From the NCBI GenBank assembly GCA_964508605.1, contig CAZDUI010000005.1, positions 49,254-113,253 on the forward strand: a stretch of DNA of 64,000 nucleotides. Reading direction: 5' to 3'. The notes under the pieces are model-generated. The model was given only the letters and a program-made list of their open reading frames with translations, ran no database searches and had not been told where the DNA came from. The position numbers were made by a program, and so were the translations under genes. Positions 1-64,000 of this stretch are shown piece after piece. The stretch is from an uncultured Weeksellaceae bacterium. Its GTDB lineage: Bacteria; Bacteroidota; Bacteroidia; Flavobacteriales_D; CAZDUI01. The stretch's first letter is position 1, and each line of letters begins with the position of its first letter.

Positions 1-12
1 CTAATTTTTATA

Positions 13-804
13 ATGTTGCTGCATTCGGTTCGCTGCAATGCCTATCCCGGAGGGGAAACCTTTAAAAAGGCAAAAGTTCTTTACGAACAAGATGACTTCA
101 ACGCTGCAATTCATCTTTACAAACAGTGCATCATAGAAAATCCTGAAGTATATAATTCAAAAGGAAATTATATGATTGCCTTATGCTACAAAAAAATGGA
201 CCGTTGCAGTGAATCTATCCGATTTTTTAAAAGAGCCTGGCTAGCCGACAGCACAACCGGTGGCGCAAGCAGTCCTGAAAAATTCAAAGAACAACTGGAG
301 GCATGTCATATCACAAAACAAAAACTTCTGGCATTTGACGAGAACAGCCCTGAAGTAGAAACTGTTACAGAAACCGAGTTGAACAATCGTGTTACGCCCC
401 CCGAATACAACGAGCAGACAGTATCAAAAGACTACAATGATGAATCTACTGAAGAAAATAGTAACTATACGTGGCTTTGGTTAACCGGTGGCGCATTTTT
501 TATTCTGGTAATAATATATTATGTTGTAAAGAGGAACAAAGCACGCAGGGAAGTTCAGGAAACGGAAGAAACAACAAACTACAGGAAAAACGAATTATTA
601 TTCAGGTGTAGTGATATACTGTTTTCTGATGCCTATTGGACACCTCTTTACGATAGATTCGGGCAGGAAATAGTTGAAAGAAAACGACAAGAATGGACGG
701 AAGAGTACTCCAGACAATCTGAAAACCCGAATCAGATAGCCATAGAAAGTCTAACCAGCGATTTGGAGGATTTTGTGAAGAATCCTGAAAATCATTTATT
801 TTAA
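13..804 (+). CDS. TPR-module membrane protein (probably 5'-truncated by the window edge)
   Basis: The frame is open to base 1 (LIFIMLLH...). TPR-like helices (AKVLYEQDDFNAAIHLY; YMIALCYKKMDRCSESIRFFKRAW) are followed by an acidic linker, one TM helix (WLWLTGGAFFILVIIYYVV) and a basic stop-transfer segment. Confidence 0.75.
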   Translation: MLLHSVRCNAYPGGETFKKAKVLYEQDDFNAAIHLYKQCIIENPEVYNSKGNYMIALCYKKMDRCSESIRFFKRAWLADSTTGGASSPEKFKEQLEACHITKQKLLAFDENSPEVETVTETELNNRVTPPEYNEQTVSKDYNDESTEENSNYTWLWLTGGAFFILVIIYYVVKRNKARREVQETEETTNYRKNELLFRCSDILFSDAYWTPLYDRFGQEIVERKRQEWTEEYSRQSENPNQIAIESLTSDLEDFVKNPENHLF

Positions 805-809
805 TCGAT

Positions 810-2816
810 ATGAATACAATGTACATTATCGGTTTTTTAGTCCCTGTTATATTAGGTCTCTTTCTGGATATCCGGAAATGGCGCAAGATGCTAATACAAG
901 CGCTAAATCCTCAGGATTTTGATCTTAATGGAAAAATCAGTTATCAATTCACAGGGATTTACAGAGAATATAAAAAAAGCCAATTGTATTTAAATTATTA
1001 TAATACAACATTACCGCGTCAACCAAAAATTTCTCAGGAAAAGGCAATAAAAAGAAGAGCGGGAATACTTTCACTTTATAACTACTACCTGGCAGAATCG
1101 TGGACCCACGGACATACTAAAAATATTTACACAGCCGAACTGGGTAAATTTTCTAATAAAATATCTAAGGGTAATTATCGTAAAATTTATTACGGTATAT
1201 TACTTTTTTTAATAGGATTTACATTGTCCATGCAATTAATAGCGCAAAGTAATCTGCAAAAGGATAGTTATTATTTAAAAGCTGAATTATCATATTCCAA
1301 TAAAAAATATGATGAAGCAATTAAAAATTTTAAATTGGCAAAAGCTGTAAATGATAAAGATTCGTGTACGATACATTATAAAATAGCACTGTGTTTTAAT
1401 AAAATTCAAAAATGTGATTCAGCCCTGGTGTACTACAAAAGAGCATGGCAGCTTAATTCAGATAACGGAGGGGCTTCATCGCGCCAGAAATTCATTGATA
1501 AACTGGGGGAATGCGGTTATACTTTGAACGATTTAACCGGCAAAACTGAGGACATTAAAGATGTAGCAAGCGAAAACTACTACAAGTTAAAGATGAAAGA
1601 AGCCGATAATTATTACCGAAATGGAAATTATCATGAAGCTTTATCATTACTTGAAGAAATTGAAATATCAGGCACTCTGGATTACTCAGCCGTTTTCAAT
1701 TATAAAATGGCAATAACACTGGGTAAGCTGAATGACTGTTATGAAGCGAATATCTATTTTGAAAGAGCCCTATCTCTTGATCCTGACAAGGGAGGTGCTT
1801 CAACGCGCGAAAAATTCGATAAAGCCAGCGGAAAATGCGGATTTCAACAAAGCGGAACAGGCACAGACAACTCGCAATATGAAAGCGACGACGATTCTCC
1901 TGAATTCGGAATGGTCTTATTATCAATATTCTTAGGACTTATTGCACGCTTCATTTTATATTTTGTACTTGATTCACTGAAAAAAAGAAACGTAAGAGCA
2001 GTGGGTTCTAAATTTGCCGAACCTGTATACCGCGAAGCAGCTAACACAGAATTTTGGGCAGGATTATCCCGCAAAGGCTTCAGTGCCGATCAAATTGCTG
2101 ATATTAAAAACATGGTCAGGAATATTTCAAGACGACCCGAGATAAACCATACCACCAACGAAGGAATTGCCTTTGCCAAATTACTGAATCACTTTATACA
2201 AAACCCGGAGAATTATTTACCGGGTGATCCAAGATTCAATTATTTATGTTTACATGGATTTTACAATTATTTTAAGTCGGGATTTTACTGTTTTTTTACC
2301 TCAGAGATTATTGAAGACCGGAAAGCCATGGTGGTTAAAATTAAATACAATCATCACGAACCGGTTTTGGTGTGGGTATGTCCTTCAATTATGAAGCGAA
2401 TTAACAATAAAGCGCCATTAAAAGTAAGGGTACACATGGTAAACGAAGTATATACACATTGGAGCAACGACACCAAATATCACAATCCATGGTCGGATGT
2501 AGATAATCACGGTGTAATTTCAAAATCTGACTGGCAGGGTGAATTTAAAACCATTGACATTGAAAAATACCACGAACTTTTCACCAATTTTCCTGCAAGA
2601 TACCGAAGGCCGCATCCGGATTCCTTTGTTAATATGGAACTAGCCTATACAGAATTAAATACTAATACAATACATAAAACCGGAAAAAAATCGGATACAA
2701 ATAGCACTCTGCGGCAGGGTATTCAAAACGATTCCGATTCTGCAGCCGGAGATTTATTAATGGCTTCGGCCATAGGACACGAAATAAGTCATGACCGGAT
2801 TGCAGACATCTCCTGA
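810..2816 (+). CDS. Three-TM membrane protein with two TPR modules and an uncharacterised C-terminal domain
   Basis: Hydrophobic segments near aa 4-20, 127-145 and 366-388. Two TPR-like modules are homologous to the one in the upstream ORF. Confidence 0.75.
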   Translation: MNTMYIIGFLVPVILGLFLDIRKWRKMLIQALNPQDFDLNGKISYQFTGIYREYKKSQLYLNYYNTTLPRQPKISQEKAIKRRAGILSLYNYYLAESWTHGHTKNIYTAELGKFSNKISKGNYRKIYYGILLFLIGFTLSMQLIAQSNLQKDSYYLKAELSYSNKKYDEAIKNFKLAKAVNDKDSCTIHYKIALCFNKIQKCDSALVYYKRAWQLNSDNGGASSRQKFIDKLGECGYTLNDLTGKTEDIKDVASENYYKLKMKEADNYYRNGNYHEALSLLEEIEISGTLDYSAVFNYKMAITLGKLNDCYEANIYFERALSLDPDKGGASTREKFDKASGKCGFQQSGTGTDNSQYESDDDSPEFGMVLLSIFLGLIARFILYFVLDSLKKRNVRAVGSKFAEPVYREAANTEFWAGLSRKGFSADQIADIKNMVRNISRRPEINHTTNEGIAFAKLLNHFIQNPENYLPGDPRFNYLCLHGFYNYFKSGFYCFFTSEIIEDRKAMVVKIKYNHHEPVLVWVCPSIMKRINNKAPLKVRVHMVNEVYTHWSNDTKYHNPWSDVDNHGVISKSDWQGEFKTIDIEKYHELFTNFPARYRRPHPDSFVNMELAYTELNTNTIHKTGKKSDTNSTLRQGIQNDSDSAAGDLLMASAIGHEISHDRIADIS

Positions 2817-3963
2817 TAAGCTACGCATAATGTGTTATGCCATGAACGGTCTTGGGTTGGGGCATCTAACCCGATTGCTGGCCATTGCAATTCAGCTAAA
2901 AAGAATAAATCCCAATTGTGAAATATTATTTGTTACTACATCAGAGGCCGACAACGTTTTGAACCGATATGGTATCCCGTATGTCCATCTTCCCAGCAAA
3001 AAACTGGCAGGTACCGGAACCATCGGAGCAAAAAAACTGGCACGTATCTATAATGCGCTAATTAATCCGCTACTAGATAACTGGCAACCACACATATTTA
3101 TTACTGACACACAGGTTACCGGCTCATTAAACGACACTTTGCATTACCTAAGATACAGCAATTCCTATAAAGTATTTATACATCGCAGCCGAAAACCGGA
3201 ATCTTATACCCAGGCACAAATTCAAAGCCAGCGGTTTTACCATCTTATTATTGCACCTCATTACCCTCATCAATTTCTGGTTCCCGAGCCATTTGGATTC
3301 GAAGTTCCTGTTTTCTGGAGTGGACCCGTCTTATTAAAAAGCAAAGAGGAAACGCCTTCGCGGGATTCCATAAGACGAGAATTGAAGGTACAGCACCATG
3401 AAATTCTAATCTTTCTCTCGTTGGGAGGAGGAGGAGATGATTCTGACCCTGAAATTTTTGAAAAAGTACTTCCGGTTCTTAACCGATTTCAAAACATAAA
3501 AATATTGCTGGCAAGAGGGCTACTCTCTACATATTCTCTTACCGAGACTACTAACAACCTGATTGTAACCAGTATTTTTCCGGTATCGGATAGTTTTGCT
3601 GCGGTAGATATTGCCATTTCGGCTGCCGGATACAATACCTTTCATGAACTGATGCATCATGGGGTACCTACTATTTTCATTCCACGGGAAAGGGGCTGGG
3701 ATGACCAATATGAGCGCGCCAAACAAGCTGAAGTAAAAGATGCCTGTATGATTTGCCCTGCTGCCGACATTGAAATAAAACTAAACTTACTATTTGAAGA
3801 ACTGATGAATCCTCAGAAAAGAGATGCATTCCGTCTCAAAGCCTCAAGCTTAGTTCCTGAGAATAACGCAGAAAAGGTAGCCGCCGAAATTCTATCCTCA
3901 TACTCCCGCCGAATACAGGATTACAACTATAATAATGGAACAGAGACTTCTGAATTACCATAA
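2791..3963 (+). CDS. GT-B fold glycosyltransferase (MurG/GT28-like, COG4671-type)
   Basis: N-terminal YAMNGLGLGHLTR motif, central SLGGGG loop, C-terminal AISAAGYNTFHE and PTIFIP...DDQYERA nucleotide-sugar-binding signature. Confidence 0.85.
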   Translation: MTGLQTSPDKLRIMCYAMNGLGLGHLTRLLAIAIQLKRINPNCEILFVTTSEADNVLNRYGIPYVHLPSKKLAGTGTIGAKKLARIYNALINPLLDNWQPHIFITDTQVTGSLNDTLHYLRYSNSYKVFIHRSRKPESYTQAQIQSQRFYHLIIAPHYPHQFLVPEPFGFEVPVFWSGPVLLKSKEETPSRDSIRRELKVQHHEILIFLSLGGGGDDSDPEIFEKVLPVLNRFQNIKILLARGLLSTYSLTETTNNLIVTSIFPVSDSFAAVDIAISAAGYNTFHELMHHGVPTIFIPRERGWDDQYERAKQAEVKDACMICPAADIEIKLNLLFEELMNPQKRDAFRLKASSLVPENNAEKVAAEILSSYSRRIQDYNYNNGTETSELP

Positions 3964-4963
3964 TAATGAAGTTCCTGTACTGGGGCCGGAATCGATTGGA
4001 ATCGTTCCAATAAATGCATGCAATTTAAATTGTATTTCCTGTTGGACGTATTCGGCATTGAATCCTAAAAAACCTGATTTATCATGGCAAAGGCAAATTC
4101 TGCCTTTTGATATTATGAGCAGGACACTGAAAGAGCTACATGAATTAGGTACCAAAAGGATTATTTTAACCGGAGGAGGCGACCCACTGGTATATCCGCA
4201 TTTTAAAGAATCCATTGAACTTATTGCTTCATTAAAATTAAAAAGTACTTTAATATCCAACCTGACACTAGTAAAACACAAGCAACATTTTCTTGAACAC
4301 TTGCCCGACACAATTCTCGCAAATTTTTCGGCTGCCGATGCTGAAAGTTATGTAGCCTTTCATCCCAATCGGAATAACTCCGATTTTGATAAATTGCTCT
4401 CACTGCTGGAAAGTATCTCTGCAAGGAAATGTAATTTAAAACTGGTTTTTGTAGTATGTAGTTTGAATTATCATCTTATAGATAAGGTAGTTCATATTGC
4501 TGCAGCCCTGAAGGCTGCTATCCAGTTTAAGCTAATGAGCCCGTCGGAATTTAACACCGAGTTAATTTTGAGTCCACAACAAAAACTATATCTGTATTCA
4601 CAATGCGATTCTTTGCTATTACTTGCCCAACAGTTAGAGGTTTCAGTGAACATTACTACTTTAAAACATCAGTTATCCGGAGAACGATTGCATGATTTTC
4701 CTATTGATAAAACAGGTTGTTTTGCAGGCTATTATTACAGCAGAATAAAAGCCGACGGAAGTGTCTGGTTTTGTTGCAACCCTTATTCCGAGCTAAAAAG
4801 AGGTTCGTTACATCAGCAAACTTTCAGTGAAATATGGAATAGTAAACATTACCAGAATATTAGAACACAAATGTATAACAGACAATTTGTTCAGGGTTGC
4901 AATACATGCGGTAAATTTCAGTTGAATGTTTCAAAATCAGAGTTATATAAAAATCAGATATGA
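3935..4963 (+). CDS. Radical SAM enzyme with C-terminal SPASM/twitch domain
   Basis: CNLNCISC (CxxxCxxC) motif and TGGGDPL SAM-binding motif. C-terminal CFAGYYYSRIKADGSVWFCC...GSL...FSEIWNS...CNTC. Confidence 0.9.
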   Translation: MEQRLLNYHNNEVPVLGPESIGIVPINACNLNCISCWTYSALNPKKPDLSWQRQILPFDIMSRTLKELHELGTKRIILTGGGDPLVYPHFKESIELIASLKLKSTLISNLTLVKHKQHFLEHLPDTILANFSAADAESYVAFHPNRNNSDFDKLLSLLESISARKCNLKLVFVVCSLNYHLIDKVVHIAAALKAAIQFKLMSPSEFNTELILSPQQKLYLYSQCDSLLLLAQQLEVSVNITTLKHQLSGERLHDFPIDKTGCFAGYYYSRIKADGSVWFCCNPYSELKRGSLHQQTFSEIWNSKHYQNIRTQMYNRQFVQGCNTCGKFQLNVSKSELYKNQI

Positions 4964-5049
4964 TGACTCACTTTCTTTGCATACAATTTCATTCATAATT
5001 TTTTAATAATAAAATATAAAATTTAATGTGAATCATCATTTTTACTAAT

Positions 5050-5057
5050 TAATTTCG
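5050..5057 (+). promoter_or_regulatory. Bacteroidota -7 element variant (TAATTTCG)
   Basis: One mismatch to TAnnTTTG, 26 nt upstream of the ATG at 5084. Confidence 0.45.
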
Positions 5058-5083
5058 CATCATAAAATTTAATAATTATTCAA

Positions 5084-5401
5084 ATGAAAAAAATCGTAAT
5101 TGCATTAACACTGGCTATTAGCTCATCTTTTGTAATGGCTAACTTGAACGTTGACAACGAAACAAAAACTGAAGTAGCCACCGGCGAATCTTTTAAATTG
5201 ATTAACGATACCAAAGCAAAAATTTCAATTCATACAGGTACCGGTTTTGTTTCATTGGAAAAGGGAAGTTCTACTTCAATTGGATGTAATGTCGGTAAAG
5301 AAGTTCGTTTTGCAGACAGCGGTAAAAAAGGTGATGTTATTTTCGAAATTGAGGAAAGCATGTGTGGTAAAACCATTAAACTATCAGAATACATTAAGTA
5401 A
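5084..5401 (+). CDS. Small secreted hypothetical protein with two Cys
   Basis: Sec signal peptide MKKIVIALTLAISSSFVMA. Beta-rich mature part, flanked by its own promoter-like element and terminator. Confidence 0.8.
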   Translation: MKKIVIALTLAISSSFVMANLNVDNETKTEVATGESFKLINDTKAKISIHTGTGFVSLEKGSSTSIGCNVGKEVRFADSGKKGDVIFEIEESMCGKTIKLSEYIK

Positions 5402-5419
5402 TCTGCAAGATCTATAATG

Positions 5420-5453
5420 AAAAGGGAGTCTTTAGGGACTCCTTTTTTTTTCT
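5420..5453 (+). terminator. Rho-independent terminator
   Basis: AAAAGGGAGTC-tttagg-GACTCCTTTT hairpin followed by a T run, 19 nt after the stop at 5401. Confidence 0.8.
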
Positions 5454-5530
5454 TTAACGATTATTGAAGTTGCTTAAGGGACATACCCATTGATAATTAT
5501 TACATTCGTAACTTATTTATCATTTTCAAG

Positions 5531-8500
5531 TTGATCTGCATGAAAACATCATTCGTATTAATTCTATGGTTTCTATCGGTTTATACTATAACAGCGCAAA
5601 AAAATGAACCCCCATATTCAATACAAAGCTCACAGTTAAGTGGATTAAAATGGCGTTCTATTGGTCCGGCGGTTGCATCGGGCAGAATTGCTGATATTGC
5701 AGTGAACGATAAAAAGCCCGGAGAATATTTTCTGGCCATCGCATCGGGCGGAATTTTCAGAACCCGCAACTGGGGGATAACTTATGAGCCTGTTTTTGAC
5801 AATTATGGGTCGTACAGTACCGGGTGCATTACTATCAGTCCGCACAATCCTAATGAGGTATGGCTTGGAACCGGTGAAAACAATAACCAGCGCAGTGTAG
5901 CATACGGCGACGGAGTTTACAGGAGTTTGGATGGAGGAGATTCATGGAGTAATATGGGGCTTAAAGAAAGCGAACATATCCATAAAATAATCATTCACCC
6001 AGATTCTTCTGAGGTTATCTATGTTGCTTCCTGTGGACCATTATGGAAAGATGGCGGCGAGCGCGGGGTGTACAAATCCAAAGACGGAGGTAAAACCTGG
6101 AAGCGAATCCTTCATATTTCCGACAAAACAGGTGTTACAGATCTGATAATGGATCTTACCAATCCAAAAGTTATGTATGCTGCGGCGCATCAGCGCCGAC
6201 GCCACGTATGGACTTATATTGGCGGAGGCCCTGAATCAGGAATTTACAAAACCACAAACGCTGGAATTACTTGGGAAAAAGCAAATAATGGACTTCCTGA
6301 CAGCGACATAGGCAGAATTGGCCTGGCCATTTCTCCGGTAAATCCTGAAACGATTTACGCAATTGTAGAAGCAGCATTAGGAAAAGGTGGATTCTTTAAA
6401 ACCACCAATCGCGCTGCTTCTTGGCAAAAACAAAGCGACTTTAATACCAGTGGAAATTACTACCAAGAAATTATTTGCAGTCCCCACGACGAAAATCTTG
6501 TATTCGCTATGGATACCTGGTTACATCATACTGAAGATGGCGGTAAAACATTTAAAATGACCGGTGAAAAAAGTAAGCATGTGGACAATCACTGTATGTG
6601 GATAGACCCTGCCAATAAAAACCATTGGTTAGTAGGCACCGATGGCGGGCTTTACGAAACCTATGATGCTGCTGAGAACTGGCAATTTAAAACCAATTTG
6701 CCGGTTACACAGTTTTACAAAGTAACCGTTGACGATGCGAAACCATTCTACTATATATACGGAGGAACCCAGGATAACAATAGTTTAGGAGGACCCTCAC
6801 GCAGTATTAATAATGCCGGGGTGCATAATCAAGACTGGTTTATTACCAATGGCGGCGATGGTTTTGAATCGGCAGTTGAACCCGGAAATCCTGATATTGT
6901 ATACGCTCAGGCCCAATATGGCTGGCTGGTGCGTTACGATAAAAAGAGCGGTGAAACTTTACCTATCCAACCACAACCTTCCGGCGATCAGCCTGCCTTT
7001 AGATGGAATTGGGATGCACCTCTTGTAATTAGTCCACACAATCCGCAAAGACTCTATTTCGCCTCACAATTCGTATTTCAAAGTGACGATCGCGGTAGTA
7101 CCTGGAAAACCATTAGTGGAGATTTGTCGAGAGGTATTGACCGTAATAAACTACCAGTAATGGGAAGAGTGTGGAGTGTGGATGCAGTAATGAAAAATCA
7201 AAGTACTTCCATTTATGGCAATATTACCGCACTTGATGAATCACCTAAACTAGAGGGGCTTTTGTACGCCGGAACTGATGACGGCTTGATTCACGTAAGC
7301 GAAAATGGCGGTGAGAAATGGAACAGATTGAATAATTTTGCAGAAGTACCTGAAAACACTTATGTAAATCAAATTGTAGCTTCACAACACGATGCAAATA
7401 CTGTTTTCGCAGTATTCAACAATCATAAAAACGGGGATTTTAAACCATATATTGTTGTAAGCACCAATAAAGGAAAAACCTGGAGGTTAATTTCAGGCGA
7501 TCTTCCATTACGTGGCACGGTGTATTCCATTGCTCAGGACCACCAGAACAAGGATTTACTCTTTTGTGGTACAGAATTCGGTTTCTATTTTACCATTAAC
7601 GGCGGAAAAAACTGGGTGCAGCTTAAATCCGGTATGCCCACTATTGCGATTAAAGACATTGCCATTCAAAGGTCAGAAAATGATATCGTAATCGCATCTT
7701 TCGGTCGTGGTTTTTTTATTCTTGACGACTATTCTCCTTTGAGAAGCCTTTCACCGGAAATTCTGAACAAAGACGCCTACCTGTTCCCTGTAAAAACAGC
7801 TTTGGCTTATATGGAAAGTAGTCCTTTGGGGCTTACCGGCAAGGGACATCAGGGTGAGAGTTTTTATACAGCACCCAACCCTCCCGTTGGTGCAGTTTTT
7901 TCGTTTTACCTGAAAAATGATTTAAAATCTTCAACTCAAACAAGGCATGCAACTGAAAAAGAAGCTGCTGCTGCGGGAAAAGATACTCCATACCCTACCA
8001 TGGAACAACTTAGAAAGGAAGACAATGAAGAATCACCTTTTTTGCTTTTTATAATAAGTGATCAGAATGGCCGGGCTATTAAAAAAATTAAAGCCAATCC
8101 TTCCAAAGGATTACAAAGAATTGTTTGGAATTTTAAAACGCAAACCACAACACCCGTTAAAATAAGTGAGCCGGAACCCGGAAGATACGATTCACCAGAT
8201 GATGGATTTATGGTATTACCTGGGACATATCAGGTAGCGGTTTATAAAATTGAAAATGGAATTTCTTCTTTACTGGTTCCAAATCAAAAATTTGAAGTCC
8301 AATGGTTACAGCAACATACACTTCAAACAAATGACAAACAAGCTTTGGATAATTTTCTTGTAAAATTGAGTGAGTTAAGAAGAAGAGTTTCCGGAGCGGG
8401 AAGTATGTATTACGAAATCAAACAAAGAATTTCACACATCAATGCAGCCATATATAAATACCCTACCCTACCACTGGAACTTAAAAGTAAAATAACGGAA

Positions 8501-8806
8501 ATTACCGATTTACTGAATACTTTCAGCACTGTACTATATGGCGACAGAACACTCAGTAAACGTGAATTTGAAACCCGCGACGGTTTATCCTCCAGAATTG
8601 AGCTCATAGTCTGGACTCAGTTCTCAGGTACATCAGCGCCTACTTCAACAAGCCTGAAGGCATACGAAGAAGTGAATAAAGCATTTGACGAAACCCTGAG
8701 TAAATTACAAAAAGCATTAACCATGACCGAAGACCTTGAAAAAAGACTTGACAGTTACGGAGTTCCTTATACTCCTCAACGTGGAAAAACCTGGAAAAAC
8801 GATTAG
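5531..8806 (+). CDS. BNR/Asp-box repeat beta-propeller protein (VPS10/sortilin-like, often annotated glycosyl hydrolase)
   Basis: Signal peptide, WRSIGP...GRI start, many S/T-x-D-G-G-x-T-W Asp-boxes (SLDGGDSW, SKDGGKTW, TEDGGKTF, SDDRGSTW, TINGGKNW) and a C-terminal coiled coil. Confidence 0.88.
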   Translation: MICMKTSFVLILWFLSVYTITAQKNEPPYSIQSSQLSGLKWRSIGPAVASGRIADIAVNDKKPGEYFLAIASGGIFRTRNWGITYEPVFDNYGSYSTGCITISPHNPNEVWLGTGENNNQRSVAYGDGVYRSLDGGDSWSNMGLKESEHIHKIIIHPDSSEVIYVASCGPLWKDGGERGVYKSKDGGKTWKRILHISDKTGVTDLIMDLTNPKVMYAAAHQRRRHVWTYIGGGPESGIYKTTNAGITWEKANNGLPDSDIGRIGLAISPVNPETIYAIVEAALGKGGFFKTTNRAASWQKQSDFNTSGNYYQEIICSPHDENLVFAMDTWLHHTEDGGKTFKMTGEKSKHVDNHCMWIDPANKNHWLVGTDGGLYETYDAAENWQFKTNLPVTQFYKVTVDDAKPFYYIYGGTQDNNSLGGPSRSINNAGVHNQDWFITNGGDGFESAVEPGNPDIVYAQAQYGWLVRYDKKSGETLPIQPQPSGDQPAFRWNWDAPLVISPHNPQRLYFASQFVFQSDDRGSTWKTISGDLSRGIDRNKLPVMGRVWSVDAVMKNQSTSIYGNITALDESPKLEGLLYAGTDDGLIHVSENGGEKWNRLNNFAEVPENTYVNQIVASQHDANTVFAVFNNHKNGDFKPYIVVSTNKGKTWRLISGDLPLRGTVYSIAQDHQNKDLLFCGTEFGFYFTINGGKNWVQLKSGMPTIAIKDIAIQRSENDIVIASFGRGFFILDDYSPLRSLSPEILNKDAYLFPVKTALAYMESSPLGLTGKGHQGESFYTAPNPPVGAVFSFYLKNDLKSSTQTRHATEKEAAAAGKDTPYPTMEQLRKEDNEESPFLLFIISDQNGRAIKKIKANPSKGLQRIVWNFKTQTTTPVKISEPEPGRYDSPDDGFMVLPGTYQVAVYKIENGISSLLVPNQKFEVQWLQQHTLQTNDKQALDNFLVKLSELRRRVSGAGSMYYEIKQRISHINAAIYKYPTLPLELKSKITEITDLLNTFSTVLYGDRTLSKREFETRDGLSSRIELIVWTQFSGTSAPTSTSLKAYEEVNKAFDETLSKLQKALTMTEDLEKRLDSYGVPYTPQRGKTWKND

Positions 8807-8887
8807 TATCCATAAATCCATGGAGCAAAACCGTAGTACAAAGTAAATAATTCACCGAAGATTAACATAAATTCATCGAATTAGCTG

Positions 8888-8895
8888 TACTTTTG
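8888..8895 (+). promoter_or_regulatory. Bacteroidota -7 promoter element (TACTTTTG) of the putative EPS operon
   Basis: Exact TAnnTTTG match 9 nt upstream of the ATG at 8905. The ORF caller's TTG start at 8893 lies inside it. Confidence 0.65.
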
Positions 8896-8904
8896 CAACC
8901 CCAA

Positions 8905-11004
8905 ATGAGAATTGCAAAAGCGATATTCCAGTTTTTCATTATGCTTACCGCATCCTATTCTGCTTTTTCTCAGGCAGACAGTACCATTCAGCAATTAATA
9001 ACCCAATGGCGTCATTTGGTATCACAGGTACCCACCAGTCCCGTTGTTGTAGACTCTAACGAATTGAATACACTTTTGAGATATGTTCCCGGACAATTTA
9101 CCCATGCAGGCAAATACGAACGATACTACAACACTGCACAAATGGAGTATTTAAAAAGGGATATTGGTTTAAATATACAGGCTGGTTATCTTGAAAATTT
9201 CTCGCCTGCTTTGGAAGATGTTGACGACAACGTTGTATACTACCGTCGTGCTCAGGCCGGTGTGCAGTGGAATATTCTAAACAACGGATTTGTTGAATCG
9301 CGTTCCAGAATTCGCGAACTGGAATATGAAAACCAACTTTTACACTTAAAAGAAAAAACTGAAAATTCCAAGCATCAGTATTTTGTTAAATGGGAAGGAA
9401 CTATGGCCGCTTTCAACCATAGCAAACTGGCATTGCTGGACCGAAGAAAAAAAATTCTGGACGCACTTTCTTCTTCGGGAATGCAATTACACCATTTAAA
9501 TTTACTGAGCAGGGAAGATTATTTAAAGACCGAAGCAAGGGTAGCCGAACTGCAGGCACTCTATACCGTTTACGGGGGCTTTGACAAGTATACCCTTTCT
9601 GACGGTTTTCTTGCAACAATAGATGCCGGAAAAATAGTACCAAAAGCTATTGATTACGCTGCACTGTTAGCCAATATCCATGCTTCAGCAGACAGCACAG
9701 CACATTACATCGCACTTATTTTTGATGAGAAGAACCATTGGACCCGAACTGTGAGTGCGTCGGTATTTACCCGCTATAACCTGTACGACCTTACCGGTGC
9801 TCCTCCCTCCATGAGAAGTTTCGGTTCGGCAGGTGTTAACATCTCGGTTCCCATTCGGTTTCGTTCTAAACAACAAAAAATATTAAAAAATGCATGGCTG
9901 GAAATGGAGCAGCAAAAGAACAACGAAATGCAAAAAGGGCTACACAAACAACTGGCAACCGAGCTTTATGAATACGATTACAGGTTACGACAATATGTAG
10001 ATTTAATTAGTAAAAGGAAAGTTTTTATTGAACTTTTAAGAAAGGATATAGCCCGTGCTTCTGTTCCCGGTTTCAACTTTAACCCATATTCTGCACTGCT
10101 TTTACTTGACGACATAACGCGTATAGATATTGAAATGCTTGACATTACTCAAAACATTACGCTCCGGCTTATTAGAATTAATGAGTATTACAAAGGAAAT
10201 TCGCCGTCCGATTATCTGGTAGACATTCCGGAACAACCTGAAAATTCTGCTACGTCTCCAATAAATGCAGTTTATATCTGGAGTAAAACTCTGGAAAAAT
10301 ATGGTGCCGATTATGTGGTGCAATACCTTACGTTTACCCGTTTTAACACCATCGTGCTAGCTGCCTATCAAAATGACCCACAGGCAGAAATCAAGAAAAA
10401 ATTATTAGCCCTAACCGATTCACTATCAATTGACGGACATTTAATGCTGGGCGACAATAAATTAATAAATCTTTCAAATAGCGACTTTGAAAAAATACTT
10501 ACGGCAATTCACAACGATTATAAAAGTGTTAATATAAAAGGGATACATCTTGACATTGAACCTCAAACACTTCCTGATTATGAAACACGCAAAACTGAAT
10601 TACTGGGTAAGCTGGTAACGTTAATACAAACAGCGAACAACTACTGTTCTCAACAAAATTTAAGTTTAACGGTTTCCATACCGCTGCATTACCCGCAGGA
10701 TATAATTTCAGCAATAATGAAAGACTGTCATCAGGTGTATTTTATGGCCTACGAAAATGTAAAACAAGAATACATTCTCCGTAAAATTCAACCCTGGATG
10801 AATGATCCCGTCACGGCAAATAAAATTGTGATCGCATCGCGAACCGATGACTTTTTAAATCCTGCTACACTTTACGAACATCAGAATAAAATACTAAATT
10901 CAGCACCGGGAATCGCCGGTGCAGCTCTGCATGATTTGGGCAGATTAATAATGATGGAGGAGAATCTGATTCGGGTACTTCCCGAAAAGGGAGGTAATCC
11001 TTGA
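8905..11004 (+). CDS. TolC/OEP-like outer-membrane protein fused to a C-terminal GH18-like TIM-barrel domain
   Basis: Signal peptide (…ASYSAFSQ). Two OEP-like beta-hairpin plus coiled-coil repeats (GLNIQAGY…AQAGVQWNIL…LLSREDYLKTEARV; SASVFTRY…GVNISVPI). From about 10261: AVYIWS…GIHLDIEP…VYFMAYE. Start moved from TTG 8893 to ATG 8905. Confidence 0.7.
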   Translation: MRIAKAIFQFFIMLTASYSAFSQADSTIQQLITQWRHLVSQVPTSPVVVDSNELNTLLRYVPGQFTHAGKYERYYNTAQMEYLKRDIGLNIQAGYLENFSPALEDVDDNVVYYRRAQAGVQWNILNNGFVESRSRIRELEYENQLLHLKEKTENSKHQYFVKWEGTMAAFNHSKLALLDRRKKILDALSSSGMQLHHLNLLSREDYLKTEARVAELQALYTVYGGFDKYTLSDGFLATIDAGKIVPKAIDYAALLANIHASADSTAHYIALIFDEKNHWTRTVSASVFTRYNLYDLTGAPPSMRSFGSAGVNISVPIRFRSKQQKILKNAWLEMEQQKNNEMQKGLHKQLATELYEYDYRLRQYVDLISKRKVFIELLRKDIARASVPGFNFNPYSALLLLDDITRIDIEMLDITQNITLRLIRINEYYKGNSPSDYLVDIPEQPENSATSPINAVYIWSKTLEKYGADYVVQYLTFTRFNTIVLAAYQNDPQAEIKKKLLALTDSLSIDGHLMLGDNKLINLSNSDFEKILTAIHNDYKSVNIKGIHLDIEPQTLPDYETRKTELLGKLVTLIQTANNYCSQQNLSLTVSIPLHYPQDIISAIMKDCHQVYFMAYENVKQEYILRKIQPWMNDPVTANKIVIASRTDDFLNPATLYEHQNKILNSAPGIAGAALHDLGRLIMMEENLIRVLPEKGGNP

Positions 11005-12095
11005 AGAGTGTAAATTTCAAAAGAAAACCTTCTGTATTAAGATACAGTGAGGAAGCGAAAAAAAATGCACGCAAACCCATCAACTGGGATAGGATTATCT
11101 ATTTCATCTTTTTTGGTGCAGGCTTTCTATTTTTAGTAAACTACCTGTGGAATTACTCTGTATATATTACTGCATACGGTGAAGTATTATTTGACAAGTT
11201 GGATATCAGGTACGAGAACGACTGCACCCTTGAAAATATTTATGTAAGTGAAGGCGATTCCATTGAAATTGGAGATACCTTATTTAGTTTTCACGACAGA
11301 GGCGACCGCATTGACCTGAACGGCAACGAAACCTCTGTAAGTATTACACAGTCTTCAGGAAAAACACCCGAATGGCTGGAGCGTGAAATACTGATTACTG
11401 AAAAAAACATTCGCCTTGCGCAGATACAGGCTGCATCGGCCCGCAACCGCGCTGCCTTGCTGGAACGCGAATTTCAAAATCAGTTAAACCAGGTAGTGTT
11501 AGAAGTATCAACCCGGGGAAGATTAAATCAGATTGAAGAAAGTATTGCCCTGGAGCAGGCCGATGCCATGAAATACGATAGCGAAGCTGGCTATTATGCT
11601 GCATATCTGGCAAAACTAAAAAACATGATGGCTACAAACAATAACACTTCTACACAAATTGCCAATCCTGTAGACGCGCCAAATGGAGGTGATGCCAGTT
11701 ACGAGCCGGATATCAGATATTTTATATCTCCGGTAAAGGGCACCATTACCAATATTGAAAAAAGACCTTACGAAGTGGCATTGCGCACAGAAATTATTCT
11801 CTCGGTTCATGAACCAGAAAATATTTATATTAAAGGTTATTTTGATCAGGATGATTTATCTGAGCTCACCATAGGAGACGAAGTGGATGTATTATTTCCG
11901 GATGGTACTTCAAGTACCGGTGTTATTAAACAATTCTACTTTGCAACCTTCAGGTTGCCCGACGAATTTCAAAAGAAATACGAACCCACCACCCGAACCT
12001 TAAGTGCAGATATTTATCCGGTAGATGAAACAGAACTTAAAAAATGGCGGGCATTTTATAAAATGGGCGTAGAAATCAGAAAATCGAAATACTGA
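11001..12095 (+). CDS. HlyD-family periplasmic adaptor (membrane fusion protein)
   Basis: N-terminal TM, lipoyl half-motif (ENIYVSEGDSIEIGDTLF), coiled-coil hairpin, second half-motif ISPVKGTITNI and a beta-barrel (DLSELTIGDEVDV). Confidence 0.85.
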   Translation: MKSVNFKRKPSVLRYSEEAKKNARKPINWDRIIYFIFFGAGFLFLVNYLWNYSVYITAYGEVLFDKLDIRYENDCTLENIYVSEGDSIEIGDTLFSFHDRGDRIDLNGNETSVSITQSSGKTPEWLEREILITEKNIRLAQIQAASARNRAALLEREFQNQLNQVVLEVSTRGRLNQIEESIALEQADAMKYDSEAGYYAAYLAKLKNMMATNNNTSTQIANPVDAPNGGDASYEPDIRYFISPVKGTITNIEKRPYEVALRTEIILSVHEPENIYIKGYFDQDDLSELTIGDEVDVLFPDGTSSTGVIKQFYFATFRLPDEFQKKYEPTTRTLSADIYPVDETELKKWRAFYKMGVEIRKSKY

Positions 12096-13525
12096 TGCAA
12101 ACACTGGAACTTGAAGACGAAGGATTGGTAGTTCGGTATGGAGACCTCAGATTCCGAATTATAAACGAAACAATGGGTTTCAATGGCGACCATCTGGCCG
12201 TTTATGACGCTCTTTTAATTGAATCTTCAGACACCTACTTTGTTGGCAGCATCATTACCATGTTGCGCAGCAGCATGAATACCCAGATATATTTAAAACC
12301 TGTGTTTCTTTTGAAAGGGACTGCCAATCGGGATCCGTTTATTAATGCCCTGGTAGACGGGATGCTTTTTGCAGCCGAACAGGTAAAAATTATCGCTCCA
12401 CAGGTACAACGCATTATTTCCCGCATTAACGACCTGAATTTTAGCACAGCTATAAGCTATGAAGCACAGGTAATTAGCAAGGTTGCTCACTATATGTATA
12501 CCCGTGAACTGACCCGCATAGACCCTATACCCTACAATTATTCGGGCATTGGCTATACTTTTCCTCCCATATCGGTAAATTATAAATTTCGTGAAGAAGC
12601 TCAGGTTTTAAATGTAATTGCCGTTGCTGAAGAAGAGGGCATTTTTAACACTACATTTCACGATCGCATATATCTGTGCACCAATTGTCATACCGGCTTC
12701 ATGAGTTTCAGGGAAGTATGTCCTAAATGTGCTTCCTCTAACAGCGAAAGTCAGGACATTATACATCATTTTAGGTGTGGTTATGTTGCGCCTCTATCAG
12801 ATTACAGCAATGCAATTGACGATCAGTTGAACTGTCCCAAATGCAATAAACAATTAAGGCATATTGGAGTTGATTACGACAAACCATCGGTTTTACACTC
12901 TTGCCGAAATTGTGGCCATAAATATCAGGATTTCGTGGTAAAGGCTAAGTGCGTTACTTGCTCTTTTGACAACGAAGTAGATCAGCTTGTGTATCATGAG
13001 GTAAAATCACTTGAAATTACGAAAAAGGGCGAGTTGGTTGCTACCCATGGGTACGTTAGTACAAGTAAAGACCTTGAAGAAATTATAGGCACCGTAAAGA
13101 TGGACGTTTTCCGGACGATGCTGCGTTATGAAATTGAAAGGCTTAAACAAACTGAAGGTCATAGTAATATAGCAGGTGTATTCATAAGTAATGCCGGTGA
13201 ATTTTACAGTAAAATAGGAAGCAGTATGGAACAGGCTTTACTTAAAGACCTGGTTGAAGTGGTTAGGGGAAACATCAGAACTTCAGACATGATTACTTTT
13301 AAGGACTCTTCTACTCTACTGCTAAGTATGAACGATATCCCTCAAAAGGTTGGTGAAAACATAATGGAAGAAATTGTACAGTTAATATTAAAACTATTAA
13401 ATACCAATTTCCCAAACCTGAATATTCAAATAAAATACGCAGTAAAACAGGTGCATGCTAAATTAAATCACGAATTACAGATTCAGCAATTACTGCAACA
13501 GGTATATACCGATGTTCAGTCTTGA
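12095..13525 (+). CDS. REC-like / multi-Zn-ribbon (TackOD1-like) / degenerate GGDEF-like protein
   Basis: YDALLIE…MLRS…LKPVFLL resembles a REC fragment. CTNC, CPKC, HFRC, CPKC, CRNC and CVTC motifs at 12677-12961. C-terminal MLRYEIER…NIRTSDMIT resembles a GGDEF fold with RxxD retained and GGDEF lost. Confidence 0.65.
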   Translation: MQTLELEDEGLVVRYGDLRFRIINETMGFNGDHLAVYDALLIESSDTYFVGSIITMLRSSMNTQIYLKPVFLLKGTANRDPFINALVDGMLFAAEQVKIIAPQVQRIISRINDLNFSTAISYEAQVISKVAHYMYTRELTRIDPIPYNYSGIGYTFPPISVNYKFREEAQVLNVIAVAEEEGIFNTTFHDRIYLCTNCHTGFMSFREVCPKCASSNSESQDIIHHFRCGYVAPLSDYSNAIDDQLNCPKCNKQLRHIGVDYDKPSVLHSCRNCGHKYQDFVVKAKCVTCSFDNEVDQLVYHEVKSLEITKKGELVATHGYVSTSKDLEEIIGTVKMDVFRTMLRYEIERLKQTEGHSNIAGVFISNAGEFYSKIGSSMEQALLKDLVEVVRGNIRTSDMITFKDSSTLLLSMNDIPQKVGENIMEEIVQLILKLLNTNFPNLNIQIKYAVKQVHAKLNHELQIQQLLQQVYTDVQS

Positions 13526-14819
13526 AGATTTTTTAAATTACGTTCAAACTGTTGGAGGTGATAAACTTCTAAGAATATTCTGGTTTTTTGTGATCTTTGA
13601 ATTCTTCAGGTATGTATTTATTGAATTTATTACCCTTTGCTGGTGGCAATTCAAACAATGGACAGGAAAGGACAAAGTGCAAAAAGCCCGGGATGAATTA
13701 ATGTTTGAATACCCGCTGGTTTCCATTATTATTCCTGGAAAAAATGAAGGTAAACACCTTTTTAAATTAGTTCAGTCACTGGAAGAACAAACGTACAGAA
13801 ATTATGAAATTATTGTAATTGATGACGGATCAGACGATGACACCCCAACTATAGGTAGAACGCTGGAAAAAAAGGGAATTATTACCCGCTTCCTTCGCAA
13901 CGAAATTCGCGGGGGTAAGGCATCTGCAGCCAATTTGGGCTTGCGCTTTGCAAAAGGCAAATTTGTTGTTCACCTGGATGCCGACTGCTCATACGACCGG
14001 GATGCTATTGAAAAAATACTGATACCCTTCTACTTAGACGACCAGGTGGGAGCTGTGGGTGGAAACGTGATGGTAAGAAATTATCGGGACAGCCTGGCTA
14101 CTGCACTGCAGGCCATAGAGTATACCGATACAATTTCCACAGGCCGCATCGTATCCAGCCAACTTGGCATATATCGTATTATTTCAGGTGCCTTTGGGGC
14201 TTTTAGAATGGACGTTTTACAAAAAATAAAAGGGTGGGACATTGGTCCCGGCCTGGATGGTGATATTACCGTAAAGGTGCGCAAACTGGGTTATAAAATA
14301 AAATTTGCCGACCAGGCCGTTTGTTTAACAAGTGTCCCTGACACTTTTAAAAAACTTTCTAAACAACGCCTAAGATGGGATAAAAGTATTGTAAGATTCA
14401 GGTTGCGCAAGCACCGCGACGTATTTATGCCGAATCATTCTTTCCGACTGGTAAACTTTATTGGATTTGTTGAAAACGTAACCTACAACATTTTACTGAA
14501 CATAAAATGGTATGTGTACATTATTGATATGATTGTGAATTTCTTCAGCCTTCTTCAGTTCATTGTTCTTGCCAATTTCTTTCTTTACACGGTAAACAAC
14601 TATGTAAAACTGATGGTATTCTCATTATTCAGAAAACGTCAGCACATTCCAATTTGGTACATGCTGTTGTACATTCCCCTGATGGTCTTTTACTTCGGTT
14701 TGTTCCTGCGTATTATCAGAACAAAAGCCTACTTACAGGAATTCTTATTCAAGGCTTCTTATAAGGATCCATGGAATCCGGCAAAAACTTCAAGGCAGGC
14801 AAAAGAAATTGGTATCTGA
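13512..14819 (+). CDS. Processive GT2 polysaccharide synthase (PgaC/IcaA/cellulose-synthase-like)
   Basis: VSIIIPGKNE, IDDGSDD, GGKASAAN, LDADC (DxD), SGAFGAFR and QRLRW (QxxRW). One N-terminal and several C-terminal TM helices. Confidence 0.9.
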   Translation: MFSLEDFLNYVQTVGGDKLLRIFWFFVIFEFFRYVFIEFITLCWWQFKQWTGKDKVQKARDELMFEYPLVSIIIPGKNEGKHLFKLVQSLEEQTYRNYEIIVIDDGSDDDTPTIGRTLEKKGIITRFLRNEIRGGKASAANLGLRFAKGKFVVHLDADCSYDRDAIEKILIPFYLDDQVGAVGGNVMVRNYRDSLATALQAIEYTDTISTGRIVSSQLGIYRIISGAFGAFRMDVLQKIKGWDIGPGLDGDITVKVRKLGYKIKFADQAVCLTSVPDTFKKLSKQRLRWDKSIVRFRLRKHRDVFMPNHSFRLVNFIGFVENVTYNILLNIKWYVYIIDMIVNFFSLLQFIVLANFFLYTVNNYVKLMVFSLFRKRQHIPIWYMLLYIPLMVFYFGLFLRIIRTKAYLQEFLFKASYKDPWNPAKTSRQAKEIGI

Positions 14820-14941
14820 ATAGCAGAGATTAAGATCTTCTCTTGTTAATATCTTTTACGCACGTACAAAAGTATGATGCATACCCTGTATGTTTTACTA
14901 AAGGGGTCTCGAAAAACAGTTCATCATAGAATTGTGTTCAC

Positions 14942-14949
14942 TACATTTG
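14942..14949 (+). promoter_or_regulatory. -7 promoter element (TACATTTG)
   Basis: Exact TAnnTTTG match 13 nt upstream of the ATG at 14963. Confidence 0.6.
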
Positions 14950-14962
14950 CGCAAAATATTAA

Positions 14963-15493
14963 ATGACAACCAAGGCTAAATTAAATCAGTTACACAGCAT
15001 GCTGCTTAGTGGTAAAGAAGCCGACATGTTGGAAGCATTAAAGGGATTGCGCAACGAAGGCACAGCAGACACCCTATTAATCATGGCAGCCATCCTTAAA
15101 ACAGGGTGTACGACTTCTGTGGCCGAATCCATTGAAAAAATGTTGATGGAACTGAAAATTAAAGAAGCTGTTCCCACTTTAATAAATTTGCTTGAGAATA
15201 AAGACTATAAAGAGCAGCACGAGTTATTTGCACGTGCCCTGTGGAGCAGCGGGCTGCCGGTTGGAGAATACCTGCCCCGACTGGCCGAAGTGATGATTCA
15301 CGCCGATTATCTGGCAGCATTTGAATGTTTGACTGTTTTAGAAAATTTAATAGAAATTCCTGAGGAGGAATTTCTTAATGAAGCTCAACTCGTATTTGGC
15401 ACCTATCTTCAATCAAAGGAAGTAGTACAGGAGACAAAACATATAATAACATTGGGATTACAATGCGTAACCGATATGGTGAGAAATTCTTAA
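14963..15493 (+). CDS. HEAT-repeat-like hypothetical protein
   Basis: All-helical pattern (EALKGLRNEG…AVPTLINLL…ARALWSSG…FECLTVLENL). Confidence 0.65.
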   Translation: MTTKAKLNQLHSMLLSGKEADMLEALKGLRNEGTADTLLIMAAILKTGCTTSVAESIEKMLMELKIKEAVPTLINLLENKDYKEQHELFARALWSSGLPVGEYLPRLAEVMIHADYLAAFECLTVLENLIEIPEEEFLNEAQLVFGTYLQSKEVVQETKHIITLGLQCVTDMVRNS

Positions 15494-15557
15494 ACTTAGT
15501 TTCAAATCTCCCCTTATAGAAACTGAACCCGGACAATGCCTCTTGTCCCTTCAATAA

Positions 15558-16490
15558 TTACATCATTTTTAATGCACTGCAAATAACACCTTCAAGGTCT
15601 TCTACCGGAGACTTCACAAATTTTTCACCGGTAAGCCGTTCGTATAATTCAATATATCTATCGGTAATCTCGTTAACAAAAGTTTCGGGCATGTCCGGCA
15701 TTTTTTCTCCATCCTTACCCTGGAACCCATTGTTAATAAGCCACTGGCGCACGAACTCCTTGCTCAATTGCTTTTGTTGTTCGCCCTTTTGCTGCCGTTC
15801 CTGATACCCTTCTGCATAGAAATATCTTGAGGAGTCAGGTGTATGTATTTCGTCCATCAGCACTACTTCGCCGTTTCTGTAACCGAACTCATATTTGGTA
15901 TCAACCAAGATTAACCCGTTCTGCCTTGCAATTTCACTACCGGCTTTAAATAATGTGCGGGTATACTGCTCAAGCTGATTCAACACCTTTTCTGTAACAA
16001 TACCTCTTTCTAAAATCTCATTCCTGCTAATATCTTCATCATGCCCTTCGTCTGCTTTGGTCGCCGGTGTAATAATAGATTCCGGAAATGGGTCGCTCTC
16101 GCGCATACCTTCCGGCAAGGTAACACCGCACAGTACCCTCTGCCCGCTTTGATAAGTTCTCCAGGCATGTCCGCTAAGGTATCCTCTGATAACCATTTCC
16201 AGGCGGATGGGCTCGCAGCGATGTCCGATGGTAACATTGGGATGCGGGGAATGCATTTTCCAGTTTGGAACCAAATGAGCAGTGGCATCCAGCATTTTTA
16301 ATGCGATCAAATTAAGAACCTGCCCCTTATAAGGAATGGGTTTGGGCAGGATGTGGTCAAATGCTGAAATGCGATCGGTTGCTACCATTACCAGCAAATC
16401 GTTACCTATACTGTAAACGTCGCGCACTTTTCCGTTATAAACACCTGTTTGCCCGGGCAATTGGAACTGTGTACCCCGAATTGTATTCAT
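15558..16490 (-). CDS. purC: Phosphoribosylaminoimidazole-succinocarboxamide (SAICAR) synthase
   Basis: [38 protein letters not shown] and [10 protein letters not shown] motifs. Start placed at MNTIRG (16490) to avoid overlap with phoH. Confidence 0.95.
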
Positions 16491-16503
16491 TTTATGATAT
16501 TCT

Positions 16504-17457
16504 TTATTCATGATCTTTAGTGGCCTTGTCAAAGGCTTCAATTATTTGTCGAACCAGCTTATGCCTTATTACATCCGATTCGTTCAAACGAATGATTGTA
16601 ATTCCGTCAACCTCCTTTAAAAGGGTCAATGCCTCTTTCAAACCTGATGGTTGTTTCAGGGGTAAATCTACCTGAGATGGGTCGCCGGTAATAATAAACC
16701 GCGCCGATTGTCCCATACGTGTAAGAAACATTTTGATTTGAGCACGGGTTGCATTCTGCGCTTCATCCAGAATTACAAATGCATTATCAAGTGTCCGGCC
16801 ACGCATAAAAGCCATGGGTGCAATCTGAATGACACCCTGTTCTATGTATTCATTCAATCGGTCGTGGGGTATCATGTCCCTGAGGGCATCGTATAATGGC
16901 TGCATATAAGGGTCCAGTTTCTCTTTGAGGTCTCCGGGAAGAAACCCAAGATTCTCTCCGGCCTCTACTGCTGGCCTGGTAAGTATAATTCTACGTACTT
17001 CCTTATTTTTTAATGCACGTACTGCTAAAGCAACGGCAGTATATGTTTTTCCGGTACCTGCCGGACCAATGGCAAACAGCATATCGCACTGCTGCATGGC
17101 TGCAACCATCCGGCGCTGATTGGCGGTACGTGCTTTTACCATTAAACCATTATTACCGTAAACCAGAATTTCGTCGGCTGAAGCCGGGTGAATTACTTCT
17201 GCTCCGGGACCCGCCAACTGAACTATATCGGTATCCGTTAACACATTATATCTTTCATAATGTTGCAACAGCCGGTTGAAAAGAATTTCAAATTTCTCAA
17301 TCTCGGCAGGTTCACCCATAACCTTTAAAGTATTACCCCTTGGTATTAATTTGAGTTTAGGAAATGCCTCTCGTAAAGCACGCATACGGCTATCATTGGG
17401 CCCAAATAAATCCAAAGGGCTTATTCCGTTAATTGATAAATCTTTTTCCTGCTGCAA
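16504..17457 (-). CDS. phoH: PhoH-like ATPase/helicase
   Basis: GPAGTGKT Walker [23 protein letters not shown] and FLTRMG motifs. Confidence 0.95.
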
Positions 17458-17491
17458 TTGTAAAAAATTCTTAGGTTTCGGTATTTCTGTA

Positions 17492-17509
17492 TAATTTCGG
17501 CCGAAAGTA
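17492..17509. promoter_or_regulatory. Overlapping oppositely oriented -7 element variants for phoH (-) and the DUF62 gene (+)
   Basis: TAATTTCG-GC-CGAAAGTA, which reads TAATTTCG on + and TACTTTCG on -. Confidence 0.5.
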
Positions 17510-17531
17510 CAAATTTTCGTTTGTTTCAGTC

Positions 17532-18380
17532 ATGGCAATTATTACGCTTCTAAGTGATATGGGGTTAAAAGACTACTACGTTGGCGCTGTTAAAGGTAGT
17601 ATTTACAGACATTTCCCCGAAGTAACCATTGTAGATATTTCTCACAATGTTACACCTTTTAATATTGCCGAAGCTGCATTTCTTCTGCGTCAGGTATATG
17701 CCGATTTCCCTGAAGATACCGTACATATTATAGCCGTAGCCCCTGAAGAAATTATATATCCACGGCAACCCGATTCAGACATACTTCATGTCGCAATTCG
17801 TTTTAATAATCAATACTTTATTGGAGCAGATAATGGGGTTTTCGGGATGATTTTCGACCGTGAGCCTGAGGAAATAGTGCAGATTACCCTACCTCACGAA
17901 ACCGACGACCTAACCTTTCCTGTAAAGACTCGTTTTGCCCCGGTGGCGGCCCATCTTGCGCGTGGAGGAACATTAAGCGTAATAGGCAAAGCACAAAGTT
18001 CTTACCGCAGCATGCCCGCGATACAACCCATGCATTCCGGCAATACGTTGCGGGGGATTGTTACCCATATTGATGCTTATGGCAATGTTTTCACCAATAT
18101 ACGCAAAACATTGTTTAAAGAATCGCAACGAAACAGAACCTTTACCTTATATGCAGGAAGGGACAACGACCATGAGATTGAAACCATTAGCACAACATAC
18201 AACGATGTAGCCCCGGGAGATGCCCTGGCATTGTTCACAACCGGGGAATACCTTCAGATAGCAATCAATAAAGGTGCAGAAGGCGCCGGCGGAGGTGCTG
18301 CAAAACTTATGGGACTTCATATCAACGATGTTATAACAATAGTTTTTGAAGATACCCCATCCAACATCAGTGATTTATGA
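17532..18380 (+). CDS. DUF62 / SAM hydroxide adenosyltransferase (chlorinase/fluorinase) family protein
   Basis: IITLLSDMG…YVGAVKG, VDISHNV, FIGADNG and C-terminal VTHIDAYGNVFTNI…LQIAIN. Confidence 0.88.
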   Translation: MAIITLLSDMGLKDYYVGAVKGSIYRHFPEVTIVDISHNVTPFNIAEAAFLLRQVYADFPEDTVHIIAVAPEEIIYPRQPDSDILHVAIRFNNQYFIGADNGVFGMIFDREPEEIVQITLPHETDDLTFPVKTRFAPVAAHLARGGTLSVIGKAQSSYRSMPAIQPMHSGNTLRGIVTHIDAYGNVFTNIRKTLFKESQRNRTFTLYAGRDNDHEIETISTTYNDVAPGDALALFTTGEYLQIAINKGAEGAGGGAAKLMGLHINDVITIVFEDTPSNISDL

Positions 18381-18682
18381 TCATCAGAATTGTAAAAATG
18401 ACCTTTCAATCCGGGAAAACTAATGATTTTCTTGCCATTTTTAATCAACGCAAGGAACGAATTGCAGCATTTACCGGTTGTAGTTATGTTTCCCTGCAAC
18501 AAAACATTGAAAACCCTGCTGTATTTTTCACTATTAGCAGATGGAACAGCGAGAAGGACCTGGAGAACTACAGAAATTCTGAGCTATTTAAAGAGACCTG
18601 GAAACTAACCAAAGCACTTTTTGAAATGCCTGCCGAAGCATGGAGTGTGCAACCAGAATTTCAAAGTTGTGTTTTATTTTAA
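18377..18682 (+). CDS. Antibiotic-biosynthesis-monooxygenase (ABM) family protein
   Basis: IIRIVKMTF…FFTISRWNSEKDLENYRNSELF…W pattern. ATGA overlap with the upstream gene. Confidence 0.85.
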   Translation: MIIRIVKMTFQSGKTNDFLAIFNQRKERIAAFTGCSYVSLQQNIENPAVFFTISRWNSEKDLENYRNSELFKETWKLTKALFEMPAEAWSVQPEFQSCVLF

Positions 18683-18736
18683 AAAATGATTATCTTAGCA
18701 GCAAATTAGTGCGAACCATTAAACCAAATCTGCAGT

Positions 18737-19135
18737 ATGGAAACCTTGAAAATGGAAGGTAGTTTTAAATCTCCGTCGTTGCTTTTCGATGCAAATACTG
18801 GAGTTTTTGAAATCAAAGGCAGGTCTTTACCGGAAAATGCTGTGGACGTATACGAGCCCGTCTTTAAATGGCTTGATGAGTACAGCAGGAACCCAAAAAG
18901 CAGCACAGTAATTAATGTGAGCCTTGAGTACTTTAATACCAGCAGCAGCAAACTTATATTTGAACTTTTTAGAAAATTTGAAGGCCTTGCCGCTTCAGGC
19001 CATCAGGTTAAGGTAAATTGGTATTATGAACTTGACGATATTGATCTGAAAGAAGAAGGCGAAACTTTCAGTCAGTTATTAAAAGTGCCTGTTGAATTGA
19101 TTGGAGTGGATGAATTCGATTTTACTTTCCTGTAA
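18737..19135 (+). CDS. SiaC family (DUF1987) protein
   Basis: SPSLLFDANTGVFEIKGRSLPENA, LEYFNTSSSK and VNWYYELDDIDLKEEGE motifs. Confidence 0.88.
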   Translation: METLKMEGSFKSPSLLFDANTGVFEIKGRSLPENAVDVYEPVFKWLDEYSRNPKSSTVINVSLEYFNTSSSKLIFELFRKFEGLAASGHQVKVNWYYELDDIDLKEEGETFSQLLKVPVELIGVDEFDFTFL

Positions 19136-19140
19136 AAACA

Positions 19141-20358
19141 CTATTCCCATTGCTTTAAATCTAAGTTTCTTAGAGTAAACTTATATGTTGAATCTTTTCT
19201 TTCACAATTCCCTTCCATTTGTTCAGTAAGTGCTTCCATCAAATTCATACCAAAAGTACTTCTTTTCTCCAGGTGCTTCCATTCACCGGTATCCGAGTAT
19301 AACAGTATAAAATAACCATTTACCCCGGGCTTCAATTCTATTGAAATCTGCCCCTCGTTTTCAGGCTTGAAAGCATGTTTAAATGTATTAGAAATCAATT
19401 CATTAAGCAAAAGACCCAAAGGCACAATGGTGTTTAAACCCAAACCGGATATATCACTCTTAATCTTTTTTGTTATCTGGAACCCGGACTGGTAAGAATC
19501 CATAATATAATTCACCAGTTCTTCAATGTAGGTATCGGTATCCACCTGGGTAAAATTGTCTTGCTGATATAGTTTCTGATGAATGAGAGCCATACTCATT
19601 ATCCGGTTATTAGCCTCTTCAAATTTTTCAGACACCTCAGGCTCTTGCTGATTCCCCTGTAATCTTAATAAACTTGTAATAATTTGCAGGTTGTTCTTAA
19701 CCCTGTGATGTACCTCCTTTAATAAAAGAACATTCTCGCGATTTTTAGCTTGAATGATGCTGTTTTGTTTCGATAATTCGGTATAGGCTTCCTGCAATTG
19801 GCGGTTAGTATATTCCAGAAAATGTACATATTGCCGGGCCAAATAGATTAGAACCGTAAACGCAAATCCAATCTCTACCAATTCACCAATCATTTCTGTA
19901 TTTGTGCGGGGTTGCATGGTAAGAATGTGATCGTTTAACGTGAATAGAAAGAACCCCGTAACCAGAATGATGTGTAATACTGTAAAAACAAGCCCAACCG
20001 TACGTCCAATACCAATAAATGCCAAAAGAATGGTATTTATCATCCAAATGAAATCAACATAATGCGTAAGATTCAACACGGTATTCATAGCATAATGAGA
20101 AAGACCGGTTCCTGCCAGGACATAAATCCAGAACATCGGGCGGTAATTCTTCTTTATCCTAAGGTACAAGAGACAAAAAATTCCCACAACAACTACCAAT
20201 CCTGACGGCAACGCTGCTTCAAATCCCGTATACGAATACATGCCCGTTACTATTAGAAAAACTATAGTAAACAACAATGATACACGCCATGCCAATAAAT
20301 AACGTTCCTTATCGTAATAATTTGTATATGGATGGTTTGCAGGTGTAAAAAGACTCAT
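19141..20358 (-). CDS. Membrane sensor histidine kinase (HisKA_2 type)
   Basis: About five TM helices, EVHHRVKNNLQ H-box, LLLNELISNTFKHAF N-box, and YSDTGE/FGMNL G-boxes. Confidence 0.9.
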   Translation of the reverse strand: MSLFTPANHPYTNYYDKERYLLAWRVSLLFTIVFLIVTGMYSYTGFEAALPSGLVVVVGIFCLLYLRIKKNYRPMFWIYVLAGTGLSHYAMNTVLNLTHYVDFIWMINTILLAFIGIGRTVGLVFTVLHIILVTGFFLFTLNDHILTMQPRTNTEMIGELVEIGFAFTVLIYLARQYVHFLEYTNRQLQEAYTELSKQNSIIQAKNRENVLLLKEVHHRVKNNLQIITSLLRLQGNQQEPEVSEKFEEANNRIMSMALIHQKLYQQDNFTQVDTDTYIEELVNYIMDSYQSGFQITKKIKSDISGLGLNTIVPLGLLLNELISNTFKHAFKPENEGQISIELKPGVNGYFILLYSDTGEWKHLEKRSTFGMNLMEALTEQMEGNCERKDSTYKFTLRNLDLKQWE

Positions 20359-20481
20359 CTGATGCCTGATTCAGAGGCCTAAATTAGGGTATTTTCATGG
20401 GATACCAAGTTAAGTAGTACAAACCGGAAGGTCATACCAGATGAAAACGATAGTAATTCGACCGGTTTCTTATGGTTTCTA

Positions 20482-21738
20482 TCATGAAAATACCAGACCT
20501 GCCATTACATTTTCATTTTTTATTGCATTGACCCGCTTTAACGAAGTTGTGCAAACACAATGGAATTGAGAATCTTTATTTTGTCGTAACACACTTTGGT
20601 GAGTATAATTAATAAACACCACCGGCGCTTCGGGTCTCATATTATACCGCGATGACATGGTTTGTCCGTATGCCCCCACCGACCTGATGACAAGTCTAGT
20701 TCCGGGTTCTAATACAGGTAAACGGAGCGCCTGAGCGAATACGTCAGACGATTCACAAATTGGACCCACCACATCGTATAGGGCCTCTTCTGTGTTATCA
20801 TGTCTGTCCTGAAGGTGGACTTTATGTTTGCTGCCATATAATGCAGGGCGCAACAATTCGGTCATTCCGGCATCTACAATAGCAAAAATTTTCCCGCCGC
20901 GTTCCTTGGTGTAAAGAACTTCAGTTACTAAACTGCCACATTGCGCAACAACACTCCTTCCCGGTTCAACATGTATTTTCTGCCCCGGCATCAACTTAAT
21001 ATTCTCATTCAAGGCCGAAAACCAAGCATCAAAATCAGGAATCAATTCTAAATCAGGCTCGTCGTAGTTAATGCCCCATCCACCACCAAGATTCAGCATC
21101 ACGGGCACAAGTCCTCTCTTAATAAACAATTCATTAAACCGCTGCATAACAGCAGAAAGATTTCTGAATGTATTCGAACTTCTTATTTGACTGCCCGCAT
21201 GAAGATGAATGCCAGTAAACCTTAAGAATGCGGCCGTTTTAATAAAGGTAATGGCCTCATCAATTTCATCCTCCAACAACCCAAATTTATTAAACGAACG
21301 ACCGGTTGTAAGATACTCGTGAGTTTCTACTTCTGCATCAGGTGTAATTCTTAACGAAAAACGAACCGGAATTCTTAGCTCAGCGGCAATTTTACCTGCC
21401 AGAAAAAGCTCCTGTAAACTCTCTATATTTAAACACCCAATTCCCAATTCAATAGCTTCCCTGATCTCATCAGGTCTTTTGCCTGCTCCACTGAACACTA
21501 TACTGTCCACATTAAAACCGCATGTCAAGGCCGCACGCACTTCATAAATGCTAACACAATCAGCTCCCACCCCTCTTGCTGCAATGGTGGTTAAAATCAC
21601 AGGTTCACAATTGGCCTTGACAGCATAATGGGGAATTACACCATAATTAACGGCAGCCCGTTGCAAAGCATCCAGCGTTTCGTTCAAAATCTGAAAATCA
21701 TACAAATAATACGGCGTTTTTGTAGTATTTACATCCAT
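20482..21738 (-). CDS. lysA: Diaminopimelate decarboxylase
   Basis: TPYYLYD, YAVKAN (PLP Lys), HAGSQI, EPGRSVV, VGPICESSD and GAYG…SRYN. Start placed at MDVNTT (21738). Confidence 0.93.
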   Translation of the reverse strand: MDVNTTKTPYYLYDFQILNETLDALQRAAVNYGVIPHYAVKANCEPVILTTIAARGVGADCVSIYEVRAALTCGFNVDSIVFSGAGKRPDEIREAIELGIGCLNIESLQELFLAGKIAAELRIPVRFSLRITPDAEVETHEYLTTGRSFNKFGLLEDEIDEAITFIKTAAFLRFTGIHLHAGSQIRSSNTFRNLSAVMQRFNELFIKRGLVPVMLNLGGGWGINYDEPDLELIPDFDAWFSALNENIKLMPGQKIHVEPGRSVVAQCGSLVTEVLYTKERGGKIFAIVDAGMTELLRPALYGSKHKVHLQDRHDNTEEALYDVVGPICESSDVFAQALRLPVLEPGTRLVIRSVGAYGQTMSSRYNMRPEAPVVFINYTHQSVLRQNKDSQFHCVCTTSLKRVNAIKNENVMAGLVFS

Positions 21739-21755
21739 TTTTATTAAATTTGCTG

Positions 21756-21763
21756 CAAAAATA
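21756..21763 (-). promoter_or_regulatory. -7 promoter element for lysA (TATTTTTG on minus strand)
   Basis: Exact TAnnTTTG match 17 nt upstream of the proposed lysA start. Confidence 0.6.
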
Positions 21764-21799
21764 TACCGAACCAACCATATTTGATATATTTTAAAAGAA

Positions 21800-21832
21800 T
21801 TTGTTCAAAATAAAATATATTTGTTATATTTG
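21800..21832 (+). promoter_or_regulatory. Bacteroidota promoter TTTG-N21-TATATTTG
   Basis: -33 TTTG at 21800-21803 and -7 TATATTTG at 21825-21832, upstream of the ATG at 21853. Confidence 0.65.
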
Positions 21833-21852
21833 CAACAACTAACGCATTTAAT

Positions 21853-22506
21853 ATGGAATTAAGAGAAATAGTAAGACAAGCCATCCAAAACCGCCCCTTT
21901 CTGCAAGAATTGATTGATGACGGATTGGTGAATTTAACCGCCCTTGCAAGGGAAATTACGCCTGAAATAATAGCCAGAACCGGCAAAGAGCCATCGCAGG
22001 GAAGCGTTGTAATGGCAATACGAAGAATGGAGCCGTCGTATTATTTTAAATTTAATCACAGTCTGAAGCAGTTCATCAGCAGCCTGGGTGACGTAATAGT
22101 ACGCACTGGTTTATGTAGTTATACATACCGAAATACACCATCGTTGTATTTATGCCAGCAACAATTACTGCGGCTGGCTTCTGAACGCCGGGATGTGTTT
22201 TGTTCATTTAGTCAGGGCATTCACGAAACTACACTCATTATTAGTGCAAGTATGCAGGGAGATATGAGTCGTCATTTTGAACACGAAACACTATTGAATT
22301 CAAATCCTGACCTGGCTTCAGTTACAGTTAAATTACCTAAGGAAAACACTGAGATTAGCGGTTTGTACTATTACATATTGAAAAAACTGGCGTGGGAAGG
22401 GATAAATATCTCAGAAATGATTTCAACCACCAACGAATTTACCATTGTAGTTTCGCAGCAGGATCTGGAACGAACTTTTTCAGTAATGCACCGTTTACGG
22501 GCGTAA
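21853..22506 (+). CDS. ACT-domain protein with helical N-terminus (often mislabelled aspartate kinase); candidate regulator
   Basis: C-terminal ACT-like ASVTVKLPKENTEISGLYYYILKKLAWEGINISEMISTTNEFTIVV and no kinase domain. N-terminal helical LVNLTALAREI…SVVMAIRR. Confidence 0.75.
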   Translation: MELREIVRQAIQNRPFLQELIDDGLVNLTALAREITPEIIARTGKEPSQGSVVMAIRRMEPSYYFKFNHSLKQFISSLGDVIVRTGLCSYTYRNTPSLYLCQQQLLRLASERRDVFCSFSQGIHETTLIISASMQGDMSRHFEHETLLNSNPDLASVTVKLPKENTEISGLYYYILKKLAWEGINISEMISTTNEFTIVVSQQDLERTFSVMHRLRA

Positions 22507-22584
22507 TTATACCCTTCAGAATATAATCAGCACATGGCCGTTGATAACGGTTGTGCAAAAGATGATGCATCAAACCAAATAATG

Positions 22585-22592
22585 TATTTTTG
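22585..22592 (+). promoter_or_regulatory. -7 promoter element for gldF (TATTTTTG)
   Basis: Exact TAnnTTTG match only 4 nt before the ATG at 22597. Confidence 0.6.
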
Positions 22593-22596
22593 CGAT

Positions 22597-23328
22597 ATGC
22601 AAGCGCTCCTTTTTAAAGAAATCCGTAGTTTTCTAAATTCACTGATTGGATTTATTGTCATTGGAGTATTTTTGATACTTAACGGCTTGTTTTTGTTCGT
22701 TTTTGAGGGTGTTTTCAATATTTTTGAAAGTGGTGAAGCCACTCTATATAATCTTTTCTATCTTGCTCCGTATGTGTTTTTGTTTCTAATACCCAGCATT
22801 ACCATGCGGTCATTTGCTGAAGAAAAACGACTAGGCACGCTTGAATTGCTTCTTACAAAACCCATTACCGATACCGGCATCATTGCCGCTAAGTTTCTTG
22901 CCGGCTTCATTCTTGTTATTTTCAGTATTTTACCTACACTCATCTACTACATTTGTATTGACAGCCTTACCGAAGCGGGCAGCACAGTCGACACCGGAGA
23001 AATGTGGGGTTCGTACATAGGATTGTTATTTCTGGGTGGTGCTTATGTAGCCATAGGCACATTTGCCTCATCTCTAAGCAATAATCAAGTGGTTTCATTT
23101 GTTCTTGCACTTAGCTTATCATGGTTTGTTTATATGGGATTTGAATTTCTTGGAGCTCTGCCCTTCTTTGCTTCCATAGACTATATCATTTACGGTTTGG
23201 GTATATACGACCACTATACAAGTATTAGTTATGGGGTCGTTGATTCAAGAGACATGATCTATTTCATAAGCGTCATTGTATTCTTTCTTTTGCTTACCAA
23301 AATAATACTTGCCAAAAGAAAATGGTAA
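22597..23328 (+). CDS. gldF: Gliding motility-associated ABC transporter permease GldF
   Basis: LLFKEIRSFLNSLIGFIVI, FLIPSITMRSFAEEKRLGTLELLLTKP and GVVDSRDMIYF. Start moved to the ATG at 22597. Confidence 0.92.
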   Translation: MQALLFKEIRSFLNSLIGFIVIGVFLILNGLFLFVFEGVFNIFESGEATLYNLFYLAPYVFLFLIPSITMRSFAEEKRLGTLELLLTKPITDTGIIAAKFLAGFILVIFSILPTLIYYICIDSLTEAGSTVDTGEMWGSYIGLLFLGGAYVAIGTFASSLSNNQVVSFVLALSLSWFVYMGFEFLGALPFFASIDYIIYGLGIYDHYTSISYGVVDSRDMIYFISVIVFFLLLTKIILAKRKW

Positions 23329-23329
23329 T

Positions 23330-25105
23330 ATGAAGCTTACAACAAAACATACTTCTATTCTGCAGATTACATTCAGTCTGGCGTTATTGTTTACAATAAA
23401 CTTTCTGGCAGACTCCTTTTTCCTGCGATGGGACCTTACTGAAGACGGAAGATACAGTTTAAAAGATGCTACCATTCAACTTCTTGAGGACGACGAGCGC
23501 TATGCTGAAACCATGCGCGTTGAAGTGTATCTTGACGGAGATTTACCGGCCGAATGGCGCAAATTAAGACGTGAAGTTGAAATTAAACTAGAAGAATACA
23601 GAGCCTATGCCGGCAGAAAATTCGAATACGAATTTATCGACCCTTTTGCCAATCCCGACGAAGAATTGCAAAAGGCCACTCTAATAGAATTGCGGGATGC
23701 AGGTCTTCCGCCTATGAGTATCCCGGTTCCGGGAGAAGGAGAAATGGGCATTAAAACGATTGTGCCCGGCGCATTGATTAGATACCCCGGTATGGACCCC
23801 GTTGCAGTGACATTCTTCCCTCCGGGACAAATCATTGTTAATGCCTCCAGAGAGTATATCCGTAATAAGATTCAAAAATCGATAACCGATTTGGAATACA
23901 ACCTCACTTCGGGAATTCGCAGGGCTACACAATCACGAAGACCGGTACTGGCATTTATTACCGGACATAACGAGCTTAATGAAAATGAATTATCGGATAT
24001 TAAACCCGCACTTGAACAATATTACGACATTGAGTTCAGGTCTCTGTTCACTGAAGATACCGGTTCAGTACGCCGGGAGAAACTGGATGCCCTGAAAGGT
24101 ATAGATATGGCCATTATTGCGCGTCCAATGAAGCCATTTACCGAGAAAGAAAAATTTGTTATTGACCAATTTATTATGAACGGCGGAAAGGCCATTTGGA
24201 TGATTGACGGCATTAACCCATACCGCGACAGTTTAGAGGCATACGGAAGAACCCTGGGACTGGCATTGGACGTAAACCTGACCGATCAGATTTTTCAATA
24301 CGGCCTCCGTATTAACAACAATTGTATTCTTGATGAATACGTTGCCCCCATTGGAATACCAATGCAGGACGGAAGATTGATGATTTTTCCGTGGTATTTC
24401 TATCCAATGACGGGAAACAGGGCGATACATCCCATAACTAATAATCTGGATCCGGTAAAAACCGAATATGTTTCAAGTATTGATACATTGGCAGCCAAGC
24501 CATTGCTAAAAAAAACTATCTTACTGGAATCCAGCTCCCGCAGTATTATCAACAATCCTCCGGTAAGGATTTTTTATGACTGGGTTCTTACCGATGCGAA
24601 ACCCAACTTCTCAGGTAACAATCTTCGACCCAATCAGCCGGTTGCCGTTTTACTTGAAGGTAGTTTTGAATCGCTGTACAAAAACCGATTACCACCGCGA
24701 TTCCTGAATTCAACCGATATCCGGTTTATTGAATCCACTGATGATAATAAAATGCTGGTAATAAGCGACGGAGACCTTATCCGTAACGATCTGGATACCA
24801 TTTCAAATCCGGGGAGATACCGTGCGGTACCTATTGACATGAGTTATTACACCCTTTTTAACGAACAACTTAACGGTTTGAGATTTGGAAATAAAGTGTT
24901 TTTTCTAAATGCTGTCGATTATTTATTGGGAGATGCAAGTTTACTAGCTTCGCGTACACGAATAAGTGTAAGGATGCTGGATATGGATAAAGTATCAAAA
25001 GAGAAAGTTAACTGGCAGTTGCTAGCCATAGCCCTCCCCTTACTTGCCCTTTTTGTAGCCGGGATTCTGCAAAGCATTATCAGAAAACGCAGATATGTAA
25101 AATAA
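23330..25105 (+). CDS. gldG: Gliding motility-associated ABC transporter substrate-binding protein GldG
   Basis: RWDLTEDGRYSL, LEYNLTSGIRR, AFITGHNEL, IDQFIMNGGK and C-terminal GNKVFFLNAVDYL plus TM. Directly follows gldF. Confidence 0.92.
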   Translation: MKLTTKHTSILQITFSLALLFTINFLADSFFLRWDLTEDGRYSLKDATIQLLEDDERYAETMRVEVYLDGDLPAEWRKLRREVEIKLEEYRAYAGRKFEYEFIDPFANPDEELQKATLIELRDAGLPPMSIPVPGEGEMGIKTIVPGALIRYPGMDPVAVTFFPPGQIIVNASREYIRNKIQKSITDLEYNLTSGIRRATQSRRPVLAFITGHNELNENELSDIKPALEQYYDIEFRSLFTEDTGSVRREKLDALKGIDMAIIARPMKPFTEKEKFVIDQFIMNGGKAIWMIDGINPYRDSLEAYGRTLGLALDVNLTDQIFQYGLRINNNCILDEYVAPIGIPMQDGRLMIFPWYFYPMTGNRAIHPITNNLDPVKTEYVSSIDTLAAKPLLKKTILLESSSRSIINNPPVRIFYDWVLTDAKPNFSGNNLRPNQPVAVLLEGSFESLYKNRLPPRFLNSTDIRFIESTDDNKMLVISDGDLIRNDLDTISNPGRYRAVPIDMSYYTLFNEQLNGLRFGNKVFFLNAVDYLLGDASLLASRTRISVRMLDMDKVSKEKVNWQLLAIALPLLALFVAGILQSIIRKRRYVK

Positions 25106-25119
25106 GCAGATATCAAGAC

Positions 25120-26208
25120 ATGAATAAAAGAGTCATCTTCACAGCAATTCTGGGCATTAGTGTGGTTGCACTATTATCCCTATGGTTTATACAACCCGGT
25201 GACCCGGAAAAGGTAGTAAGCGATGAAGTTTTTACTGAATTTCATTTTGAAGACACTGCCGCCGTTGACAGAATTGAAATTACCGAAACTATATTAGGAT
25301 TACAGGTAACGGTTGAAAGGGGTGACAAATACTGGTTGGCAGACGGTAAACACAGGGTACGCAAAGATCTTATTGATTTAATTTTGAATACTTTTAAAAC
25401 CATCCGGTTTAAAAATTATGTACCCAAGGCAAGCGTACCTACATATCTTAAAGAACTGAGTTCCTCAAACAAAGAGGTAAAAATATATATGAACGGTGAA
25501 CACAAATACACATGGTACATTGGCAACCCCAATAAGACGCATGATGGCACCGTAATGCTTCTTGAAAAATTTGAGAACGGTAAATGGTATAAAAGCAAAG
25601 AACCCGTAGAAATGGGTGCGCTGCGCTTCAGGGGAGAATTACGAACACGCTTTAGCGCTGACATTAATGAATGGCGGTATACTGGAATCTTTAACTATCA
25701 TCCTTCTCAAATTCAGTCGGTTAAAGTTACCTATTCAGATACTGAAAGGAATAAGGACGGGTTTGAAATAAAAATTAACGAGAAGCAACAATTTGAACTA
25801 CTAAATTACCAGGGACAGCACGTATCAGGCTTCGATACCTCTGCACTACGCCGATATGTAGTTCATTATAAAAAAGTTCACTTTGAAACTTTTAACCGGA
25901 TATACGACGATACAAGAAAAGACAGTTTGAAAAATACTCCTCCCCTGTTTACCATTGAAGTAAAAACTACCAATGAAAAGAAGCGTATAGATGCATACCG
26001 TATTAAAAGCGATAAAAATGCAAAAGATATAACCGGGGATAAAATTGTGTACGACCTTGACCGTATGCATGCATTTATTGGAAACGATATGGTTGTAATA
26101 CAATATTTTGTATTTGATCCTCTCACTAAAAAAATCTCAGATTTTATACCGGGAAGGATGGGTGTTGAAAACAATTCCTCTGCTGTTAACAATACGGCAG
26201 CGAATTAA
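25120..26208 (+). CDS. DUF4340-like membrane-anchored protein
   Basis: N-terminal TM, FEDTAAVDRIEI…WLAD and a two-repeat architecture. Sits between gldG and dnaN. Confidence 0.65.
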   Translation: MNKRVIFTAILGISVVALLSLWFIQPGDPEKVVSDEVFTEFHFEDTAAVDRIEITETILGLQVTVERGDKYWLADGKHRVRKDLIDLILNTFKTIRFKNYVPKASVPTYLKELSSSNKEVKIYMNGEHKYTWYIGNPNKTHDGTVMLLEKFENGKWYKSKEPVEMGALRFRGELRTRFSADINEWRYTGIFNYHPSQIQSVKVTYSDTERNKDGFEIKINEKQQFELLNYQGQHVSGFDTSALRRYVVHYKKVHFETFNRIYDDTRKDSLKNTPPLFTIEVKTTNEKKRIDAYRIKSDKNAKDITGDKIVYDLDRMHAFIGNDMVVIQYFVFDPLTKKISDFIPGRMGVENNSSAVNNTAAN

Positions 26209-26231
26209 ACCGGCAATCCGGAATATGCTTT

Positions 26232-26239
26232 TATTTTTG
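26232..26239 (+). promoter_or_regulatory. -7 promoter element for dnaN (TATTTTTG)
   Basis: Exact TAnnTTTG match 25 nt upstream of the ATG at 26265. Confidence 0.6.
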
Positions 26240-26264
26240 CCGATTCTGATAAAATATATAGACT

Positions 26265-27386
26265 ATGAAATTTTTAGTATCCAGCGGAACCTTACTTCGT
26301 GAACTACAATCTATTGCAGGTGTTTTGAGCAACAATAATTCCTTGCCGATTTTAGATAACTTTCTTTTTGAAATCAAACAAAACCAATTAACAGTTACTG
26401 CAAGTGATCTGGAAACCACAATGATGGCAACTCTGGAAATTGAAAGTAAAGAAACGGGTGTTGTTTGTGTTCCTGCCAAGCTGATTCTGGAAATATTGAA
26501 AACAATGGCAGACCAGCCGTTAACATTTTCGGTGAATATGAAATTACTGCAAATTGAGATCAGCAGTGAATATGGGAAATACAAACTGGCAGGATATGAA
26601 GGAGATGAATATCCACGCACCCCTAATCTTGAAAATTCCGGAAAAATAAGTATTCGCGGAGACATCTTGGCCAGAGCAATCAATAAAACCATTTTTGCTG
26701 CCGCCAATGACGATTTGCGTCCTGTTATGAGCGGTATTTACTGTCAGTTTACTGAAGATGACTGTACCTTTGTTTGTACAGACGCACACAAGCTTGTAAG
26801 ATACAAAAGAAAGGACGTGAAAGCGGACAACGCAGCATCGTTTATTCTGCCAAAAAAACCTGTTAACCTAATTAAAAATATCGTTTCCGGTGCCGAAATA
26901 GAAGCAGAGATTTCATACAGTCCAACCAATGCATCTTTTACATTTGCCAATATCAGGTTAATTTGTCTTCTTATTGATGGTAAGTATCCAAATTATGAAG
27001 CCGTTATCCCTCAGGAAAACCCAAATAAATTACTTATTGACCGATCTTTATTCCTTAATTCGGTAAAACGAGCCAGCATCTTTGCCAATAAAACCACCTA
27101 TCAGGTTCGCCTGAAAATTACCGGAAGTGAATTGGTTATTAGCGCTGAAGATATTGATTATGCTAATGAAGCCAATGAACGTTTAACCTGTAATTACGTA
27201 GGAGAAGACATGGAAATTGGTTTCAATTCGCGCTTTCTGGTGGATATTCTGTCAAATCTGGAATGCAAGGAAGTCTCTTTGGAAATGAGCACTCCCAGTC
27301 GCGCCGGAATCATTGTTCCTGCCGACCCGGAACGTGAAAATGAAGACATGCTGATGCTTGTAATGCCAGTTATGTTGAACAACTAA
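26265..27386 (+). CDS. dnaN: DNA polymerase III beta sliding clamp
   Basis: MKFLVSS…LPILDNFLF, ASDLETT, CTDAHKLVRY, GKYPNYEAVIP, IGFNSRFL and LVMPV. Confidence 0.97.
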   Translation: MKFLVSSGTLLRELQSIAGVLSNNNSLPILDNFLFEIKQNQLTVTASDLETTMMATLEIESKETGVVCVPAKLILEILKTMADQPLTFSVNMKLLQIEISSEYGKYKLAGYEGDEYPRTPNLENSGKISIRGDILARAINKTIFAAANDDLRPVMSGIYCQFTEDDCTFVCTDAHKLVRYKRKDVKADNAASFILPKKPVNLIKNIVSGAEIEAEISYSPTNASFTFANIRLICLLIDGKYPNYEAVIPQENPNKLLIDRSLFLNSVKRASIFANKTTYQVRLKITGSELVISAEDIDYANEANERLTCNYVGEDMEIGFNSRFLVDILSNLECKEVSLEMSTPSRAGIIVPADPERENEDMLMLVMPVMLNN

Positions 27387-27480
27387 TGTTCAAATATTAG
27401 AAAATGGCGAAAATCTCCACTTAACCGAAACGATTTTTCACTAAGTTACCTTTCCTCTTCCCTAAGTAGCATTATATATA

Positions 27481-28494
27481 ATGAAAAGGCAGTATAGTTT
27501 TGCTGCCATTATGATAAACATCACTGTTTTAACCCTTGCACTGCTAACAGGTATTTTCTTTGGTCAGGTTTCCGCTCAGGAATCCTCATCGCCAGAAGAT
27601 TCTACTGTTTCTGCTGCATTGGGAGGTCCCATTTCGGACGATGTTGCCGTTGCAGGTTCTGAAACCGACGACGTTATTGAGGCAGCAGTTCCCTTCAACG
27701 GTATAATGAATAATGAATTGCATGAGATGATTATGTCCGATTCAAACTACCGCTTTCGTACGCATTGGTGGACTGAAACTTGTTTTTCTCTGGACAACGA
27801 TTTAAGCCAGATGAAAGGCGAAATTTGGCTGTGTCTTGAAGACAGCCTTAAGCCCGGATTTAAACTGCCTGTTCCCGGTAAGGTAATGAGCGGATTTAAG
27901 CAAAGAGGATATAGAATGCACAAAGGTCTTGATATTGACCTTAAAACAGGTGATACTGTATATGCTGCGTTCTCAGGTAGAATCCGTTATTCTATGTTTA
28001 ACAATGGTGGCTACGGAAATCTTGTAATCATTCGCCATTACAACGGTCTGGAAACGTATTATGCTCATCTTAGCAAACTTATTGTTCAAAGCGACGAATA
28101 TGTTGAAGCCGGCCAACCTATCGGTTTGGGAGGTAGTACCGGAAGAAGCTATGGTCCTCATCTTCATTTTGAAGTTCGTTTCTATGACAATGCCCTGGAC
28201 CCTGAATCATTAATCGATTTTGAAAAAGGTACCTTGCGGGATGCTTCGTTAATAGTTACCAAAGAACTTTTCAAAGAAAGCGCTAACGGTCAGCAAAAAA
28301 TTATGGCCATGCGCTCTGCTAACTCATCTGTTCCGGTTGCATCTGGCAATGGTACTTATTATCGCGTTCGCTCCGGAGACTCTCTTTGGGCTATCAGTCA
28401 AAGAAACGGAACTACCGTTTCTCGTTTATGCCAGTTAAACGGACTGAGCGAAAGATCAGTGCTTCAAATTGGGCAAACCATTCGGGTAAAATAA
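27481..28494 (+). CDS. M23 family peptidase with C-terminal LysM
   Basis: HKGLDID (HxxxD), YYAHLS, STGRSYGPHLHFEVR and LysM YRVRSGDSLWAISQRNG…LQIGQTIRV. Confidence 0.93.
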   Translation: MKRQYSFAAIMINITVLTLALLTGIFFGQVSAQESSSPEDSTVSAALGGPISDDVAVAGSETDDVIEAAVPFNGIMNNELHEMIMSDSNYRFRTHWWTETCFSLDNDLSQMKGEIWLCLEDSLKPGFKLPVPGKVMSGFKQRGYRMHKGLDIDLKTGDTVYAAFSGRIRYSMFNNGGYGNLVIIRHYNGLETYYAHLSKLIVQSDEYVEAGQPIGLGGSTGRSYGPHLHFEVRFYDNALDPESLIDFEKGTLRDASLIVTKELFKESANGQQKIMAMRSANSSVPVASGNGTYYRVRSGDSLWAISQRNGTTVSRLCQLNGLSERSVLQIGQTIRVK

Positions 28495-28514
28495 TTCACA
28501 TTTTAATATTTTTC

Positions 28515-28537
28515 AAGGGGCATCTTGCCCCTTTTTT
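28515..28537 (+). terminator. Rho-independent terminator
   Basis: AAGGGGCA-tct-TGCCCCTT followed by TTTT, 20 nt after the M23 stop. Confidence 0.8.
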
Positions 28538-28702
28538 ATCTCAAAAATTTCGCAACTTTCAAGGGGTTTAAGAACCTGAAATAAAGAGTAAAAATTATTA
28601 ATTCAGATACGGGATAAAAGACTATAACCTGAAAGGAATTCTAAAAACAGACTTTAATAATCCATTAGAGCTTATTCGGATGCGCTTATTGGAAGGCCTT
28701 CA

Positions 28703-29068
28703 TTATAATTCACCAATCAGTTGAATCAAACGGGTGCGTAATGCCTGCAATGACCTTAAAACAGTGTCTCTGTCGTGATTTGCAAATTCAGGTGGTTTTC
28801 TTATTTCTTGTTCCGCAGGCTTCTGTTTTAACACCTCTCTTGCCCCCGGTAATGTATATCCCTTTTCCTTCACCAAATTATGGATCCGCTTTAACAATTC
28901 AACATCTGGCTGGCTGAATTGCCTGTTGCCTTTTTTATTTTTTGCAGGCCTTAACATAGGAAACTCTTTTTCCCAAAAACGAATCAGGGAAGTATTCACA
29001 TCCAGCATTTCTGCAACTTCACTTATTGACCAGTACAGCCGCGTTACCGCTTTTTCTTTATAAGGCAT
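28703..29068 (-). CDS. MerR-family HTH transcriptional regulator
   Basis: YWSISEVAEMLDVNTSLIRFWEKEF…GNRQFSQPD…GYTLPGA. Start placed at MPYKEK. Confidence 0.9.
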   Translation of the reverse strand: MPYKEKAVTRLYWSISEVAEMLDVNTSLIRFWEKEFPMLRPAKNKKGNRQFSQPDVELLKRIHNLVKEKGYTLPGAREVLKQKPAEQEIRKPPEFANHDRDTVLRSLQALRTRLIQLIGEL

Positions 29069-29156
29069 CAGGGCGTGAAGATACAAATTTTCAATAAATA
29101 TGAACACCCGTAAAAATCTGTAGCAATACTTTATTTGAATTGCATAAAATCAAATA

Positions 29157-30041
29157 TTACAATTCTTTATAAACGACAGAAAATCCTCCCCAAATTCCCA
29201 GTCCCTCATTAATATTGCTGTACACCTGAACAGGCTGACTGAAAAAATCTCCATTCGTCACAGAATATAACTGCCGGCTAGATAAGAACTTGTAATACGA
29301 TTCACTGAGGCAATATAAATATACACGGAACTCGTTATAGGAACCATTTGAATAATCGGGCAAGCCAATATTTATCATCACAGACTGTCCGTTAAACGAA
29401 TAATCCCTGAATGTTTCAAAATCTGACTGCCTGTTGTTGTTGTCAAAAACAGGATCCATCGTTAAATAATACAAATTTGATTCATACCAAATGGTATCAG
29501 TGCCATCAAAATAAAAATTGCGCCCGGTTAACCGTATGGCATAAAAATTATCAGAATTACCAGGGTCATTTATTGAAATAATAAATTCAAGGACATCATT
29601 ATAATCCATATAATCCGTACGGCCTGTATCTATTTTTACAATGGAAGAAGCCCATGGAACTAAACTCACAGAAGAGACCGGCGTAAACCCCGGAGAATAT
29701 GCATGTATGGTATAATTTTGCTGTACTATAGGAACAACACCCGGTGCACCATAATAAAACCCATTGGCAGAATGTTGCAATGTTGTAATGGTATTACCCA
29801 TATCATCTAATATGGTAACCGTTGCGTTGGTTACATCCATTAGTTGTCCGTTGTCAATTACCGAAAGAGACTCTGAAATATGCGCACTGAAAACTGTATC
29901 GCTTTGCATCAAACCGTTCACCACAAGTTTATTTTCAGCAATATCTCCTTCAAAAGGAATTTCCTTTTCGCAAGCTCCAACAACCAGCCCCATCAGAATA
30001 ATTGCCGGTAAGTAATTATTCCTTTTAAAATTTAAACGCAT
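29157..30041 (-). CDS. DUF4249-family lipoprotein
   Basis: Lipobox VVGA-C followed by EKEIPF, KLVVNG, NDPGNSDNFY and YSNINEGLGIW. Confidence 0.85.
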   Translation of the reverse strand: MRLNFKRNNYLPAIILMGLVVGACEKEIPFEGDIAENKLVVNGLMQSDTVFSAHISESLSVIDNGQLMDVTNATVTILDDMGNTITTLQHSANGFYYGAPGVVPIVQQNYTIHAYSPGFTPVSSVSLVPWASSIVKIDTGRTDYMDYNDVLEFIISINDPGNSDNFYAIRLTGRNFYFDGTDTIWYESNLYYLTMDPVFDNNNRQSDFETFRDYSFNGQSVMINIGLPDYSNGSYNEFRVYLYCLSESYYKFLSSRQLYSVTNGDFFSQPVQVYSNINEGLGIWGGFSVVYKEL

Positions 30042-32460
30042 AACTTACAGAAGGTATTATGGGAAACAAGCCCAGTTTGTACAACCGGGTATTATTATTT
30101 TCATCTTTTTGAAAATAAATATAGAACGGATTAATTCTGTTATACACATTATACACTCCAAAACTCCATGTGGCTTCACCCCACTTCTTTTCTTTATGAA
30201 GATTAACCCCCAGATCCAGCCTGTGATAAGCAGGCATTCTGTAATTATTTCTACTTTGAATATGTTCAATTTCGGTTCCCCACCATGCATTTTGTGGTAA
30301 GTTAAGATGCATAATGTAATGATCTAAGCCTATATACCTCTGCGAAGGCAATGTAACCGCATTGCCAGTACCATATACCCAAACCAGTCCAAAATCAATT
30401 TTCTTATTTTGTTTATATGTAATTGCAACTGATATATCGTGCCTGCGGTCGTATCGGTAGGGATACTCTCTTCCAAAATTAATTTCCTGAAATTGCCGGT
30501 TTGTCCAACTAAGGGTATATCCAATCCAGCCCGTAAATTTCCCCAGGCGTTTATCCATTAATACCTCCAGTCCATAGGCTTCTCCCCGCCCCGATTCAAT
30601 TAACTCCTGCCAATCGGTACCGCCCAGAAAAAAAGAGGCTCCATCTTTATATTCAATCAAATTGTTCATTCCCTTATAATAGGCTTCAACAGTTAATTCG
30701 TACATTCCCTTTATTAAAGTCCGGGCATACCCCACAGCAACCTGCCAACTATTCTGCGGCTTTACTTTATCGGTGGCTGGAACCCATAAATCGGTAGGTA
30801 ATCCAATAGAGCTGTTGCTAAGTAAGTGAATATACTGTGTCATGGTTGAAAATCCGGCTTTGACACTGCTTTTGTCATCTACCAAAATCCTGATTGCGGC
30901 TCTGGGCTGCAAACTGTGATAATATCTTTTTGAGACCAGAAATCCTGAATAATGAACCCCCACGTTCGCTTTAAACCGCTTGTTTAGTTTCCAATCATCT
31001 TCAATAAACGCGCTCCATTCATGAGCAAACTGATTCTTAGACCCCAAAACTGTATCGTACTTTTCATATTCCGAGTCAATTCTGAATTCCTCAACACCGG
31101 GTTTAAAAGTATGATATGTCTCGGCAATTCCAAATCGTATATAATGATTGGGTACCGGAATATAATCAAAGTCTGTCTTAATTCCCCAGTCCTGAATACC
31201 TGAAAAGTACTTGAATGCAGCCTTATCGGTCGTAATTTTGGTACCATCGTCTTCAATGTCCTCCATCTCAAAACCCACAACAAATTTGTATCTGCTATAA
31301 GTAGCCGTTGTATTGGCAAATAGTTTTGAATTAAACACATGATTCCATCTAAGTGCTGAAATCAAGTTTCCCCACCCCATATCTGAACGTTCTTTTGATG
31401 TGTATTCAGTACCCTGGTATACTTCAGTATAGCTATCACGGTAATAAAACAAATCATTTCCAAAGTAGGTGCTAAGATATATCCGGTTGTTTTCATCAAA
31501 TTTCCAGTTCGCCTTCCCATTCACATCGTAAAAATAATACCCTCCAATCCCTTCATTTTGAGCGATAAGGAATGGACGCGCCAACAAATCAATATATGTT
31601 CTTCTTCCTGAGACAATAAAAGAGCCTTTTTCCTTCTTGATAGGTCCCTCTAGAGACAATTTCGATGAGATGATTCCAATGGCGCCTTCACCGTGAAATT
31701 CCTTAATGTTCCCCTCCTTCATACGAATATCGAGTACCGATGACAATCTACCACCGTATCGTGCAGGGAAACCGCCCTTTATAAGTTGTACACTGTTGAT
31801 AGCGTCAGCATTAAACACACTAAAAAAACCGAACAAATGACTGGCATTATAAACCGATACGCCATCAAGTAGTATCAAATTCTGATCAGGGCCACCACCA
31901 CGAACATACATGCCGCTACTTCCTTCTGTTCCTCCCTGCACTCCCGGCAATAATTGTATGGTTTTCAGTATATCCGTTTCACCGAGCAAAACCGGCAGAG
32001 ACTTCACCTTATCCATACTAACGTCAACACTTCCCATTTGCGTAGACTCCTGAATGCTTTGACGATCGCTTACAACTACCTCTTGTAATTCATTGCTCTC
32101 AGACATCAATAAGTTTACGGTTTGAGATTCTCTTCCTGACAATCGTACAAATTTTGTTGCATATCCCACACTACTGATTCTAAGTGTAACAGAATCGGAA
32201 ACAGGTAGCGTAAGACTATAAAAACCATACACATTACTTGTGGTTCCCTTTGCTGTTATGGTATCAAAAACAGCTGCACCTAAAAGTTTTTCGCCGTTTA
32301 AAGTATCTTCAACATAACCGCTAAAGGTGATTGTTTGCGCACTTACAAATAACCCCGGTAGGACCATTAAAATACAAAAAATATAACGATATAAATGCAC
32401 TGTTTGTAAAGTAATTAATTGTCGGCTAAACGGAGAAGACAATGTTTTATTTTGTAACAT
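30025..32460 (-). CDS. TonB-dependent receptor with N-terminal CarboxypepD_reg-like domain
   Basis: SGYVEDTLNGEKLLGA…TSNVYGFYSLTL, plug LPGV…YVRGGGPDQNLILLDG…KGGFPARYGGRLSS, and C-terminal aromatic AFKF. Confidence 0.93.
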   Translation of the reverse strand: MLQNKTLSSPFSRQLITLQTVHLYRYIFCILMVLPGLFVSAQTITFSGYVEDTLNGEKLLGAAVFDTITAKGTTSNVYGFYSLTLPVSDSVTLRISSVGYATKFVRLSGRESQTVNLLMSESNELQEVVVSDRQSIQESTQMGSVDVSMDKVKSLPVLLGETDILKTIQLLPGVQGGTEGSSGMYVRGGGPDQNLILLDGVSVYNASHLFGFFSVFNADAINSVQLIKGGFPARYGGRLSSVLDIRMKEGNIKEFHGEGAIGIISSKLSLEGPIKKEKGSFIVSGRRTYIDLLARPFLIAQNEGIGGYYFYDVNGKANWKFDENNRIYLSTYFGNDLFYYRDSYTEVYQGTEYTSKERSDMGWGNLISALRWNHVFNSKLFANTTATYSRYKFVVGFEMEDIEDDGTKITTDKAAFKYFSGIQDWGIKTDFDYIPVPNHYIRFGIAETYHTFKPGVEEFRIDSEYEKYDTVLGSKNQFAHEWSAFIEDDWKLNKRFKANVGVHYSGFLVSKRYYHSLQPRAAIRILVDDKSSVKAGFSTMTQYIHLLSNSSIGLPTDLWVPATDKVKPQNSWQVAVGYARTLIKGMYELTVEAYYKGMNNLIEYKDGASFFLGGTDWQELIESGRGEAYGLEVLMDKRLGKFTGWIGYTLSWTNRQFQEINFGREYPYRYDRRHDISVAITYKQNKKIDFGLVWVYGTGNAVTLPSQRYIGLDHYIMHLNLPQNAWWGTEIEHIQSRNNYRMPAYHRLDLGVNLHKEKKWGEATWSFGVYNVYNRINPFYIYFQKDENNNTRLYKLGLFPIIPSVSYAFKF

Positions 32461-32875
32461 ATTTTTTACTCATTAAAAACCCCTGCAGAATAATTGCTGC
32501 CGAAGTATCATCAAGTAATTCTTTGTTTTTTAATTTTTTACCTGACGTTCCGCGGGTATGATGCGTTTGTAATGCCATCTTGGTCGTAAAACGCTCATCC
32601 TCTTCATATACTGGGATATCTTTAAAGTTTTTTCTAAGAAATCCGGCAAAATTCCTGGCAACTTCGGTACCATCTGTAGGACGGTTTAGCAAATCGGATG
32701 GGATGCCTACCACAAAAGCACAAACGGATTGTTCCTGAACAAATTTTCTAACATAACCATGTAATTCAGCTGCCCTTACTACTGCATGAGGAAAAGAAAA
32801 CTGATGTGTTTCGTCGCTAAGTGCAATACCGGTTCTTTTGCCGCCAACGTCGAATGCCATAATTCTGGGTTTCAT
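32447..32875 (-). CDS. ruvX: Holliday junction resolvase RuvX / pre-16S rRNA nuclease YqgF
   Basis: IMAFDVGGKRTGIALSD, VVGIP, DERFTT and DDTSAAIILQGFL. Start placed at MKPRIM (32875). Confidence 0.92.
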   Translation of the reverse strand: MKPRIMAFDVGGKRTGIALSDETHQFSFPHAVVRAAELHGYVRKFVQEQSVCAFVVGIPSDLLNRPTDGTEVARNFAGFLRKNFKDIPVYEEDERFTTKMALQTHHTRGTSGKKLKNKELLDDTSAAIILQGFLMSKKYVTK

Positions 32876-32889
32876 TTCAGCTAAAAAAG

Positions 32890-32897
32890 TAATTTTG
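32890..32897 (+). promoter_or_regulatory. -7 promoter element for dapD (TAATTTTG)
   Basis: Exact TAnnTTTG match in the ruvX/dapD divergent gap. Confidence 0.5.
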
Positions 32898-32962
32898 ACC
32901 GGTAAATTTAGAATAGATAAGTTTGAATTCAGTTCAAATGTAAACATAAGCACATACCTGCA

Positions 32963-33769
32963 ATGAAAGAAATTATTGAAAATACATGGGAACATCGTGA
33001 GATGCTTCAACAACCTGAAGTACAGAAAACCATTAAAACCATAATCGACCAGCTTGACAAGGGTGAACTGCGAGTAGCAGAACCCACTTCAAATGGATGG
33101 ATTGTTAACGACTGGATAAAAAAGGCTGTAATCATGTATTTTCCTATATGTAAAATGGAAACTTTTGAAGCCGGCCCCATGGAGTTTCACGACAAAATGC
33201 CTCTAAAAAGAGGCTATGCAGAAAAAGGAATAAGGGTTGTACCACATGCTGTGGCCCGGGAAGGATCTTATATTGCTTCAGGAGTAATTCTAATGCCCAG
33301 CTATGTAAATATTGGCGCTTATGTTGACGAAGGAACCATGGTGGATACCTGGGCTACTGTTGGGTCGTGCGCTCAAATAGGAAAACATGTGCACCTTAGC
33401 GGAGGTGTAGGAATTGGCGGGGTACTTGAACCTGTCCAGGCCGCACCTGTTATTATTGAAGATCACGCGTTTATCGGTTCAAGATGTATTGTAGTTGAAG
33501 GTGTGCATATTGAAAGTGAGGCTGTTCTGGGCGCTAATGTGGTTCTTACTGCAAGTACACGAATTATTGATGTTACCGGAAATACCCCTATTGAACATAA
33601 AGGACGTGTACCCCGGGGAAGTGTTGTAATTCCCGGAACTGTTAACAAAGATTTTTCTGCGGGCAATTATGGCGTTCCGGCGGCATTAATCATAGGCAAA
33701 AGAACTGCTTCAACCGATAAAAAAACGAGTTTAAATAGCGCACTTCGAGAATTCGGCGTATCAGTCTGA
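32963..33769 (+). CDS. dapD: 2,3,4,5-tetrahydropyridine-2,6-dicarboxylate N-succinyltransferase
   Basis: LDKGELRVAEP…WIVNDWIKKAV, MPSYVNIGAYVDEGTMVDTWATVGSCAQIG and GGVLEPVQA. Confidence 0.96.
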   Translation: MKEIIENTWEHREMLQQPEVQKTIKTIIDQLDKGELRVAEPTSNGWIVNDWIKKAVIMYFPICKMETFEAGPMEFHDKMPLKRGYAEKGIRVVPHAVAREGSYIASGVILMPSYVNIGAYVDEGTMVDTWATVGSCAQIGKHVHLSGGVGIGGVLEPVQAAPVIIEDHAFIGSRCIVVEGVHIESEAVLGANVVLTASTRIIDVTGNTPIEHKGRVPRGSVVIPGTVNKDFSAGNYGVPAALIIGKRTASTDKKTSLNSALREFGVSV

Positions 33770-34767
33770 TGATGAAAAATCCCAAATCCATACTTGTAAT
33801 TCAAACCGCCTTTATAGGCGATGTTATTTTAGCAACCTCTATTCTTGAAAAGTTACACATTGTTCATCCTGAAGCAAGAATTGAAATTGTTGTTAGGAAG
33901 GGAAATGAAGCGTTGCTAAATAACCATCCCTATTTACATAAAGTACATATTTGGGATAAGAAAAACAGGAAGTATATAAATTTAAGAAAACTAATTGCTG
34001 AGCTGCGAAAACAAAAATACGACGTTTGTATAAATCTTCAACGTTTTGCAGCCAGCGGATGGATGAGTTTCAGGTGTCGTGCAAAATTCAAAGCCGGATT
34101 CAGACAAAACCCATTTCATTTCTGCTACCATCATAAAGTGAAACATTCAGTCAATGAAAAGGAGCACGAAATTCTTCGCAATCAAAAAGTGATAGATCCC
34201 ATTGCTCCGGGTACACCATTAAAACCTAAACTGTATCCTACCGAAAAGGATTATGCAACTGTTGCCGGTTTCAAAACCCTACCCTACTTTACTATTTCCC
34301 CGGCTTCTGTTTGGTTTACAAAACAATATCCTTCTCAAAACTGGATTGAACTCATTAAAAAACTACCTGCTTACAGCCCGGTTTTCCTAATTGGAGGCCC
34401 CGATGATGTTAGCTTGTGTAATACCATTGCACGTGCTGCAGGGTCAGGCAACATTCACAATACCGCCGGAAAATTATCGCTTACCGAGACAGCCGCTCTG
34501 ATGCAGCACGCGCAGATGAATTTCACCAACGACTCGGCACCAATGCACATTGCTTCGGCCATGAATGCCCCCGTTACCGCTATATTCTGCTCCACTATAC
34601 CCGGATTTGGATTTACTCCCCTTAGTGATATTTCCATTATTGCCGAGACACAAGAACAATTGAGCTGCAGACCTTGCGGACTACACGGACAAAAGAGTTG
34701 CCCGAAAGGTCATTTCCGATGTTCAGAAATCAACCAGGAAGTACTGTTAAAATCAGTCTTTGGGTGA
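33769..34767 (+). CDS. GT9 family glycosyltransferase (LPS heptosyltransferase-like)
   Basis: ILVIQTAFIGDVIL, SVWFTKQYP and NDSAPMHIASAM motifs. Confidence 0.92.
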   Translation: MMKNPKSILVIQTAFIGDVILATSILEKLHIVHPEARIEIVVRKGNEALLNNHPYLHKVHIWDKKNRKYINLRKLIAELRKQKYDVCINLQRFAASGWMSFRCRAKFKAGFRQNPFHFCYHHKVKHSVNEKEHEILRNQKVIDPIAPGTPLKPKLYPTEKDYATVAGFKTLPYFTISPASVWFTKQYPSQNWIELIKKLPAYSPVFLIGGPDDVSLCNTIARAAGSGNIHNTAGKLSLTETAALMQHAQMNFTNDSAPMHIASAMNAPVTAIFCSTIPGFGFTPLSDISIIAETQEQLSCRPCGLHGQKSCPKGHFRCSEINQEVLLKSVFG

Positions 34768-35381
34768 GCAATGTAGACCTACTTTCACCCGACTGGTACG
34801 TACAGGATGACGTTGTACAACTTGCACGGGAATTAATAGGAAAAGAGCTATTCACAATAGTCAACGGACAATTCACATCAGGAATTATAACTGAAACCGA
34901 AGCATACAACGGTACAACAGACAAGGCTTGTCATGCCTACGGAAACAAAAGAACCTCCAGAACTGAGGTAATGTACAGACAGGGAGGTGTAGCTTATGTC
35001 TACTTGTGCTACGGAATTCATGAATTGTTTAATGTGGTTACCGGATTAAACGACAATCCTCAGGCAATTCTGATAAGAAAAATAATTCCCTACCGCGGCA
35101 TAAATATCATGGAGCAAAGGCGAAACATGAAAATAAAGTGCACGAATTTTAGCTCTGGCCCCGGAACTACCTCTAAAGCCTTAAGCATAACACGAGATTT
35201 TAACGGTATTGTACTAAATGGATCTACCATAGGAATAGCAAATTTAACTTTCAACGTTCCCGATGATCTGATAAATGTAACTCCGCGCATTGGGGTTGAA
35301 TATGCCGGCAATGATGCATTACTTCCTTATCGTTTTGTAGTGAATAACAAAGATTTGGAATCATTTTTGAGTATGGATTAA
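34764..35381 (+). CDS. mpg: DNA-3-methyladenine glycosylase (MPG/AAG type)
   Basis: LARELIGK, IITETEAY, AYVYLCYGIH…NVV, SGPG, TPRIGV and PYRF. GTG start proposed at the GTGA overlap with the GT9 stop. Confidence 0.92.
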   Translation: MSNVDLLSPDWYVQDDVVQLARELIGKELFTIVNGQFTSGIITETEAYNGTTDKACHAYGNKRTSRTEVMYRQGGVAYVYLCYGIHELFNVVTGLNDNPQAILIRKIIPYRGINIMEQRRNMKIKCTNFSSGPGTTSKALSITRDFNGIVLNGSTIGIANLTFNVPDDLINVTPRIGVEYAGNDALLPYRFVVNNKDLESFLSMD

Positions 35382-35430
35382 ACCCTCACCAATATTTGAA
35401 CTCTATATTACGTAAAAACGAAATACCATT

Positions 35431-36393
35431 ATGAAAGCATCGATTAATAATAATATGAAGAAAGTGCTTGTTGCCGGCTTTCTTTTTGTGACAGCTGACG
35501 TGTCTTTTGCTCAGCAAGACAGTACCGGCCTTCCGGGTGACCATTTTAGCCTTGAAGGAGCACTAACCTTGTTTAAAGAGGCAAATAACATTGAGGCCTT
35601 TGAGGAAGCCCTGAATAAAGAAAGCAACCATGTTAACAATCTGGATTTAAACGGTGATGGTGAAATTGATTATTTGCGAGTTGAAGACAAAATGGAAGGA
35701 GATGCCCACGCTTTGATAATTCAGGCACTCATCAGCGAAGATGAAGTTCAGGATGTAGCCGTGATTGAAATTGAAAAAACAGGAGAAGAAGAAGCAGATC
35801 TACAAATTGTAGGTGACACGGAATTATATGGTGAAGAAGTTTATGCAGAGCCATTTGATGAAAAAGGTACGGGAGGTAAAGGAGGACCTGCATTATACGC
35901 TTCATCTGTCAGGGTAATTGTTAACGTATGGTTTTGGCCTGCGGTGCGCTTTATTTATACTCCGGGATACGTGGTATGGATTTCGCCCTGGGGTTGGCGT
36001 CGTTATCCAAAATGGTGGAAACCCTGGAGACCTTTTGCTTGGCACGTGCATGTTACACATATACACAGATACCATGTGCATTGCCACAGGGTTCACACAC
36101 ACCGTATGCATCATGCTCACCGGGTATATACTCCACACAGGCGTACTTCTCATGTTGTACAGACACGTCACAGGGCTGCGCACCAGGCACATCGTGAAAG
36201 AAGTACCTCCAATGCACAGAAAAAATCTCGGGCTATTAATCACAATACTACCCGCAGCGACAGGGGGAATAAAGTGAAGAACAGTGAAGTAAAAACCTCA
36301 CAACGCTCTTCACAGGGAAAATCAGGCGGAAAAAAGGCCAACGTTGAAAAAAAAGCAGGAAATAAAGTAAATGGCGGCAAAGGCCCCAGATAG
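35431..36393 (+). CDS. Secreted hypothetical protein with EF-hand-like loop and His/Arg-rich region
   Basis: Signal peptide, acidic domain with DLNGDGEID, a Trp/Pro-rich segment, a His-rich segment and a Lys/Gly-rich tail. Confidence 0.75.
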   Translation: MKASINNNMKKVLVAGFLFVTADVSFAQQDSTGLPGDHFSLEGALTLFKEANNIEAFEEALNKESNHVNNLDLNGDGEIDYLRVEDKMEGDAHALIIQALISEDEVQDVAVIEIEKTGEEEADLQIVGDTELYGEEVYAEPFDEKGTGGKGGPALYASSVRVIVNVWFWPAVRFIYTPGYVVWISPWGWRRYPKWWKPWRPFAWHVHVTHIHRYHVHCHRVHTHRMHHAHRVYTPHRRTSHVVQTRHRAAHQAHRERSTSNAQKKSRAINHNTTRSDRGNKVKNSEVKTSQRSSQGKSGGKKANVEKKAGNKVNGGKGPR

Positions 36394-36512
36394 AATAAAC
36401 ATCAAAAATTATAAACCAAAATACCCGGGCCGGTTTCTGCTTTATATCTTTGAACCTTTATGAATCCATCCGGATGGATTTTCAAGGTATTTGTCCGGAT
36501 TTTTGAACGACA

Positions 36513-37178
36513 ATGATGAGTCCTGAAGAAAGAATTATTGAAAGCGATTGGTATATTTTTAGTCTGTTATTACTTGTTTGCAGCTTTATAGCTTCAGTAC
36601 GTTATCTGCGACCGGGACATCTGAAAATATTAGCTGAGGGACTTATTTACCGCGGTAAATTTCATCAGATGATAAACGACGATACAGTATCGGTTACCAG
36701 AACCTCTCAAAGAATGTTAATGGCTTATTATCTGTGCTCTGCCGCTTTGTTTTCACAATGTTTTTACTGGATTGCGCCCAACGCCCTTCATCCGGGTTTG
36801 ATGATTCTGCTGGTGTCAGGCGGCTTCGGCCTTCTACATCTTTACTGGACTTATTCAAACCATCTATTAAGGCATTTAACAAGCAGCAGCCACGAACTGC
36901 ATACCCATCAAAGAGTGATGAATTCAGTAAAACAACTATCTACCCTTGTTTTATTGCCACTGGCTTCTATCATGGCATTTGCACCCATCCCTGAAGGCAC
37001 TCAAATTCTTACAGCCTATATATCAATTAGTTTATGGGCTTTATTTTTTGCCATTGCTTTGGTTCGTAGTTCTTTGGCAGTAAAAAAGGAAGGAGTGCAT
37101 TGGATTTATATAATTTTATATCTTTGCACTCTTGAAACATCGCCGTTCATCGTTGCCATTGGGTTATTTACCGCCTAA
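36513..37178 (+). CDS. DUF4271-family membrane protein
   Basis: Multi-TM protein ending in YIILYLCTLE, upstream of hemD. Preceded by TATCTTTG at 36445-36452. Confidence 0.8.
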   Translation: MMSPEERIIESDWYIFSLLLLVCSFIASVRYLRPGHLKILAEGLIYRGKFHQMINDDTVSVTRTSQRMLMAYYLCSAALFSQCFYWIAPNALHPGLMILLVSGGFGLLHLYWTYSNHLLRHLTSSSHELHTHQRVMNSVKQLSTLVLLPLASIMAFAPIPEGTQILTAYISISLWALFFAIALVRSSLAVKKEGVHWIYIILYLCTLETSPFIVAIGLFTA

Positions 37179-37245
37179 ATATCCAAATTGAGCGACACGA
37201 ACTAAGATAGTTAGGGATAAATACAACTAAAGGAAGGAGTATACA

Positions 37246-37986
37246 TTGGCTATCAAAAGTATCCTGGTTTCTCAACCGAAACCCGATTCAGATAAGTCTC
37301 CATATTTTGACCTGGCTAAGAAATACAACCTGCAGGTAGATTTCAGACCCTTTATTCAGGTTGAAGGTGTTCCTGCTGCTGAATTCAGGCAATCTAAAAT
37401 TAATTACGGCGACCACGGAGGCATTATTCTAAACAGTAAAAATGCTGTAGATCATTTTTTCAGACTTGCCAAGGACCTTAGGTACACCATACCTGATTCA
37501 CTGAAATACTTTTGTCTTACCGAAAGTACAGCGTTTTATCTACAGAAATATGTGGTGTACCGCAAACGTAAAATCTTTTACGGAAATCAAAAAATTGAAG
37601 ACCTGGTTGACGTCCTGAAAAAAAACAAGGAAGAACACTTTATGATTCCCTGTAGTGATATACACGGAGATGAAATTTCAAAGATTCTGGACCAAAACAA
37701 ACTAAAATATTCTAAAGCAGTAATGTATCGTACTGTTGCCAGTGATTTAAGTGACCTGAGTGATATAAAATACGATATGTTGGTGTTTTTTAGTCCAACG
37801 GGTGTAGAATCTTTGTTTAAGAACTTTCCTGATTTTGTTCAAAATACTACCCGAATTGCGGCTTTTGGGGCAACTACCGCGCAAACTGTCATCGACAAAG
37901 GCCTTCGGTTAGACGTTATGGCCCCCATGCCCAAGGCTCCCAGCATGACGATGGCCATTGAACAGTTTATTGCCTCTGAAAAATAA
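37246..37986 (+). CDS. hemD: Uroporphyrinogen-III synthase
   Basis: IKSILVSQPKP…SPYFDLA…DFRPFIQVEG, YRTVASDLSDL and FFSPTGV. TTG start. Confidence 0.88.
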   Translation: MAIKSILVSQPKPDSDKSPYFDLAKKYNLQVDFRPFIQVEGVPAAEFRQSKINYGDHGGIILNSKNAVDHFFRLAKDLRYTIPDSLKYFCLTESTAFYLQKYVVYRKRKIFYGNQKIEDLVDVLKKNKEEHFMIPCSDIHGDEISKILDQNKLKYSKAVMYRTVASDLSDLSDIKYDMLVFFSPTGVESLFKNFPDFVQNTTRIAAFGATTAQTVIDKGLRLDVMAPMPKAPSMTMAIEQFIASEK

Positions 37987-37992
37987 CGGGAA

Positions 37993-38400
37993 ATGAATCC
38001 CGATGCAAGCTCACAACGTTTTGGTTCAGGCAAAAGACTCAAGGGAAAAAAGCGAATTGAAAAGCTGATTTCTCAAAAGAAAATCCTGCGAAACGATTTC
38101 CTGATGGTCTATTACCATCATTTGCTATTGCCCGAAAAATGCAGTTTACAGGTAGCCTTTACGGTACCCAAAAGATTTATTAAGAAGGCTGTAATGCGCA
38201 ATAAATTAAAAAGAAGAATGCGCGAAGCCTGGCGAAAAAACTGCACCCCGTTAGAAAATCAACTGCTTGAAAACAAAAAACAAATGGCCGTACTGGTTGT
38301 GTACCAAAATAGGAATGATACCGATTTTGATTTAATAAACCAGAAAATAAACCTAATTTTAGCGCGTTTACAACGCAGTATTTCCAATAACAATTCTTGA
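37993..38400 (+). CDS. rnpA: Ribonuclease P protein component
   Basis: RLKGKKRIEKL, VAFTVPKRFIKKAVMRNKLKRRMREAWR (RNR motif). Confidence 0.9.
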   Translation: MNPDASSQRFGSGKRLKGKKRIEKLISQKKILRNDFLMVYYHHLLLPEKCSLQVAFTVPKRFIKKAVMRNKLKRRMREAWRKNCTPLENQLLENKKQMAVLVVYQNRNDTDFDLINQKINLILARLQRSISNNNS

Positions 38401-40080
38401 ATGAAACGCAATATTCGCCGAAAAATCATCTCATTTTCAATTACTGCAATTCTGTCAGCAATAACCGGAATTGCTATATGGTCTTTTACAAAACCTGAAC
38501 CTGCAGACGACAACCTGTTTGAAATTCGCAAAAATTCAGAGATCTTCTTTGATGTTTACAAGTACGTTGATGCCATGTACGTTGATAATCCTGAACCAGG
38601 TAAACTGATGAAGATAGGAATTGACGCCATGCTGGAATCTTTGGATCCTTATACAAATTACATTCCTGAGTCTAAAATGGAAGACTACAGGTTTATGACA
38701 ACAGGCCAATATGGTGGTATTGGTGCTCTAATAAAAAGATGGAAGGATTTTACGGTAATCTCCGAGCCCTATGAAGGCTTCCCCGCCGAAAAATCAGGAA
38801 TTCGTGCAGGCGATATCCTTATGAGCATTGATGGGAAAAGCATAGAGAATATGGATTCTGAAAGTGTTTCCAATTTACTGAAAGGGCAGCCCGGAGAAAA
38901 AGTTAAACTAAAGTTAAAACGCGGCGGTGATATCATTGAAAAAGATGTGGTGAGAGAAGAAGTGAAATTACCTGATGTGCCATATTATGGCATAATAGAT
39001 AACAACATTGGTTATATAAAGCTTAATTCATTTACCCAAACCGCCCATCGGGACGTTGAAGCAGCTTTTAAAGAACTTAAAAACCAGGATATGAATAAAC
39101 TGGTGCTTGATTTAAGAGGAAACGGAGGCGGATTACTAATAGAATCAGTAAAAATTGTAAACATGTTTGTTAAGAAAGGTGAAAAGGTTGTTGAAATGCG
39201 CGGACGACTGAAAGACCTAAACAGAACATACCTGGCAACAGACGAACCCTTAGATACTGAAATTCCCATTGTGGTGCTTGTAGACGAAGGATCTGCTTCA
39301 GCCTCTGAAATTGTTTCGGGTGCATTACAAGACCTGGACCGTGCAGTTGTTGTTGGACAAAACACCTATGGAAAAGGTCTGGTACAGCAAACTCATGATT
39401 TAAAGTACAATGGTAAAATAAAAATCACGATAGCCAAATACTATACTCCCAGTGGCCGGTGTATTCAAAAATTAGATTATTTCCACAAAAACGATCAGGG
39501 TGTTGCCGGTGAAGTACCCGATTCATTAATTACTTACTTCAAAACCAAAAACGGACGACAAGTTAGCGACGGCAGGGGCATTGAACCAGATGTAAATGTA
39601 GAATTACCCCAATACAGTCCGGTGGTGGCCGCATTACTTCGCGAAGACTTAATCTTTAATTATGCCACTACGTTTCGTGCAGAAAATGACAGCGTTGCAT
39701 CTCCTGAAAACTTCAGGCTGACCGAAAATATGTTTGCCGACTTTAAAAAATATGTCCTTCAGGCATCCTTTGAATACAAAACAGCATCGGTTGAGGAATT
39801 AAAAAAGTGGAGAACCATTGCTGAGAAAGAGAAATACTTCACAATTGCGGAAAAGGAATGGCAAGAGCTCATAAAAAAAGTAACACCTGATGCAGCCACA
39901 GACATTGAAAACTCCAAGGAACAGATTCGATTAATGCTTGAAAACGAAATAATTAGCAGATATTATTTTCAAAAAGGAAGATACCGTGCTTCTATTCACC
40001 GCGATGATGATTTAATCAAAGCACGTGAAATTCTGAACAATACGGCCGAATACCTGAAAATTCTCAAGGGCTCTAACTAG
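38401..40080 (+). CDS. S41A carboxy-terminal processing protease
   Basis: LDPYTNY, PDZ (GIGALI), LVLDLRGNGGGLL, SASASEIVSGALQD and TYGKGLVQ. Confidence 0.93.
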   Translation: MKRNIRRKIISFSITAILSAITGIAIWSFTKPEPADDNLFEIRKNSEIFFDVYKYVDAMYVDNPEPGKLMKIGIDAMLESLDPYTNYIPESKMEDYRFMTTGQYGGIGALIKRWKDFTVISEPYEGFPAEKSGIRAGDILMSIDGKSIENMDSESVSNLLKGQPGEKVKLKLKRGGDIIEKDVVREEVKLPDVPYYGIIDNNIGYIKLNSFTQTAHRDVEAAFKELKNQDMNKLVLDLRGNGGGLLIESVKIVNMFVKKGEKVVEMRGRLKDLNRTYLATDEPLDTEIPIVVLVDEGSASASEIVSGALQDLDRAVVVGQNTYGKGLVQQTHDLKYNGKIKITIAKYYTPSGRCIQKLDYFHKNDQGVAGEVPDSLITYFKTKNGRQVSDGRGIEPDVNVELPQYSPVVAALLREDLIFNYATTFRAENDSVASPENFRLTENMFADFKKYVLQASFEYKTASVEELKKWRTIAEKEKYFTIAEKEWQELIKKVTPDAATDIENSKEQIRLMLENEIISRYYFQKGRYRASIHRDDDLIKAREILNNTAEYLKILKGSN

Positions 40081-40082
40081 CA

Positions 40083-41666
40083 TTGTACACCGTTATGTTC
40101 AGAGGGTCTTATATTGTCTCTGATTTCTTCCATTATTTCGGACTGCTGACACTGGTTACAGCATTGCCTACCTCAAAGTTTTTAATGACCTTGGCGGTCA
40201 TATTCCTGGGTACAGCCTGGCTTATCAGAGGCGATTATAAATCCTCTATTCGGCGCATGTACAGTCAAAAAACATCACTTGTGCTGATGGGTTTCTATAT
40301 TTTTCATGTAATTGGAATGCTGTACACTTCCAACACTTCATTCGGAATGAATGACTTAAGAGTTAAACTTCCACTACTGCTTTTACCCTTCATTCTTGCC
40401 GGCCTCCCGCCCATCTCATTATTGGCACTAAAGAGAATCCTGCTATTTTATGCTGCAGTTGTTATCTATACGACAATGTACAATGTTGCCGTGCGACATC
40501 ACCTTTTGCCTACAGGTAAAGATATTTCAGACTTACGAAATGCTTCGGTATTTATATCTCATGTCAGATTGAATTTGCACATCGTTTTTGTCCTTTCGGT
40601 TTTAATATGGTATCAAAAGGGAGTGGATAGGAAATATAGATGGATATTTTTAGCCGGAATTATCTGGCTTATTTTCTATCTATTTTATATGCAAGCATTT
40701 GGCGGATTAGTTCTTTTAACTGTTTTATGCCTTTTCTTTCTTGCACGCATTGCCTTGTTAACAGGAGAACTAAGGGTTCGATTTTTATCGGCAAGCACAC
40801 TCCTAATCATCGTGCTTGGTTCCGTTTGGTTTATCAACCAATCAATTACCCGCCATTTTACACCAAAGGAAGACCCAAACAAATTTGAAACACATACCCT
40901 GTACGGAGAAAAATACATTCATAATTTAGAAAATCCGGTACTCGAAAACGGATATTATATCTGGAGTAATGTTGCTCCGGCAGAATTAGACAGTGGCTGG
41001 AGCATGCGAAGCTCCAAACAGCTTTCAGGTGTTGACGGACGGGGGAATCCTCTTCATTCTACGCTTATCAGATATATGACATCGAAAGGCCTGAAGAAGG
41101 ATCTGAACGGAATAAACCAACTTACAGACACAGATATTGAAAATGTGGAGAAAGGCGTTGCATCCGTTCTTGAATTTGAAACCGGATTAATACACAGGGT
41201 TGACCAGGTACTTTTTGAAATAGATGTATATTTTTATGGAGGAAATCCTTCCGGAAACAGTATAACACAAAGACTTGAGTACTGGCAGGCCGGCCTGTCA
41301 ATTATTGCATCCCATCCTTTTGGTGTAGGTACAGGAGACGATAAAGCTTATTTTGTTAAAGAACTTACCAAACGTGGGAATATTACCGATGAAGAATATC
41401 AAAAACGTTCTCATAACCAATGGATTGGTACAGGAGTAATCTTAGGAATACCCGGAATTCTGTTTCTTATGATTACATTATTCTTACCACTTATCTGGTT
41501 GAAAAATAAGATCTCTCCCCTGTATCTTGCATTTATTGTAACCATTCTTATCTCATTTATTTGGGAGGACACACTGGAAACCCAGGAAGGAGTAACATTT
41601 TATTCCTTGTTCAATGCACTGCTGTTATTTGGCGCAGATGCCTTTGGTAACGATAAATCTTCATGA
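40083..41666 (+). CDS. O-antigen ligase (Wzy_C) family membrane protein
   Basis: Multiple TM helices, RLEYW…HPFGVGTG and SHNQW motifs. TTG start. Confidence 0.8.
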   Translation: MYTVMFRGSYIVSDFFHYFGLLTLVTALPTSKFLMTLAVIFLGTAWLIRGDYKSSIRRMYSQKTSLVLMGFYIFHVIGMLYTSNTSFGMNDLRVKLPLLLLPFILAGLPPISLLALKRILLFYAAVVIYTTMYNVAVRHHLLPTGKDISDLRNASVFISHVRLNLHIVFVLSVLIWYQKGVDRKYRWIFLAGIIWLIFYLFYMQAFGGLVLLTVLCLFFLARIALLTGELRVRFLSASTLLIIVLGSVWFINQSITRHFTPKEDPNKFETHTLYGEKYIHNLENPVLENGYYIWSNVAPAELDSGWSMRSSKQLSGVDGRGNPLHSTLIRYMTSKGLKKDLNGINQLTDTDIENVEKGVASVLEFETGLIHRVDQVLFEIDVYFYGGNPSGNSITQRLEYWQAGLSIIASHPFGVGTGDDKAYFVKELTKRGNITDEEYQKRSHNQWIGTGVILGIPGILFLMITLFLPLIWLKNKISPLYLAFIVTILISFIWEDTLETQEGVTFYSLFNALLLFGADAFGNDKSS

Positions 41667-42718
41667 TATTGAACCGATTGACGTGCTATGCTCTCAGTAT
41701 GAATTCTCTCAAATACATCACGTACCATTTCCGGGCTTATTTTAAGCTTCTGGGCAAGTTCATTTAATCGCTGCTGAATCTCATTATAGCGGTCGGGCTG
41801 AAAAACGGTAACATTGTTTTTCTTCTTCAGAATTCCCATTTTATCAGAAAGCGCCAGCCTCCTTTGCAACAAATTCACAAGTTCATCGTCCAACTCGTCA
41901 GCCTGACTTCTCAGGAATGCAAGAGATTGCTGAAGCTGAAGGTCCGAAGGTTCAATATCCCTGATAACCAAACCATCAATAAGCTGAATAAAGTGGGTTG
42001 GTGTTAGTTGCTGTAAGCTATCACTAAGCGCTTTATCCGGGTTAGTGTGCGTTTCCACCATCAACCCTGACATATTCAGGTCCATTGCCTTCTGTGCAAT
42101 TGCCGCAATATATTCCCTTTTACCCGATATATGGCTTGGGTCACAAATAACAGGCACATCGGGCAATCTGCGCATAAATTCAATAACAATTTCCCATCGC
42201 GGATCATTGCGGTAGGTACTTTCGGCGTAGGCAGTGAATCCCCGGTGTATCGCTGCTATATCAGATATTCCGACCTTGGTAATGCGCTCAATAGCTCCCT
42301 GCCAAAGCCCTAGTTCAGGATTTACCGGATTTTTAACCAACACCCCGATATTTGTACCTCTCAATACTTCGGCAATCTCCTGCACCATAAACGGGTTTAC
42401 GGTTGTCCTGGCACCAATCCATAATGCCGATGCACCGTGTTTTAACGCCAATTCCACATGTTCAGAAGTAGCTACTTCCACCGTGAATGGCAAATTCACT
42501 GCTATACAGGAGTGTTTCAGCCAAATCAATGCCTTTTCGCCAAATCCTTCAAAAGATCCCGGAAAAGTACGGGGCTTCCAAATGCCTCCCCGAATCATAT
42601 GGACTCTGCCGGATTGTGCAAGTAAATTCACAGTATCCTGAACTTGTTCAGGCGATTCAACACTACACGGGCCTGAAATGATAAACGGACGCTTTATATC
42701 GGAAAAATATCGATGCAT
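41600..42718 (-). CDS. Bifunctional DAHP synthase (type I-beta) / chorismate mutase
   Basis: ISGPCSVES, WKPRT, WIGARTT, KNP, CDPSH and C-terminal AroQ-like LRSQADELDDELVNLLQRR. Confidence 0.92.
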   Translation of the reverse strand: MHRYFSDIKRPFIISGPCSVESPEQVQDTVNLLAQSGRVHMIRGGIWKPRTFPGSFEGFGEKALIWLKHSCIAVNLPFTVEVATSEHVELALKHGASALWIGARTTVNPFMVQEIAEVLRGTNIGVLVKNPVNPELGLWQGAIERITKVGISDIAAIHRGFTAYAESTYRNDPRWEIVIEFMRRLPDVPVICDPSHISGKREYIAAIAQKAMDLNMSGLMVETHTNPDKALSDSLQQLTPTHFIQLIDGLVIRDIEPSDLQLQQSLAFLRSQADELDDELVNLLQRRLALSDKMGILKKKNNVTVFQPDRYNEIQQRLNELAQKLKISPEMVRDVFERIHTESIARQSVQYHEDLSLPKASAPNNSSALNKE

Positions 42719-42735
42719 ACTGTATATAACAACAA

Positions 42736-42759
42736 CAGGGACGAATTGCTTCGTCCCTG
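42736..42759 (-). terminator. Probable terminator hairpin downstream of clpC
   Basis: CAGGGACGAA-ttgc-TTCGTCCCTG perfect 10-bp stem, followed on the minus strand by TTGTTGTT. Confidence 0.7.
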
Positions 42760-42781
42760 CTAAATTAATTTCTAAAATTTA

Positions 42782-45352
42782 TTATTCTTCGGTTTTCGGT
42801 TTCTTTTGTTTCACCGATTTATCTGCAGCACCTTTCTCAACACTAATATCTAACTGCTCCGACTCTTTATTTAATGCTACTTTAACTGTGTCGCCTTCGG
42901 TAAGATTACTCTTAATAATCTCCTCAGCCAACGGATCTTCCAGATATTTCTGCAAGACCCTCTTTAACGGACGTGCACCAAACTTTGAATCGTACCCTTT
43001 ATCGGCCAGATAATCCTTAGCTTCAACAGTTATTTCAATGTTAAACCCTAATGAATTCACTCTGCCAAACAATTTTGACAATTCAATATCAATAATATGG
43101 TGAATATTCTCTCTTTGCAAAGAATTAAACATTACCACATCGTCAATTCTGTTTAAAAACTCTGGAGCAAATGCTTTTCTTAATGCAGCTTCTACCACGC
43201 GTTTGTTATCGTCAGTTTCACTTTCCTTTTTGGCAGAAGTTCCAAAACCTACGCCGCTTCCAAAATCCTGTAGCTGACGGGCACCGATATTCGATGTCAT
43301 AATGATGATGGTATTCCTGAAGTCTATTTTTCTTCCCAGACTATCCGTCATATGGCCATCATCAAGTGCCTGTAATAAAAGGTTAAAAACATCCGGGTGT
43401 GCCTTTTCAATTTCATCCAACAAAACTATGGAGTAAGGTTTGCGTCTTACCTTCTCAGTTAGCTGGCCGCCTTCTTCATATCCTACGTATCCTGGAGGAG
43501 CTCCTACCAGCCGGCTGATACTGAATTTCTCCATATACTCACTCATATCAATCCTGATGAGCGCATCTTCATTATCAAATAAATATTTAGCCAGTTCCTT
43601 AGCTAGCTGTGTTTTACCAACACCCGTGGGCCCTAAAAAGATAAATGAACCAATGGGCTTATTCGGATCTTTTAAACCGGCACGATTTCTTTGAATGGCT
43701 TTAACCACTTTTTGAATGGCCTCTTCCTGCCCTATTACGGAGCCTTTCAAATTTTCGTTCATCTTCAGCAATCTTCCACTCTCCTTCTCGGCAATTCGCT
43801 GTACCGGAACTCCTGACATCATTGCAACTACTTCAGCCACATGGTCGTCTGTAACGGTAACTCTGTGGCTCTTGCTTTCCTCTTCCCATTTCAGTTTGGC
43901 TGCGTCAAGCTCCGCAATCAAATTCTTTTCTTCGTCACGCAGTTTTGCAGCTTCTTCAAACTTTTGACTTCGAACTACGGCTACTTTTTTTTCTTTTATT
44001 TCTTCAATCTTACCTTCAATATCAATAATTTCCTTAGGAACTTTAATATTGGTAATATGAACTCTTGATCCCACTTCATCCAAAGCATCTATGGCCTTAT
44101 CGGGCAAATGACGATCGGTAATATACCGGGAAGTAAGTTTTACACATGCTTCAATCGCTTCAGGAGTATATGTAACACTATGGTGCTCTTCATACTTTTC
44201 CTTAATATTATTTAATATCTGAATGGTTTCATCTTCAGAAGTGGGCTCAACCAAAACTTTTTGGAATCTTCTCTCCAGCGCACCGTCTTTTTCTACGTAT
44301 TGACGATACTCATCCAATGTGGTGGCACCAATTACTTGCATTTCACCCCGTGCCAAAGCCGGTTTGAACATATTGCTTGCATCCAAAGACCCGGACGCGC
44401 CACCGGCACCAATGATGGTATGAATTTCATCAATGAATAGGATAATATCCGGAGACTTTTCTATTTCGTTCATCACAGCCTTCATGCGCTCTTCAAACTG
44501 ACCTCTGTACTTTGTTCCCGCCACGAGTGAAGCAAGGTCAAGCGAGATAATTCTTTTGTTAAATAGCACCCTGCTCACTTTCCTTTGAATTATACGCAGT
44601 GCCAACCCTTCGGCAATTGCAGACTTTCCAACCCCCGGTTCTCCAATAAGTATTGGATTGTTCTTCTTTCTACGGCTAAGAATCTGGCTTACCCGCTCAA
44701 TTTCGGCCTCTCTGCCCACAATGGGGTCCAGCTTCCCTTCTTCGGCCAACAAGGTCAAATCTCTTCCAAAATTGTCAAGAACCGGAGTTTTACTTTTATT
44801 TTCTCCTGCCTTGCGGGGTGTTTGCGCCGAACTACCGTATGAACCTGCGCCTTCGTCACCATCATCATCAGTGGCCCTTCTGGCCTTAGGCTCTTTAAAC
44901 TCTTTACCTTCAAATCCTTCTATCATGCTTTCTAATTCTTCTTTTACAAATGAATAATCAATACCATACTTCATCAACGTCCTTGCAGCAAGATTGTTCT
45001 CGTCCTTCAACATTCCAAGTAACAGGTGCTCGGTACCTATTAGCGGACTTTTGAATAACCTGGCCTCAAGATAGGTTACTTTTAATACCTTCTCTGCTTG
45101 TTTCACCAAAGGTACATTTCCCATATTCCCCCCTTTAACAGGAGTAACTTTCAAATTCTGCTCGATATTCTTCCTTAATTCTTTTAAATCAACACCCGAA
45201 CTGCGGATAATTTTAATAGCTATACCATCTCCTTCGCGAATCAATCCCAGCAAAAGATGTTCTACACCAATATAATCATGCCCCAGACGCAGTGCTTCCT
45301 CCCTGCTGTAACTAATCACATCTTTAACCCTGGGTGAAAATTTCGCATCCAT
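42782..45352 (-). CDS. clpC: ATP-dependent Clp protease ATP-binding subunit ClpC
   Basis: Two Clp-N repeats, [17 protein letters not shown]-like [27 protein letters not shown] and FGARPL. Confidence 0.95.
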
Positions 45353-45627
45353 ATTCTTTTAAATTAAATCCTAAAGACTCTTTTTGGCTCATCAATAAAA
45401 CATCTCCTGAACCCGTTAACAAAGTCACAAAATACAAAAAATATCCTAAACATTCAAAGTTAATATGACAAACCAACGAAATGTATATGTCGAATGTTTT
45501 TTATCAACAGAATTTTGTGAAAGATTTTCATAACTATTTCCCCGGAACCTACAGTATTTTATATACTTTCGGCGATTCATCCCTGTTCGGGCTGATATTT
45601 ATTTAACACTCACGATAACATAATATT

Positions 45628-48183
45628 ATGTCAGAAATAGAAGGCGCCGGAGAGCGCATTATCAAGATTAACATAGAAGATGAAATGAAAAGCGCCTACA
45701 TTGATTATTCAATGTCGGTTATTGTATCTCGTGCATTGCCTGACGTACGTGACGGTTTAAAACCGGTTCACCGCAGGGTGCTTTTTGGAATGCAGGAACT
45801 GGGCGTTTCATCGGGCAAACCGTACAAAAAAAGCGCACGTATTGTGGGTGAAGTTTTAGGTAAATACCACCCGCATGGCGATTCATCTGTATATGATACG
45901 ATGGTGAGAATGGCCCAGGAATGGTCGTTGCGATATACCCTTGTAGACGGACAAGGAAACTTTGGTTCCGTTGACGGCGACAGCCCGGCTGCAATGCGTT
46001 ACACCGAAGCCCGATTGAAAAAGATTGCGGAAGAAATGCTGGAAGACCTGGAAAAGGAAACCGTAGATTTCTCACCAAACTTCGATGATTCTCTTGAAGA
46101 ACCCACCGTGATGCCAGCCAAACTTCCCAATTTATTGGTTAACGGCTCAAGTGGTATTGCTGTGGGTATGGCTACCAATATGGCACCTCACAACCTAAGT
46201 GAAGTGGCCGACGGGATTATTGCATACATCGATAACAGGGATATTACAACTGAACAACTGATGCAGTTTGTTAAAGCCCCTGACTTTCCAACCGGCGGTG
46301 TAATTTACGGATATGAAGGCGTAAAACAAGCCTTTGAAGAAGGGCGTGGCAGAGTAGTAATGCGTGCAAAAGCCACCATTGAAACCCTTAGAGAAGGAAA
46401 AGAGGCTATCATAGTTACTGAAATTCCATATCAGGTGAACAAGGCCGAAATGATTAAGAAAACTGCCGATCTTGTTAACGAGAAAAAAATTGATGGTATC
46501 ACCGAGATTCGAGATGAAAGCGACAGAACGGGAATGCGAATTGTTTACGAATTACGCCGGGATGTGATTCCAAATGTTATATTAAATAAACTATTTAAAT
46601 ACACCGCACTACAAACTTCATTTTCAGTAAACAACATTGCTTTAGTTAAAGGAAGGCCTGAAGTATTGAATTTGAAAGATTTGATTAGACATTTTGTAGA
46701 CCACAGACATGAAGTTGTGGTAAGACGCACACAATTTGACTTACGCAAAGCACAGGAGCGCGCTCATATACTTGAAGGTCTTATTATTGCTTCTGATAAC
46801 ATTGACGAAGTTATCGCGCTGATACGTGCTTCTAATAGTCCTGATGAGGCCCGTGAAAAACTGATGTCCCGTTTCTCCCTGAGTGACATTCAGAGTCGTG
46901 CTATAGTTGAGATGCGTTTACGTCAGCTTACCGGTTTGGAACAAGACAAACTACGAGCAGAATACCAGGAGGTCCTTGACCTTATAAAAGAACTTGAAAG
47001 TATTTTGGCTAGCGAAGACAAACGCATGCAGATTATTAAGGACGAAACACTATATTTAAAGGAAAAGTATGGTGACAAACGCCGCACCGAGATTGAATAT
47101 GCAGCAAACGAAATGCGTATTGAAGATTTAATTCCTGACGATGAGGTAGTTGTTACCATTTCACATTTGGGATACATTAAAAGAACAAGTCTGAACGAAT
47201 ATCGGGTTCAAAGCCGTGGAGGCGTTGGTTCAAAAGGGACACAAACACGCGATGCTGACTTCCTGGAACATCTGTTTGTTGCTACCAATCATAATTATCT
47301 GCTGGTATTTACGGAAAAAGGAAGATGTTTCTGGATGCGCGTATATGAGATACCGGAAGGAAATAAAGCCAGTAAGGGTCGTGCCATTCAAAATCTAATT
47401 AATATTGAACAAGACGACCGTGTAATGGCCTATGTTAATGTTACCGACCTTAAGGATGAAGAGTATCTTAACAACAATTATATTGTAATGTGTACCAAAC
47501 AAGGTATCATCAAAAAGACAACTGTTGAAGCCTATTCACGCCCCCGTAGCAATGGTATTAATGCAATCACAATTCGCGAAGGAGACCAGTTGCTTGAAGC
47601 AAAACTTACCAACGGAACCAATGAAATTCTGATTGCTGTTAGAAGCGGGCGTGCTCTGCGCTTTAACGAAAGAACCGTACGACCTATGGGCAGAAATGCT
47701 TCCGGAGTAAGGGCAATTAAACTTGCAGGTCCAAAAGATGAAGTGGTAGGAATGATTGCAATATCAGACCCAACAATTCAAACTGTACTGGTAGTTAGCG
47801 AGAAAGGCTATGGTAAACGAACCTATCTTAATGATCCGGAAGACAATGAACCGGTATATCGCATTACCAACAGAGGTGGTAAAGGTGTTAAAACATTGAA
47901 TATCACAGATAAAACCGGGTCTGTTGTCGCTATAAAGAGTGTAACTGATGATGACGATTTAATGATAATTACCAAAAATGGTATTACCATTAGAATGCAT
48001 GTTAACGAACTGCGGGTTATGGGGCGCGCTACCCAGGGCGTGAGACTTATAAACCTGCGAAACAACGATGATATTGCCGCCATTGCACAGGTTGAACGTA
48101 GTGAGGATGAAGAAATCGAATCGGAAGGGGATGAATCAATAACGTCTTCAGACGATACCGTTTCCCCTGACAATGACGAATAA
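45628..48183 (+). CDS. gyrA: DNA gyrase subunit A
   Basis: [27 protein letters not shown], GyrA-box QSRGGVG and C-terminal pinwheel repeats. Confidence 0.97.
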
Positions 48184-48277
48184 AGCCAATCTAAACATAT
48201 CTAAGTACAACAGTGCGAAAAAATCACAAAGCTGATTTTACAATGGCATAGTATCTGTAATGTTTCGGCAACTTCAT

Positions 48278-48285
48278 TAAATTTG
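48278..48285 (+). promoter_or_regulatory. -7 promoter element (TAAATTTG)
   Basis: Exact TAnnTTTG match 18 nt upstream of the ATG at 48304. Confidence 0.6.
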
Positions 48286-48303
48286 CACAGAATAAACTGA
48301 ATT

Positions 48304-49563
48304 ATGAAAAAGACAATATTATTTACAGCACTGGCAACTATGTTTTTAGCAAATTCTTTTGCTCAAACCAGCGATGCTGGAATTGCCTTAAACGCTTTTA
48401 AAAATGCAGTAGCATCAAAGAAAATGGATGATGCTAAGGAAAAGATTGAAGAGGCAAAAAAATACATAGACAAAGCCATGCAGTCTGAGTCTGACAAAGC
48501 CAAACCTAAGACATGGTATTATGCCGGACAAATCTACACCAATCTTATGATTGCTGCAAAGCTCTCTAATGGTGAAGACTTAATGACCGGTCTTATGAAT
48601 GTTATGCAGGCCGGAGAAAAAGCAGACCCCAAAGTTGCCGAAGAATTGATGAATATTCTTTTAAAAGATGAGAACTACACAAAAGGCCTGGGCTATTATA
48701 AGCAACACGTTGACATGCCTAAGAAAGCCAAAGATGATTACAGTGAAGAAATTAAGGCCGAATTGGGACAAGGTATTATGATGTTTATTATGCTCGGCAA
48801 TCAGGCTTTACAAAAAGATAAATTTGAACTGGCCCGTGATGCTTACATGAGAGCTGTGTCCACAATGGAAATAACAGGAACAGTAGATTATGCTGTATAT
48901 TTCAATGCCGGTATCAGCGCTGAAGCTGTTAAAGACTGGGTTTCGGCAGAAAAAGCCTTTAAAGCCTGTGCCGAAAAAGATTATGAAGGTGCAATGAGCT
49001 TTGGAAAATGGGCAAAAGCATTGGCAAACCAGGACAAAAAGGAAGAAGCCGGAAAAGTACTGGACCAGGGAAGAGCCAAACACGGTGCAAATAAGGACTT
49101 TGCAATAGAGGAAGCTAATATTTATATTGCAACCGGCGATCTTGCAAAGGCTGAGGCAGCTTTACAAACGCTGATTGATGCCGACCCGAAAAATCCACTG
49201 CTGCAATTCAACGTAGGTGTTATTTTTGACAATACCCATCAATACGACAAAGCTGCAGAAGCCTATAAAAAAGCCATAGAACTTGACCCAAAGTATTTTG
49301 ACGCACACTATAACCTGGGTGCCATGTATTACAATCAGGGCGTTGACTATTTCAATAAAATTCAAAGCATTGATGACATGGCAGAATTTGCCAAAGAAGA
49401 AAAAAAGGCCAAAGAATATTTCCAAACCGCACTACCATTTATGGAAAAAGCACATGAAATTGATCCATCGGAAAAAAATACACTACAAATCTTAAAAGGA
49501 ATTTATGCTCGTTTAGGAATGAACGACAAGTACAATGAAGTTATAGAGAAGCTTAAGAACTAG
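48304..49563 (+). CDS. Secreted TPR protein
   Basis: Signal peptide and multiple TPRs (FNVGVIFD…AYKKAIELDPKYFDAHYNLGAMYYN). Confidence 0.9.
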   Translation: MKKTILFTALATMFLANSFAQTSDAGIALNAFKNAVASKKMDDAKEKIEEAKKYIDKAMQSESDKAKPKTWYYAGQIYTNLMIAAKLSNGEDLMTGLMNVMQAGEKADPKVAEELMNILLKDENYTKGLGYYKQHVDMPKKAKDDYSEEIKAELGQGIMMFIMLGNQALQKDKFELARDAYMRAVSTMEITGTVDYAVYFNAGISAEAVKDWVSAEKAFKACAEKDYEGAMSFGKWAKALANQDKKEEAGKVLDQGRAKHGANKDFAIEEANIYIATGDLAKAEAALQTLIDADPKNPLLQFNVGVIFDNTHQYDKAAEAYKKAIELDPKYFDAHYNLGAMYYNQGVDYFNKIQSIDDMAEFAKEEKKAKEYFQTALPFMEKAHEIDPSEKNTLQILKGIYARLGMNDKYNEVIEKLKN

Positions 49564-49584
49564 TGAGCTAAAAATAAGCTATTT

Positions 49585-49612
49585 AAAAGCCTTCCTTCGG
49601 GAAGGCTTTTTT
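49585..49612 (+). terminator. Rho-independent terminator
   Basis: AAAAGCCTTCC-TTCG-GGAAGGCTTTT followed by TT; UUCG tetraloop. Confidence 0.9.
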
Positions 49613-49982
49613 ATTTTCCATGCTTTTCAAATTGCAATACATTTGAAATAAAAGAAGTGTGCCATAGTTATAAAAGGCAATTTTATTTACCAACATCTAT
49701 TTGGTAAAACCGTTCATAAAAACACAAATCACTGTACGCGTAGAACTTAACATTCGTGTTAATAAATTACTATTCGTTTCTTTCTCTTTGTTACCGGCAT
49801 GTTATTGAATACAAATAACTGATAAACAATTCGAAACATTTATATAAAATCCACTTAAGAATTTACTAACTGCTTTAACAAATTTTCGTGGATAAATATC
49901 TTCTTTGTGTCGACCAACAAATGAAAATTGGTAGTTAATTGCATGCAGATTTACGACTGTTACCTATTAACCCTAAATAATT

Positions 49983-52577
49983 ATGATTGCTGAAGAAATC
50001 GCGCAAGAAAAATCTTTGTCTCAAAAAACAGGGACAACCACAATGGAAAAAGGCAGATATTCTTATTCTGAAGTCCTGAAAGCCAGTATTGAATATTTCA
50101 ATGGTGACGAGCTTGCCGCCACAACGTGGATGAACAAGTATGCCATGAAAACTTCGGATGGTGTGTATCTGGAACGCACCCCTGACGATATGCATCGTCG
50201 CATGGCATCTGAATTCGCCCGAATTGAAACGAGATACAAAACTTCTCCAAAAAATGTGAAGTTGCTATCGAAATACGGACAAGAACGGCCTGAACTTTCT
50301 GAGGAACGCATTTTTGAAATGTTTAAGGGATTCAGATATGTTATTCCTCAGGGCAGTGTCATGAGCAGTTTGGGTAATTATAACGTACTTGCTTCGCTTT
50401 CAAACTGCGTTGTAATGCCGGCCATTGAAGATTCATACGGCGGTATTTTCCGTACCGATGAACAGCTGGCTCAATTATTCAAAAGACGTTGTGGTGTGGG
50501 TATTGATATATCCAGTTTACGTCCGGCAGGAGCCAACGTTAGCAATGCCGCAGGTAGCACAACCGGAGCCGTAAGCTTCATGGAGCGCTTTAGCAATACT
50601 ACCCGTGAGGTTGCACAAAACGGCCGCAGGGGAGCGCTTATGATTACTATCGATATTGCTCACCCTGATGTAGAAGATTTTATTACCATCAAACAGGATC
50701 TGAAAAAGGTAACCGGGGCCAACATCTCTGTCCGGATTTCTGATGAGTTTATGGTGGCTGTTAAAAACGATTCCGACTATACACATAGATTTCCAATCAA
50801 CAGCCAAAATCCAAAGGTGACAAAAACTGTTCGTGCCCGCGAGTTATGGAATACGATCATACGTTGTGCCCACAACACTGCTGAACCCGGCCTCATTTTT
50901 TGGGACCGTCAGCATAAATATTCAACATCTTCGGTTTATCCGGGCTACGAAAATCTTAGTACCAATCCTTGCTCTGAAATTGCTATGCAAGGCGGTGATT
51001 CCTGTCGCTTAATTGCGATTAACCTATATAATTTTGTAGAAAATCCGTTTACTGAAAATGCCAGTTTTAATCACGAGAAGTTTTATGAGGTAACCTACGA
51101 ATCTCAAAGACTGATGGATGACCTGGTAGATTTGGAACTGGAAGCTATTGAGCGCATAATGGCTAAAATAGATTCAGATAAAGAACCTGAAGAATTTAAA
51201 CGGGTTGAGAGAGAGACCTGGCAATTACTTTACGATACCGGTAAAAACGGACGTCGTACAGGTTTAGGATTCACCGCTTTGGGGGATGCCATGGCTGCCA
51301 TGGGTTATAAATTTGACAGTGAAGAATCTATTGCTGCCATTGACAACATCATGAAAACCAAATGTGATGCCGAATTCAATAGCTCTATTGACATGGCTAT
51401 TGAAAGAGGTAAGTTTACAGGGTTTAATCCATCTATTGAAAACACCAGTGAATTTGTTCAGATGATGAAACTGGAGTTTAATGATACCTACGAACGAATG
51501 ATGCAGCATGGTCGCAGAAACATTTCACTGAGTACAGTAGCGCCCACCGGTACATTAAGTATGCTGGCGCAATCTTCATCGGGTATTGAACCTGTATTCT
51601 TAATGAGCTATAAGCGAAGAAGAAAGGTAAACCCCAATGATAAAAATGCCAAAGTTGACTTTGTAGACGATATGGGCGACAGTTGGGAGGAATTTACGGT
51701 TTATCACCCCAAAGTTAAAGAATGGATGGAGGTTACAGGCAACACGGATATTACCAAAAGCCCATATGCCGGCAGCACAGCACCAGAAATTGACTGGATG
51801 AAGCGAATTGAAATTCAATCAGTGGTTCAAAAATATGTAACCCATAGTATTAGTTCTACTATTAATCTGCCTACTGATGTATCAACCGAAATGGTAGGTA
51901 ATATTTACCTTGAAGCTTGGAGTAAAGGTTTGAAAGGTATTACTGTTTATCGTGACGGTAGCCGTAGTGGTGTATTAATTGCCAACGACGACAGTAAAAA
52001 ACCGGCTGCCCACGGAGAAATTATTGAAACAGTGGCGCCCCCGCGTCCCGACAAATTGGATGCCGACATTATCCGCTTTCAAAACAACAACGAAAAATGG
52101 ATTGCGGTAGTGGGATTACTGAACGGAAAGCCCTACGAGATTTTTACAGGTAAAGCTGAAGATTCATTTTTCCTTCCTTCATTTGTTGAAAGAGGCTGGG
52201 TAATAAAAAACCGCAATCATGATGGAAAAAGCAGATACGACTTCCAGTATACCGATGGCGAAGGTTACAAAGTAACCATTGAAGGTCTGTCACGATCTTT
52301 CAATAAGGAATTCTGGAATTATGCCAAGCTAATTTCAGGAGTACTTAGACACGGCATGCCCCTACCCTATGTGGTTGACCTTGTTGACAAATTAAACTTG
52401 TACGACACCAATATCAATACATGGAAAAACGGCGTAGTAAGGTCTTTGAAAAAGTATATTCCTAACGGAACCAAAGCCGTAGACCATGCCTGTCCTGAGT
52501 GTAAGGACCCTGAAGGATTGATATTTGAAGAAGGTTGTTTGAAGTGTAAAAGCTGCGGGCATACTAAATGTGGTTAA
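49983..52577 (+). CDS. nrdJ: Adenosylcobalamin-dependent (class II) ribonucleotide reductase
   Basis: SNCVV, RRGALM, TNPCSEI (thiyl Cys), TVAPTG, GITVYRDGSR and C-terminal CPEC…CKSCG. No beta-subunit gene nearby. Confidence 0.93.
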   Translation: MIAEEIAQEKSLSQKTGTTTMEKGRYSYSEVLKASIEYFNGDELAATTWMNKYAMKTSDGVYLERTPDDMHRRMASEFARIETRYKTSPKNVKLLSKYGQERPELSEERIFEMFKGFRYVIPQGSVMSSLGNYNVLASLSNCVVMPAIEDSYGGIFRTDEQLAQLFKRRCGVGIDISSLRPAGANVSNAAGSTTGAVSFMERFSNTTREVAQNGRRGALMITIDIAHPDVEDFITIKQDLKKVTGANISVRISDEFMVAVKNDSDYTHRFPINSQNPKVTKTVRARELWNTIIRCAHNTAEPGLIFWDRQHKYSTSSVYPGYENLSTNPCSEIAMQGGDSCRLIAINLYNFVENPFTENASFNHEKFYEVTYESQRLMDDLVDLELEAIERIMAKIDSDKEPEEFKRVERETWQLLYDTGKNGRRTGLGFTALGDAMAAMGYKFDSEESIAAIDNIMKTKCDAEFNSSIDMAIERGKFTGFNPSIENTSEFVQMMKLEFNDTYERMMQHGRRNISLSTVAPTGTLSMLAQSSSGIEPVFLMSYKRRRKVNPNDKNAKVDFVDDMGDSWEEFTVYHPKVKEWMEVTGNTDITKSPYAGSTAPEIDWMKRIEIQSVVQKYVTHSISSTINLPTDVSTEMVGNIYLEAWSKGLKGITVYRDGSRSGVLIANDDSKKPAAHGEIIETVAPPRPDKLDADIIRFQNNNEKWIAVVGLLNGKPYEIFTGKAEDSFFLPSFVERGWVIKNRNHDGKSRYDFQYTDGEGYKVTIEGLSRSFNKEFWNYAKLISGVLRHGMPLPYVVDLVDKLNLYDTNINTWKNGVVRSLKKYIPNGTKAVDHACPECKDPEGLIFEEGCLKCKSCGHTKCG

Positions 52578-52591
52578 ATATTTCTTTCCCG

Positions 52592-52627
52592 AAAAAAAAG
52601 CGCCCTGAGTTTCAGGGCGCTTTTTTT
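52592..52627. terminator. Bidirectional terminator
   Basis: A8-GCGCCCTGA-gtt-TCAGGGCGC-T7 between convergent nrdJ and the FAD oxidoreductase. Confidence 0.9.
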
Positions 52628-52636
52628 ATTCTTACA

Positions 52637-54043
52637 TCACACTTTGTCAGGAAAAATTTTACCCGGATTCAAAATTCCGTTAGGATCGAAAACATGCTTT
52701 ATTTGTTGCATCAGCGAGAGGTGTTTCTCAGAAAAGGCCAAAGGCATATAATCTTTTTGCACCCACCCTATTCCATGTTCGCCACTTAAGGTGCCGCCCA
52801 GCGAAATGGTCAATTCAAACAATCTGATTATTGCCTGTGGGAGCACATTTTTCCAGTCGTAATCGCTCATAGAACCTTTTAGTATGTTGATGTGCAAATT
52901 ACCGTCGCCGGCATGTCCGAAGCATACCGAGCGAAAACCATATTCCTGACCAAGTTTTTTTACTCCGTCCAATAACTGTGGCAAGTAAAACCGTGGAACT
53001 ACAGTATCTTCTTCTTTAAAAACTGTGAAAGCTTTTACTGCCTCAACAATGCGCCGTCTAACTTTCCATATTCTTTCTTTTTGAGCATCAGTATCAGCAA
53101 ATAAAATTTCACCGGCACCATACTGATTCATTACAGTATAAATTTGTTCCACCGATTTCATAACAACCTCACTATCCTTCCCATCAGCCTCAATCAATAA
53201 AAATGCTGTTGCGTTCGGTGGAAGATCAATCGTTAAATCGGAATAATGCTCAAACACAAATTCCAGGGCATCACGCTCCATAAACTCCAGTGCACTGGGA
53301 GTAACACCGGCTCTGAATACCGCACTCACCGCCTCACAGGCTTTTACAGAAGATTCAAAAGGAGCCAGTAACAACATTTGGACGGTAGGATGTGGTATTA
53401 ATTTCAGAACGGCTTTGGTAATAACCCCAAGTGTACCTTCGCTGCCCACCATCAATTGCGTTACATTGTAGCCGGTACTATTCTTTAAGGTGTTGGCTCC
53501 GGTCCAAATTACCGTGCCATCAACCAGAACAACTTCAAGATTTAATACATAATCTTTAGTAACACCATATTTTAATGCCCGTGGCCCTCCCGAATTCTCT
53601 GCCAGATTTCCACCAATGGTGCAGCTACCACGACTCGCAGGATCGGGAGGATAGTATAAGCCATGAGCTGCAACTGCTTCCTGAAGGTGTTGTGTAATAA
53701 CACCCGGTTCAACTGTAACCTGCAAATTATTTAAATCGATATCAAGTATACGATTCATTCGTTCCACACTAAGTGCCACACCACCTTTCACACTCAAAGC
53801 CCCGCCGCTTAAACCTGTTCGGGCCGCGACCGGAGTAACAGGAACACCGTAAGTATTACACAACAACACAACATCACGAACCTGATTTTTGTCGGCGGGT
53901 TTTACAACAATCTGCGGAGGAAAAACAAAATCTTCCGTGTGATCGCGACCATATTCATTCAGTGATGCTGCATCTGTGAATACCCACTCCTTGCCACAGC
54001 ACCTACGAAGCAAATCTATAAAGCCATCAGGTAAATAATTCAT
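52637..54043 (-). CDS. FAD-linked oxidase (GlcD/D-lactate dehydrogenase family)
   Basis: TGLSGGA, PPDPAS…TIGGN, GSEGTLGVIT, GHAGDGNLH, SGEHGIG and DPNGILNPGK. Confidence 0.93.
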   Translation of the reverse strand: MNYLPDGFIDLLRRCCGKEWVFTDAASLNEYGRDHTEDFVFPPQIVVKPADKNQVRDVVLLCNTYGVPVTPVAARTGLSGGALSVKGGVALSVERMNRILDIDLNNLQVTVEPGVITQHLQEAVAAHGLYYPPDPASRGSCTIGGNLAENSGGPRALKYGVTKDYVLNLEVVLVDGTVIWTGANTLKNSTGYNVTQLMVGSEGTLGVITKAVLKLIPHPTVQMLLLAPFESSVKACEAVSAVFRAGVTPSALEFMERDALEFVFEHYSDLTIDLPPNATAFLLIEADGKDSEVVMKSVEQIYTVMNQYGAGEILFADTDAQKERIWKVRRRIVEAVKAFTVFKEEDTVVPRFYLPQLLDGVKKLGQEYGFRSVCFGHAGDGNLHINILKGSMSDYDWKNVLPQAIIRLFELTISLGGTLSGEHGIGWVQKDYMPLAFSEKHLSLMQQIKHVFDPNGILNPGKIFPDKV

Positions 54044-54112
54044 TCAAAATAAATTAATGCATTATGTCCCCACCAATTCTACACCACTTAGTTTGATTTG
54101 GCGCAATTTTAG

Positions 54113-54130
54113 TAAGTTTGGCCAAAATTA
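54113..54130. promoter_or_regulatory. Overlapping oppositely oriented -7 elements for DPP-IV (+) and the FAD oxidase (-)
   Basis: TAAGTTTG-GC-CAAAATTA; both strands give exact TAnnTTTG matches. Confidence 0.6.
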
Positions 54131-54144
54131 ACGAAACTTTAATT

Positions 54145-56355
54145 ATGTACATTTTTAATAATCTTACCCGTTTTTATCAAGTTGCATTTACTTTACTATT
54201 TCTGTTACCTGTTGCCATCAGGTCGCAAACCACTTTGAGTCTTGAAGATATCTGGGCGGGCAGTATCTATAAGGTTGACGGCGTTAACCAAGTAGTAAGC
54301 ATGAAAGATGGATTACATTTTAGCGAATTAGAAGGAAGGGGAAAGACTTCAAAAATCAGCAAGTTCAGTTTTGCAACGCACGAAAAGGTTGGGGTTATTG
54401 CCGAAGCCAAAGACATGATACCCGAAGGTAAAAAATCATCGGTTAATATTGACAGTTATGAATTCAACGCCGATGAAACGAAATTACTGATAGCTACGAA
54501 TATGATGCCTATTTACAGATATTCGTTTACCGCCGAATATTGGATTTTCGACATAAATAATAAAAAAATCAAGCCCTTGTCCTTAAAAGAAGGAGCTCAA
54601 CGAGATGCTGTATTTTCGCCGGACAGTCGTAACATTGCCTTTGTTAGAGACAATAATATTTTTATAACCAATATTGAAACCGGTGAAGAGACACAGGTTA
54701 CCACTGACGGCAAAGTAAATGAATTGATTTATGGGTATGCGGATTGGGTATATGAAGAAGAATTTGCGTTAGAAACGGGTCTGGAGTGGAATTCAGATGG
54801 TACACGGCTGGCATATTACAGCATGAATGAAAAAGAAGTACCCGTTTTTCAAATGGCCATTTACGGAGAACTCTATCCTTACCAATACACTTTTAAATAC
54901 CCCAAAGCAGGTGAAAAAAATTCGGAAGTGAATATTCATGTTTATGACCTGAATAAGAAGAAGAGCGAAAAACTTGATACCGGAGATGAGAAGGACCAAT
55001 ACATTCCAAGAATTAAATGGACACGGAATGCGGCACAGCTGTGTGTTCTAAGAATGAACCGTCATCAAAACCATCTGGAATACCTTTTATATGACTTTTC
55101 AAAATCGGCATCTCCAAAAGCACATACCATTTATAGTGAGCAGAGCAAAACCTACATTGAAATTGACGACAATTTAATTTTTTTGAAAGACGGCAAGAGT
55201 TTTATCCGTACCAGCGAGATGAACGGCTGGAATCATATTTACAAGATTGGCTTTGATGGAAAAGTAACTCCTGTTACGTCGGGAAACTGGGATGTTATTG
55301 AATTTTTGGGAGTAAACGAAGATAAGAATCTGATTTATTACACATCGGCAGAAGAAGCCCCCATACACAAAGCAGTTTACGTTGTGTCGCTTGATGGCAA
55401 GAAAAAAACAAAACTCAGCAAGCGAACCGGTACCAATGATGCTCTTTTCAGCACAGGTATGAAGTACTTTATGAATTTTTACAGCAGTGCTTCAGAGCCG
55501 GGCATTACCACCATTCACGACGCTTCGGGTAAAGAAATTAAGGTATTGGTTGACAATGCGAAAACCAAAGAGCAAATGACCCAGCTGAAGTTTGTTAAAA
55601 AGGAATTTATTCAGGTGGATGGAGCGGAAGGCAAACTGAACGCATGGATTATGAAGCCTGCTGATTTTGATGCAAACAAGAAATATCCCGTATATTTTCA
55701 TGTTTATTGTGGTCCAGGACACAATACGGTGCTTGACGAATGGGGAGGCCGCGACTTTTACTGGCATCAGATACTTGTGCAAAAAGGATATATTGTGATG
55801 AGCGTAGACCCCAGAGGTACCATGTATCGTGGCGAAGCCTTCAAAAAATCGACCTATATGGATTTGGGCAAGCTGGAACTGGATGACCTTGTTGCGGTGG
55901 CTGAAAATCTGAAAAAAGAATCGTGGGTAGACGGTAATAGAATGGGTATCATGGGATGGAGCTATGGTGGCTACATGAGCAGCCTTGCTATGACCAAAGC
56001 AGCAGGTACCTTTAAAATGGGCATTGCTGTAGCACCTGTTACCAACTGGAGATTTTACGACACCATTTATACCGAACGCTTTCTTCGTACCCCTCAGGAG
56101 AACGCAAAAGGGTACGACAATAACTCGCCAATCAACTACGCAGGCAAACTGGAAGGAAGTTATTTACTGATTCATGGTTCTGCCGACGATAATGTTCATT
56201 ATCAAAACGCTATGGAAATGACCAATGCGCTGGTTGCTGCCAATAAACCTTATGAAATGTTCATATATCCTAACCGAAATCATGGTATTTACGGAGGATA
56301 TACAAGGTTGCATCTGTATACGAAGATGCTGAAATTTATTGAGCAGAATCTTTAG
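54145..56355 (+). CDS. Dipeptidyl peptidase IV (S9B)
   Basis: DPP-IV N-terminal propeller (DWVYEEEF, YPKAG), GWSYGG nucleophile motif, DDNVH and NHGI. Start moved to the ATG at 54145. Confidence 0.94.
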   Translation: MYIFNNLTRFYQVAFTLLFLLPVAIRSQTTLSLEDIWAGSIYKVDGVNQVVSMKDGLHFSELEGRGKTSKISKFSFATHEKVGVIAEAKDMIPEGKKSSVNIDSYEFNADETKLLIATNMMPIYRYSFTAEYWIFDINNKKIKPLSLKEGAQRDAVFSPDSRNIAFVRDNNIFITNIETGEETQVTTDGKVNELIYGYADWVYEEEFALETGLEWNSDGTRLAYYSMNEKEVPVFQMAIYGELYPYQYTFKYPKAGEKNSEVNIHVYDLNKKKSEKLDTGDEKDQYIPRIKWTRNAAQLCVLRMNRHQNHLEYLLYDFSKSASPKAHTIYSEQSKTYIEIDDNLIFLKDGKSFIRTSEMNGWNHIYKIGFDGKVTPVTSGNWDVIEFLGVNEDKNLIYYTSAEEAPIHKAVYVVSLDGKKKTKLSKRTGTNDALFSTGMKYFMNFYSSASEPGITTIHDASGKEIKVLVDNAKTKEQMTQLKFVKKEFIQVDGAEGKLNAWIMKPADFDANKKYPVYFHVYCGPGHNTVLDEWGGRDFYWHQILVQKGYIVMSVDPRGTMYRGEAFKKSTYMDLGKLELDDLVAVAENLKKESWVDGNRMGIMGWSYGGYMSSLAMTKAAGTFKMGIAVAPVTNWRFYDTIYTERFLRTPQENAKGYDNNSPINYAGKLEGSYLLIHGSADDNVHYQNAMEMTNALVAANKPYEMFIYPNRNHGIYGGYTRLHLYTKMLKFIEQNL

Positions 56356-56370
56356 GAGACCTGAACGAAA

Positions 56371-57438
56371 TTACAGCGTAAGAGTCCACCCGTAGGGGTC
56401 GTTAACTTTGCCGCGTTTCAGGTCATTCATAAATGACAACACACGGTTACTAAATTTACGTTGGTCAAGGGGAGGCAGTGTATAATCCTTGTCTTTAATA
56501 TTCATAACATGAATCTGAGCAATGGTAGCTGCGGTGCCGGCACCAAATGCATCCTGCAGTTTACCCTGTTCGGCAGCTTCCACTATCTCATCAATCGGCA
56601 CTTTTCTTTCTTCCACGGTATAACCCCAGTCGCGGGCTACTCTTAGCACGCTGTCGCGCGTAATACCCGGAAGTATGGAGCCGTTCAGATTCGGCGTAAT
56701 GATTTTATCGTCAATCTGAAAAATGATATTCATCGTACCTGACTCCTCAATATACTTATGTTCTCTGCCGTCGGTCCATACCAGCTGGTGATAACCCAAT
56801 TTCTGTCCCTGACGGGCAGGATACAACGAAGCTGCATAATTTCCTGCAGTTTTTGCTTCCCCGGTACCGCCTTCAACCGCGCGGGTATAGTATGGCTCAA
56901 CCTTCACTTTTATGGGTTCGCTGTAATAATTTCCAACGGGACAACAGAAAATTATAAACTTATATTTTTCGGAAGGGCGGATACCCACGTATTCGTCGGT
57001 AGCAAACATAAAAGGACGGATATACAGCGAACCACCCGGAATGCGCGGTACCCATTCACTGTCCAGTTTTACCAATGCGGAAAGAGTTTGAACAAATAAT
57101 TCTTCAGGAATTTCGGGCATGCACATGCGCGCTGCACTCTTCTTCATTCGTTTTGCATTGTCGTAAGCCCTAAACAATATTATCTGGTTATTGTCGCCAC
57201 GGTATGCTTTTAATCCTTCAAAAATACTTTGTCCGTAATGCAAAGCTGAAATGGCGGGATGTAACGAAATGGGGCCAAACGGACGAATATATGGCTTTTG
57301 CCAAACACCATTTTCATAATCCATTTCCACCATATGGTCGGTAAACACCTGTCCAAATTTCAAATTATTGAAATCTACCGATTCTATACGACTCCTTTCA
57401 ATCTTATCCACCTCAATTTTAACCGGTTCTGCTATCAT
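56371..57438 (-). CDS. ilvE: Branched-chain amino acid aminotransferase
   Basis: LHYGQSIFEGLKAY, LYIRPF, KTAGNYAAS, EESGTMN, ILPGITR and GTAATIA. Confidence 0.95.
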   Translation of the reverse strand: MIAEPVKIEVDKIERSRIESVDFNNLKFGQVFTDHMVEMDYENGVWQKPYIRPFGPISLHPAISALHYGQSIFEGLKAYRGDNNQIILFRAYDNAKRMKKSAARMCMPEIPEELFVQTLSALVKLDSEWVPRIPGGSLYIRPFMFATDEYVGIRPSEKYKFIIFCCPVGNYYSEPIKVKVEPYYTRAVEGGTGEAKTAGNYAASLYPARQGQKLGYHQLVWTDGREHKYIEESGTMNIIFQIDDKIITPNLNGSILPGITRDSVLRVARDWGYTVEERKVPIDEIVEAAEQGKLQDAFGAGTAATIAQIHVMNIKDKDYTLPPLDQRKFSNRVLSFMNDLKRGKVNDPYGWTLTL

Positions 57439-57534
57439 TATTGCTGATTGGTATTAGTTATTGCCACGAATATATTCATCAAATCGTTACAAATTAAGGA
57501 AAAAGATATAAATTTCTGCGATTTTTCTACACAA

Positions 57535-59481
57535 ATGGAAATTATATCGATGAAAGTCCCTGAGAACTCTCCGGCAGAAATTCTGGCCAAATACTGGAAT
57601 TACGACAGTTTCAGGCATCCGCAGCTGGAGATTATTCAGACGATATTAAGCGGTAAAGACATTCTGGCGCTGTTACCAACGGGAGGAGGAAAGTCAATCT
57701 GTTTTCAGGTGCCGGCATTATGGTTGCCCGGTCTTACACTTGTGGTTTCACCTTTAATTGCGCTGATGCGCGACCAGGTGGAAAACCTAAGAAAAAGAGG
57801 AATAGCAGCCGATGCCCTAACCTCTGCCATTCAAAAAGACGAACAAAGAGTCATAATAGACAATGCAACATTTGGAGCCACCAAGATACTCTATGTAAGC
57901 CCTGAAAGACTTGAAAACCCAACCTTTTTGAAGCAGCTGGATCAAATGCCGGTGAGTTTAATTGCAGTAGATGAAGCGCATTGTATTTCACAATGGGGCT
58001 ACGACTTCAGACCACCGTATTTAAGAATTGCAGCCATACGGCCGATGTTTCCAAAAGTTCCTGTAATCGCTTTAACAGCAACCGCTACTCCACGGGTTGT
58101 TAAAGACATAATGTTGCGGTTACAATTTGATGAAGAGCGGGTTATCAGCATCAGTTTTGAAAGAAAAAACCTAAGCTACAATGTAATGCATACCGGCAAT
58201 AAACCCGGAGCCTTACTGGAACTATTGCAACAGCACCCCGGCTGCGCCGTCGTTTACACCCGTAACCGTCGTCGTACGCGGGAAATTGCCGAGACACTGC
58301 AGCACAACGGTATTTCGGCCTCATACTATCATGCCGGACTGGAACCCGACGAGCGCAATGTTAGACAACAAGACTGGATTGAAGACAAAGTACGTGTAAT
58401 GGTTGCCACCAATGCATTTGGAATGGGCATTGATAAGCCCGACGTAAGGTTGGTTGTGCATGTTGATATACCAGACAATGCAGAGGCATACTTTCAGGAA
58501 GCCGGACGAGCAGGGCGCGATGGAAAAGAAGCAGCAGCGTGGGCATTGTACCATGGCGGAGATAAACTGCAATTACAGGAAAACCTGCAGCGTTCATTTC
58601 CCGAGAAACCATTTATTTTAAGAGTTTACAATGCCGCTGCCGACTATTTAAAAGTAGCCGTAAACTATGGCGAAGGAGAATCATACAGTTTTGACGTAAA
58701 CGACTTTATTGCCAAATTTAAATTTCCACCCATCGAAACACTTTCATCGTTAAAAATTCTGGCACTGAACGGATATATCTACTTTACAGAAAGTGTTTTT
58801 ACTCCTGCAAGAGTTCAGGTAAAAATTCAAGGCAACGATCTATACCAATTTCAGCAACGCAATTTGCGTTATGAACCGCTACTGAAAACGCTGCTAAGAA
58901 GCTATGGAAATATATTTGACCAACCGGTGAATATTTCAGAAAAATCAATTTGTACAAAAACAAATCTGGAATTATTTGAATTGCGGCAACAATTAAAAAT
59001 TTTGCAGCAAATGAAAGTTCTTGAATATTTCCCGCCTGAAGATTCACCCCGTATTACCTGGCTTCAAAACAGACAAAGCACGCAGAATTTAAAACTGATG
59101 CCCGAAACATATTCCCAAAGAAAAAAACTACACGAAACCAATATTCAGTTTATGCTGAATTACCTTACCGAAAATAATTGTCGTAGCAAAACACTACAGG
59201 AATATTTTGGTGAAAAAAACGTTTCTCCGTGCCAAAAATGCGACGTCTGCAGGACATTAAATGCTAATGCTGAAGCTCCGGCAGCCGACCAATTTCTATC
59301 TTTATTAAAACAATTGCGCCAAAAAGGTGAAACATCGGTAAGAGAATTATCGGGTACCGGTAATGTACATCATAAAAAACTGGTTTCCATTTTAAGAACC
59401 ATGAACGACGAAGGGCTAATACGATTTAACGAACGCGGAAATATTGCACTCACCATAAAGGGTGCAAGAATGACCGAATAA
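57535..59481 (+). CDS. recQ: RecQ-family ATP-dependent DNA helicase
   Basis: LPTGGGKS, VDEAHCISQWGYDFRP, ATNAFGMGIDK, QEAGRAGRDG and RQC Zn site CR…CQKCDVC. True start is 57535 or 57550. Confidence 0.93.
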   Translation: MEIISMKVPENSPAEILAKYWNYDSFRHPQLEIIQTILSGKDILALLPTGGGKSICFQVPALWLPGLTLVVSPLIALMRDQVENLRKRGIAADALTSAIQKDEQRVIIDNATFGATKILYVSPERLENPTFLKQLDQMPVSLIAVDEAHCISQWGYDFRPPYLRIAAIRPMFPKVPVIALTATATPRVVKDIMLRLQFDEERVISISFERKNLSYNVMHTGNKPGALLELLQQHPGCAVVYTRNRRRTREIAETLQHNGISASYYHAGLEPDERNVRQQDWIEDKVRVMVATNAFGMGIDKPDVRLVVHVDIPDNAEAYFQEAGRAGRDGKEAAAWALYHGGDKLQLQENLQRSFPEKPFILRVYNAAADYLKVAVNYGEGESYSFDVNDFIAKFKFPPIETLSSLKILALNGYIYFTESVFTPARVQVKIQGNDLYQFQQRNLRYEPLLKTLLRSYGNIFDQPVNISEKSICTKTNLELFELRQQLKILQQMKVLEYFPPEDSPRITWLQNRQSTQNLKLMPETYSQRKKLHETNIQFMLNYLTENNCRSKTLQEYFGEKNVSPCQKCDVCRTLNANAEAPAADQFLSLLKQLRQKGETSVRELSGTGNVHHKKLVSILRTMNDEGLIRFNERGNIALTIKGARMTE

Positions 59482-59492
59482 AATGAACAATA

Positions 59493-59999
59493 ATGAAAGT
59501 AAAGCCTATTTATCACAAACCAAATACAGAACTTATGACAGCTGGACTTCCATTGCAAATATGGATTTACGGGCGACAAACAGAAACCAATTTTGAAGAT
59601 AATTTTCTCAGCCAACCTTTTGTGCCTTCTGATTCAGAAAATGTATGGAAAAATTGCTATGACAAATATATTTATAGCAATGGTATTCACAATCTATTGC
59701 AGAGAATCATTATAAAAGATAATGGGTCTATTATATATATGCCGGAATTAATTATTAATACCAGGCAGTGTAGCGGGCTGCAAGTTATTTACATTCAAGG
59801 AAGTGCGGAATATCCGGAAAACAAATTTGTTTTGTTTGAGAATTATTCTGAAATAGCTACTAACAGTAAAGAATTTGAATTTGAAATTAGTTTGTTCCAC
59901 TCTGAGTACGAACTAAAAGAAGCCTGTAAAGAGAGCAACTCCTTACAAGCATTCGGTGCCCGTATTCTGGAAGTATTTTACTGGCATATACACATGTAA
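59493..59999 (+). CDS. Hypothetical protein
   Basis: 168-aa ORF filling the gap after recQ in the same orientation; no motif recognised. Confidence 0.55.
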   Translation: MKVKPIYHKPNTELMTAGLPLQIWIYGRQTETNFEDNFLSQPFVPSDSENVWKNCYDKYIYSNGIHNLLQRIIIKDNGSIIYMPELIINTRQCSGLQVIYIQGSAEYPENKFVLFENYSEIATNSKEFEFEISLFHSEYELKEACKESNSLQAFGARILEVFYWHIHM

Positions 60000-60033
60000 T
60001 AATAATTTTCAGGAATAAATACTAAGAATAACG

Positions 60034-60645
60034 GTGGTCAATCTCTTATTTAAACTAGCGCTCAATTTAATCCCACTTGCCGGATATCTCTTTTATGGAT
60101 GGGATGCTTTTGAGCTGATTGTCTGCTATGTGATTCATTCGTTTGCAATATTTTTCCTTTTTACCGTAAACAGGTTTTACATTAAAAAAGAAACGAGATA
60201 CCCATTCTTTTTTGCTTCAGTATTAATGCCCATTGTAGTTTCTGTATATGCAGGGTTTACATACCTGTACGCATGGCTTGCTTATCGCAGATGCTTTGAA
60301 TTACCCGAAGAATTTAAGAAAAAGGAAATCGACCTCTTGATGGATAAACTGATGGACATGAACCCCTACTGGATTTTTATTTTAATTGTAGTTGTTGAAG
60401 CGGTTCTTATGTATGGAACCAGGGTTGTTCAGAAAAGCAACATCAGGTTTTCTGATACCTACATGTTGTGGAGGATGATAGTATTACATCTGTTTATGGC
60501 AATATCTGTAATTATTGTAGGACTTATGGATACCCATGGATTTGGATTTCTGTTTTATTTAATTGGATTTAAAATCGTGATTGATTTTTGGTTTGAGCAT
60601 TGGTTTGTGAAGCGCATATCACGAACTGCAAAAAACTCAATTTAA
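60034..60645 (+). CDS. DUF6498-like membrane protein
   Basis: NLIPLAGYLFYGWDAFELIVCY opening and RMIVLHLF…LIGFKIVIDF ending; about five TM helices. GTG start. Confidence 0.65.
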   Translation: MVNLLFKLALNLIPLAGYLFYGWDAFELIVCYVIHSFAIFFLFTVNRFYIKKETRYPFFFASVLMPIVVSVYAGFTYLYAWLAYRRCFELPEEFKKKEIDLLMDKLMDMNPYWIFILIVVVEAVLMYGTRVVQKSNIRFSDTYMLWRMIVLHLFMAISVIIVGLMDTHGFGFLFYLIGFKIVIDFWFEHWFVKRISRTAKNSI

Positions 60646-60738
60646 TCAAATTTATAAAATAAGTTTTTGGGGCTATTTCCTTAAATGTAAATTCTCAGAA
60701 AATCCCCCAATTCCAAAAATCTCCGTAATCTTGCAATT

Positions 60739-63717
60739 ATGGCAGGAAGTATAATAAAAACCCGTCTGAACCGGTCTGTATTCAGGTTTGGGTGGATGTT
60801 GCTGACAGGATTATGTTGGTTTGTGAACGTGGGTGCACAGGACGGTTTGCACAGATATGTGAATCCTATGATTGGAACCGGAGGGCATGGGCACACTTTT
60901 CCTGGAGCTACCCTCCCCTTTGGCATGGTACAGTTAAGTCCCGATACAAGAGTGGACGGATCGTGGGACGGATGCTCAGGATATCATTATTCTGATACCT
61001 TCATCTACGGATTTACCCACACCCATCTTTCAGGAACAGGCGTATCAGATTACGGCGATATTCTGCTAATGCCATACTGCGGCAATCTAAGCTTTGAGTC
61101 TCAGGTTTACGGATCAGCGTTTTCGCACCCCAACGAAAAGGCAATAGCCGGTAAATACAGCGTGTTATTGCAAGATGAAAATATTCAGGCAGATCTTACA
61201 GCTACCCAACGGTGCGGATACCATCAATACATCTATCCCAGGGGTAAGGAGTCCAGAATGGTAATTGACCTACGCCACCGCGACGAGTTACTTGACGCAC
61301 AAATTAATATTGTAAACAGCACCACAATTGAAGGTTACCGTATCAGCAGAGCATGGGCAAAGGAACAACACGTGTATTTTGTAATGGAATTTTCGCGACC
61401 GTTTAAAAAGCCGGAACTTCTTACCATCGCATTAAATCATGAAAAAATTCCGACCCACAAAGTTGCTGCTGTTTTAACGTACGATACCCGCAAACAACAG
61501 GAACTGAAGGTAAAGGTGGGTATTTCGTTTACTTCCATTGAGGGCGCCCGAAAAAACCTCAAGGCTGAGATTTCTGGTTGGCCAACCGTTGAAGAAGTAT
61601 CGGATAAAGCTGCTGCTGCATGGAATAAGGAATTGAGTTTGATTCAGGTGGAAGGTGGTACAGAGGATGAAAAGGTAATATTTTATACCGCAATGTACCA
61701 CACCATGATTCACCCCAACATTGCCTGTGATGTTGACGGCAATTACCGCGGACACGATATGAAAATTCGAAAGGCAGAAGGATACAACCATTACACTGTC
61801 TTTTCGCTGTGGGATACATTCAGGGCAGCGCATCCGCTGTACAATCTTATCATGCCGCAAAGAAGTCTTGATTTTATAAAAAGCATCCTTGAAATTGGTA
61901 AGATTGAAGGCAGATTGCCCGTTTGGGAGTTGGCTTCGTGTGAAACCGATTGTATGATTGGTTACCACGGAACCAGTGTGATTGCCGATGCTTTGGCGAA
62001 AGGAATAACCGGTTTTAACCAGGAAGAAGCTTTTGAATTGATGCTGAAGAGCGCCGGGTATAGCAAATTCGGAATAGATGCCTATGGCCGCAACGGCTAT
62101 CTGGATGTGGAAACCGAACCGGAAAGCGTGAGCAAAACACTGGAATATGCCTACGACGACTGGTGTATAGCACGGGTTGCAGAAATAACAGGAAACAAGA
62201 ATGAATGGTACGACTTTATTCTGCGTTCGCAGTCCTGGAAGAACATTTTCAATCCTGCAACCGGATTTATGCAGCCCCGTAAAAATGGCTCTTGGCTTGT
62301 ACCTTTTCATCCGGCAGATGTGAACAACCACTTTACAGAAGCCAACAGCTGGCAATATAGTTTCTTTGTACCGCACGACATTTATGGTTTGGTAGATGCA
62401 TTCAGGGGCCGGAATGAATTTGAAAATAAACTGGACGAATTGTTCTCGGCTCCTCAGCAAACCCTGGGTCGGTCTCAGGCTGACATTACCGGACTGATAG
62501 GCCAGTATGCTCACGGTAACGAACCTAGTCATCATATGGCGTTTTTATACAACTATATTCGAAAACCATCAAAAACGCAGTATTACGTTAATAAAATAAG
62601 GAGTGAATTTTATTTAAATACGCCTGACGGACTTATTGGAAATGAAGACTGCGGACAAATGAGTGCATGGTATGTTTTTGCGGCTTCAGGCCTTTATCCC
62701 GTGTGTCCGGGTACCGATGTATACGCGCTGTGTGCGCCGGTTTTCAGTAAAATATCCGTGAAAAACGATAAAGGTAACACCTTGTTCACAGTCCTTGCCG
62801 ATGGTGCATCCAAAGCACTACCCTATGCTGCTGATCCGGCATTCGGCAAACGGACAGCCGGTTTCTTTGTAAAACACAAAGATTTACAATCAAACGCAGT
62901 GCTAAGTTATAATATGACTGCCGATTCCACCAATGTACTTCCTGCACTAAGCCATTATTTTGACCCGTCAGAAAGATTGCCAAAATCCCTGGAGATCACT
63001 CCAATACCCGTTTTTAAGAGCGGACTTATGAGTTTTAAAGATTCCGTACTGATAGAAATAGAACATCCTGATTATTTTTCATTCCGGCTTTCAAAACTAT
63101 ATTATATCATAAATGAAGGAGAATGGACACGGTATGAAAAACCATTCTATGTAAAGAATGAATCCCTTATTCAGGCCAAAGCCATACAATACGGACGCGA
63201 AAGCGCAACGATAACGCGGGTTGTAAAACCGCGTCAAAATCAATACAAAACAACCCTGTACAGCACACCCAATCCGCAGTATTTTGCCGGGGGCACCGAC
63301 GGATTAACCGACGGATTGCGCGGCGACACCCACTGGAAAAAGGGACTGTGGCACGGGTATCAGGGGCAGGATTTTGTTGCTGTAATTGATATGACGGAAA
63401 GCAAAAATATTCAGCAAATCAATGCAGGATTTCTTGAAGACACACGGTCCTGGATATTCTTTCCTACCGAAATATCCATAGAAACTTCAGAGGACGGAGA
63501 GAACTATACCTATCTGGGTAAATCGGAAAACGGGTTCAAGTATAAAACGCTTGAATCAGGAAATGACAATATCAGTTTACAGAATTTCTCGGTTACAGCA
63601 AATGCAAAAGCAAGGTATATTAAAATAACAGCCAAAAATTATGGAAAATTACCCGAATGGCATCCCGGTCGCGGTGGAGACGCTTTTATTTTTATTGATG
63701 AAATAGAAATTGAATAA
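60739..63717 (+). CDS. GH92 alpha-mannosidase with C-terminal Fn3-associated and F5/8-type domains
   Basis: YVNPMIGTGGHGHTFPGA, QLSPDT, FSLWDTFR, KTLEYAYDDW, TEANSWQY, HGNEPSHH and GNEDCGQMSAWY. Confidence 0.96.
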   Translation: MAGSIIKTRLNRSVFRFGWMLLTGLCWFVNVGAQDGLHRYVNPMIGTGGHGHTFPGATLPFGMVQLSPDTRVDGSWDGCSGYHYSDTFIYGFTHTHLSGTGVSDYGDILLMPYCGNLSFESQVYGSAFSHPNEKAIAGKYSVLLQDENIQADLTATQRCGYHQYIYPRGKESRMVIDLRHRDELLDAQINIVNSTTIEGYRISRAWAKEQHVYFVMEFSRPFKKPELLTIALNHEKIPTHKVAAVLTYDTRKQQELKVKVGISFTSIEGARKNLKAEISGWPTVEEVSDKAAAAWNKELSLIQVEGGTEDEKVIFYTAMYHTMIHPNIACDVDGNYRGHDMKIRKAEGYNHYTVFSLWDTFRAAHPLYNLIMPQRSLDFIKSILEIGKIEGRLPVWELASCETDCMIGYHGTSVIADALAKGITGFNQEEAFELMLKSAGYSKFGIDAYGRNGYLDVETEPESVSKTLEYAYDDWCIARVAEITGNKNEWYDFILRSQSWKNIFNPATGFMQPRKNGSWLVPFHPADVNNHFTEANSWQYSFFVPHDIYGLVDAFRGRNEFENKLDELFSAPQQTLGRSQADITGLIGQYAHGNEPSHHMAFLYNYIRKPSKTQYYVNKIRSEFYLNTPDGLIGNEDCGQMSAWYVFAASGLYPVCPGTDVYALCAPVFSKISVKNDKGNTLFTVLADGASKALPYAADPAFGKRTAGFFVKHKDLQSNAVLSYNMTADSTNVLPALSHYFDPSERLPKSLEITPIPVFKSGLMSFKDSVLIEIEHPDYFSFRLSKLYYIINEGEWTRYEKPFYVKNESLIQAKAIQYGRESATITRVVKPRQNQYKTTLYSTPNPQYFAGGTDGLTDGLRGDTHWKKGLWHGYQGQDFVAVIDMTESKNIQQINAGFLEDTRSWIFFPTEISIETSEDGENYTYLGKSENGFKYKTLESGNDNISLQNFSVTANAKARYIKITAKNYGKLPEWHPGRGGDAFIFIDEIEIE

Positions 63718-63718
63718 C

Positions 63719-64000
63719 ATGAAAATAAAATATTCCGGAATCATTCTCTTTGTGTTGACACTATTTCTAGCCGGATGTCATGCCGGACGTTTTATTATTT
63801 ACAATTTTGCCGATTACAGAGATTATAAAAAGTTCCCGCACCGCACAATAGAAACCGGAGACCACCTTTATGGCTGGCATCATTCAGAAACAAATCTAAA
63901 TTTCAGCAGCGATTTTAAGAGTGAAGCATACGATTCTTTTGAATCGTTGCTTGAGGACAATAAAACCCTTGCTTTTATAGTAATACATGACGATACAGTA
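63719..64000 (+). CDS. Lipoprotein, probable serine hydrolase (beta-lactamase-like); partial, runs off the window
   Basis: My translation from the ATG at 63719: MKIKYSGIILFVLTLFLAGC-HAGRFIIYNFADYRDYKKFP…KTLAFIVIHDDTV. Lipobox LAGC; this N-terminus resembles Bacteroidota serine hydrolases. Confidence 0.65.
   Translation, partial: MKIKYSGIILFVLTLFLAGCHAGRFIIYNFADYRDYKKFPHRTIETGDHLYGWHHSETNLNFSSDFKSEAYDSFESLLEDNKTLAFIVIHDDTV

Follow-up and report, generated by a model that had tools for sequence, protein, structure and literature searches.

In the window, a stretch of 64,000 nucleotides of DNA from an uncultured Weeksellaceae bacterium, four co-directional, overlapping genes (A, B, C and D, in this order) form an operon of about 6 kb on the plus strand, from position 8905 to 14819. 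The ORF list allows gene A to begin at 8893 or at 8905 and to end at 11004. The ATG at 8905 is the better start, because the protein then opens on MRIAKAIFQFFIMLTASYSAFSQ, a signal peptide resembling those of homologues; the alternative TTG start at 8893 falls within a Bacteroidota-type -7 promoter-like box, TActTTTG (8888–8895), which lies 9 nt 5' of this ATG. At the A/B junction, the stop codon of A and the TTG that starts B share the sequence TTGA (11001–11004); at the B/C junction, TGATG (12093–12097) contains both the stop of B and the start of C; and the end of C shares 14 nt with the start of D (13512–13525). A conserved N-terminus, MKSxNFKRK, in which K2 and F6 are invariant, speaks for TTG as the start of B. 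The original prediction of four co-directional genes behind one TAnnTTTG element, with these three overlaps, is thus borne out by the ORFs and the sequence. By count, TAnnTTTG is no more frequent in the window than expected (75 copies versus 77), so that a single copy is weak evidence. By position, however, the motif is enriched: 19 of 77 homologous loci have an exact copy no more than 80 nt ahead of the first gene A ATG, compared with a 5% background. The gene following the operon has its own TAnnTTTG box at 14942–14949.

No ABC transporter, Wzx, Wzy or TPR-porin gene adjoins the operon, in agreement with the claim that a TPR-porin, flippase, Wzy and ABC transporter are all missing here. Weak-TPR proteins are encoded at positions 13–2816 of the window and are not conserved neighbours of the operon. 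Profile and structure searches also agreed with the domain assignments proposed earlier for all four proteins.

Gene A (8905–11004) encodes 699 residues that comprise a signal peptide (1–23), a TolC-family domain (about 24–430), a linker and a (β/α)8 barrel (453–691). The Pfam profile OEP scores 19.4 bits on this protein, under its cut-off of 22, and matches 20 of 36 homologues with a best E value of 1.8e-6. The AF2 model, a monomer computed from a five-sequence alignment (pLDDT 73.6, pTM 0.45, barrel strands of low confidence), contains two repeats, each consisting of a β-hairpin and long α-helices. A Foldseek search with the model returned TolC-family channels for all of the best 38 matches (E 4e-9 to 1e-5), including TolC, CmeC, OprN, OprM and CusC (E 4e-9), and the outer-membrane-factor fold expected for the first protein is therefore recovered for the modelled protomer. 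The family includes 340 clusters at E≤1e-30, and full-length fusions account for most of the best 150 matches listed.

The TIM barrel of A (10261–10977) is a glycoside-hydrolase-like domain that is predicted to be periplasmic. Its eight alternating strand/helix units are modelled with a pLDDT of about 90, and Foldseek relates them to a GH18 chitinase (5y2c, E 2.8e-5) and to the C-terminal GH153 domain of PgaB (4p7o_A, E 4.3e-5); the family profile of A additionally matches PDB entry 10yv_A, a 'putative GH97' (E 1.3e-3). Among 76 sequences, 17 of the 18 barrel residues that are conserved to at least 95% sit in or just past strands. The segment GIHLDIEP at the end of barrel strand 4 (residues 546–553; 10540–10563) aligns with DGIDxDWE of GH18 and contains the invariant D550 and E552, and a second GH18-like motif, MAYE (614–617), comes after strand 6, where the alignment places LMAYD of chitinase 3g6l. 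Compared with the GH18 motifs DxxDxDxE and MxYD, HLDIE keeps DxE, whereas the Asp two residues earlier is replaced by His. Pfam GH18 has no match in A, and the match to a GH18 chitinase has an E value of 1.9 by sequence as against about 3e-5 by fold. SPOR (peptidoglycan-binding) domains are fused to two A homologues, which agrees with periplasmic appendages close to the cell wall. Sequence, modelled fold and synteny together point to A as a secreted TolC-family protein with a C-terminal GH18/GH153-like TIM barrel and a conserved, putatively catalytic face.

The product of gene B (11001–12095; 364 residues) is predicted from profile matches and TM prediction to be a HlyD/EmrA-type membrane fusion protein. 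The chain has a 30-residue cytoplasmic tail that is conserved, a single TM helix (32–50), a β-barrel, a coiled-coil hairpin and a domain of the lipoyl-like type. The NCBIfam models type_I_hlyD and EmrA match B, each under its own cut-off, and the Pfam score of the window's protein is 18.3 against a cut-off of 22.2; in a set of 15 homologues, HlyD_3 is found in all 15, HlyD_D23 in 9 and Biotin_lipoyl_2 in 4. The family profile retrieves the MFP 8dck (E 8e-5), EmrA 4tko (E 2.7e-4) and also MacA from the PDB, and K2, F6, N28, W29, D30 and Y34 are invariant. By sequence, fold and synteny, B is assigned as a single-TM HlyD/EmrA-type adaptor.

Gene C (12095–13525) encodes a protein of 476 residues with an N-terminal α/β region, a TackOD1 multi-zinc-ribbon domain (123–306; PF18551, E 3.8e-48) and a degenerate GGDEF domain (about 325–470). 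Prediction of TM helices in C returned none. The AF2 model (pLDDT 82.8) matches the GGDEF domains of DosC, WspR and PleD in Foldseek with TM scores of 0.65–0.76, and Pfam GGDEF matches 14 of 20 homologues. In an alignment of 20 sequences, an I-site-like RTSD (395–398) is followed, five residues on, by DSSTL (404–408) at the position of GG[DE]EF (13277–13318 for the two motifs). R395 and D398 are conserved to at least 90% and R391 is invariant; one homologue, P0068, has PTSS where RxxD is expected. The register agrees with an hhalign comparison with a PleD GGDEF sequence, a weak match (E 0.25). Since DSSTL replaces GG[DE]EF, a motif found in 0 of the 20 aligned sequences, C was rejected as an active diguanylate cyclase. 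Sequence, fold and synteny instead indicate a predicted soluble, cytoplasmic TackOD1 zinc-ribbon protein that has lost the GGDEF cyclase site and retained the RxxD inhibitory site.

Gene D (13512–14819) encodes a GT2 of 435 residues with TM helices at both ends, predicted to be processive and membrane-embedded, and TM prediction makes it the sole polytopic inner-membrane protein of the cassette. The motifs DDGSDD (104–109), DAD (156–158), GDIT (250–253) and QRLRW (285–289) are invariant among 72 homologues. Pfam identifies Glycos_transf_2 (4e-29) and Chitin_synth_2 (6e-12), and the best NCBIfam match is PgaC_IcaA (TIGR03937), at 164 bits versus a cut-off of 422; NodC and chitin-synthase families are also among the matches. 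With its 435 residues, no PilZ domain and only 22 bits against the CelA model (cut-off 699), D was rejected both as an orthologue of the BcsA-like synthases of published MFP-linked systems and as a BcsA/curdlan-type synthase with a c-di-GMP domain of its own. From sequence, fold and synteny, D is best described as a PgaC-like processive GT2 with a complete set of catalytic motifs and its own TM helices.

The order and strand of A-B-C-D are intact in 72 of the 86 loci examined; the remaining 14 are loci cut short by a contig end, loci with split ORFs or, in one case, a remnant, and the gene order is kept at every informative locus of 80 Bacteroidota genomes. Carriers belong to Crocinitomicaceae, Fluviicola, Brumimicrobium and relatives, with cultured representatives that include Crocinitomix catalasitica ATCC 23190, Crocinitomix algicola, Brumimicrobium oceani and B. 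glaciale. Species genomes that encode a relative of C number 414. Identity among homologues is 25–34% for A and 40–55% for C. The flanking genes vary among loci, the commonest flanking family being present in 26 loci only, and the co-occurrence of the four genes, in a fixed order across deep divergence, far exceeds chance. Both computational findings on which the original prediction depended, co-occurrence of the genes and a TolC-family model for the protomer of A, thus came out in its favour. No ABC, MFS or RND energiser was found in the cassette or its conserved flanks at about 80 loci, which led us to reject a classical tripartite efflux pump or type I secretion system. A TPR scaffold with a β-barrel porin was found in the cassette at no locus.

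From these features we infer the function of the operon: the four genes are moderately likely to constitute one self-contained synthase-dependent exopolysaccharide synthesis-and-export module. D would polymerise a sugar nucleotide and push the chain over the inner membrane from the position of the pump, the place taken by ABC, MFS or RND proteins in tripartite machines, beneath a ring of B docked to a trimer of A. Export would be driven by polymerisation, and we infer that the polymer is threaded through the adaptor and the TolC-like duct. C would bind c-di-GMP at its I-site and thereby license the synthase, possibly by acting through the GT domain of D or through the cytoplasmic tail of B, which is strongly conserved, in a mode likened to that of PelD, BcsE and the PilZ domain of Alg44; the operon is probably controlled by c-di-GMP. 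A β-linked N-acetylhexosamine polymer is a possible product, an identity suggested, on family resemblance alone, by the PgaC/NodC/chitin-synthase affinity of D and the GH18-type DxE and MxY[DE] of the barrel. The chances are about even that all this amounts to a new architecture, in which a PgaC-like synthase occupies the pump position, a dedicated TolC-family channel is fused to a GH18-like enzyme, and a sensor of a hitherto uncharacterised type, with TackOD1 zinc ribbons and an I-site-only GGDEF domain, governs the assembly.

TolC-family proteins have both termini at the periplasmic equator, outside the tunnel, and the fused barrel would therefore sit outside the sealed duct. A hydrolase domain in this position cannot reach a threaded chain, so that pure threading leaves the fusion unexplained, and a role in clearance, in hand-over or at the peptidoglycan fits better than simple threading. 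At the equator of A, the TIM barrel could trim or clear escaped polymer, hand polymer over, or open or bind peptidoglycan.

The same topology is the starting point of an alternative to which we assign a low probability, namely that A and B form an envelope scaffold or a wall-anchoring or remodelling device whose barrel binds or cuts peptidoglycan, while the polymer bypasses the TolC-like duct. In this case the polymer from D would remain in the periplasm or associated with the wall, or exit by another route. Besides the predicted equatorial location of the barrel, the SPOR domains of the two A homologues are in line with such a device, and GH18-fold enzymes that act on peptidoglycan are known, SleL/YaaH being an example. 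However, the complete two-repeat channel architecture of A is kept over hundreds of clusters, the cassette has no other outer-membrane component, and true exporters also have periplasmic hydrolases (BcsZ, PgaB, AlgL and XcsC; PMC8892547, PMC12430437). Somewhat less probable still is that D makes short oligosaccharides or a glycolipid, such as NodC-like chito-oligosaccharides, and that B and A expel a small glycan signal rather than a matrix polymer. The NodC and chitin-synthase matches of D would agree with this, as would the fact that MFP/OMF pairs normally carry small molecules or unfolded proteins, but the lack of an ABC, MFS or RND energiser at about 80 loci, the complete processive-synthase motif set and C-terminal TM helices of D, and the combination of a fused endo-type hydrolase fold with a c-di-GMP-receptor-like partner, typical of polymer systems, argue against it. 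Accidental juxtaposition of two unrelated pairs, an efflux adaptor with its channel and a glycosyltransferase with its regulator, would explain the mixed domain content and nothing else; given the fixed order and the overlapping frames, with not one counter-example among 80 divergent genomes whose flanks differ, it is effectively ruled out by the synteny survey.

A further possibility, less favoured than c-di-GMP control but more substantial than the preceding ones, concerns a single step and can coexist with the export model. The degenerate GGDEF domain of C could bind GTP or another nucleotide, or be structural, and regulation could act via TackOD1 or the N-terminal domain. As far as is known, c-di-GMP enzymes are sparse in Bacteroidota, c-di-GMP signalling is not known from archaea, and no cyclase was found near any locus examined (weak evidence, given as the absence of GG[DE]EF ORFs from the window and from about 1.3 Mb of homologous loci). 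TackOD1 is present in archaea, both as the output domain of response regulators and within type IV pilus loci, with a role termed 'obscure' by its describers (PMC5847659), and the PTSS of homologue P0068 points the same way. On the other side stands the conservation of R395 and D398 exactly five residues ahead of the GGDEF position, the same RxxD spacing that PelD and BcsE use (PMC8892547).

The synthase/adaptor/TolC concept as such is not undescribed, because two proposals have already been published. For cellulose of cyanobacteria, a synthase/HlyD-like/TolC route, XcsAB-TolC, has been put forward (Maeda 2018, cited in PMC8892547 and PMC12430437), and for rhizobial mixed-linkage β-glucan (BgsAB-TolC, 2026) tolC is essential for production and a tripartite complex was proposed (PMC13438883). 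The novelty originally claimed for the system does not hold for the concept and does hold for a Bacteroidota module with an operon-encoded, hydrolase-fused channel. Export through a TolC tunnel has been proposed twice and never validated; a 2025 review regards the model as weakened by the separate position of the TolC gene and raises the question whether there are operon-organised clusters (PMC12430437). The operon described here is such a cluster, with synthase, adaptor, channel, hydrolase-like domain and sensor in 6 kb. The novel features are that the channel is dedicated and operon-encoded, that it is fused to a hydrolase-like domain, that the partner is a TackOD1/degenerate-GGDEF protein and that the phylum is Bacteroidota. 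At stake is how the polymer passes the periplasm and outer membrane in synthase-dependent systems that lack porins of the BcsC/PgaA/AlgE type. If the export model is correct, the operon would provide the first example of TolC-tunnel polysaccharide export that is encoded in one operon and genetically self-contained, a first function for the TackOD1 domain and a c-di-GMP-controlled matrix system in Bacteroidota. The cassette is compact, conserved and present in cultured carriers, and is therefore suited to structural and genetic tests of TolC-duct polysaccharide export.

A comparison with Xcs reveals, on both sides, a processive GT2 beside a HlyD-like adaptor gene (XcsA, XcsB), a proposed TolC-family exit, no BcsB, BcsC or TPR-porin, and a glycoside hydrolase partner and c-di-GMP input, both predicted in the case of our operon (PMC8892547, PMC12430437). 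The Xcs synthase is BcsA-like and has a PilZ domain, whereas D is PgaC-like without PilZ and the candidate sensor is a protein of its own with TackOD1 and a degenerate GGDEF domain; the TolC gene of Xcs is unlinked, whereas the channel gene here is in the operon and fused to a hydrolase-like domain; and the Xcs hydrolase is the endoglucanase XcsC of a cyanobacterial system, in contrast to the GH18/GH153-like fold of the A barrel in Bacteroidota. Bgs likewise has a GT2 synthase and a HlyD-family adaptor in one operon and is under c-di-GMP control, predicted in our case. BgsA is cellulose/curdlan-synthase-like and binds c-di-GMP itself, neither of which applies to D by family match; Bgs lacks a hydrolase component, and its housekeeping TolC, encoded elsewhere, is genetically required, with a possibly indirect role and a proposed tripartite complex (PMC13438883). 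B and D are in one overlapping operon at all informative loci, which parallels the adjacent synthase and adaptor genes of the Xcs and Bgs proposals.

The Bcs/Pga/Alg/Pel class shares with the operon a membrane-embedded processive GT with D, DxD, catalytic D and Q(R/Q)xRW, but its TPR scaffold and β-barrel porin are missing from the cassette. For the synthase-activating c-di-GMP receptor of this class, C is a candidate counterpart, and for its periplasmic hydrolase or lyase the barrel of A. Pga/Ica systems resemble the operon in that PgaC_IcaA is the best curated family for D, the C-terminal GH153 fold of PgaB is similar to the A barrel and a small GT2 is licensed by c-di-GMP (again a prediction for the operon); the operon lacks PgaD, the CE4 deacetylase and the PgaA TPR-porin, and an adaptor with a TolC-like channel stands where Pga has its export parts. 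A Pga (PNAG) system was rejected on the TIGR03937 score (164 versus 422 bits) and on the lack of counterparts of PgaA, the PgaB N-terminal domain and PgaD. Alg8/Alg44 also combine a GT2 with an inner-membrane protein that has a MexA/HlyD-like periplasmic part and a c-di-GMP-sensing cytoplasmic part (PMC8892547). Alginate exits via the AlgK/AlgE TPR-porin, as opposed to the candidate TolC-like channel here, and the PilZ sensor of Alg44 is fused to the adaptor, whereas in the operon the sensor is separate and adaptor B has a short conserved tail only. Listeria PssE is a degenerate-GGDEF I-site receptor of a polysaccharide system. PelD and the REC*-GGDEF* part of BcsE resemble C in being encoded in synthase operons and in having a GGDEF fold that lost the active site and retained RxxD (PMC8892547), but C lacks the GAF and TM parts of PelD and the ATPase-like part of BcsE. 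The operon suggests that surface glycans of Bacteroidota come under the control of a nucleotide second messenger, a kind of regulation little studied in this phylum. The multi-zinc-ribbon domain TackOD1 of C is undescribed in any polysaccharide system, and the operon gives it a first functional context.

The four genes of the cassette lie on the plus strand of the window and encode A (8905-11004, 699 aa, with an alternative TTG start at 8893), B (11001-12095, 364 aa), C (12095-13525, 476 aa) and D (13512-14819, 435 aa). ORF calls returned all four as originally predicted, and the three predicted junctions can be read directly from the sequence: TTGA between A and B (11001-11004), TGATG between B and C (12093-12097), and a 14-nt overlap between C and D (13512-13525). 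The TAnnTTTG element placed in front of the operon is present as TActTTTG at 8888-8895, upstream of A. The motif is not enriched across the window (75 found versus 77 expected), and the box alone is therefore weak evidence; an exact copy within 80 nt 5' of the first ATG of gene A occurs in 19 of 77 homologous loci, compared with 5% of random 80-nt stretches. Translation of A likely starts at ATG 8905, as judged from an ordinary signal peptide like that of most A homologues, and because TTG 8893 falls within the box. No Rfam element, including the c-di-GMP riboswitch, and no notable repeat was detected in or around the cassette, and scans for sigma-70-type promoters and intrinsic terminators gave hits at chance level only. 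Downstream of the cassette, a 176-aa ORF (14963-15493) has its own TACATTTG box (14942-14949) 13 nt upstream; it matches no family and does not belong to the conserved neighbours.

A scan of one genome per species revealed relatives of C in 414 genomes. At least 636 protein clusters contain C homologues, and most of them come from Crocinitomicaceae, Fluviicola, Brumimicrobium, Crocinitomix and unclassified Flavobacteriales. The best 80 loci of the scan were fetched as a synteny sample, and the ORF/HMM survey covered 86 loci. The predicted co-occurrence of the four genes was borne out: the order and strand of A (fused), B, C and D are kept in 72 of the 86 loci, and the 14 exceptions are accounted for by ten loci truncated at a contig end (one of which has a split ORF as well), two complete loci in which one gene is split into two ORFs, and two that carry the same remnant of A. 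None of the 86 loci is without a gene that ought to be visible. A homologues share 25-34% identity with the window protein and C homologues 40-55%, and the flanks vary, the commonest neighbouring family being found in only 26 loci. This low identity and the varying flanks argue that the cassette has been kept by selection acting on it and not by recent common descent.

Several loci deviate from the common arrangement. In loci L005 and L006, a 420-aa stand-alone relative of A (P0002, 10001-11263, 46% identical) corresponds to A from about residue 117 onwards, ceases to resemble it within the barrel domain, and has no B, C or D behind it. It looks like a decayed cassette remnant, and is located directly 3' of the GT9 gene also found ahead of A in 26 loci. 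In locus L019, a 146-nt unit in 6.3 tandem copies (93% matches; 9407-10322) lies between C and D and splits an otherwise compact cassette. A complete cassette, approximately 50% identical to the Bacteroidota ones, is found in a bin labelled as a gammaproteobacterium (L018, contig JBLFXO010000046.1, Arenicella sp.); a misbinned contig is the probable explanation, rather than a transfer.

The AlphaFold2 model of A is of moderate confidence (pLDDT 73.6), owing to an input alignment of five sequences. It displays two repeats, each composed of a beta-hairpin, a helix of about 65 residues and a shorter helix, followed by a C-terminal part of eight alternating strand/helix units with a pLDDT of about 90. 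The best 38 Foldseek matches of A in the PDB are all TolC-family channels (E 4e-9 to 1e-5), among them TolC, ST50, CmeC, OprN, OprM, CusC, SilC, VceC and MtrE. Pfam OEP scores 19.4 bits on the window protein, just below the cut-off of 22, and matches 20 of 36 homologues. For the C-terminal domain, Foldseek against the PDB gives GH18 chitinases at E about 3e-5 and, at E 4.3e-5, PgaB with its C-terminal GH153 domain (4p7o). A profile of 36 A proteins matches PDB entry 10yv, 'putative GH97 from Cellulomonas fimi', over hLDvEPhTl.dW (E 1.3e-3), and aligns weakly to a GH18 chitinase with HLDIE on DxDxE and MAYE on MAYD. Among 76 A proteins, 17 of the 18 barrel residues conserved in at least 95% are situated within or just after strands, the usual catalytic face of such barrels. 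Word-indexed searches with the single sequence and with the 36-sequence profile recovered five proteins only and missed the family. An exhaustive HMMER search yielded 340 clusters (50% identity) at E<=1e-30, and most of the 150 best matches listed are full-length fusions of 650-720 aa; the TolC-barrel fusion is thus a real and large family. Some members carry additional domains: P0152, P0156 and P0206 have an N-terminal Ycf48/BNR extension, a small BNR propeller, and P0199 and P0263 have a peptidoglycan-binding SPOR domain.

B has a single transmembrane helix (residues 32-50). Its profile matches a HlyD-type MFP (8dck, E 8e-5), EmrA and MacA in the PDB, and HlyD_3 matches all 15 homologues tested. 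The 30-residue cytoplasmic tail is unusually conserved, with invariant K2, F6, N28, W29, D30 and Y34. D is a GT2 enzyme whose top curated match is PgaC_IcaA, at 164 bits versus an equivalog cut-off of 422; the NodC and chitin-synthase families come next, and CelA reaches 22 bits only. The motifs DDGSDD, DAD, GDIT and QRLRW are invariant across 72 homologues. With transmembrane helices on both sides of its catalytic domain, D is the sole polytopic inner-membrane protein of the module.

C has no transmembrane helix and contains a TackOD1 domain over residues 123-306 (E 4e-48). This domain was described from archaeal response regulators and thaumarchaeal type IV pilus loci, and its function was termed obscure (PMC5847659). 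In the model of C (pLDDT 82.8), the last 150 residues match the GGDEF domains of DosC, WspR, PleD and others with TM scores of 0.65-0.76, and Pfam GGDEF matches 14 of 20 homologues. DSSTL stands at the GG[DE]EF position, and five residues ahead of it the alignment shows R395-x-x-D398, conserved in at least 90%. Judged from these motifs, the domain cannot act as a cyclase and appears to keep the inhibitory site (RxxD), the site through which the GGDEF-type domains of PelD and BcsE bind c-di-GMP (PMC8892547). GG[DE]EF ORFs, that is, active diguanylate cyclases, were found neither in the window nor in the 86 loci, a result that applies to loci and not to genomes. Residues 1-120 (12095-12460) form a well-modelled alpha/beta domain. 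As archaeal TackOD1 follows receiver domains, this N-terminal domain may by analogy be a degenerate receiver; C would then combine a degenerate REC, TackOD1 and a degenerate GGDEF domain, a layout reminiscent of the degenerate REC and GGDEF domains of BcsE.

The cassette thus always unites a processive synthase with an adaptor, a TolC-fold protein that bears a hydrolase-like barrel, and a protein with a degenerate GGDEF domain. Its neighbourhood contains no gene for a pump, flippase, Wzy or TPR-porin, as had been noted for the last three. D would occupy the pump position of tripartite machines, for which the nearest structural analogy is EmrAB-TolC, where one MFS protein sits beneath the EmrA ring. 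Polymerisation by D would drive the growing chain into the duct of adaptor and channel, and C loaded with c-di-GMP would turn the synthase on, perhaps by way of B's conserved tail. D's affinity for synthases of GlcNAc polymers, along with the barrel's GH18-type motifs DxE and MxY[DE], tentatively suggests a beta-linked N-acetylhexosamine polymer as the product. The termini of a TolC-family protein are both found outside the tunnel, at its equatorial domain in the periplasm; some A homologues have SPOR domains at these ends. With such a topology, the barrel of A would lie in the periplasm, out of reach of a chain in a sealed duct. This location is what most weakens simple threading, and it feeds the rival explanation that A and B constitute an envelope scaffold or cell-wall device, with the polymer not inside the duct. 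The barrel may act on or bind peptidoglycan, hand polymer over, or clear escaped polymer, as AlgL, BcsZ and PgaB do.

The original observation is confirmed and its interpretation partly supported. Anatomy and co-occurrence hold, threading is unproven, and the novelty of the concept was overstated: two published proposals of a synthase/HlyD-like/TolC route were missing from the original survey of known systems. According to PMC8892547 and PMC12430437, which relate Maeda 2018, a HlyD-like protein and a TolC-like exporter replace BcsB and BcsC in cyanobacteria, whose operons combine genes for a synthase, a protein resembling HlyD and an endoglucanase. BgsBA-dependent glucan production in Sinorhizobium requires tolC (PMC13438883). 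In both cases TolC is encoded at another site and may act indirectly. What sets the present module apart is that its synthase is of PgaC-like and not BcsA-like lineage, its channel is operon-encoded and fused to a hydrolase-like domain, its sensor is a separate TackOD1/degenerate-GGDEF protein, and its phylum is Bacteroidota. The general route has already been proposed and is still unproven, and the module is a variant of it. A 2025 review regards the TolC-route model as not yet validated and raises the question whether clusters organised as operons exist (PMC12430437). A literature search on Crocinitomicaceae and TackOD1 found no paper describing the module, and nothing past the domain's original description. 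The module renders TolC-route polysaccharide export directly testable, and there are cultured carriers, among them Crocinitomix catalasitica ATCC 23190, Brumimicrobium oceani and B. glaciale.

Upstream of the cassette, the window encodes two weak-TPR proteins, a GT28-like glycosyltransferase and a radical-SAM/SPASM enzyme (13-4963), a block without linkage to the cassette in other genomes. The weak-TPR proteins (13-2816) were considered as a porin scaffold and dropped, as they are not conserved neighbours and have no barrel evidence. The BNR/sortilin gene at 5531-8806, considered because of the Ycf48/BNR extension of some A homologues, was likewise dropped, as the flanks of the other loci contain no homologue of it. 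In locus L076, B and C are separated by the gene of an 870-aa secreted protein (1088-3700) that carries PKD and T9SS C-terminal sorting domains and whose first 600 residues have no family match. The strings THDVD and HSFGH raised the option of a CE4 deacetylase, which, if right, would have been a pointer to PNAG; searches of Pfam and the PDB gave PKD and T9SS-tail domains only, leaving it unsupported. A co-directional protein of about 1,000-1,040 aa lies directly 3' of D in 17 loci and could serve the system as an accessory surface protein. The sole copy scanned (L001, 15917-18985) overlaps the stop of D with its start and contains lamin-tail, chitobiase-C, CotH-kinase and T9SS sorting domains. 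In one subgroup, an extra GT2 gene is found directly 5' of A on the same strand (L062, 3531-4649, and 12 further loci: L063, L064, L067-L069, L071-L074, L078, L082 and L084). It encodes 326-400 aa from stop to stop, about 330 aa in most loci, and a modified or heteropolymeric product is possible in these lineages.

Follow-up and report, generated by a model that had tools for sequence, protein, structure and literature searches.

A soluble TackOD1 protein with a degenerate GGDEF domain, encoded within a conserved exopolysaccharide synthase cassette of Bacteroidota

In the genome of an uncultured member of the Bacteroidota, the gene of a cysteine-rich protein is wedged between the genes of a periplasmic adaptor and a family 2 glycosyltransferase (GT2), and overlaps both of them. 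What does this protein, here called the regulator, do for the synthase, and which signal does it read? An earlier note, made from the sequence alone, had described a REC-like fragment, a multi-zinc-ribbon block and a degenerate GGDEF domain, and had proposed a soluble allosteric partner of the GT2 that integrates a nucleotide signal with a metal or redox signal. We examined these proposals in the window, the whole stretch of 64,000 nucleotides that was analysed, and in the homologous loci of other genomes.

A translationally coupled four-gene cassette

The regulator is translationally coupled inside a cassette of four genes. These genes and a histidine kinase gene of the window are as follows.

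8893 to 11004, plus strand: outer-membrane component (OMP; 703 aa), with a signal peptide and a weakly TolC/OEP-like N-terminal half
11001 to 12095, plus strand: HlyD-like periplasmic adaptor (membrane fusion protein, MFP; 364 aa), whose single TM helix (aa 31-50) follows a ~30-aa cytoplasmic tail
12095 to 13525, plus strand: regulator (ATG start, 476 aa), made up of an N-terminal alpha/beta domain, TackOD1 and a degenerate GGDEF domain
13512 to 14819, plus strand: GT2 synthase (435 aa), membrane-embedded and processive, of the PgaC/IcaA, NodC, chitin-synthase and HAS type
19141 to 20358, minus strand: HisKA_2/HWE histidine kinase (Pfam HisKA_2, E 7.9e-27)

The 3' end of the outer-membrane gene overlaps the adaptor gene by 4 nt, the TGA stop of the adaptor overlaps the ATG of the regulator by 1 nt, and the start of the GT2 overlaps the regulator by 14 nt. 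The order OMP-MFP-regulator-GT2 recurs in 86-89 of the 92 loci, including one Pseudomonadota MAG, with orthologues of the outer-membrane component at the same position in 86 loci, of the adaptor in 88 and of the GT2 in 89 (48-73% identity). At the gene level, a tight linkage to the GT2, seen in the 14-nt overlap and in the synteny of about 90 loci, agrees with the proposed partnership. Nothing was found in the literature on this cassette.

The synthase matches Pfam Glycos_transf_2 (E 4e-29) and Chitin_synth_2 (E 6e-12) as well as TIGR03937 PgaC_IcaA (E 3.9e-48, below the cut-off); its TM segments span aa 19-44 and aa 334-403, and its PDB matches include HAS1, with the TM region included, and chondroitin synthase. 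For the adaptor (NCBIfam type_I_hlyD, E 3e-7; Pfam HlyD_3, E 0.0039) and the outer-membrane component (Pfam OEP, E 9.8e-4) all matches are below the cut-offs, and the HlyD/TolC assignment of the cassette is therefore one of sub-cut-off matches with which topology and gene order fit. The outer-membrane component owns an extra C-terminal domain of ~260 aa, for which no Pfam or PDB match was found.

Relatives of the regulator were identified in at least 575 species genomes, and the best-matching 80 all belong to Bacteroidota. The clade of the window is that of Crocinitomicaceae-type Flavobacteriales, and the family with its four-gene cassette is carried by hundreds of species, cultured Crocinitomix and Brumimicrobium strains among them. 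Relatives of the window locus come from bioreactor, wastewater and sludge samples. The cassette is transcribed in situ: each of its four genes is covered by metatranscriptome contigs with an identity of at least 99%, one of which crosses the MFP/regulator junction.

Around the cassette, homologues of the HisKA_2 kinase are encoded within a few kb in 15 of the 92 loci and are directly convergent on the GT2 in 9 of these 15, which makes the kinase a possible associate. Two other neighbours were rejected: the upstream BNR/Sortilin gene (5531-8806), with a homologue in just one other locus, and the SiaC-family gene (18737-19135), with no homologue within 8 kb in any other locus. No c-di-GMP cyclase, phosphodiesterase, PilZ domain or c-di-GMP riboswitch was identified in the window; for the cyclase, the check covered all ORFs of at least 150 aa and agrees with the earlier note. 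Likewise, the 8-kb flanks of the 92 loci, 1.43 Mb in all, encode no intact GGDEF cyclase. Only the Pseudomonadota locus has an HD-GYP-type regulator in the neighbourhood of the cassette. A scan for sigma-70 promoters and terminators gave matches no commoner than in shuffled sequence and carries no information for Bacteroidota.

Domain architecture of the regulator

The regulator is a soluble zinc-finger protein that ends in a dead cyclase domain with a retained nucleotide-binding motif. It contains no TM segment, as expected for the soluble protein of the earlier note, and its AlphaFold2 (AF2) model has a mean pLDDT of 85.6. The six Cys/His pairs, RTSD and DSSTL reported in that note are found in the ORF exactly to the base, and this set of motifs is far beyond chance. 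The following regions were delimited.

12095 to 12460, plus strand: N-terminal alpha/beta domain (aa 1-122; four beta-alpha units, AF2)
12461 to 13012, plus strand: TackOD1 domain (aa 123-306; Pfam PF18551, E 3.8e-48)
12677 to 12961, plus strand: three predicted zinc-ribbon sites (CxxC/CxxC, HHxxC/CxxC and CxxC/CxxC, from the sequence pattern)
12857 to 12889, plus strand: R-H-I-G-V-D-Y-D-K-P-S loop (aa 255-265), the top-conserved non-Cys motif of the family
13073 to 13522, plus strand: degenerate GGDEF domain (aa 327-476; Foldseek and profile alignments)
13277 to 13288, plus strand: RTSD, an RxxD I-site motif (aa 395-398, with R395 and D398; profile alignment)
13304 to 13318, plus strand: DSSTL at the GG(D/E)EF position (aa 404-408; alignment to GGEEF/GGDEF)

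The central region, in which a resemblance to TackOD1 had been noticed, matches PF18551 far above the gathering score (164 bits in the Pfam scan; cut-off 32) and over model positions 6-186 of 188. It carries the conserved five CxxC and one HxxC that define TackOD1 (Galperin et al., 2018), namely C195-T-N-C198, C209-P-K-C212, H225-F-R-C228, C247-P-K-C250, C270-R-N-C273 and C286-V-T-C289. The 13 Cys/His ligands are all invariant in 129-132 of the 132 family representatives, which are the homologues clustered at 50% identity. In the RHIGVDYDKPS loop, all 90 species genomes have G258, D260, K263 and P264, and all 132 representatives have D260; the local pLDDT is reduced to 65-74. The loop may serve as an effector or partner surface. 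As judged from these sequences, the invariant core of the family is the TackOD1 module with three predicted zinc sites. Foldseek found no structural analogue of TackOD1 with the model of aa 1-310 (best match Parkin, E 0.24), and the 2018 census paper (Galperin et al.) was the only literature found on this domain.

The C-terminal ~150 aa are, according to profiles and the predicted model, a catalytically dead GGDEF fold. Neither the Pfam scan of the window regulator (no PF00990 match at E <= 0.1) nor its direct PDB sequence search (no GGDEF match) detected this fold, which emerged only from homologue profiles and structure prediction. The top-50 Foldseek PDB matches of the domain are all GGDEF (E 3e-7 to 2e-4), with TM scores of 0.64-0.75 for isolated domains and an rmsd of 2.5-4 Å over 140-160 residues, and the pLDDT is 85-93 across most of aa 336-472. 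The best PDB matches of the family profile are GGDEF chains (E 0.006-0.3), and PF00990 is matched by 48 of 68 close homologues at E <= 0.1 (best E 9.4e-7). A GGDEF HMM made from three PDB sequences matches the C-terminal domain in 58 loci and nothing but the regulator family in 1.43 Mb. The fold on which the earlier note had staked its reading of a dead GGDEF C-terminus is thus present. DSSTL occupies the place of GG(D/E)EF, and in the alignment to 6zxm, 3ign and DosC the ligands of the metal (Asp) and of guanine (Asn/Asp) are replaced as well. The GG[DE]EF motif occurs in 0 of 132 representatives, and the regulator is not a cyclase, since the active site is absent in all of them.

In the profile alignment, RTSD falls on the RxxD motifs of solved GGDEF domains (RKSD, RQSD and RSSD), in exact I-site register. 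Its distance of five residues from DSSTL is that of the degenerate-GGDEF I-site receptors (the PelD/PssE/YdaK/BcsE class). R395 and D398 are at least 90% conserved in the 68 close homologues (45-55% identity; mean column identity 60%), and RxxD is kept in nearly all Crocinitomix, Fluviicola and Paracrocinitomix genomes. Family-wide, 63 of 132 representatives have it, as do 47 of 90 species genomes. The losses are clade-specific: KPxD or TPAD replaces RxxD in other Bacteroidota clades, and PTSS does so in two Brumimicrobium species inside the RxxD clade, with the cassette kept in both cases. The conservation that the earlier note had made decisive for its reading therefore holds in the clade of the window (at least 90%) but drops to ~50% across the family. 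Because RxxD is absent from about half of the family while the cassette persists, c-di-GMP sensing is not the core function of the family. The secondary I-site Arg (R390 of PleD) presumably corresponds to E426 of the window regulator, by manual alignment with the PleD sequence. N422 of the regulator is R in some relatives.

The N-terminal domain consists of four beta-alpha units and an N-terminal hairpin, with R58, L67, P69, D88 and G89 invariant, and it sits where sister proteins have a true REC domain (Pfam REC). In these sister proteins the canonical D10, D55 and K101 are invariant, and RxxD is found in 0 of 10 representatives. In the window regulator itself Pfam REC has no match, nor is REC among the 25 most-matched families of the 68 homologues. 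An HMM of the sister-clade REC domains did not match the N-terminal domain at E <= 10, and hhalign against the true REC of the sister proteins gave a probability of 1.2%. Foldseek with the aa 1-310 model returned nothing below E 0.24 and about 10 weak REC-like matches (E 0.5-2.3); BcsE REC* chains are among the weak matches of the N-terminal half. With no significant match from Pfam, HMM, hhalign or Foldseek, the REC label was dropped. Of all that the earlier note observed, the "REC-like fragment" holds up least well: the alpha/beta fold stands, whereas REC homology was not demonstrable by sequence or by structure. Position 43, at the end of the central strand ("DAxII-D/E"), is conserved as acidic and is D in nearly all clades that lack RxxD. 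The window regulator has E43, not D, and does not keep the receiver Thr/Lys positions (manual sequence comparison); within its clade, position 43 is relaxed to D/E/N/Q.

Possible signals and the gating of the synthase

We favour, with a probability of roughly 0.5, the reading that the regulator is a cytoplasmic subunit which gates a tripartite exopolysaccharide (EPS) synthase via c-di-GMP at the retained I-site. The machine would consist of the inner-membrane processive GT2, the HlyD-like periplasmic adaptor and the TolC-like outer-membrane protein. The regulator may descend from a REC-TackOD1-GGDEF response regulator of which both signalling ends have decayed, so that the N-terminal domain would be a pseudo-receiver at best; the GGDEF domain is without any of its catalytic residues. 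In the clade of the window, where the I-site register and its conservation indicate that c-di-GMP is probably the signal, binding of c-di-GMP to RxxD would alter the conformation or the oligomeric state of the regulator. The TackOD1 module, via the RHIGVDYDKPS loop, may then engage the GT2 or the cytoplasmic tail of the adaptor. This engagement would license polymerisation and export, an activating and post-translational gating as in PelD, PssE, YdaK and BcsE, and would probably operate in many sludge and aquatic Bacteroidota. Several results speak against this reading: RxxD is no family-wide feature, E426 stands at the presumed place of the secondary I-site Arg and N422 where some relatives have R, an intact GGDEF cyclase is found neither in the window nor within 8 kb of the 92 loci, the window has no c-di-GMP riboswitch, and the window regulator itself gives no Pfam GGDEF match.

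The chief competitor of this reading, which we consider a real possibility though not the favoured one, is a regulator or assembly subunit that does not sense c-di-GMP. RxxD would then be a vestige of the cyclase, and the protein would act through an N-terminal signal input (phosphorylation, kinase docking or another partner) or as a TackOD1 scaffold. More than half of the family is without RxxD and yet keeps the cassette, the Zn ligands and the RHIGVDYDKPS loop, and the canonical REC in the same position of the ten RxxD-free sister proteins, the acidic position 43 and the kinase near 15 loci point in the same direction. On the other side, the window regulator has E43 and is without the receiver Thr/Lys, its REC homology is undetectable (Foldseek E > 0.2, besides the hhalign result), and R395/D398 are visibly constrained in the very clade in which position 43 is relaxed. 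An active diguanylate cyclase, as which a few homologues are labelled in source records ("diguanylate cyclase" or "GGDEF domain-containing protein"), is refuted at the sequence level by the loss of the active site described above and has a negligible chance.

The zinc block invites two further explanations. Metal or redox sensing through a Zn-thiolate switch or an Fe-S cluster is very improbable, even though the 13 Cys/His residues are invariant and there is a weak resemblance to the C-terminal Zn-ribbon region of NrdD (NCBIfam E 7e-5; PDB E ~1). The spacing, with paired CxxC knuckles and 10-20 aa between them, and the matches of homologues to Pfam DZR, Zn_ribbon_6 and HypA are typical of structural zinc ribbons; AF2 predicts ordered beta-ribbons (pLDDT >90 over most of the block), no redox-partner or metal-homeostasis gene is conserved near the cassette in the 92 loci, and Galperin et al. 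(2018) propose metal binding by TackOD1 as structure-stabilising only. The metal or redox signal of the earlier note thus finds nothing to support it. Very improbable, too, is a transcriptional or translational regulator that binds nucleic acids of its own operon through the ribbons, as zinc ribbons often do and as a Cys insert of like arrangement in PriA (Galperin et al., 2018) might suggest. The two-sided translational coupling and the strict co-linearity across phyla are easier to reconcile with a stoichiometric subunit than with a transcription factor. Pfam scans of the window regulator and its homologues detected neither an HTH nor any other DNA-binding domain, and archaeal REC-wHTH-TackOD1 proteins bring a separate DNA-binding domain of their own (Galperin et al., 2018).

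Comparison with known systems and implications

Gating through c-di-GMP at an I-site has precedents: PelD and PssE, to which the earlier note had pointed, are valid ones, and so are YdaK and BcsE. Listeria PssE and Bacillus YdaK share with the regulator an RxxD five residues before a dead GGDEF motif and a position beside a PgaC-like GT2, and EPS needs both proteins and their I-site. PssE binds c-di-GMP with a Kd of 0.79 uM and is essential for EPS, and the R202A and D205A mutants of YdaK abolish EPS. Both differ from the soluble regulator in their N-terminal TM anchor and in having no REC-like or zinc domains; their hosts are Gram-positive, hence no adaptor or outer-membrane partner is involved. 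PelD of Pseudomonas aeruginosa is likewise a c-di-GMP receptor with RxxD in a degenerate GGDEF domain and activates a synthase-dependent EPS machine. However, it has a TM-GAF-GGDEF* architecture with a more eroded GGDEF core, and the Pel system uses the soluble GT4 PelF and exports by PelB/PelC, not by an MFP-OMF pair.

BcsE of the E. coli cellulose system (GIL = REC*-GGDEF*) is, like the regulator, a soluble cytoplasmic protein with a degenerate GGDEF domain, preceded in BcsE by a degenerate receiver and in the regulator by the at best receiver-like N-terminal domain; BcsE binds c-di-GMP at RxxD and regulates GT2 synthase-dependent secretion from its own operon. In contrast to the regulator, it has no TackOD1/zinc module but an extra N-terminal NTPase-like domain, its partners are BcsQ, BcsR and BcsF, and a PilZ domain is part of the synthase BcsA itself. 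Sequence similarity between BcsE and the regulator was not detected. The proposed machines BgsBA-TolC (rhizobial mixed-linkage glucan) and XcsAB-TolC (cyanobacterial cellulose) combine a GT2, an HlyD-like MFP and a TolC-type channel, as the cassette probably does, and are controlled by c-di-GMP. There, the ligand is bound on the synthase (BgsA C-terminus, XcsA PilZ) with no separate receptor, and TolC is encoded elsewhere, whereas the window cassette has a dedicated outer-membrane component with its ~260-aa domain and a putative receptor as its own gene. The archaeal REC-TackOD1 response regulators (Galperin et al., 2018) have the same TackOD1 downstream of the receiver position. They are without a GGDEF-like domain and occur in type IV pilus loci, not beside a GT2.

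A wider reading of these comparisons, which we put forward only tentatively and regard as somewhat doubtful, is that TackOD1 rather than the GGDEF remnant could be the conserved effector that switches on the tripartite EPS machine, the family being a modular adaptor for inputs in which lineages have swapped the upstream signal. One clade would respond to phosphorylation of its true REC, the Crocinitomicaceae-type clade to c-di-GMP bound at the I-site that it retains, and further clades would use a pseudo-receiver with the conserved Asp. If true, this would be the first function of TackOD1 in bacteria, and it could be extended to the archaeal pilus loci.

I-site receptors of the degenerate-GGDEF type that license EPS synthases are well documented in Proteobacteria and Firmicutes. 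In Bacteroidota they are not established, and the control of the matrix by second messengers has hardly been studied there. Floc-forming polymers are of practical importance in the bioreactor, wastewater and sludge settings. The regulator family would offer TackOD1 a first testable role, and its members, with a true REC, an I-site or neither, form a natural series for the rewiring of one effector.

A four-gene cassette around a probable regulator

The regulator is encoded by the third gene of a tightly packed four-gene unit (outer-membrane protein, adaptor, regulator and GT2), with overlaps of 4, 1 and 14 nt at the gene junctions. Each element that an earlier note had read in the regulator ORF was found at its coordinates by a sequence check, and these elements are listed together with the cassette genes.

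Elements of the cassette and of the regulator (window positions; aa, regulator residues)
8893-11004, +: outer-membrane component, 703 aa, secreted, with a weak TolC/OEP-like N-terminal half
11001-12095, +: HlyD-like adaptor, 364 aa, with a single TM helix and a cytoplasmic tail of 30 aa
12095-13525, +: regulator ORF, ATG start, 476 aa
aa 123-306, +: TackOD1 domain (Pfam, 164 bits against a cut-off of 32, E 3.8e-48)
12677-12961 (aa 195-289), +: six metal-ligand pairs, CTNC, CPKC, HFRC, CPKC, CRNC and CVTC
13277-13288 (aa 395-398), +: RTSD
aa 404-408, +: DSSTL, five residues past RTSD
13512-14819, +: GT2, 435 aa, PgaC/NodC/chitin-synthase/HAS-like, with TM segments at both the N- and C-terminus

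Among 92 fetched loci of regulator homologues, the outer-membrane protein is kept in order in 86, the adaptor in 88 and the GT2 in 89; most loci lacking a partner end at a contig end, with L054 and L062 as the exceptions. Together with the 14-nt overlap, the recurrence of the GT2 supports a tight genetic linkage of regulator and synthase. Beyond the cassette, the flanking genes vary between loci. The cassette also surrounds a homologue from a Pseudomonadota MAG, a homologue without RxxD and homologues carrying a true receiver (REC) domain.

Several additional features were observed in and around the cassette. A conserved C-terminal domain of ~260 aa in the outer-membrane component (aa ~440-703) matches nothing in Pfam or the PDB; other synthase-dependent systems suggest, by analogy, that it could modify the polymer or act as a hydrolase. 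Two extra ORFs without a Pfam match occur at the true-REC loci, one of ~110 aa between adaptor and regulator (L010 4291-4635; L011 7654-7983) and one of ~390 aa after the GT2 (L010 7490-8680; L011 10899-12053). In the 669-aa family protein P0209, a UDP-glucose/GDP-mannose dehydrogenase UDP-binding domain (PF03720, E 1.1e-9) is fused before the regulator body, which hints at a link with nucleotide-sugar supply. A gene ending 86 nt before the cassette (5531-8806, +) encodes a 1091-aa BNR/Sortilin-Vps10 repeat protein, which matches an F510_1955-type glycosylhydrolase model at E 2.2e-40, below the cut-off; the gene is not conserved at this position, only one of the 92 loci having a homologue. Farther upstream (2791-5448) lie genes for a GT28-like glycosyltransferase and a radical SAM/SPASM (twitch-domain) enzyme, then a 105-aa ORF that matches no family, with a strong terminator-like hairpin at 5419-5448; the group may serve in the maturation of a peptide or cofactor. 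Three genes at 22534-26208 (+), for an ABC-2 permease, a GldG-like ABC_transp_aux protein and a DUF4340 protein, resemble a gliding-motility-type ABC transporter set unrelated to the regulator.

Relatives of the regulator are present in at least 575 genomes in a scan of one genome per species. The best 80 of these are all Bacteroidota, including the cultured Crocinitomix catalasitica, C. algicola, Brumimicrobium oceani and B. glaciale. When 1.84 billion representative proteins were searched with a profile, 686 clusters matched at E <= 1e-30. The window sequence is present in bioreactor, wastewater and sludge metagenomes. All four cassette genes are covered at low depth by metatranscriptome contigs of at least 99% identity, one of which spans the adaptor/regulator junction.

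Domain architecture of the probable regulator

The Cys-rich block, previously likened to TackOD1, is assigned to that domain by Pfam. In the literature searched, a 2018 census of archaeal two-component systems is the sole paper naming TackOD1; it characterises the domain by five CxxC and one HxxC motif, places it also in "some bacteria" and assigns no function. Thirteen Zn ligands and an R-H-I-G-V-D-Y-D-K-P-S loop are invariant or nearly so across the family, both in 132 representatives clustered at 50% identity and in species-level sequences. The Cys pattern, Pfam zinc-ribbon matches and a confident beta-ribbon model indicate structural zinc, leaving the suggested metal or redox signal unsupported. 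The protein has no TM segment, in agreement with its proposed solubility.

The C-terminal domain adopts a predicted GGDEF fold, on which four independent lines agree, although neither Pfam nor PDB sequence search reached a GGDEF match for the window protein itself. An AlphaFold2 model built on 68 close homologues (45-55% identical; mean pLDDT 85.6) retrieved GGDEF domains as all of its top 50 Foldseek matches in the PDB (E 3e-7 to 2e-4), including PleD, WspR, SiaD, DosC, SadC and GcbC, with TM 0.64-0.75 over 140-160 residues of isolated GGDEF domains. The best PDB matches of the C-terminal 150-residue profile are likewise GGDEF chains, with the family R-S-S-D falling on RKSD, RQSD and RSSD and the "dsst" segment on GGEEF/GGDEF. 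Furthermore, PF00990 is matched by 48 of the 68 homologues at E <= 0.1 (best E 9.4e-7), and an HMM made from three solved GGDEF sequences gave 58 matches in 1.43 Mb of fetched DNA, all in this regulator family. The degenerate GGDEF domain with an RxxD read in the earlier note is thereby corroborated. Judged by its sequence, the regulator is not a cyclase, despite some database labels, since alignments with GGDEF chains show other residues in place of GG(D/E)EF, of the metal-binding Asp and of the guanine-binding Asn/Asp, and a GG[DE]EF-like motif occurs in none of the 132 representatives.

The N-terminal domain (aa 1-112) is predicted by AlphaFold2 to form a hairpin followed by four beta-alpha units, and to pack with TackOD1 as one unit (pTM 0.79 for aa 1-310 versus 0.61 at full length). 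A sister subfamily of equal length, with the same TackOD1 and degenerate GGDEF body, carries a canonical Pfam REC in exactly this position (E 1e-20 to 1e-24), with D10, D55 and K101 invariant; orthologues with such a true REC include P0197 and P0157. In the window protein the residue at the putative acceptor position is E43. Based on positional equivalence with this REC and a conserved "DAxII-D/E" strand, the earlier "REC-like" label is a reasonable evolutionary guess, and homology is not demonstrated: Pfam found no REC in the window protein, REC did not rank with the families that the 68 homologues matched most often, and profile-profile comparison with genuine REC domains gave a probability of only 1.2%. 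Foldseek returned nothing significant, its best match having E 0.24. Some ten receiver or pseudo-receiver domains follow at E 0.5-2.3, and these weak matches include PrrA, PleD, GlnR, TadZ, the CikA pseudo-receiver, CsgD, FleQ and the BcsE REC*.

Candidate inputs to the proposed polysaccharide machine

We consider the protein to be a cytoplasmic subunit that regulates a tripartite, synthase-dependent polysaccharide machine, with a probability of about 0.85. The earlier observations are confirmed, and the interpretation put on them is supported in part, its metal or redox component excepted. Within this reading, the most likely input in the window's clade would be c-di-GMP bound at the retained I-site (R395-D398) of the degenerate GGDEF domain, for which we see roughly even odds. 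R395 and D398 are each kept at 90% or more among the 68 homologues of this clade. The earlier note had named missing RxxD conservation as a refuting result, and the outcome is mixed: in the family as a whole, RxxD is present in 63 of 132 representatives, and residue 395 is Arg in 47, Lys in 13 and Thr in 18 of 90 distinct species-level sequences. Presence and loss track clades. R-[ST]-[SA]-D is the form in the Crocinitomicaceae-type clade, except for PTSS in two Brumimicrobium species (B. oceani and B. glaciale); carriers of RxxD include Paracrocinitomix mangrovi (CP091819.1), Crocinitomix catalasitica ATCC 23190, C. algicola and Fluviicola MAGs. A clade at ~42% identity has K-P-x-D, one at 36-39% identity has T-P-A-D, and none of the ten true-REC representatives has RxxD. 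D398 (86/90) and R391 (82/90) are conserved more widely.

The main rival, possible but on our estimate the less probable, is that the regulator regulates or scaffolds the machine without sensing a nucleotide, the RxxD being vestigial and the input arriving through the receiver-like domain. The cassette is kept in the more than half of the family lacking RxxD, which counts against c-di-GMP. So do N422, where some relatives have R, and E426, which in a manual alignment with PleD occupies the secondary-arginine position (PleD R390). Also weighing against c-di-GMP, the 64-kb window contains no cyclase, as previously noted, and no phosphodiesterase or riboswitch, and the 8-kb surroundings of the 92 loci contain no intact GGDEF; within Bacteroidota, a cyclase has been reported for at least P. 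gingivalis. In line with a possible input through the receiver-like domain, a HisKA_2 kinase lies near the cassette in 15 of the 92 loci, directly convergent on the GT2 in nine of the 15. At position 43, Asp is kept in RxxD-minus Bacteroidota clades and drifts among D/E/N/Q in the RxxD-plus clade. Together with the lack of RxxD in the true-REC representatives, this hints that different lineages use alternative inputs, a lead rather than a statistic because few independent events lie on the tree.

The window's own HisKA_2/HWE histidine kinase (19141-20358, -) is a candidate partner of the receiver-like domain; such kinases are ~31% identical between loci and recur in L001 (12724-13929), L006 (12736-13923), L015-L018, L032, L036 and L039. 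Convergent with it lies a 132-aa ORF (18737-19135, +) of the SiaC family of regulatory phosphoproteins (PF09345/DUF1987, E 1.8e-38); in none of the 92 other loci does a homologue lie within 8 kb of the cassette. In Pseudomonas, SiaC binds the stalk and GGDEF domain of the cyclase SiaD and thereby activates it. In one Flavobacteriales genome, a DAC (c-di-AMP synthase) gene (L005 2548-3246) lies ~7 kb upstream of the cassette and probably encodes the housekeeping CdaA; among Bacteroidota, the usual cyclic dinucleotide is c-di-AMP. A REC-HD-GYP-type protein (Response_reg, HD_5; L008 16536-17443) lies 7 kb downstream in the Pseudomonadota MAG with an RxxD-plus homologue, where PEP-CTERM proteins flank the cassette.

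Precedents and a proposed role of TackOD1

Gating of an EPS synthase by a dead GGDEF domain with an I-site is an already known concept, and PssE, YdaK, PelD and BcsE offer direct precedents. PssE has its RxxD five residues ahead of the dead motif, binds c-di-GMP with a Kd of 0.79 uM and is essential for EPS; the R202A and D205A mutants of YdaK abolish EPS; and PelD has a site of the same kind. BcsE, a soluble protein with degenerate REC and GGDEF domains, acts on a GT2 secretion system and uses its RxxD to bind c-di-GMP. For the rhizobial mixed-linkage glucan and for cyanobacterial cellulose, c-di-GMP-controlled machines made up of GT2, adaptor and TolC have been proposed. The literature searched holds no description of the pseudo-receiver-TackOD1-degenerate GGDEF architecture, the four-gene cassette or its wide distribution in Bacteroidota. 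In contrast to the precedents, the putative receptor here forms a soluble subunit of its own, the cassette brings a dedicated outer-membrane component with an extra domain, and an invariant tri-zinc TackOD1 module sits between two decayed signalling domains. Because TackOD1 is the sole part conserved across all input variants, we infer that it would be the output surface, contacting the synthase or the adaptor's tail.
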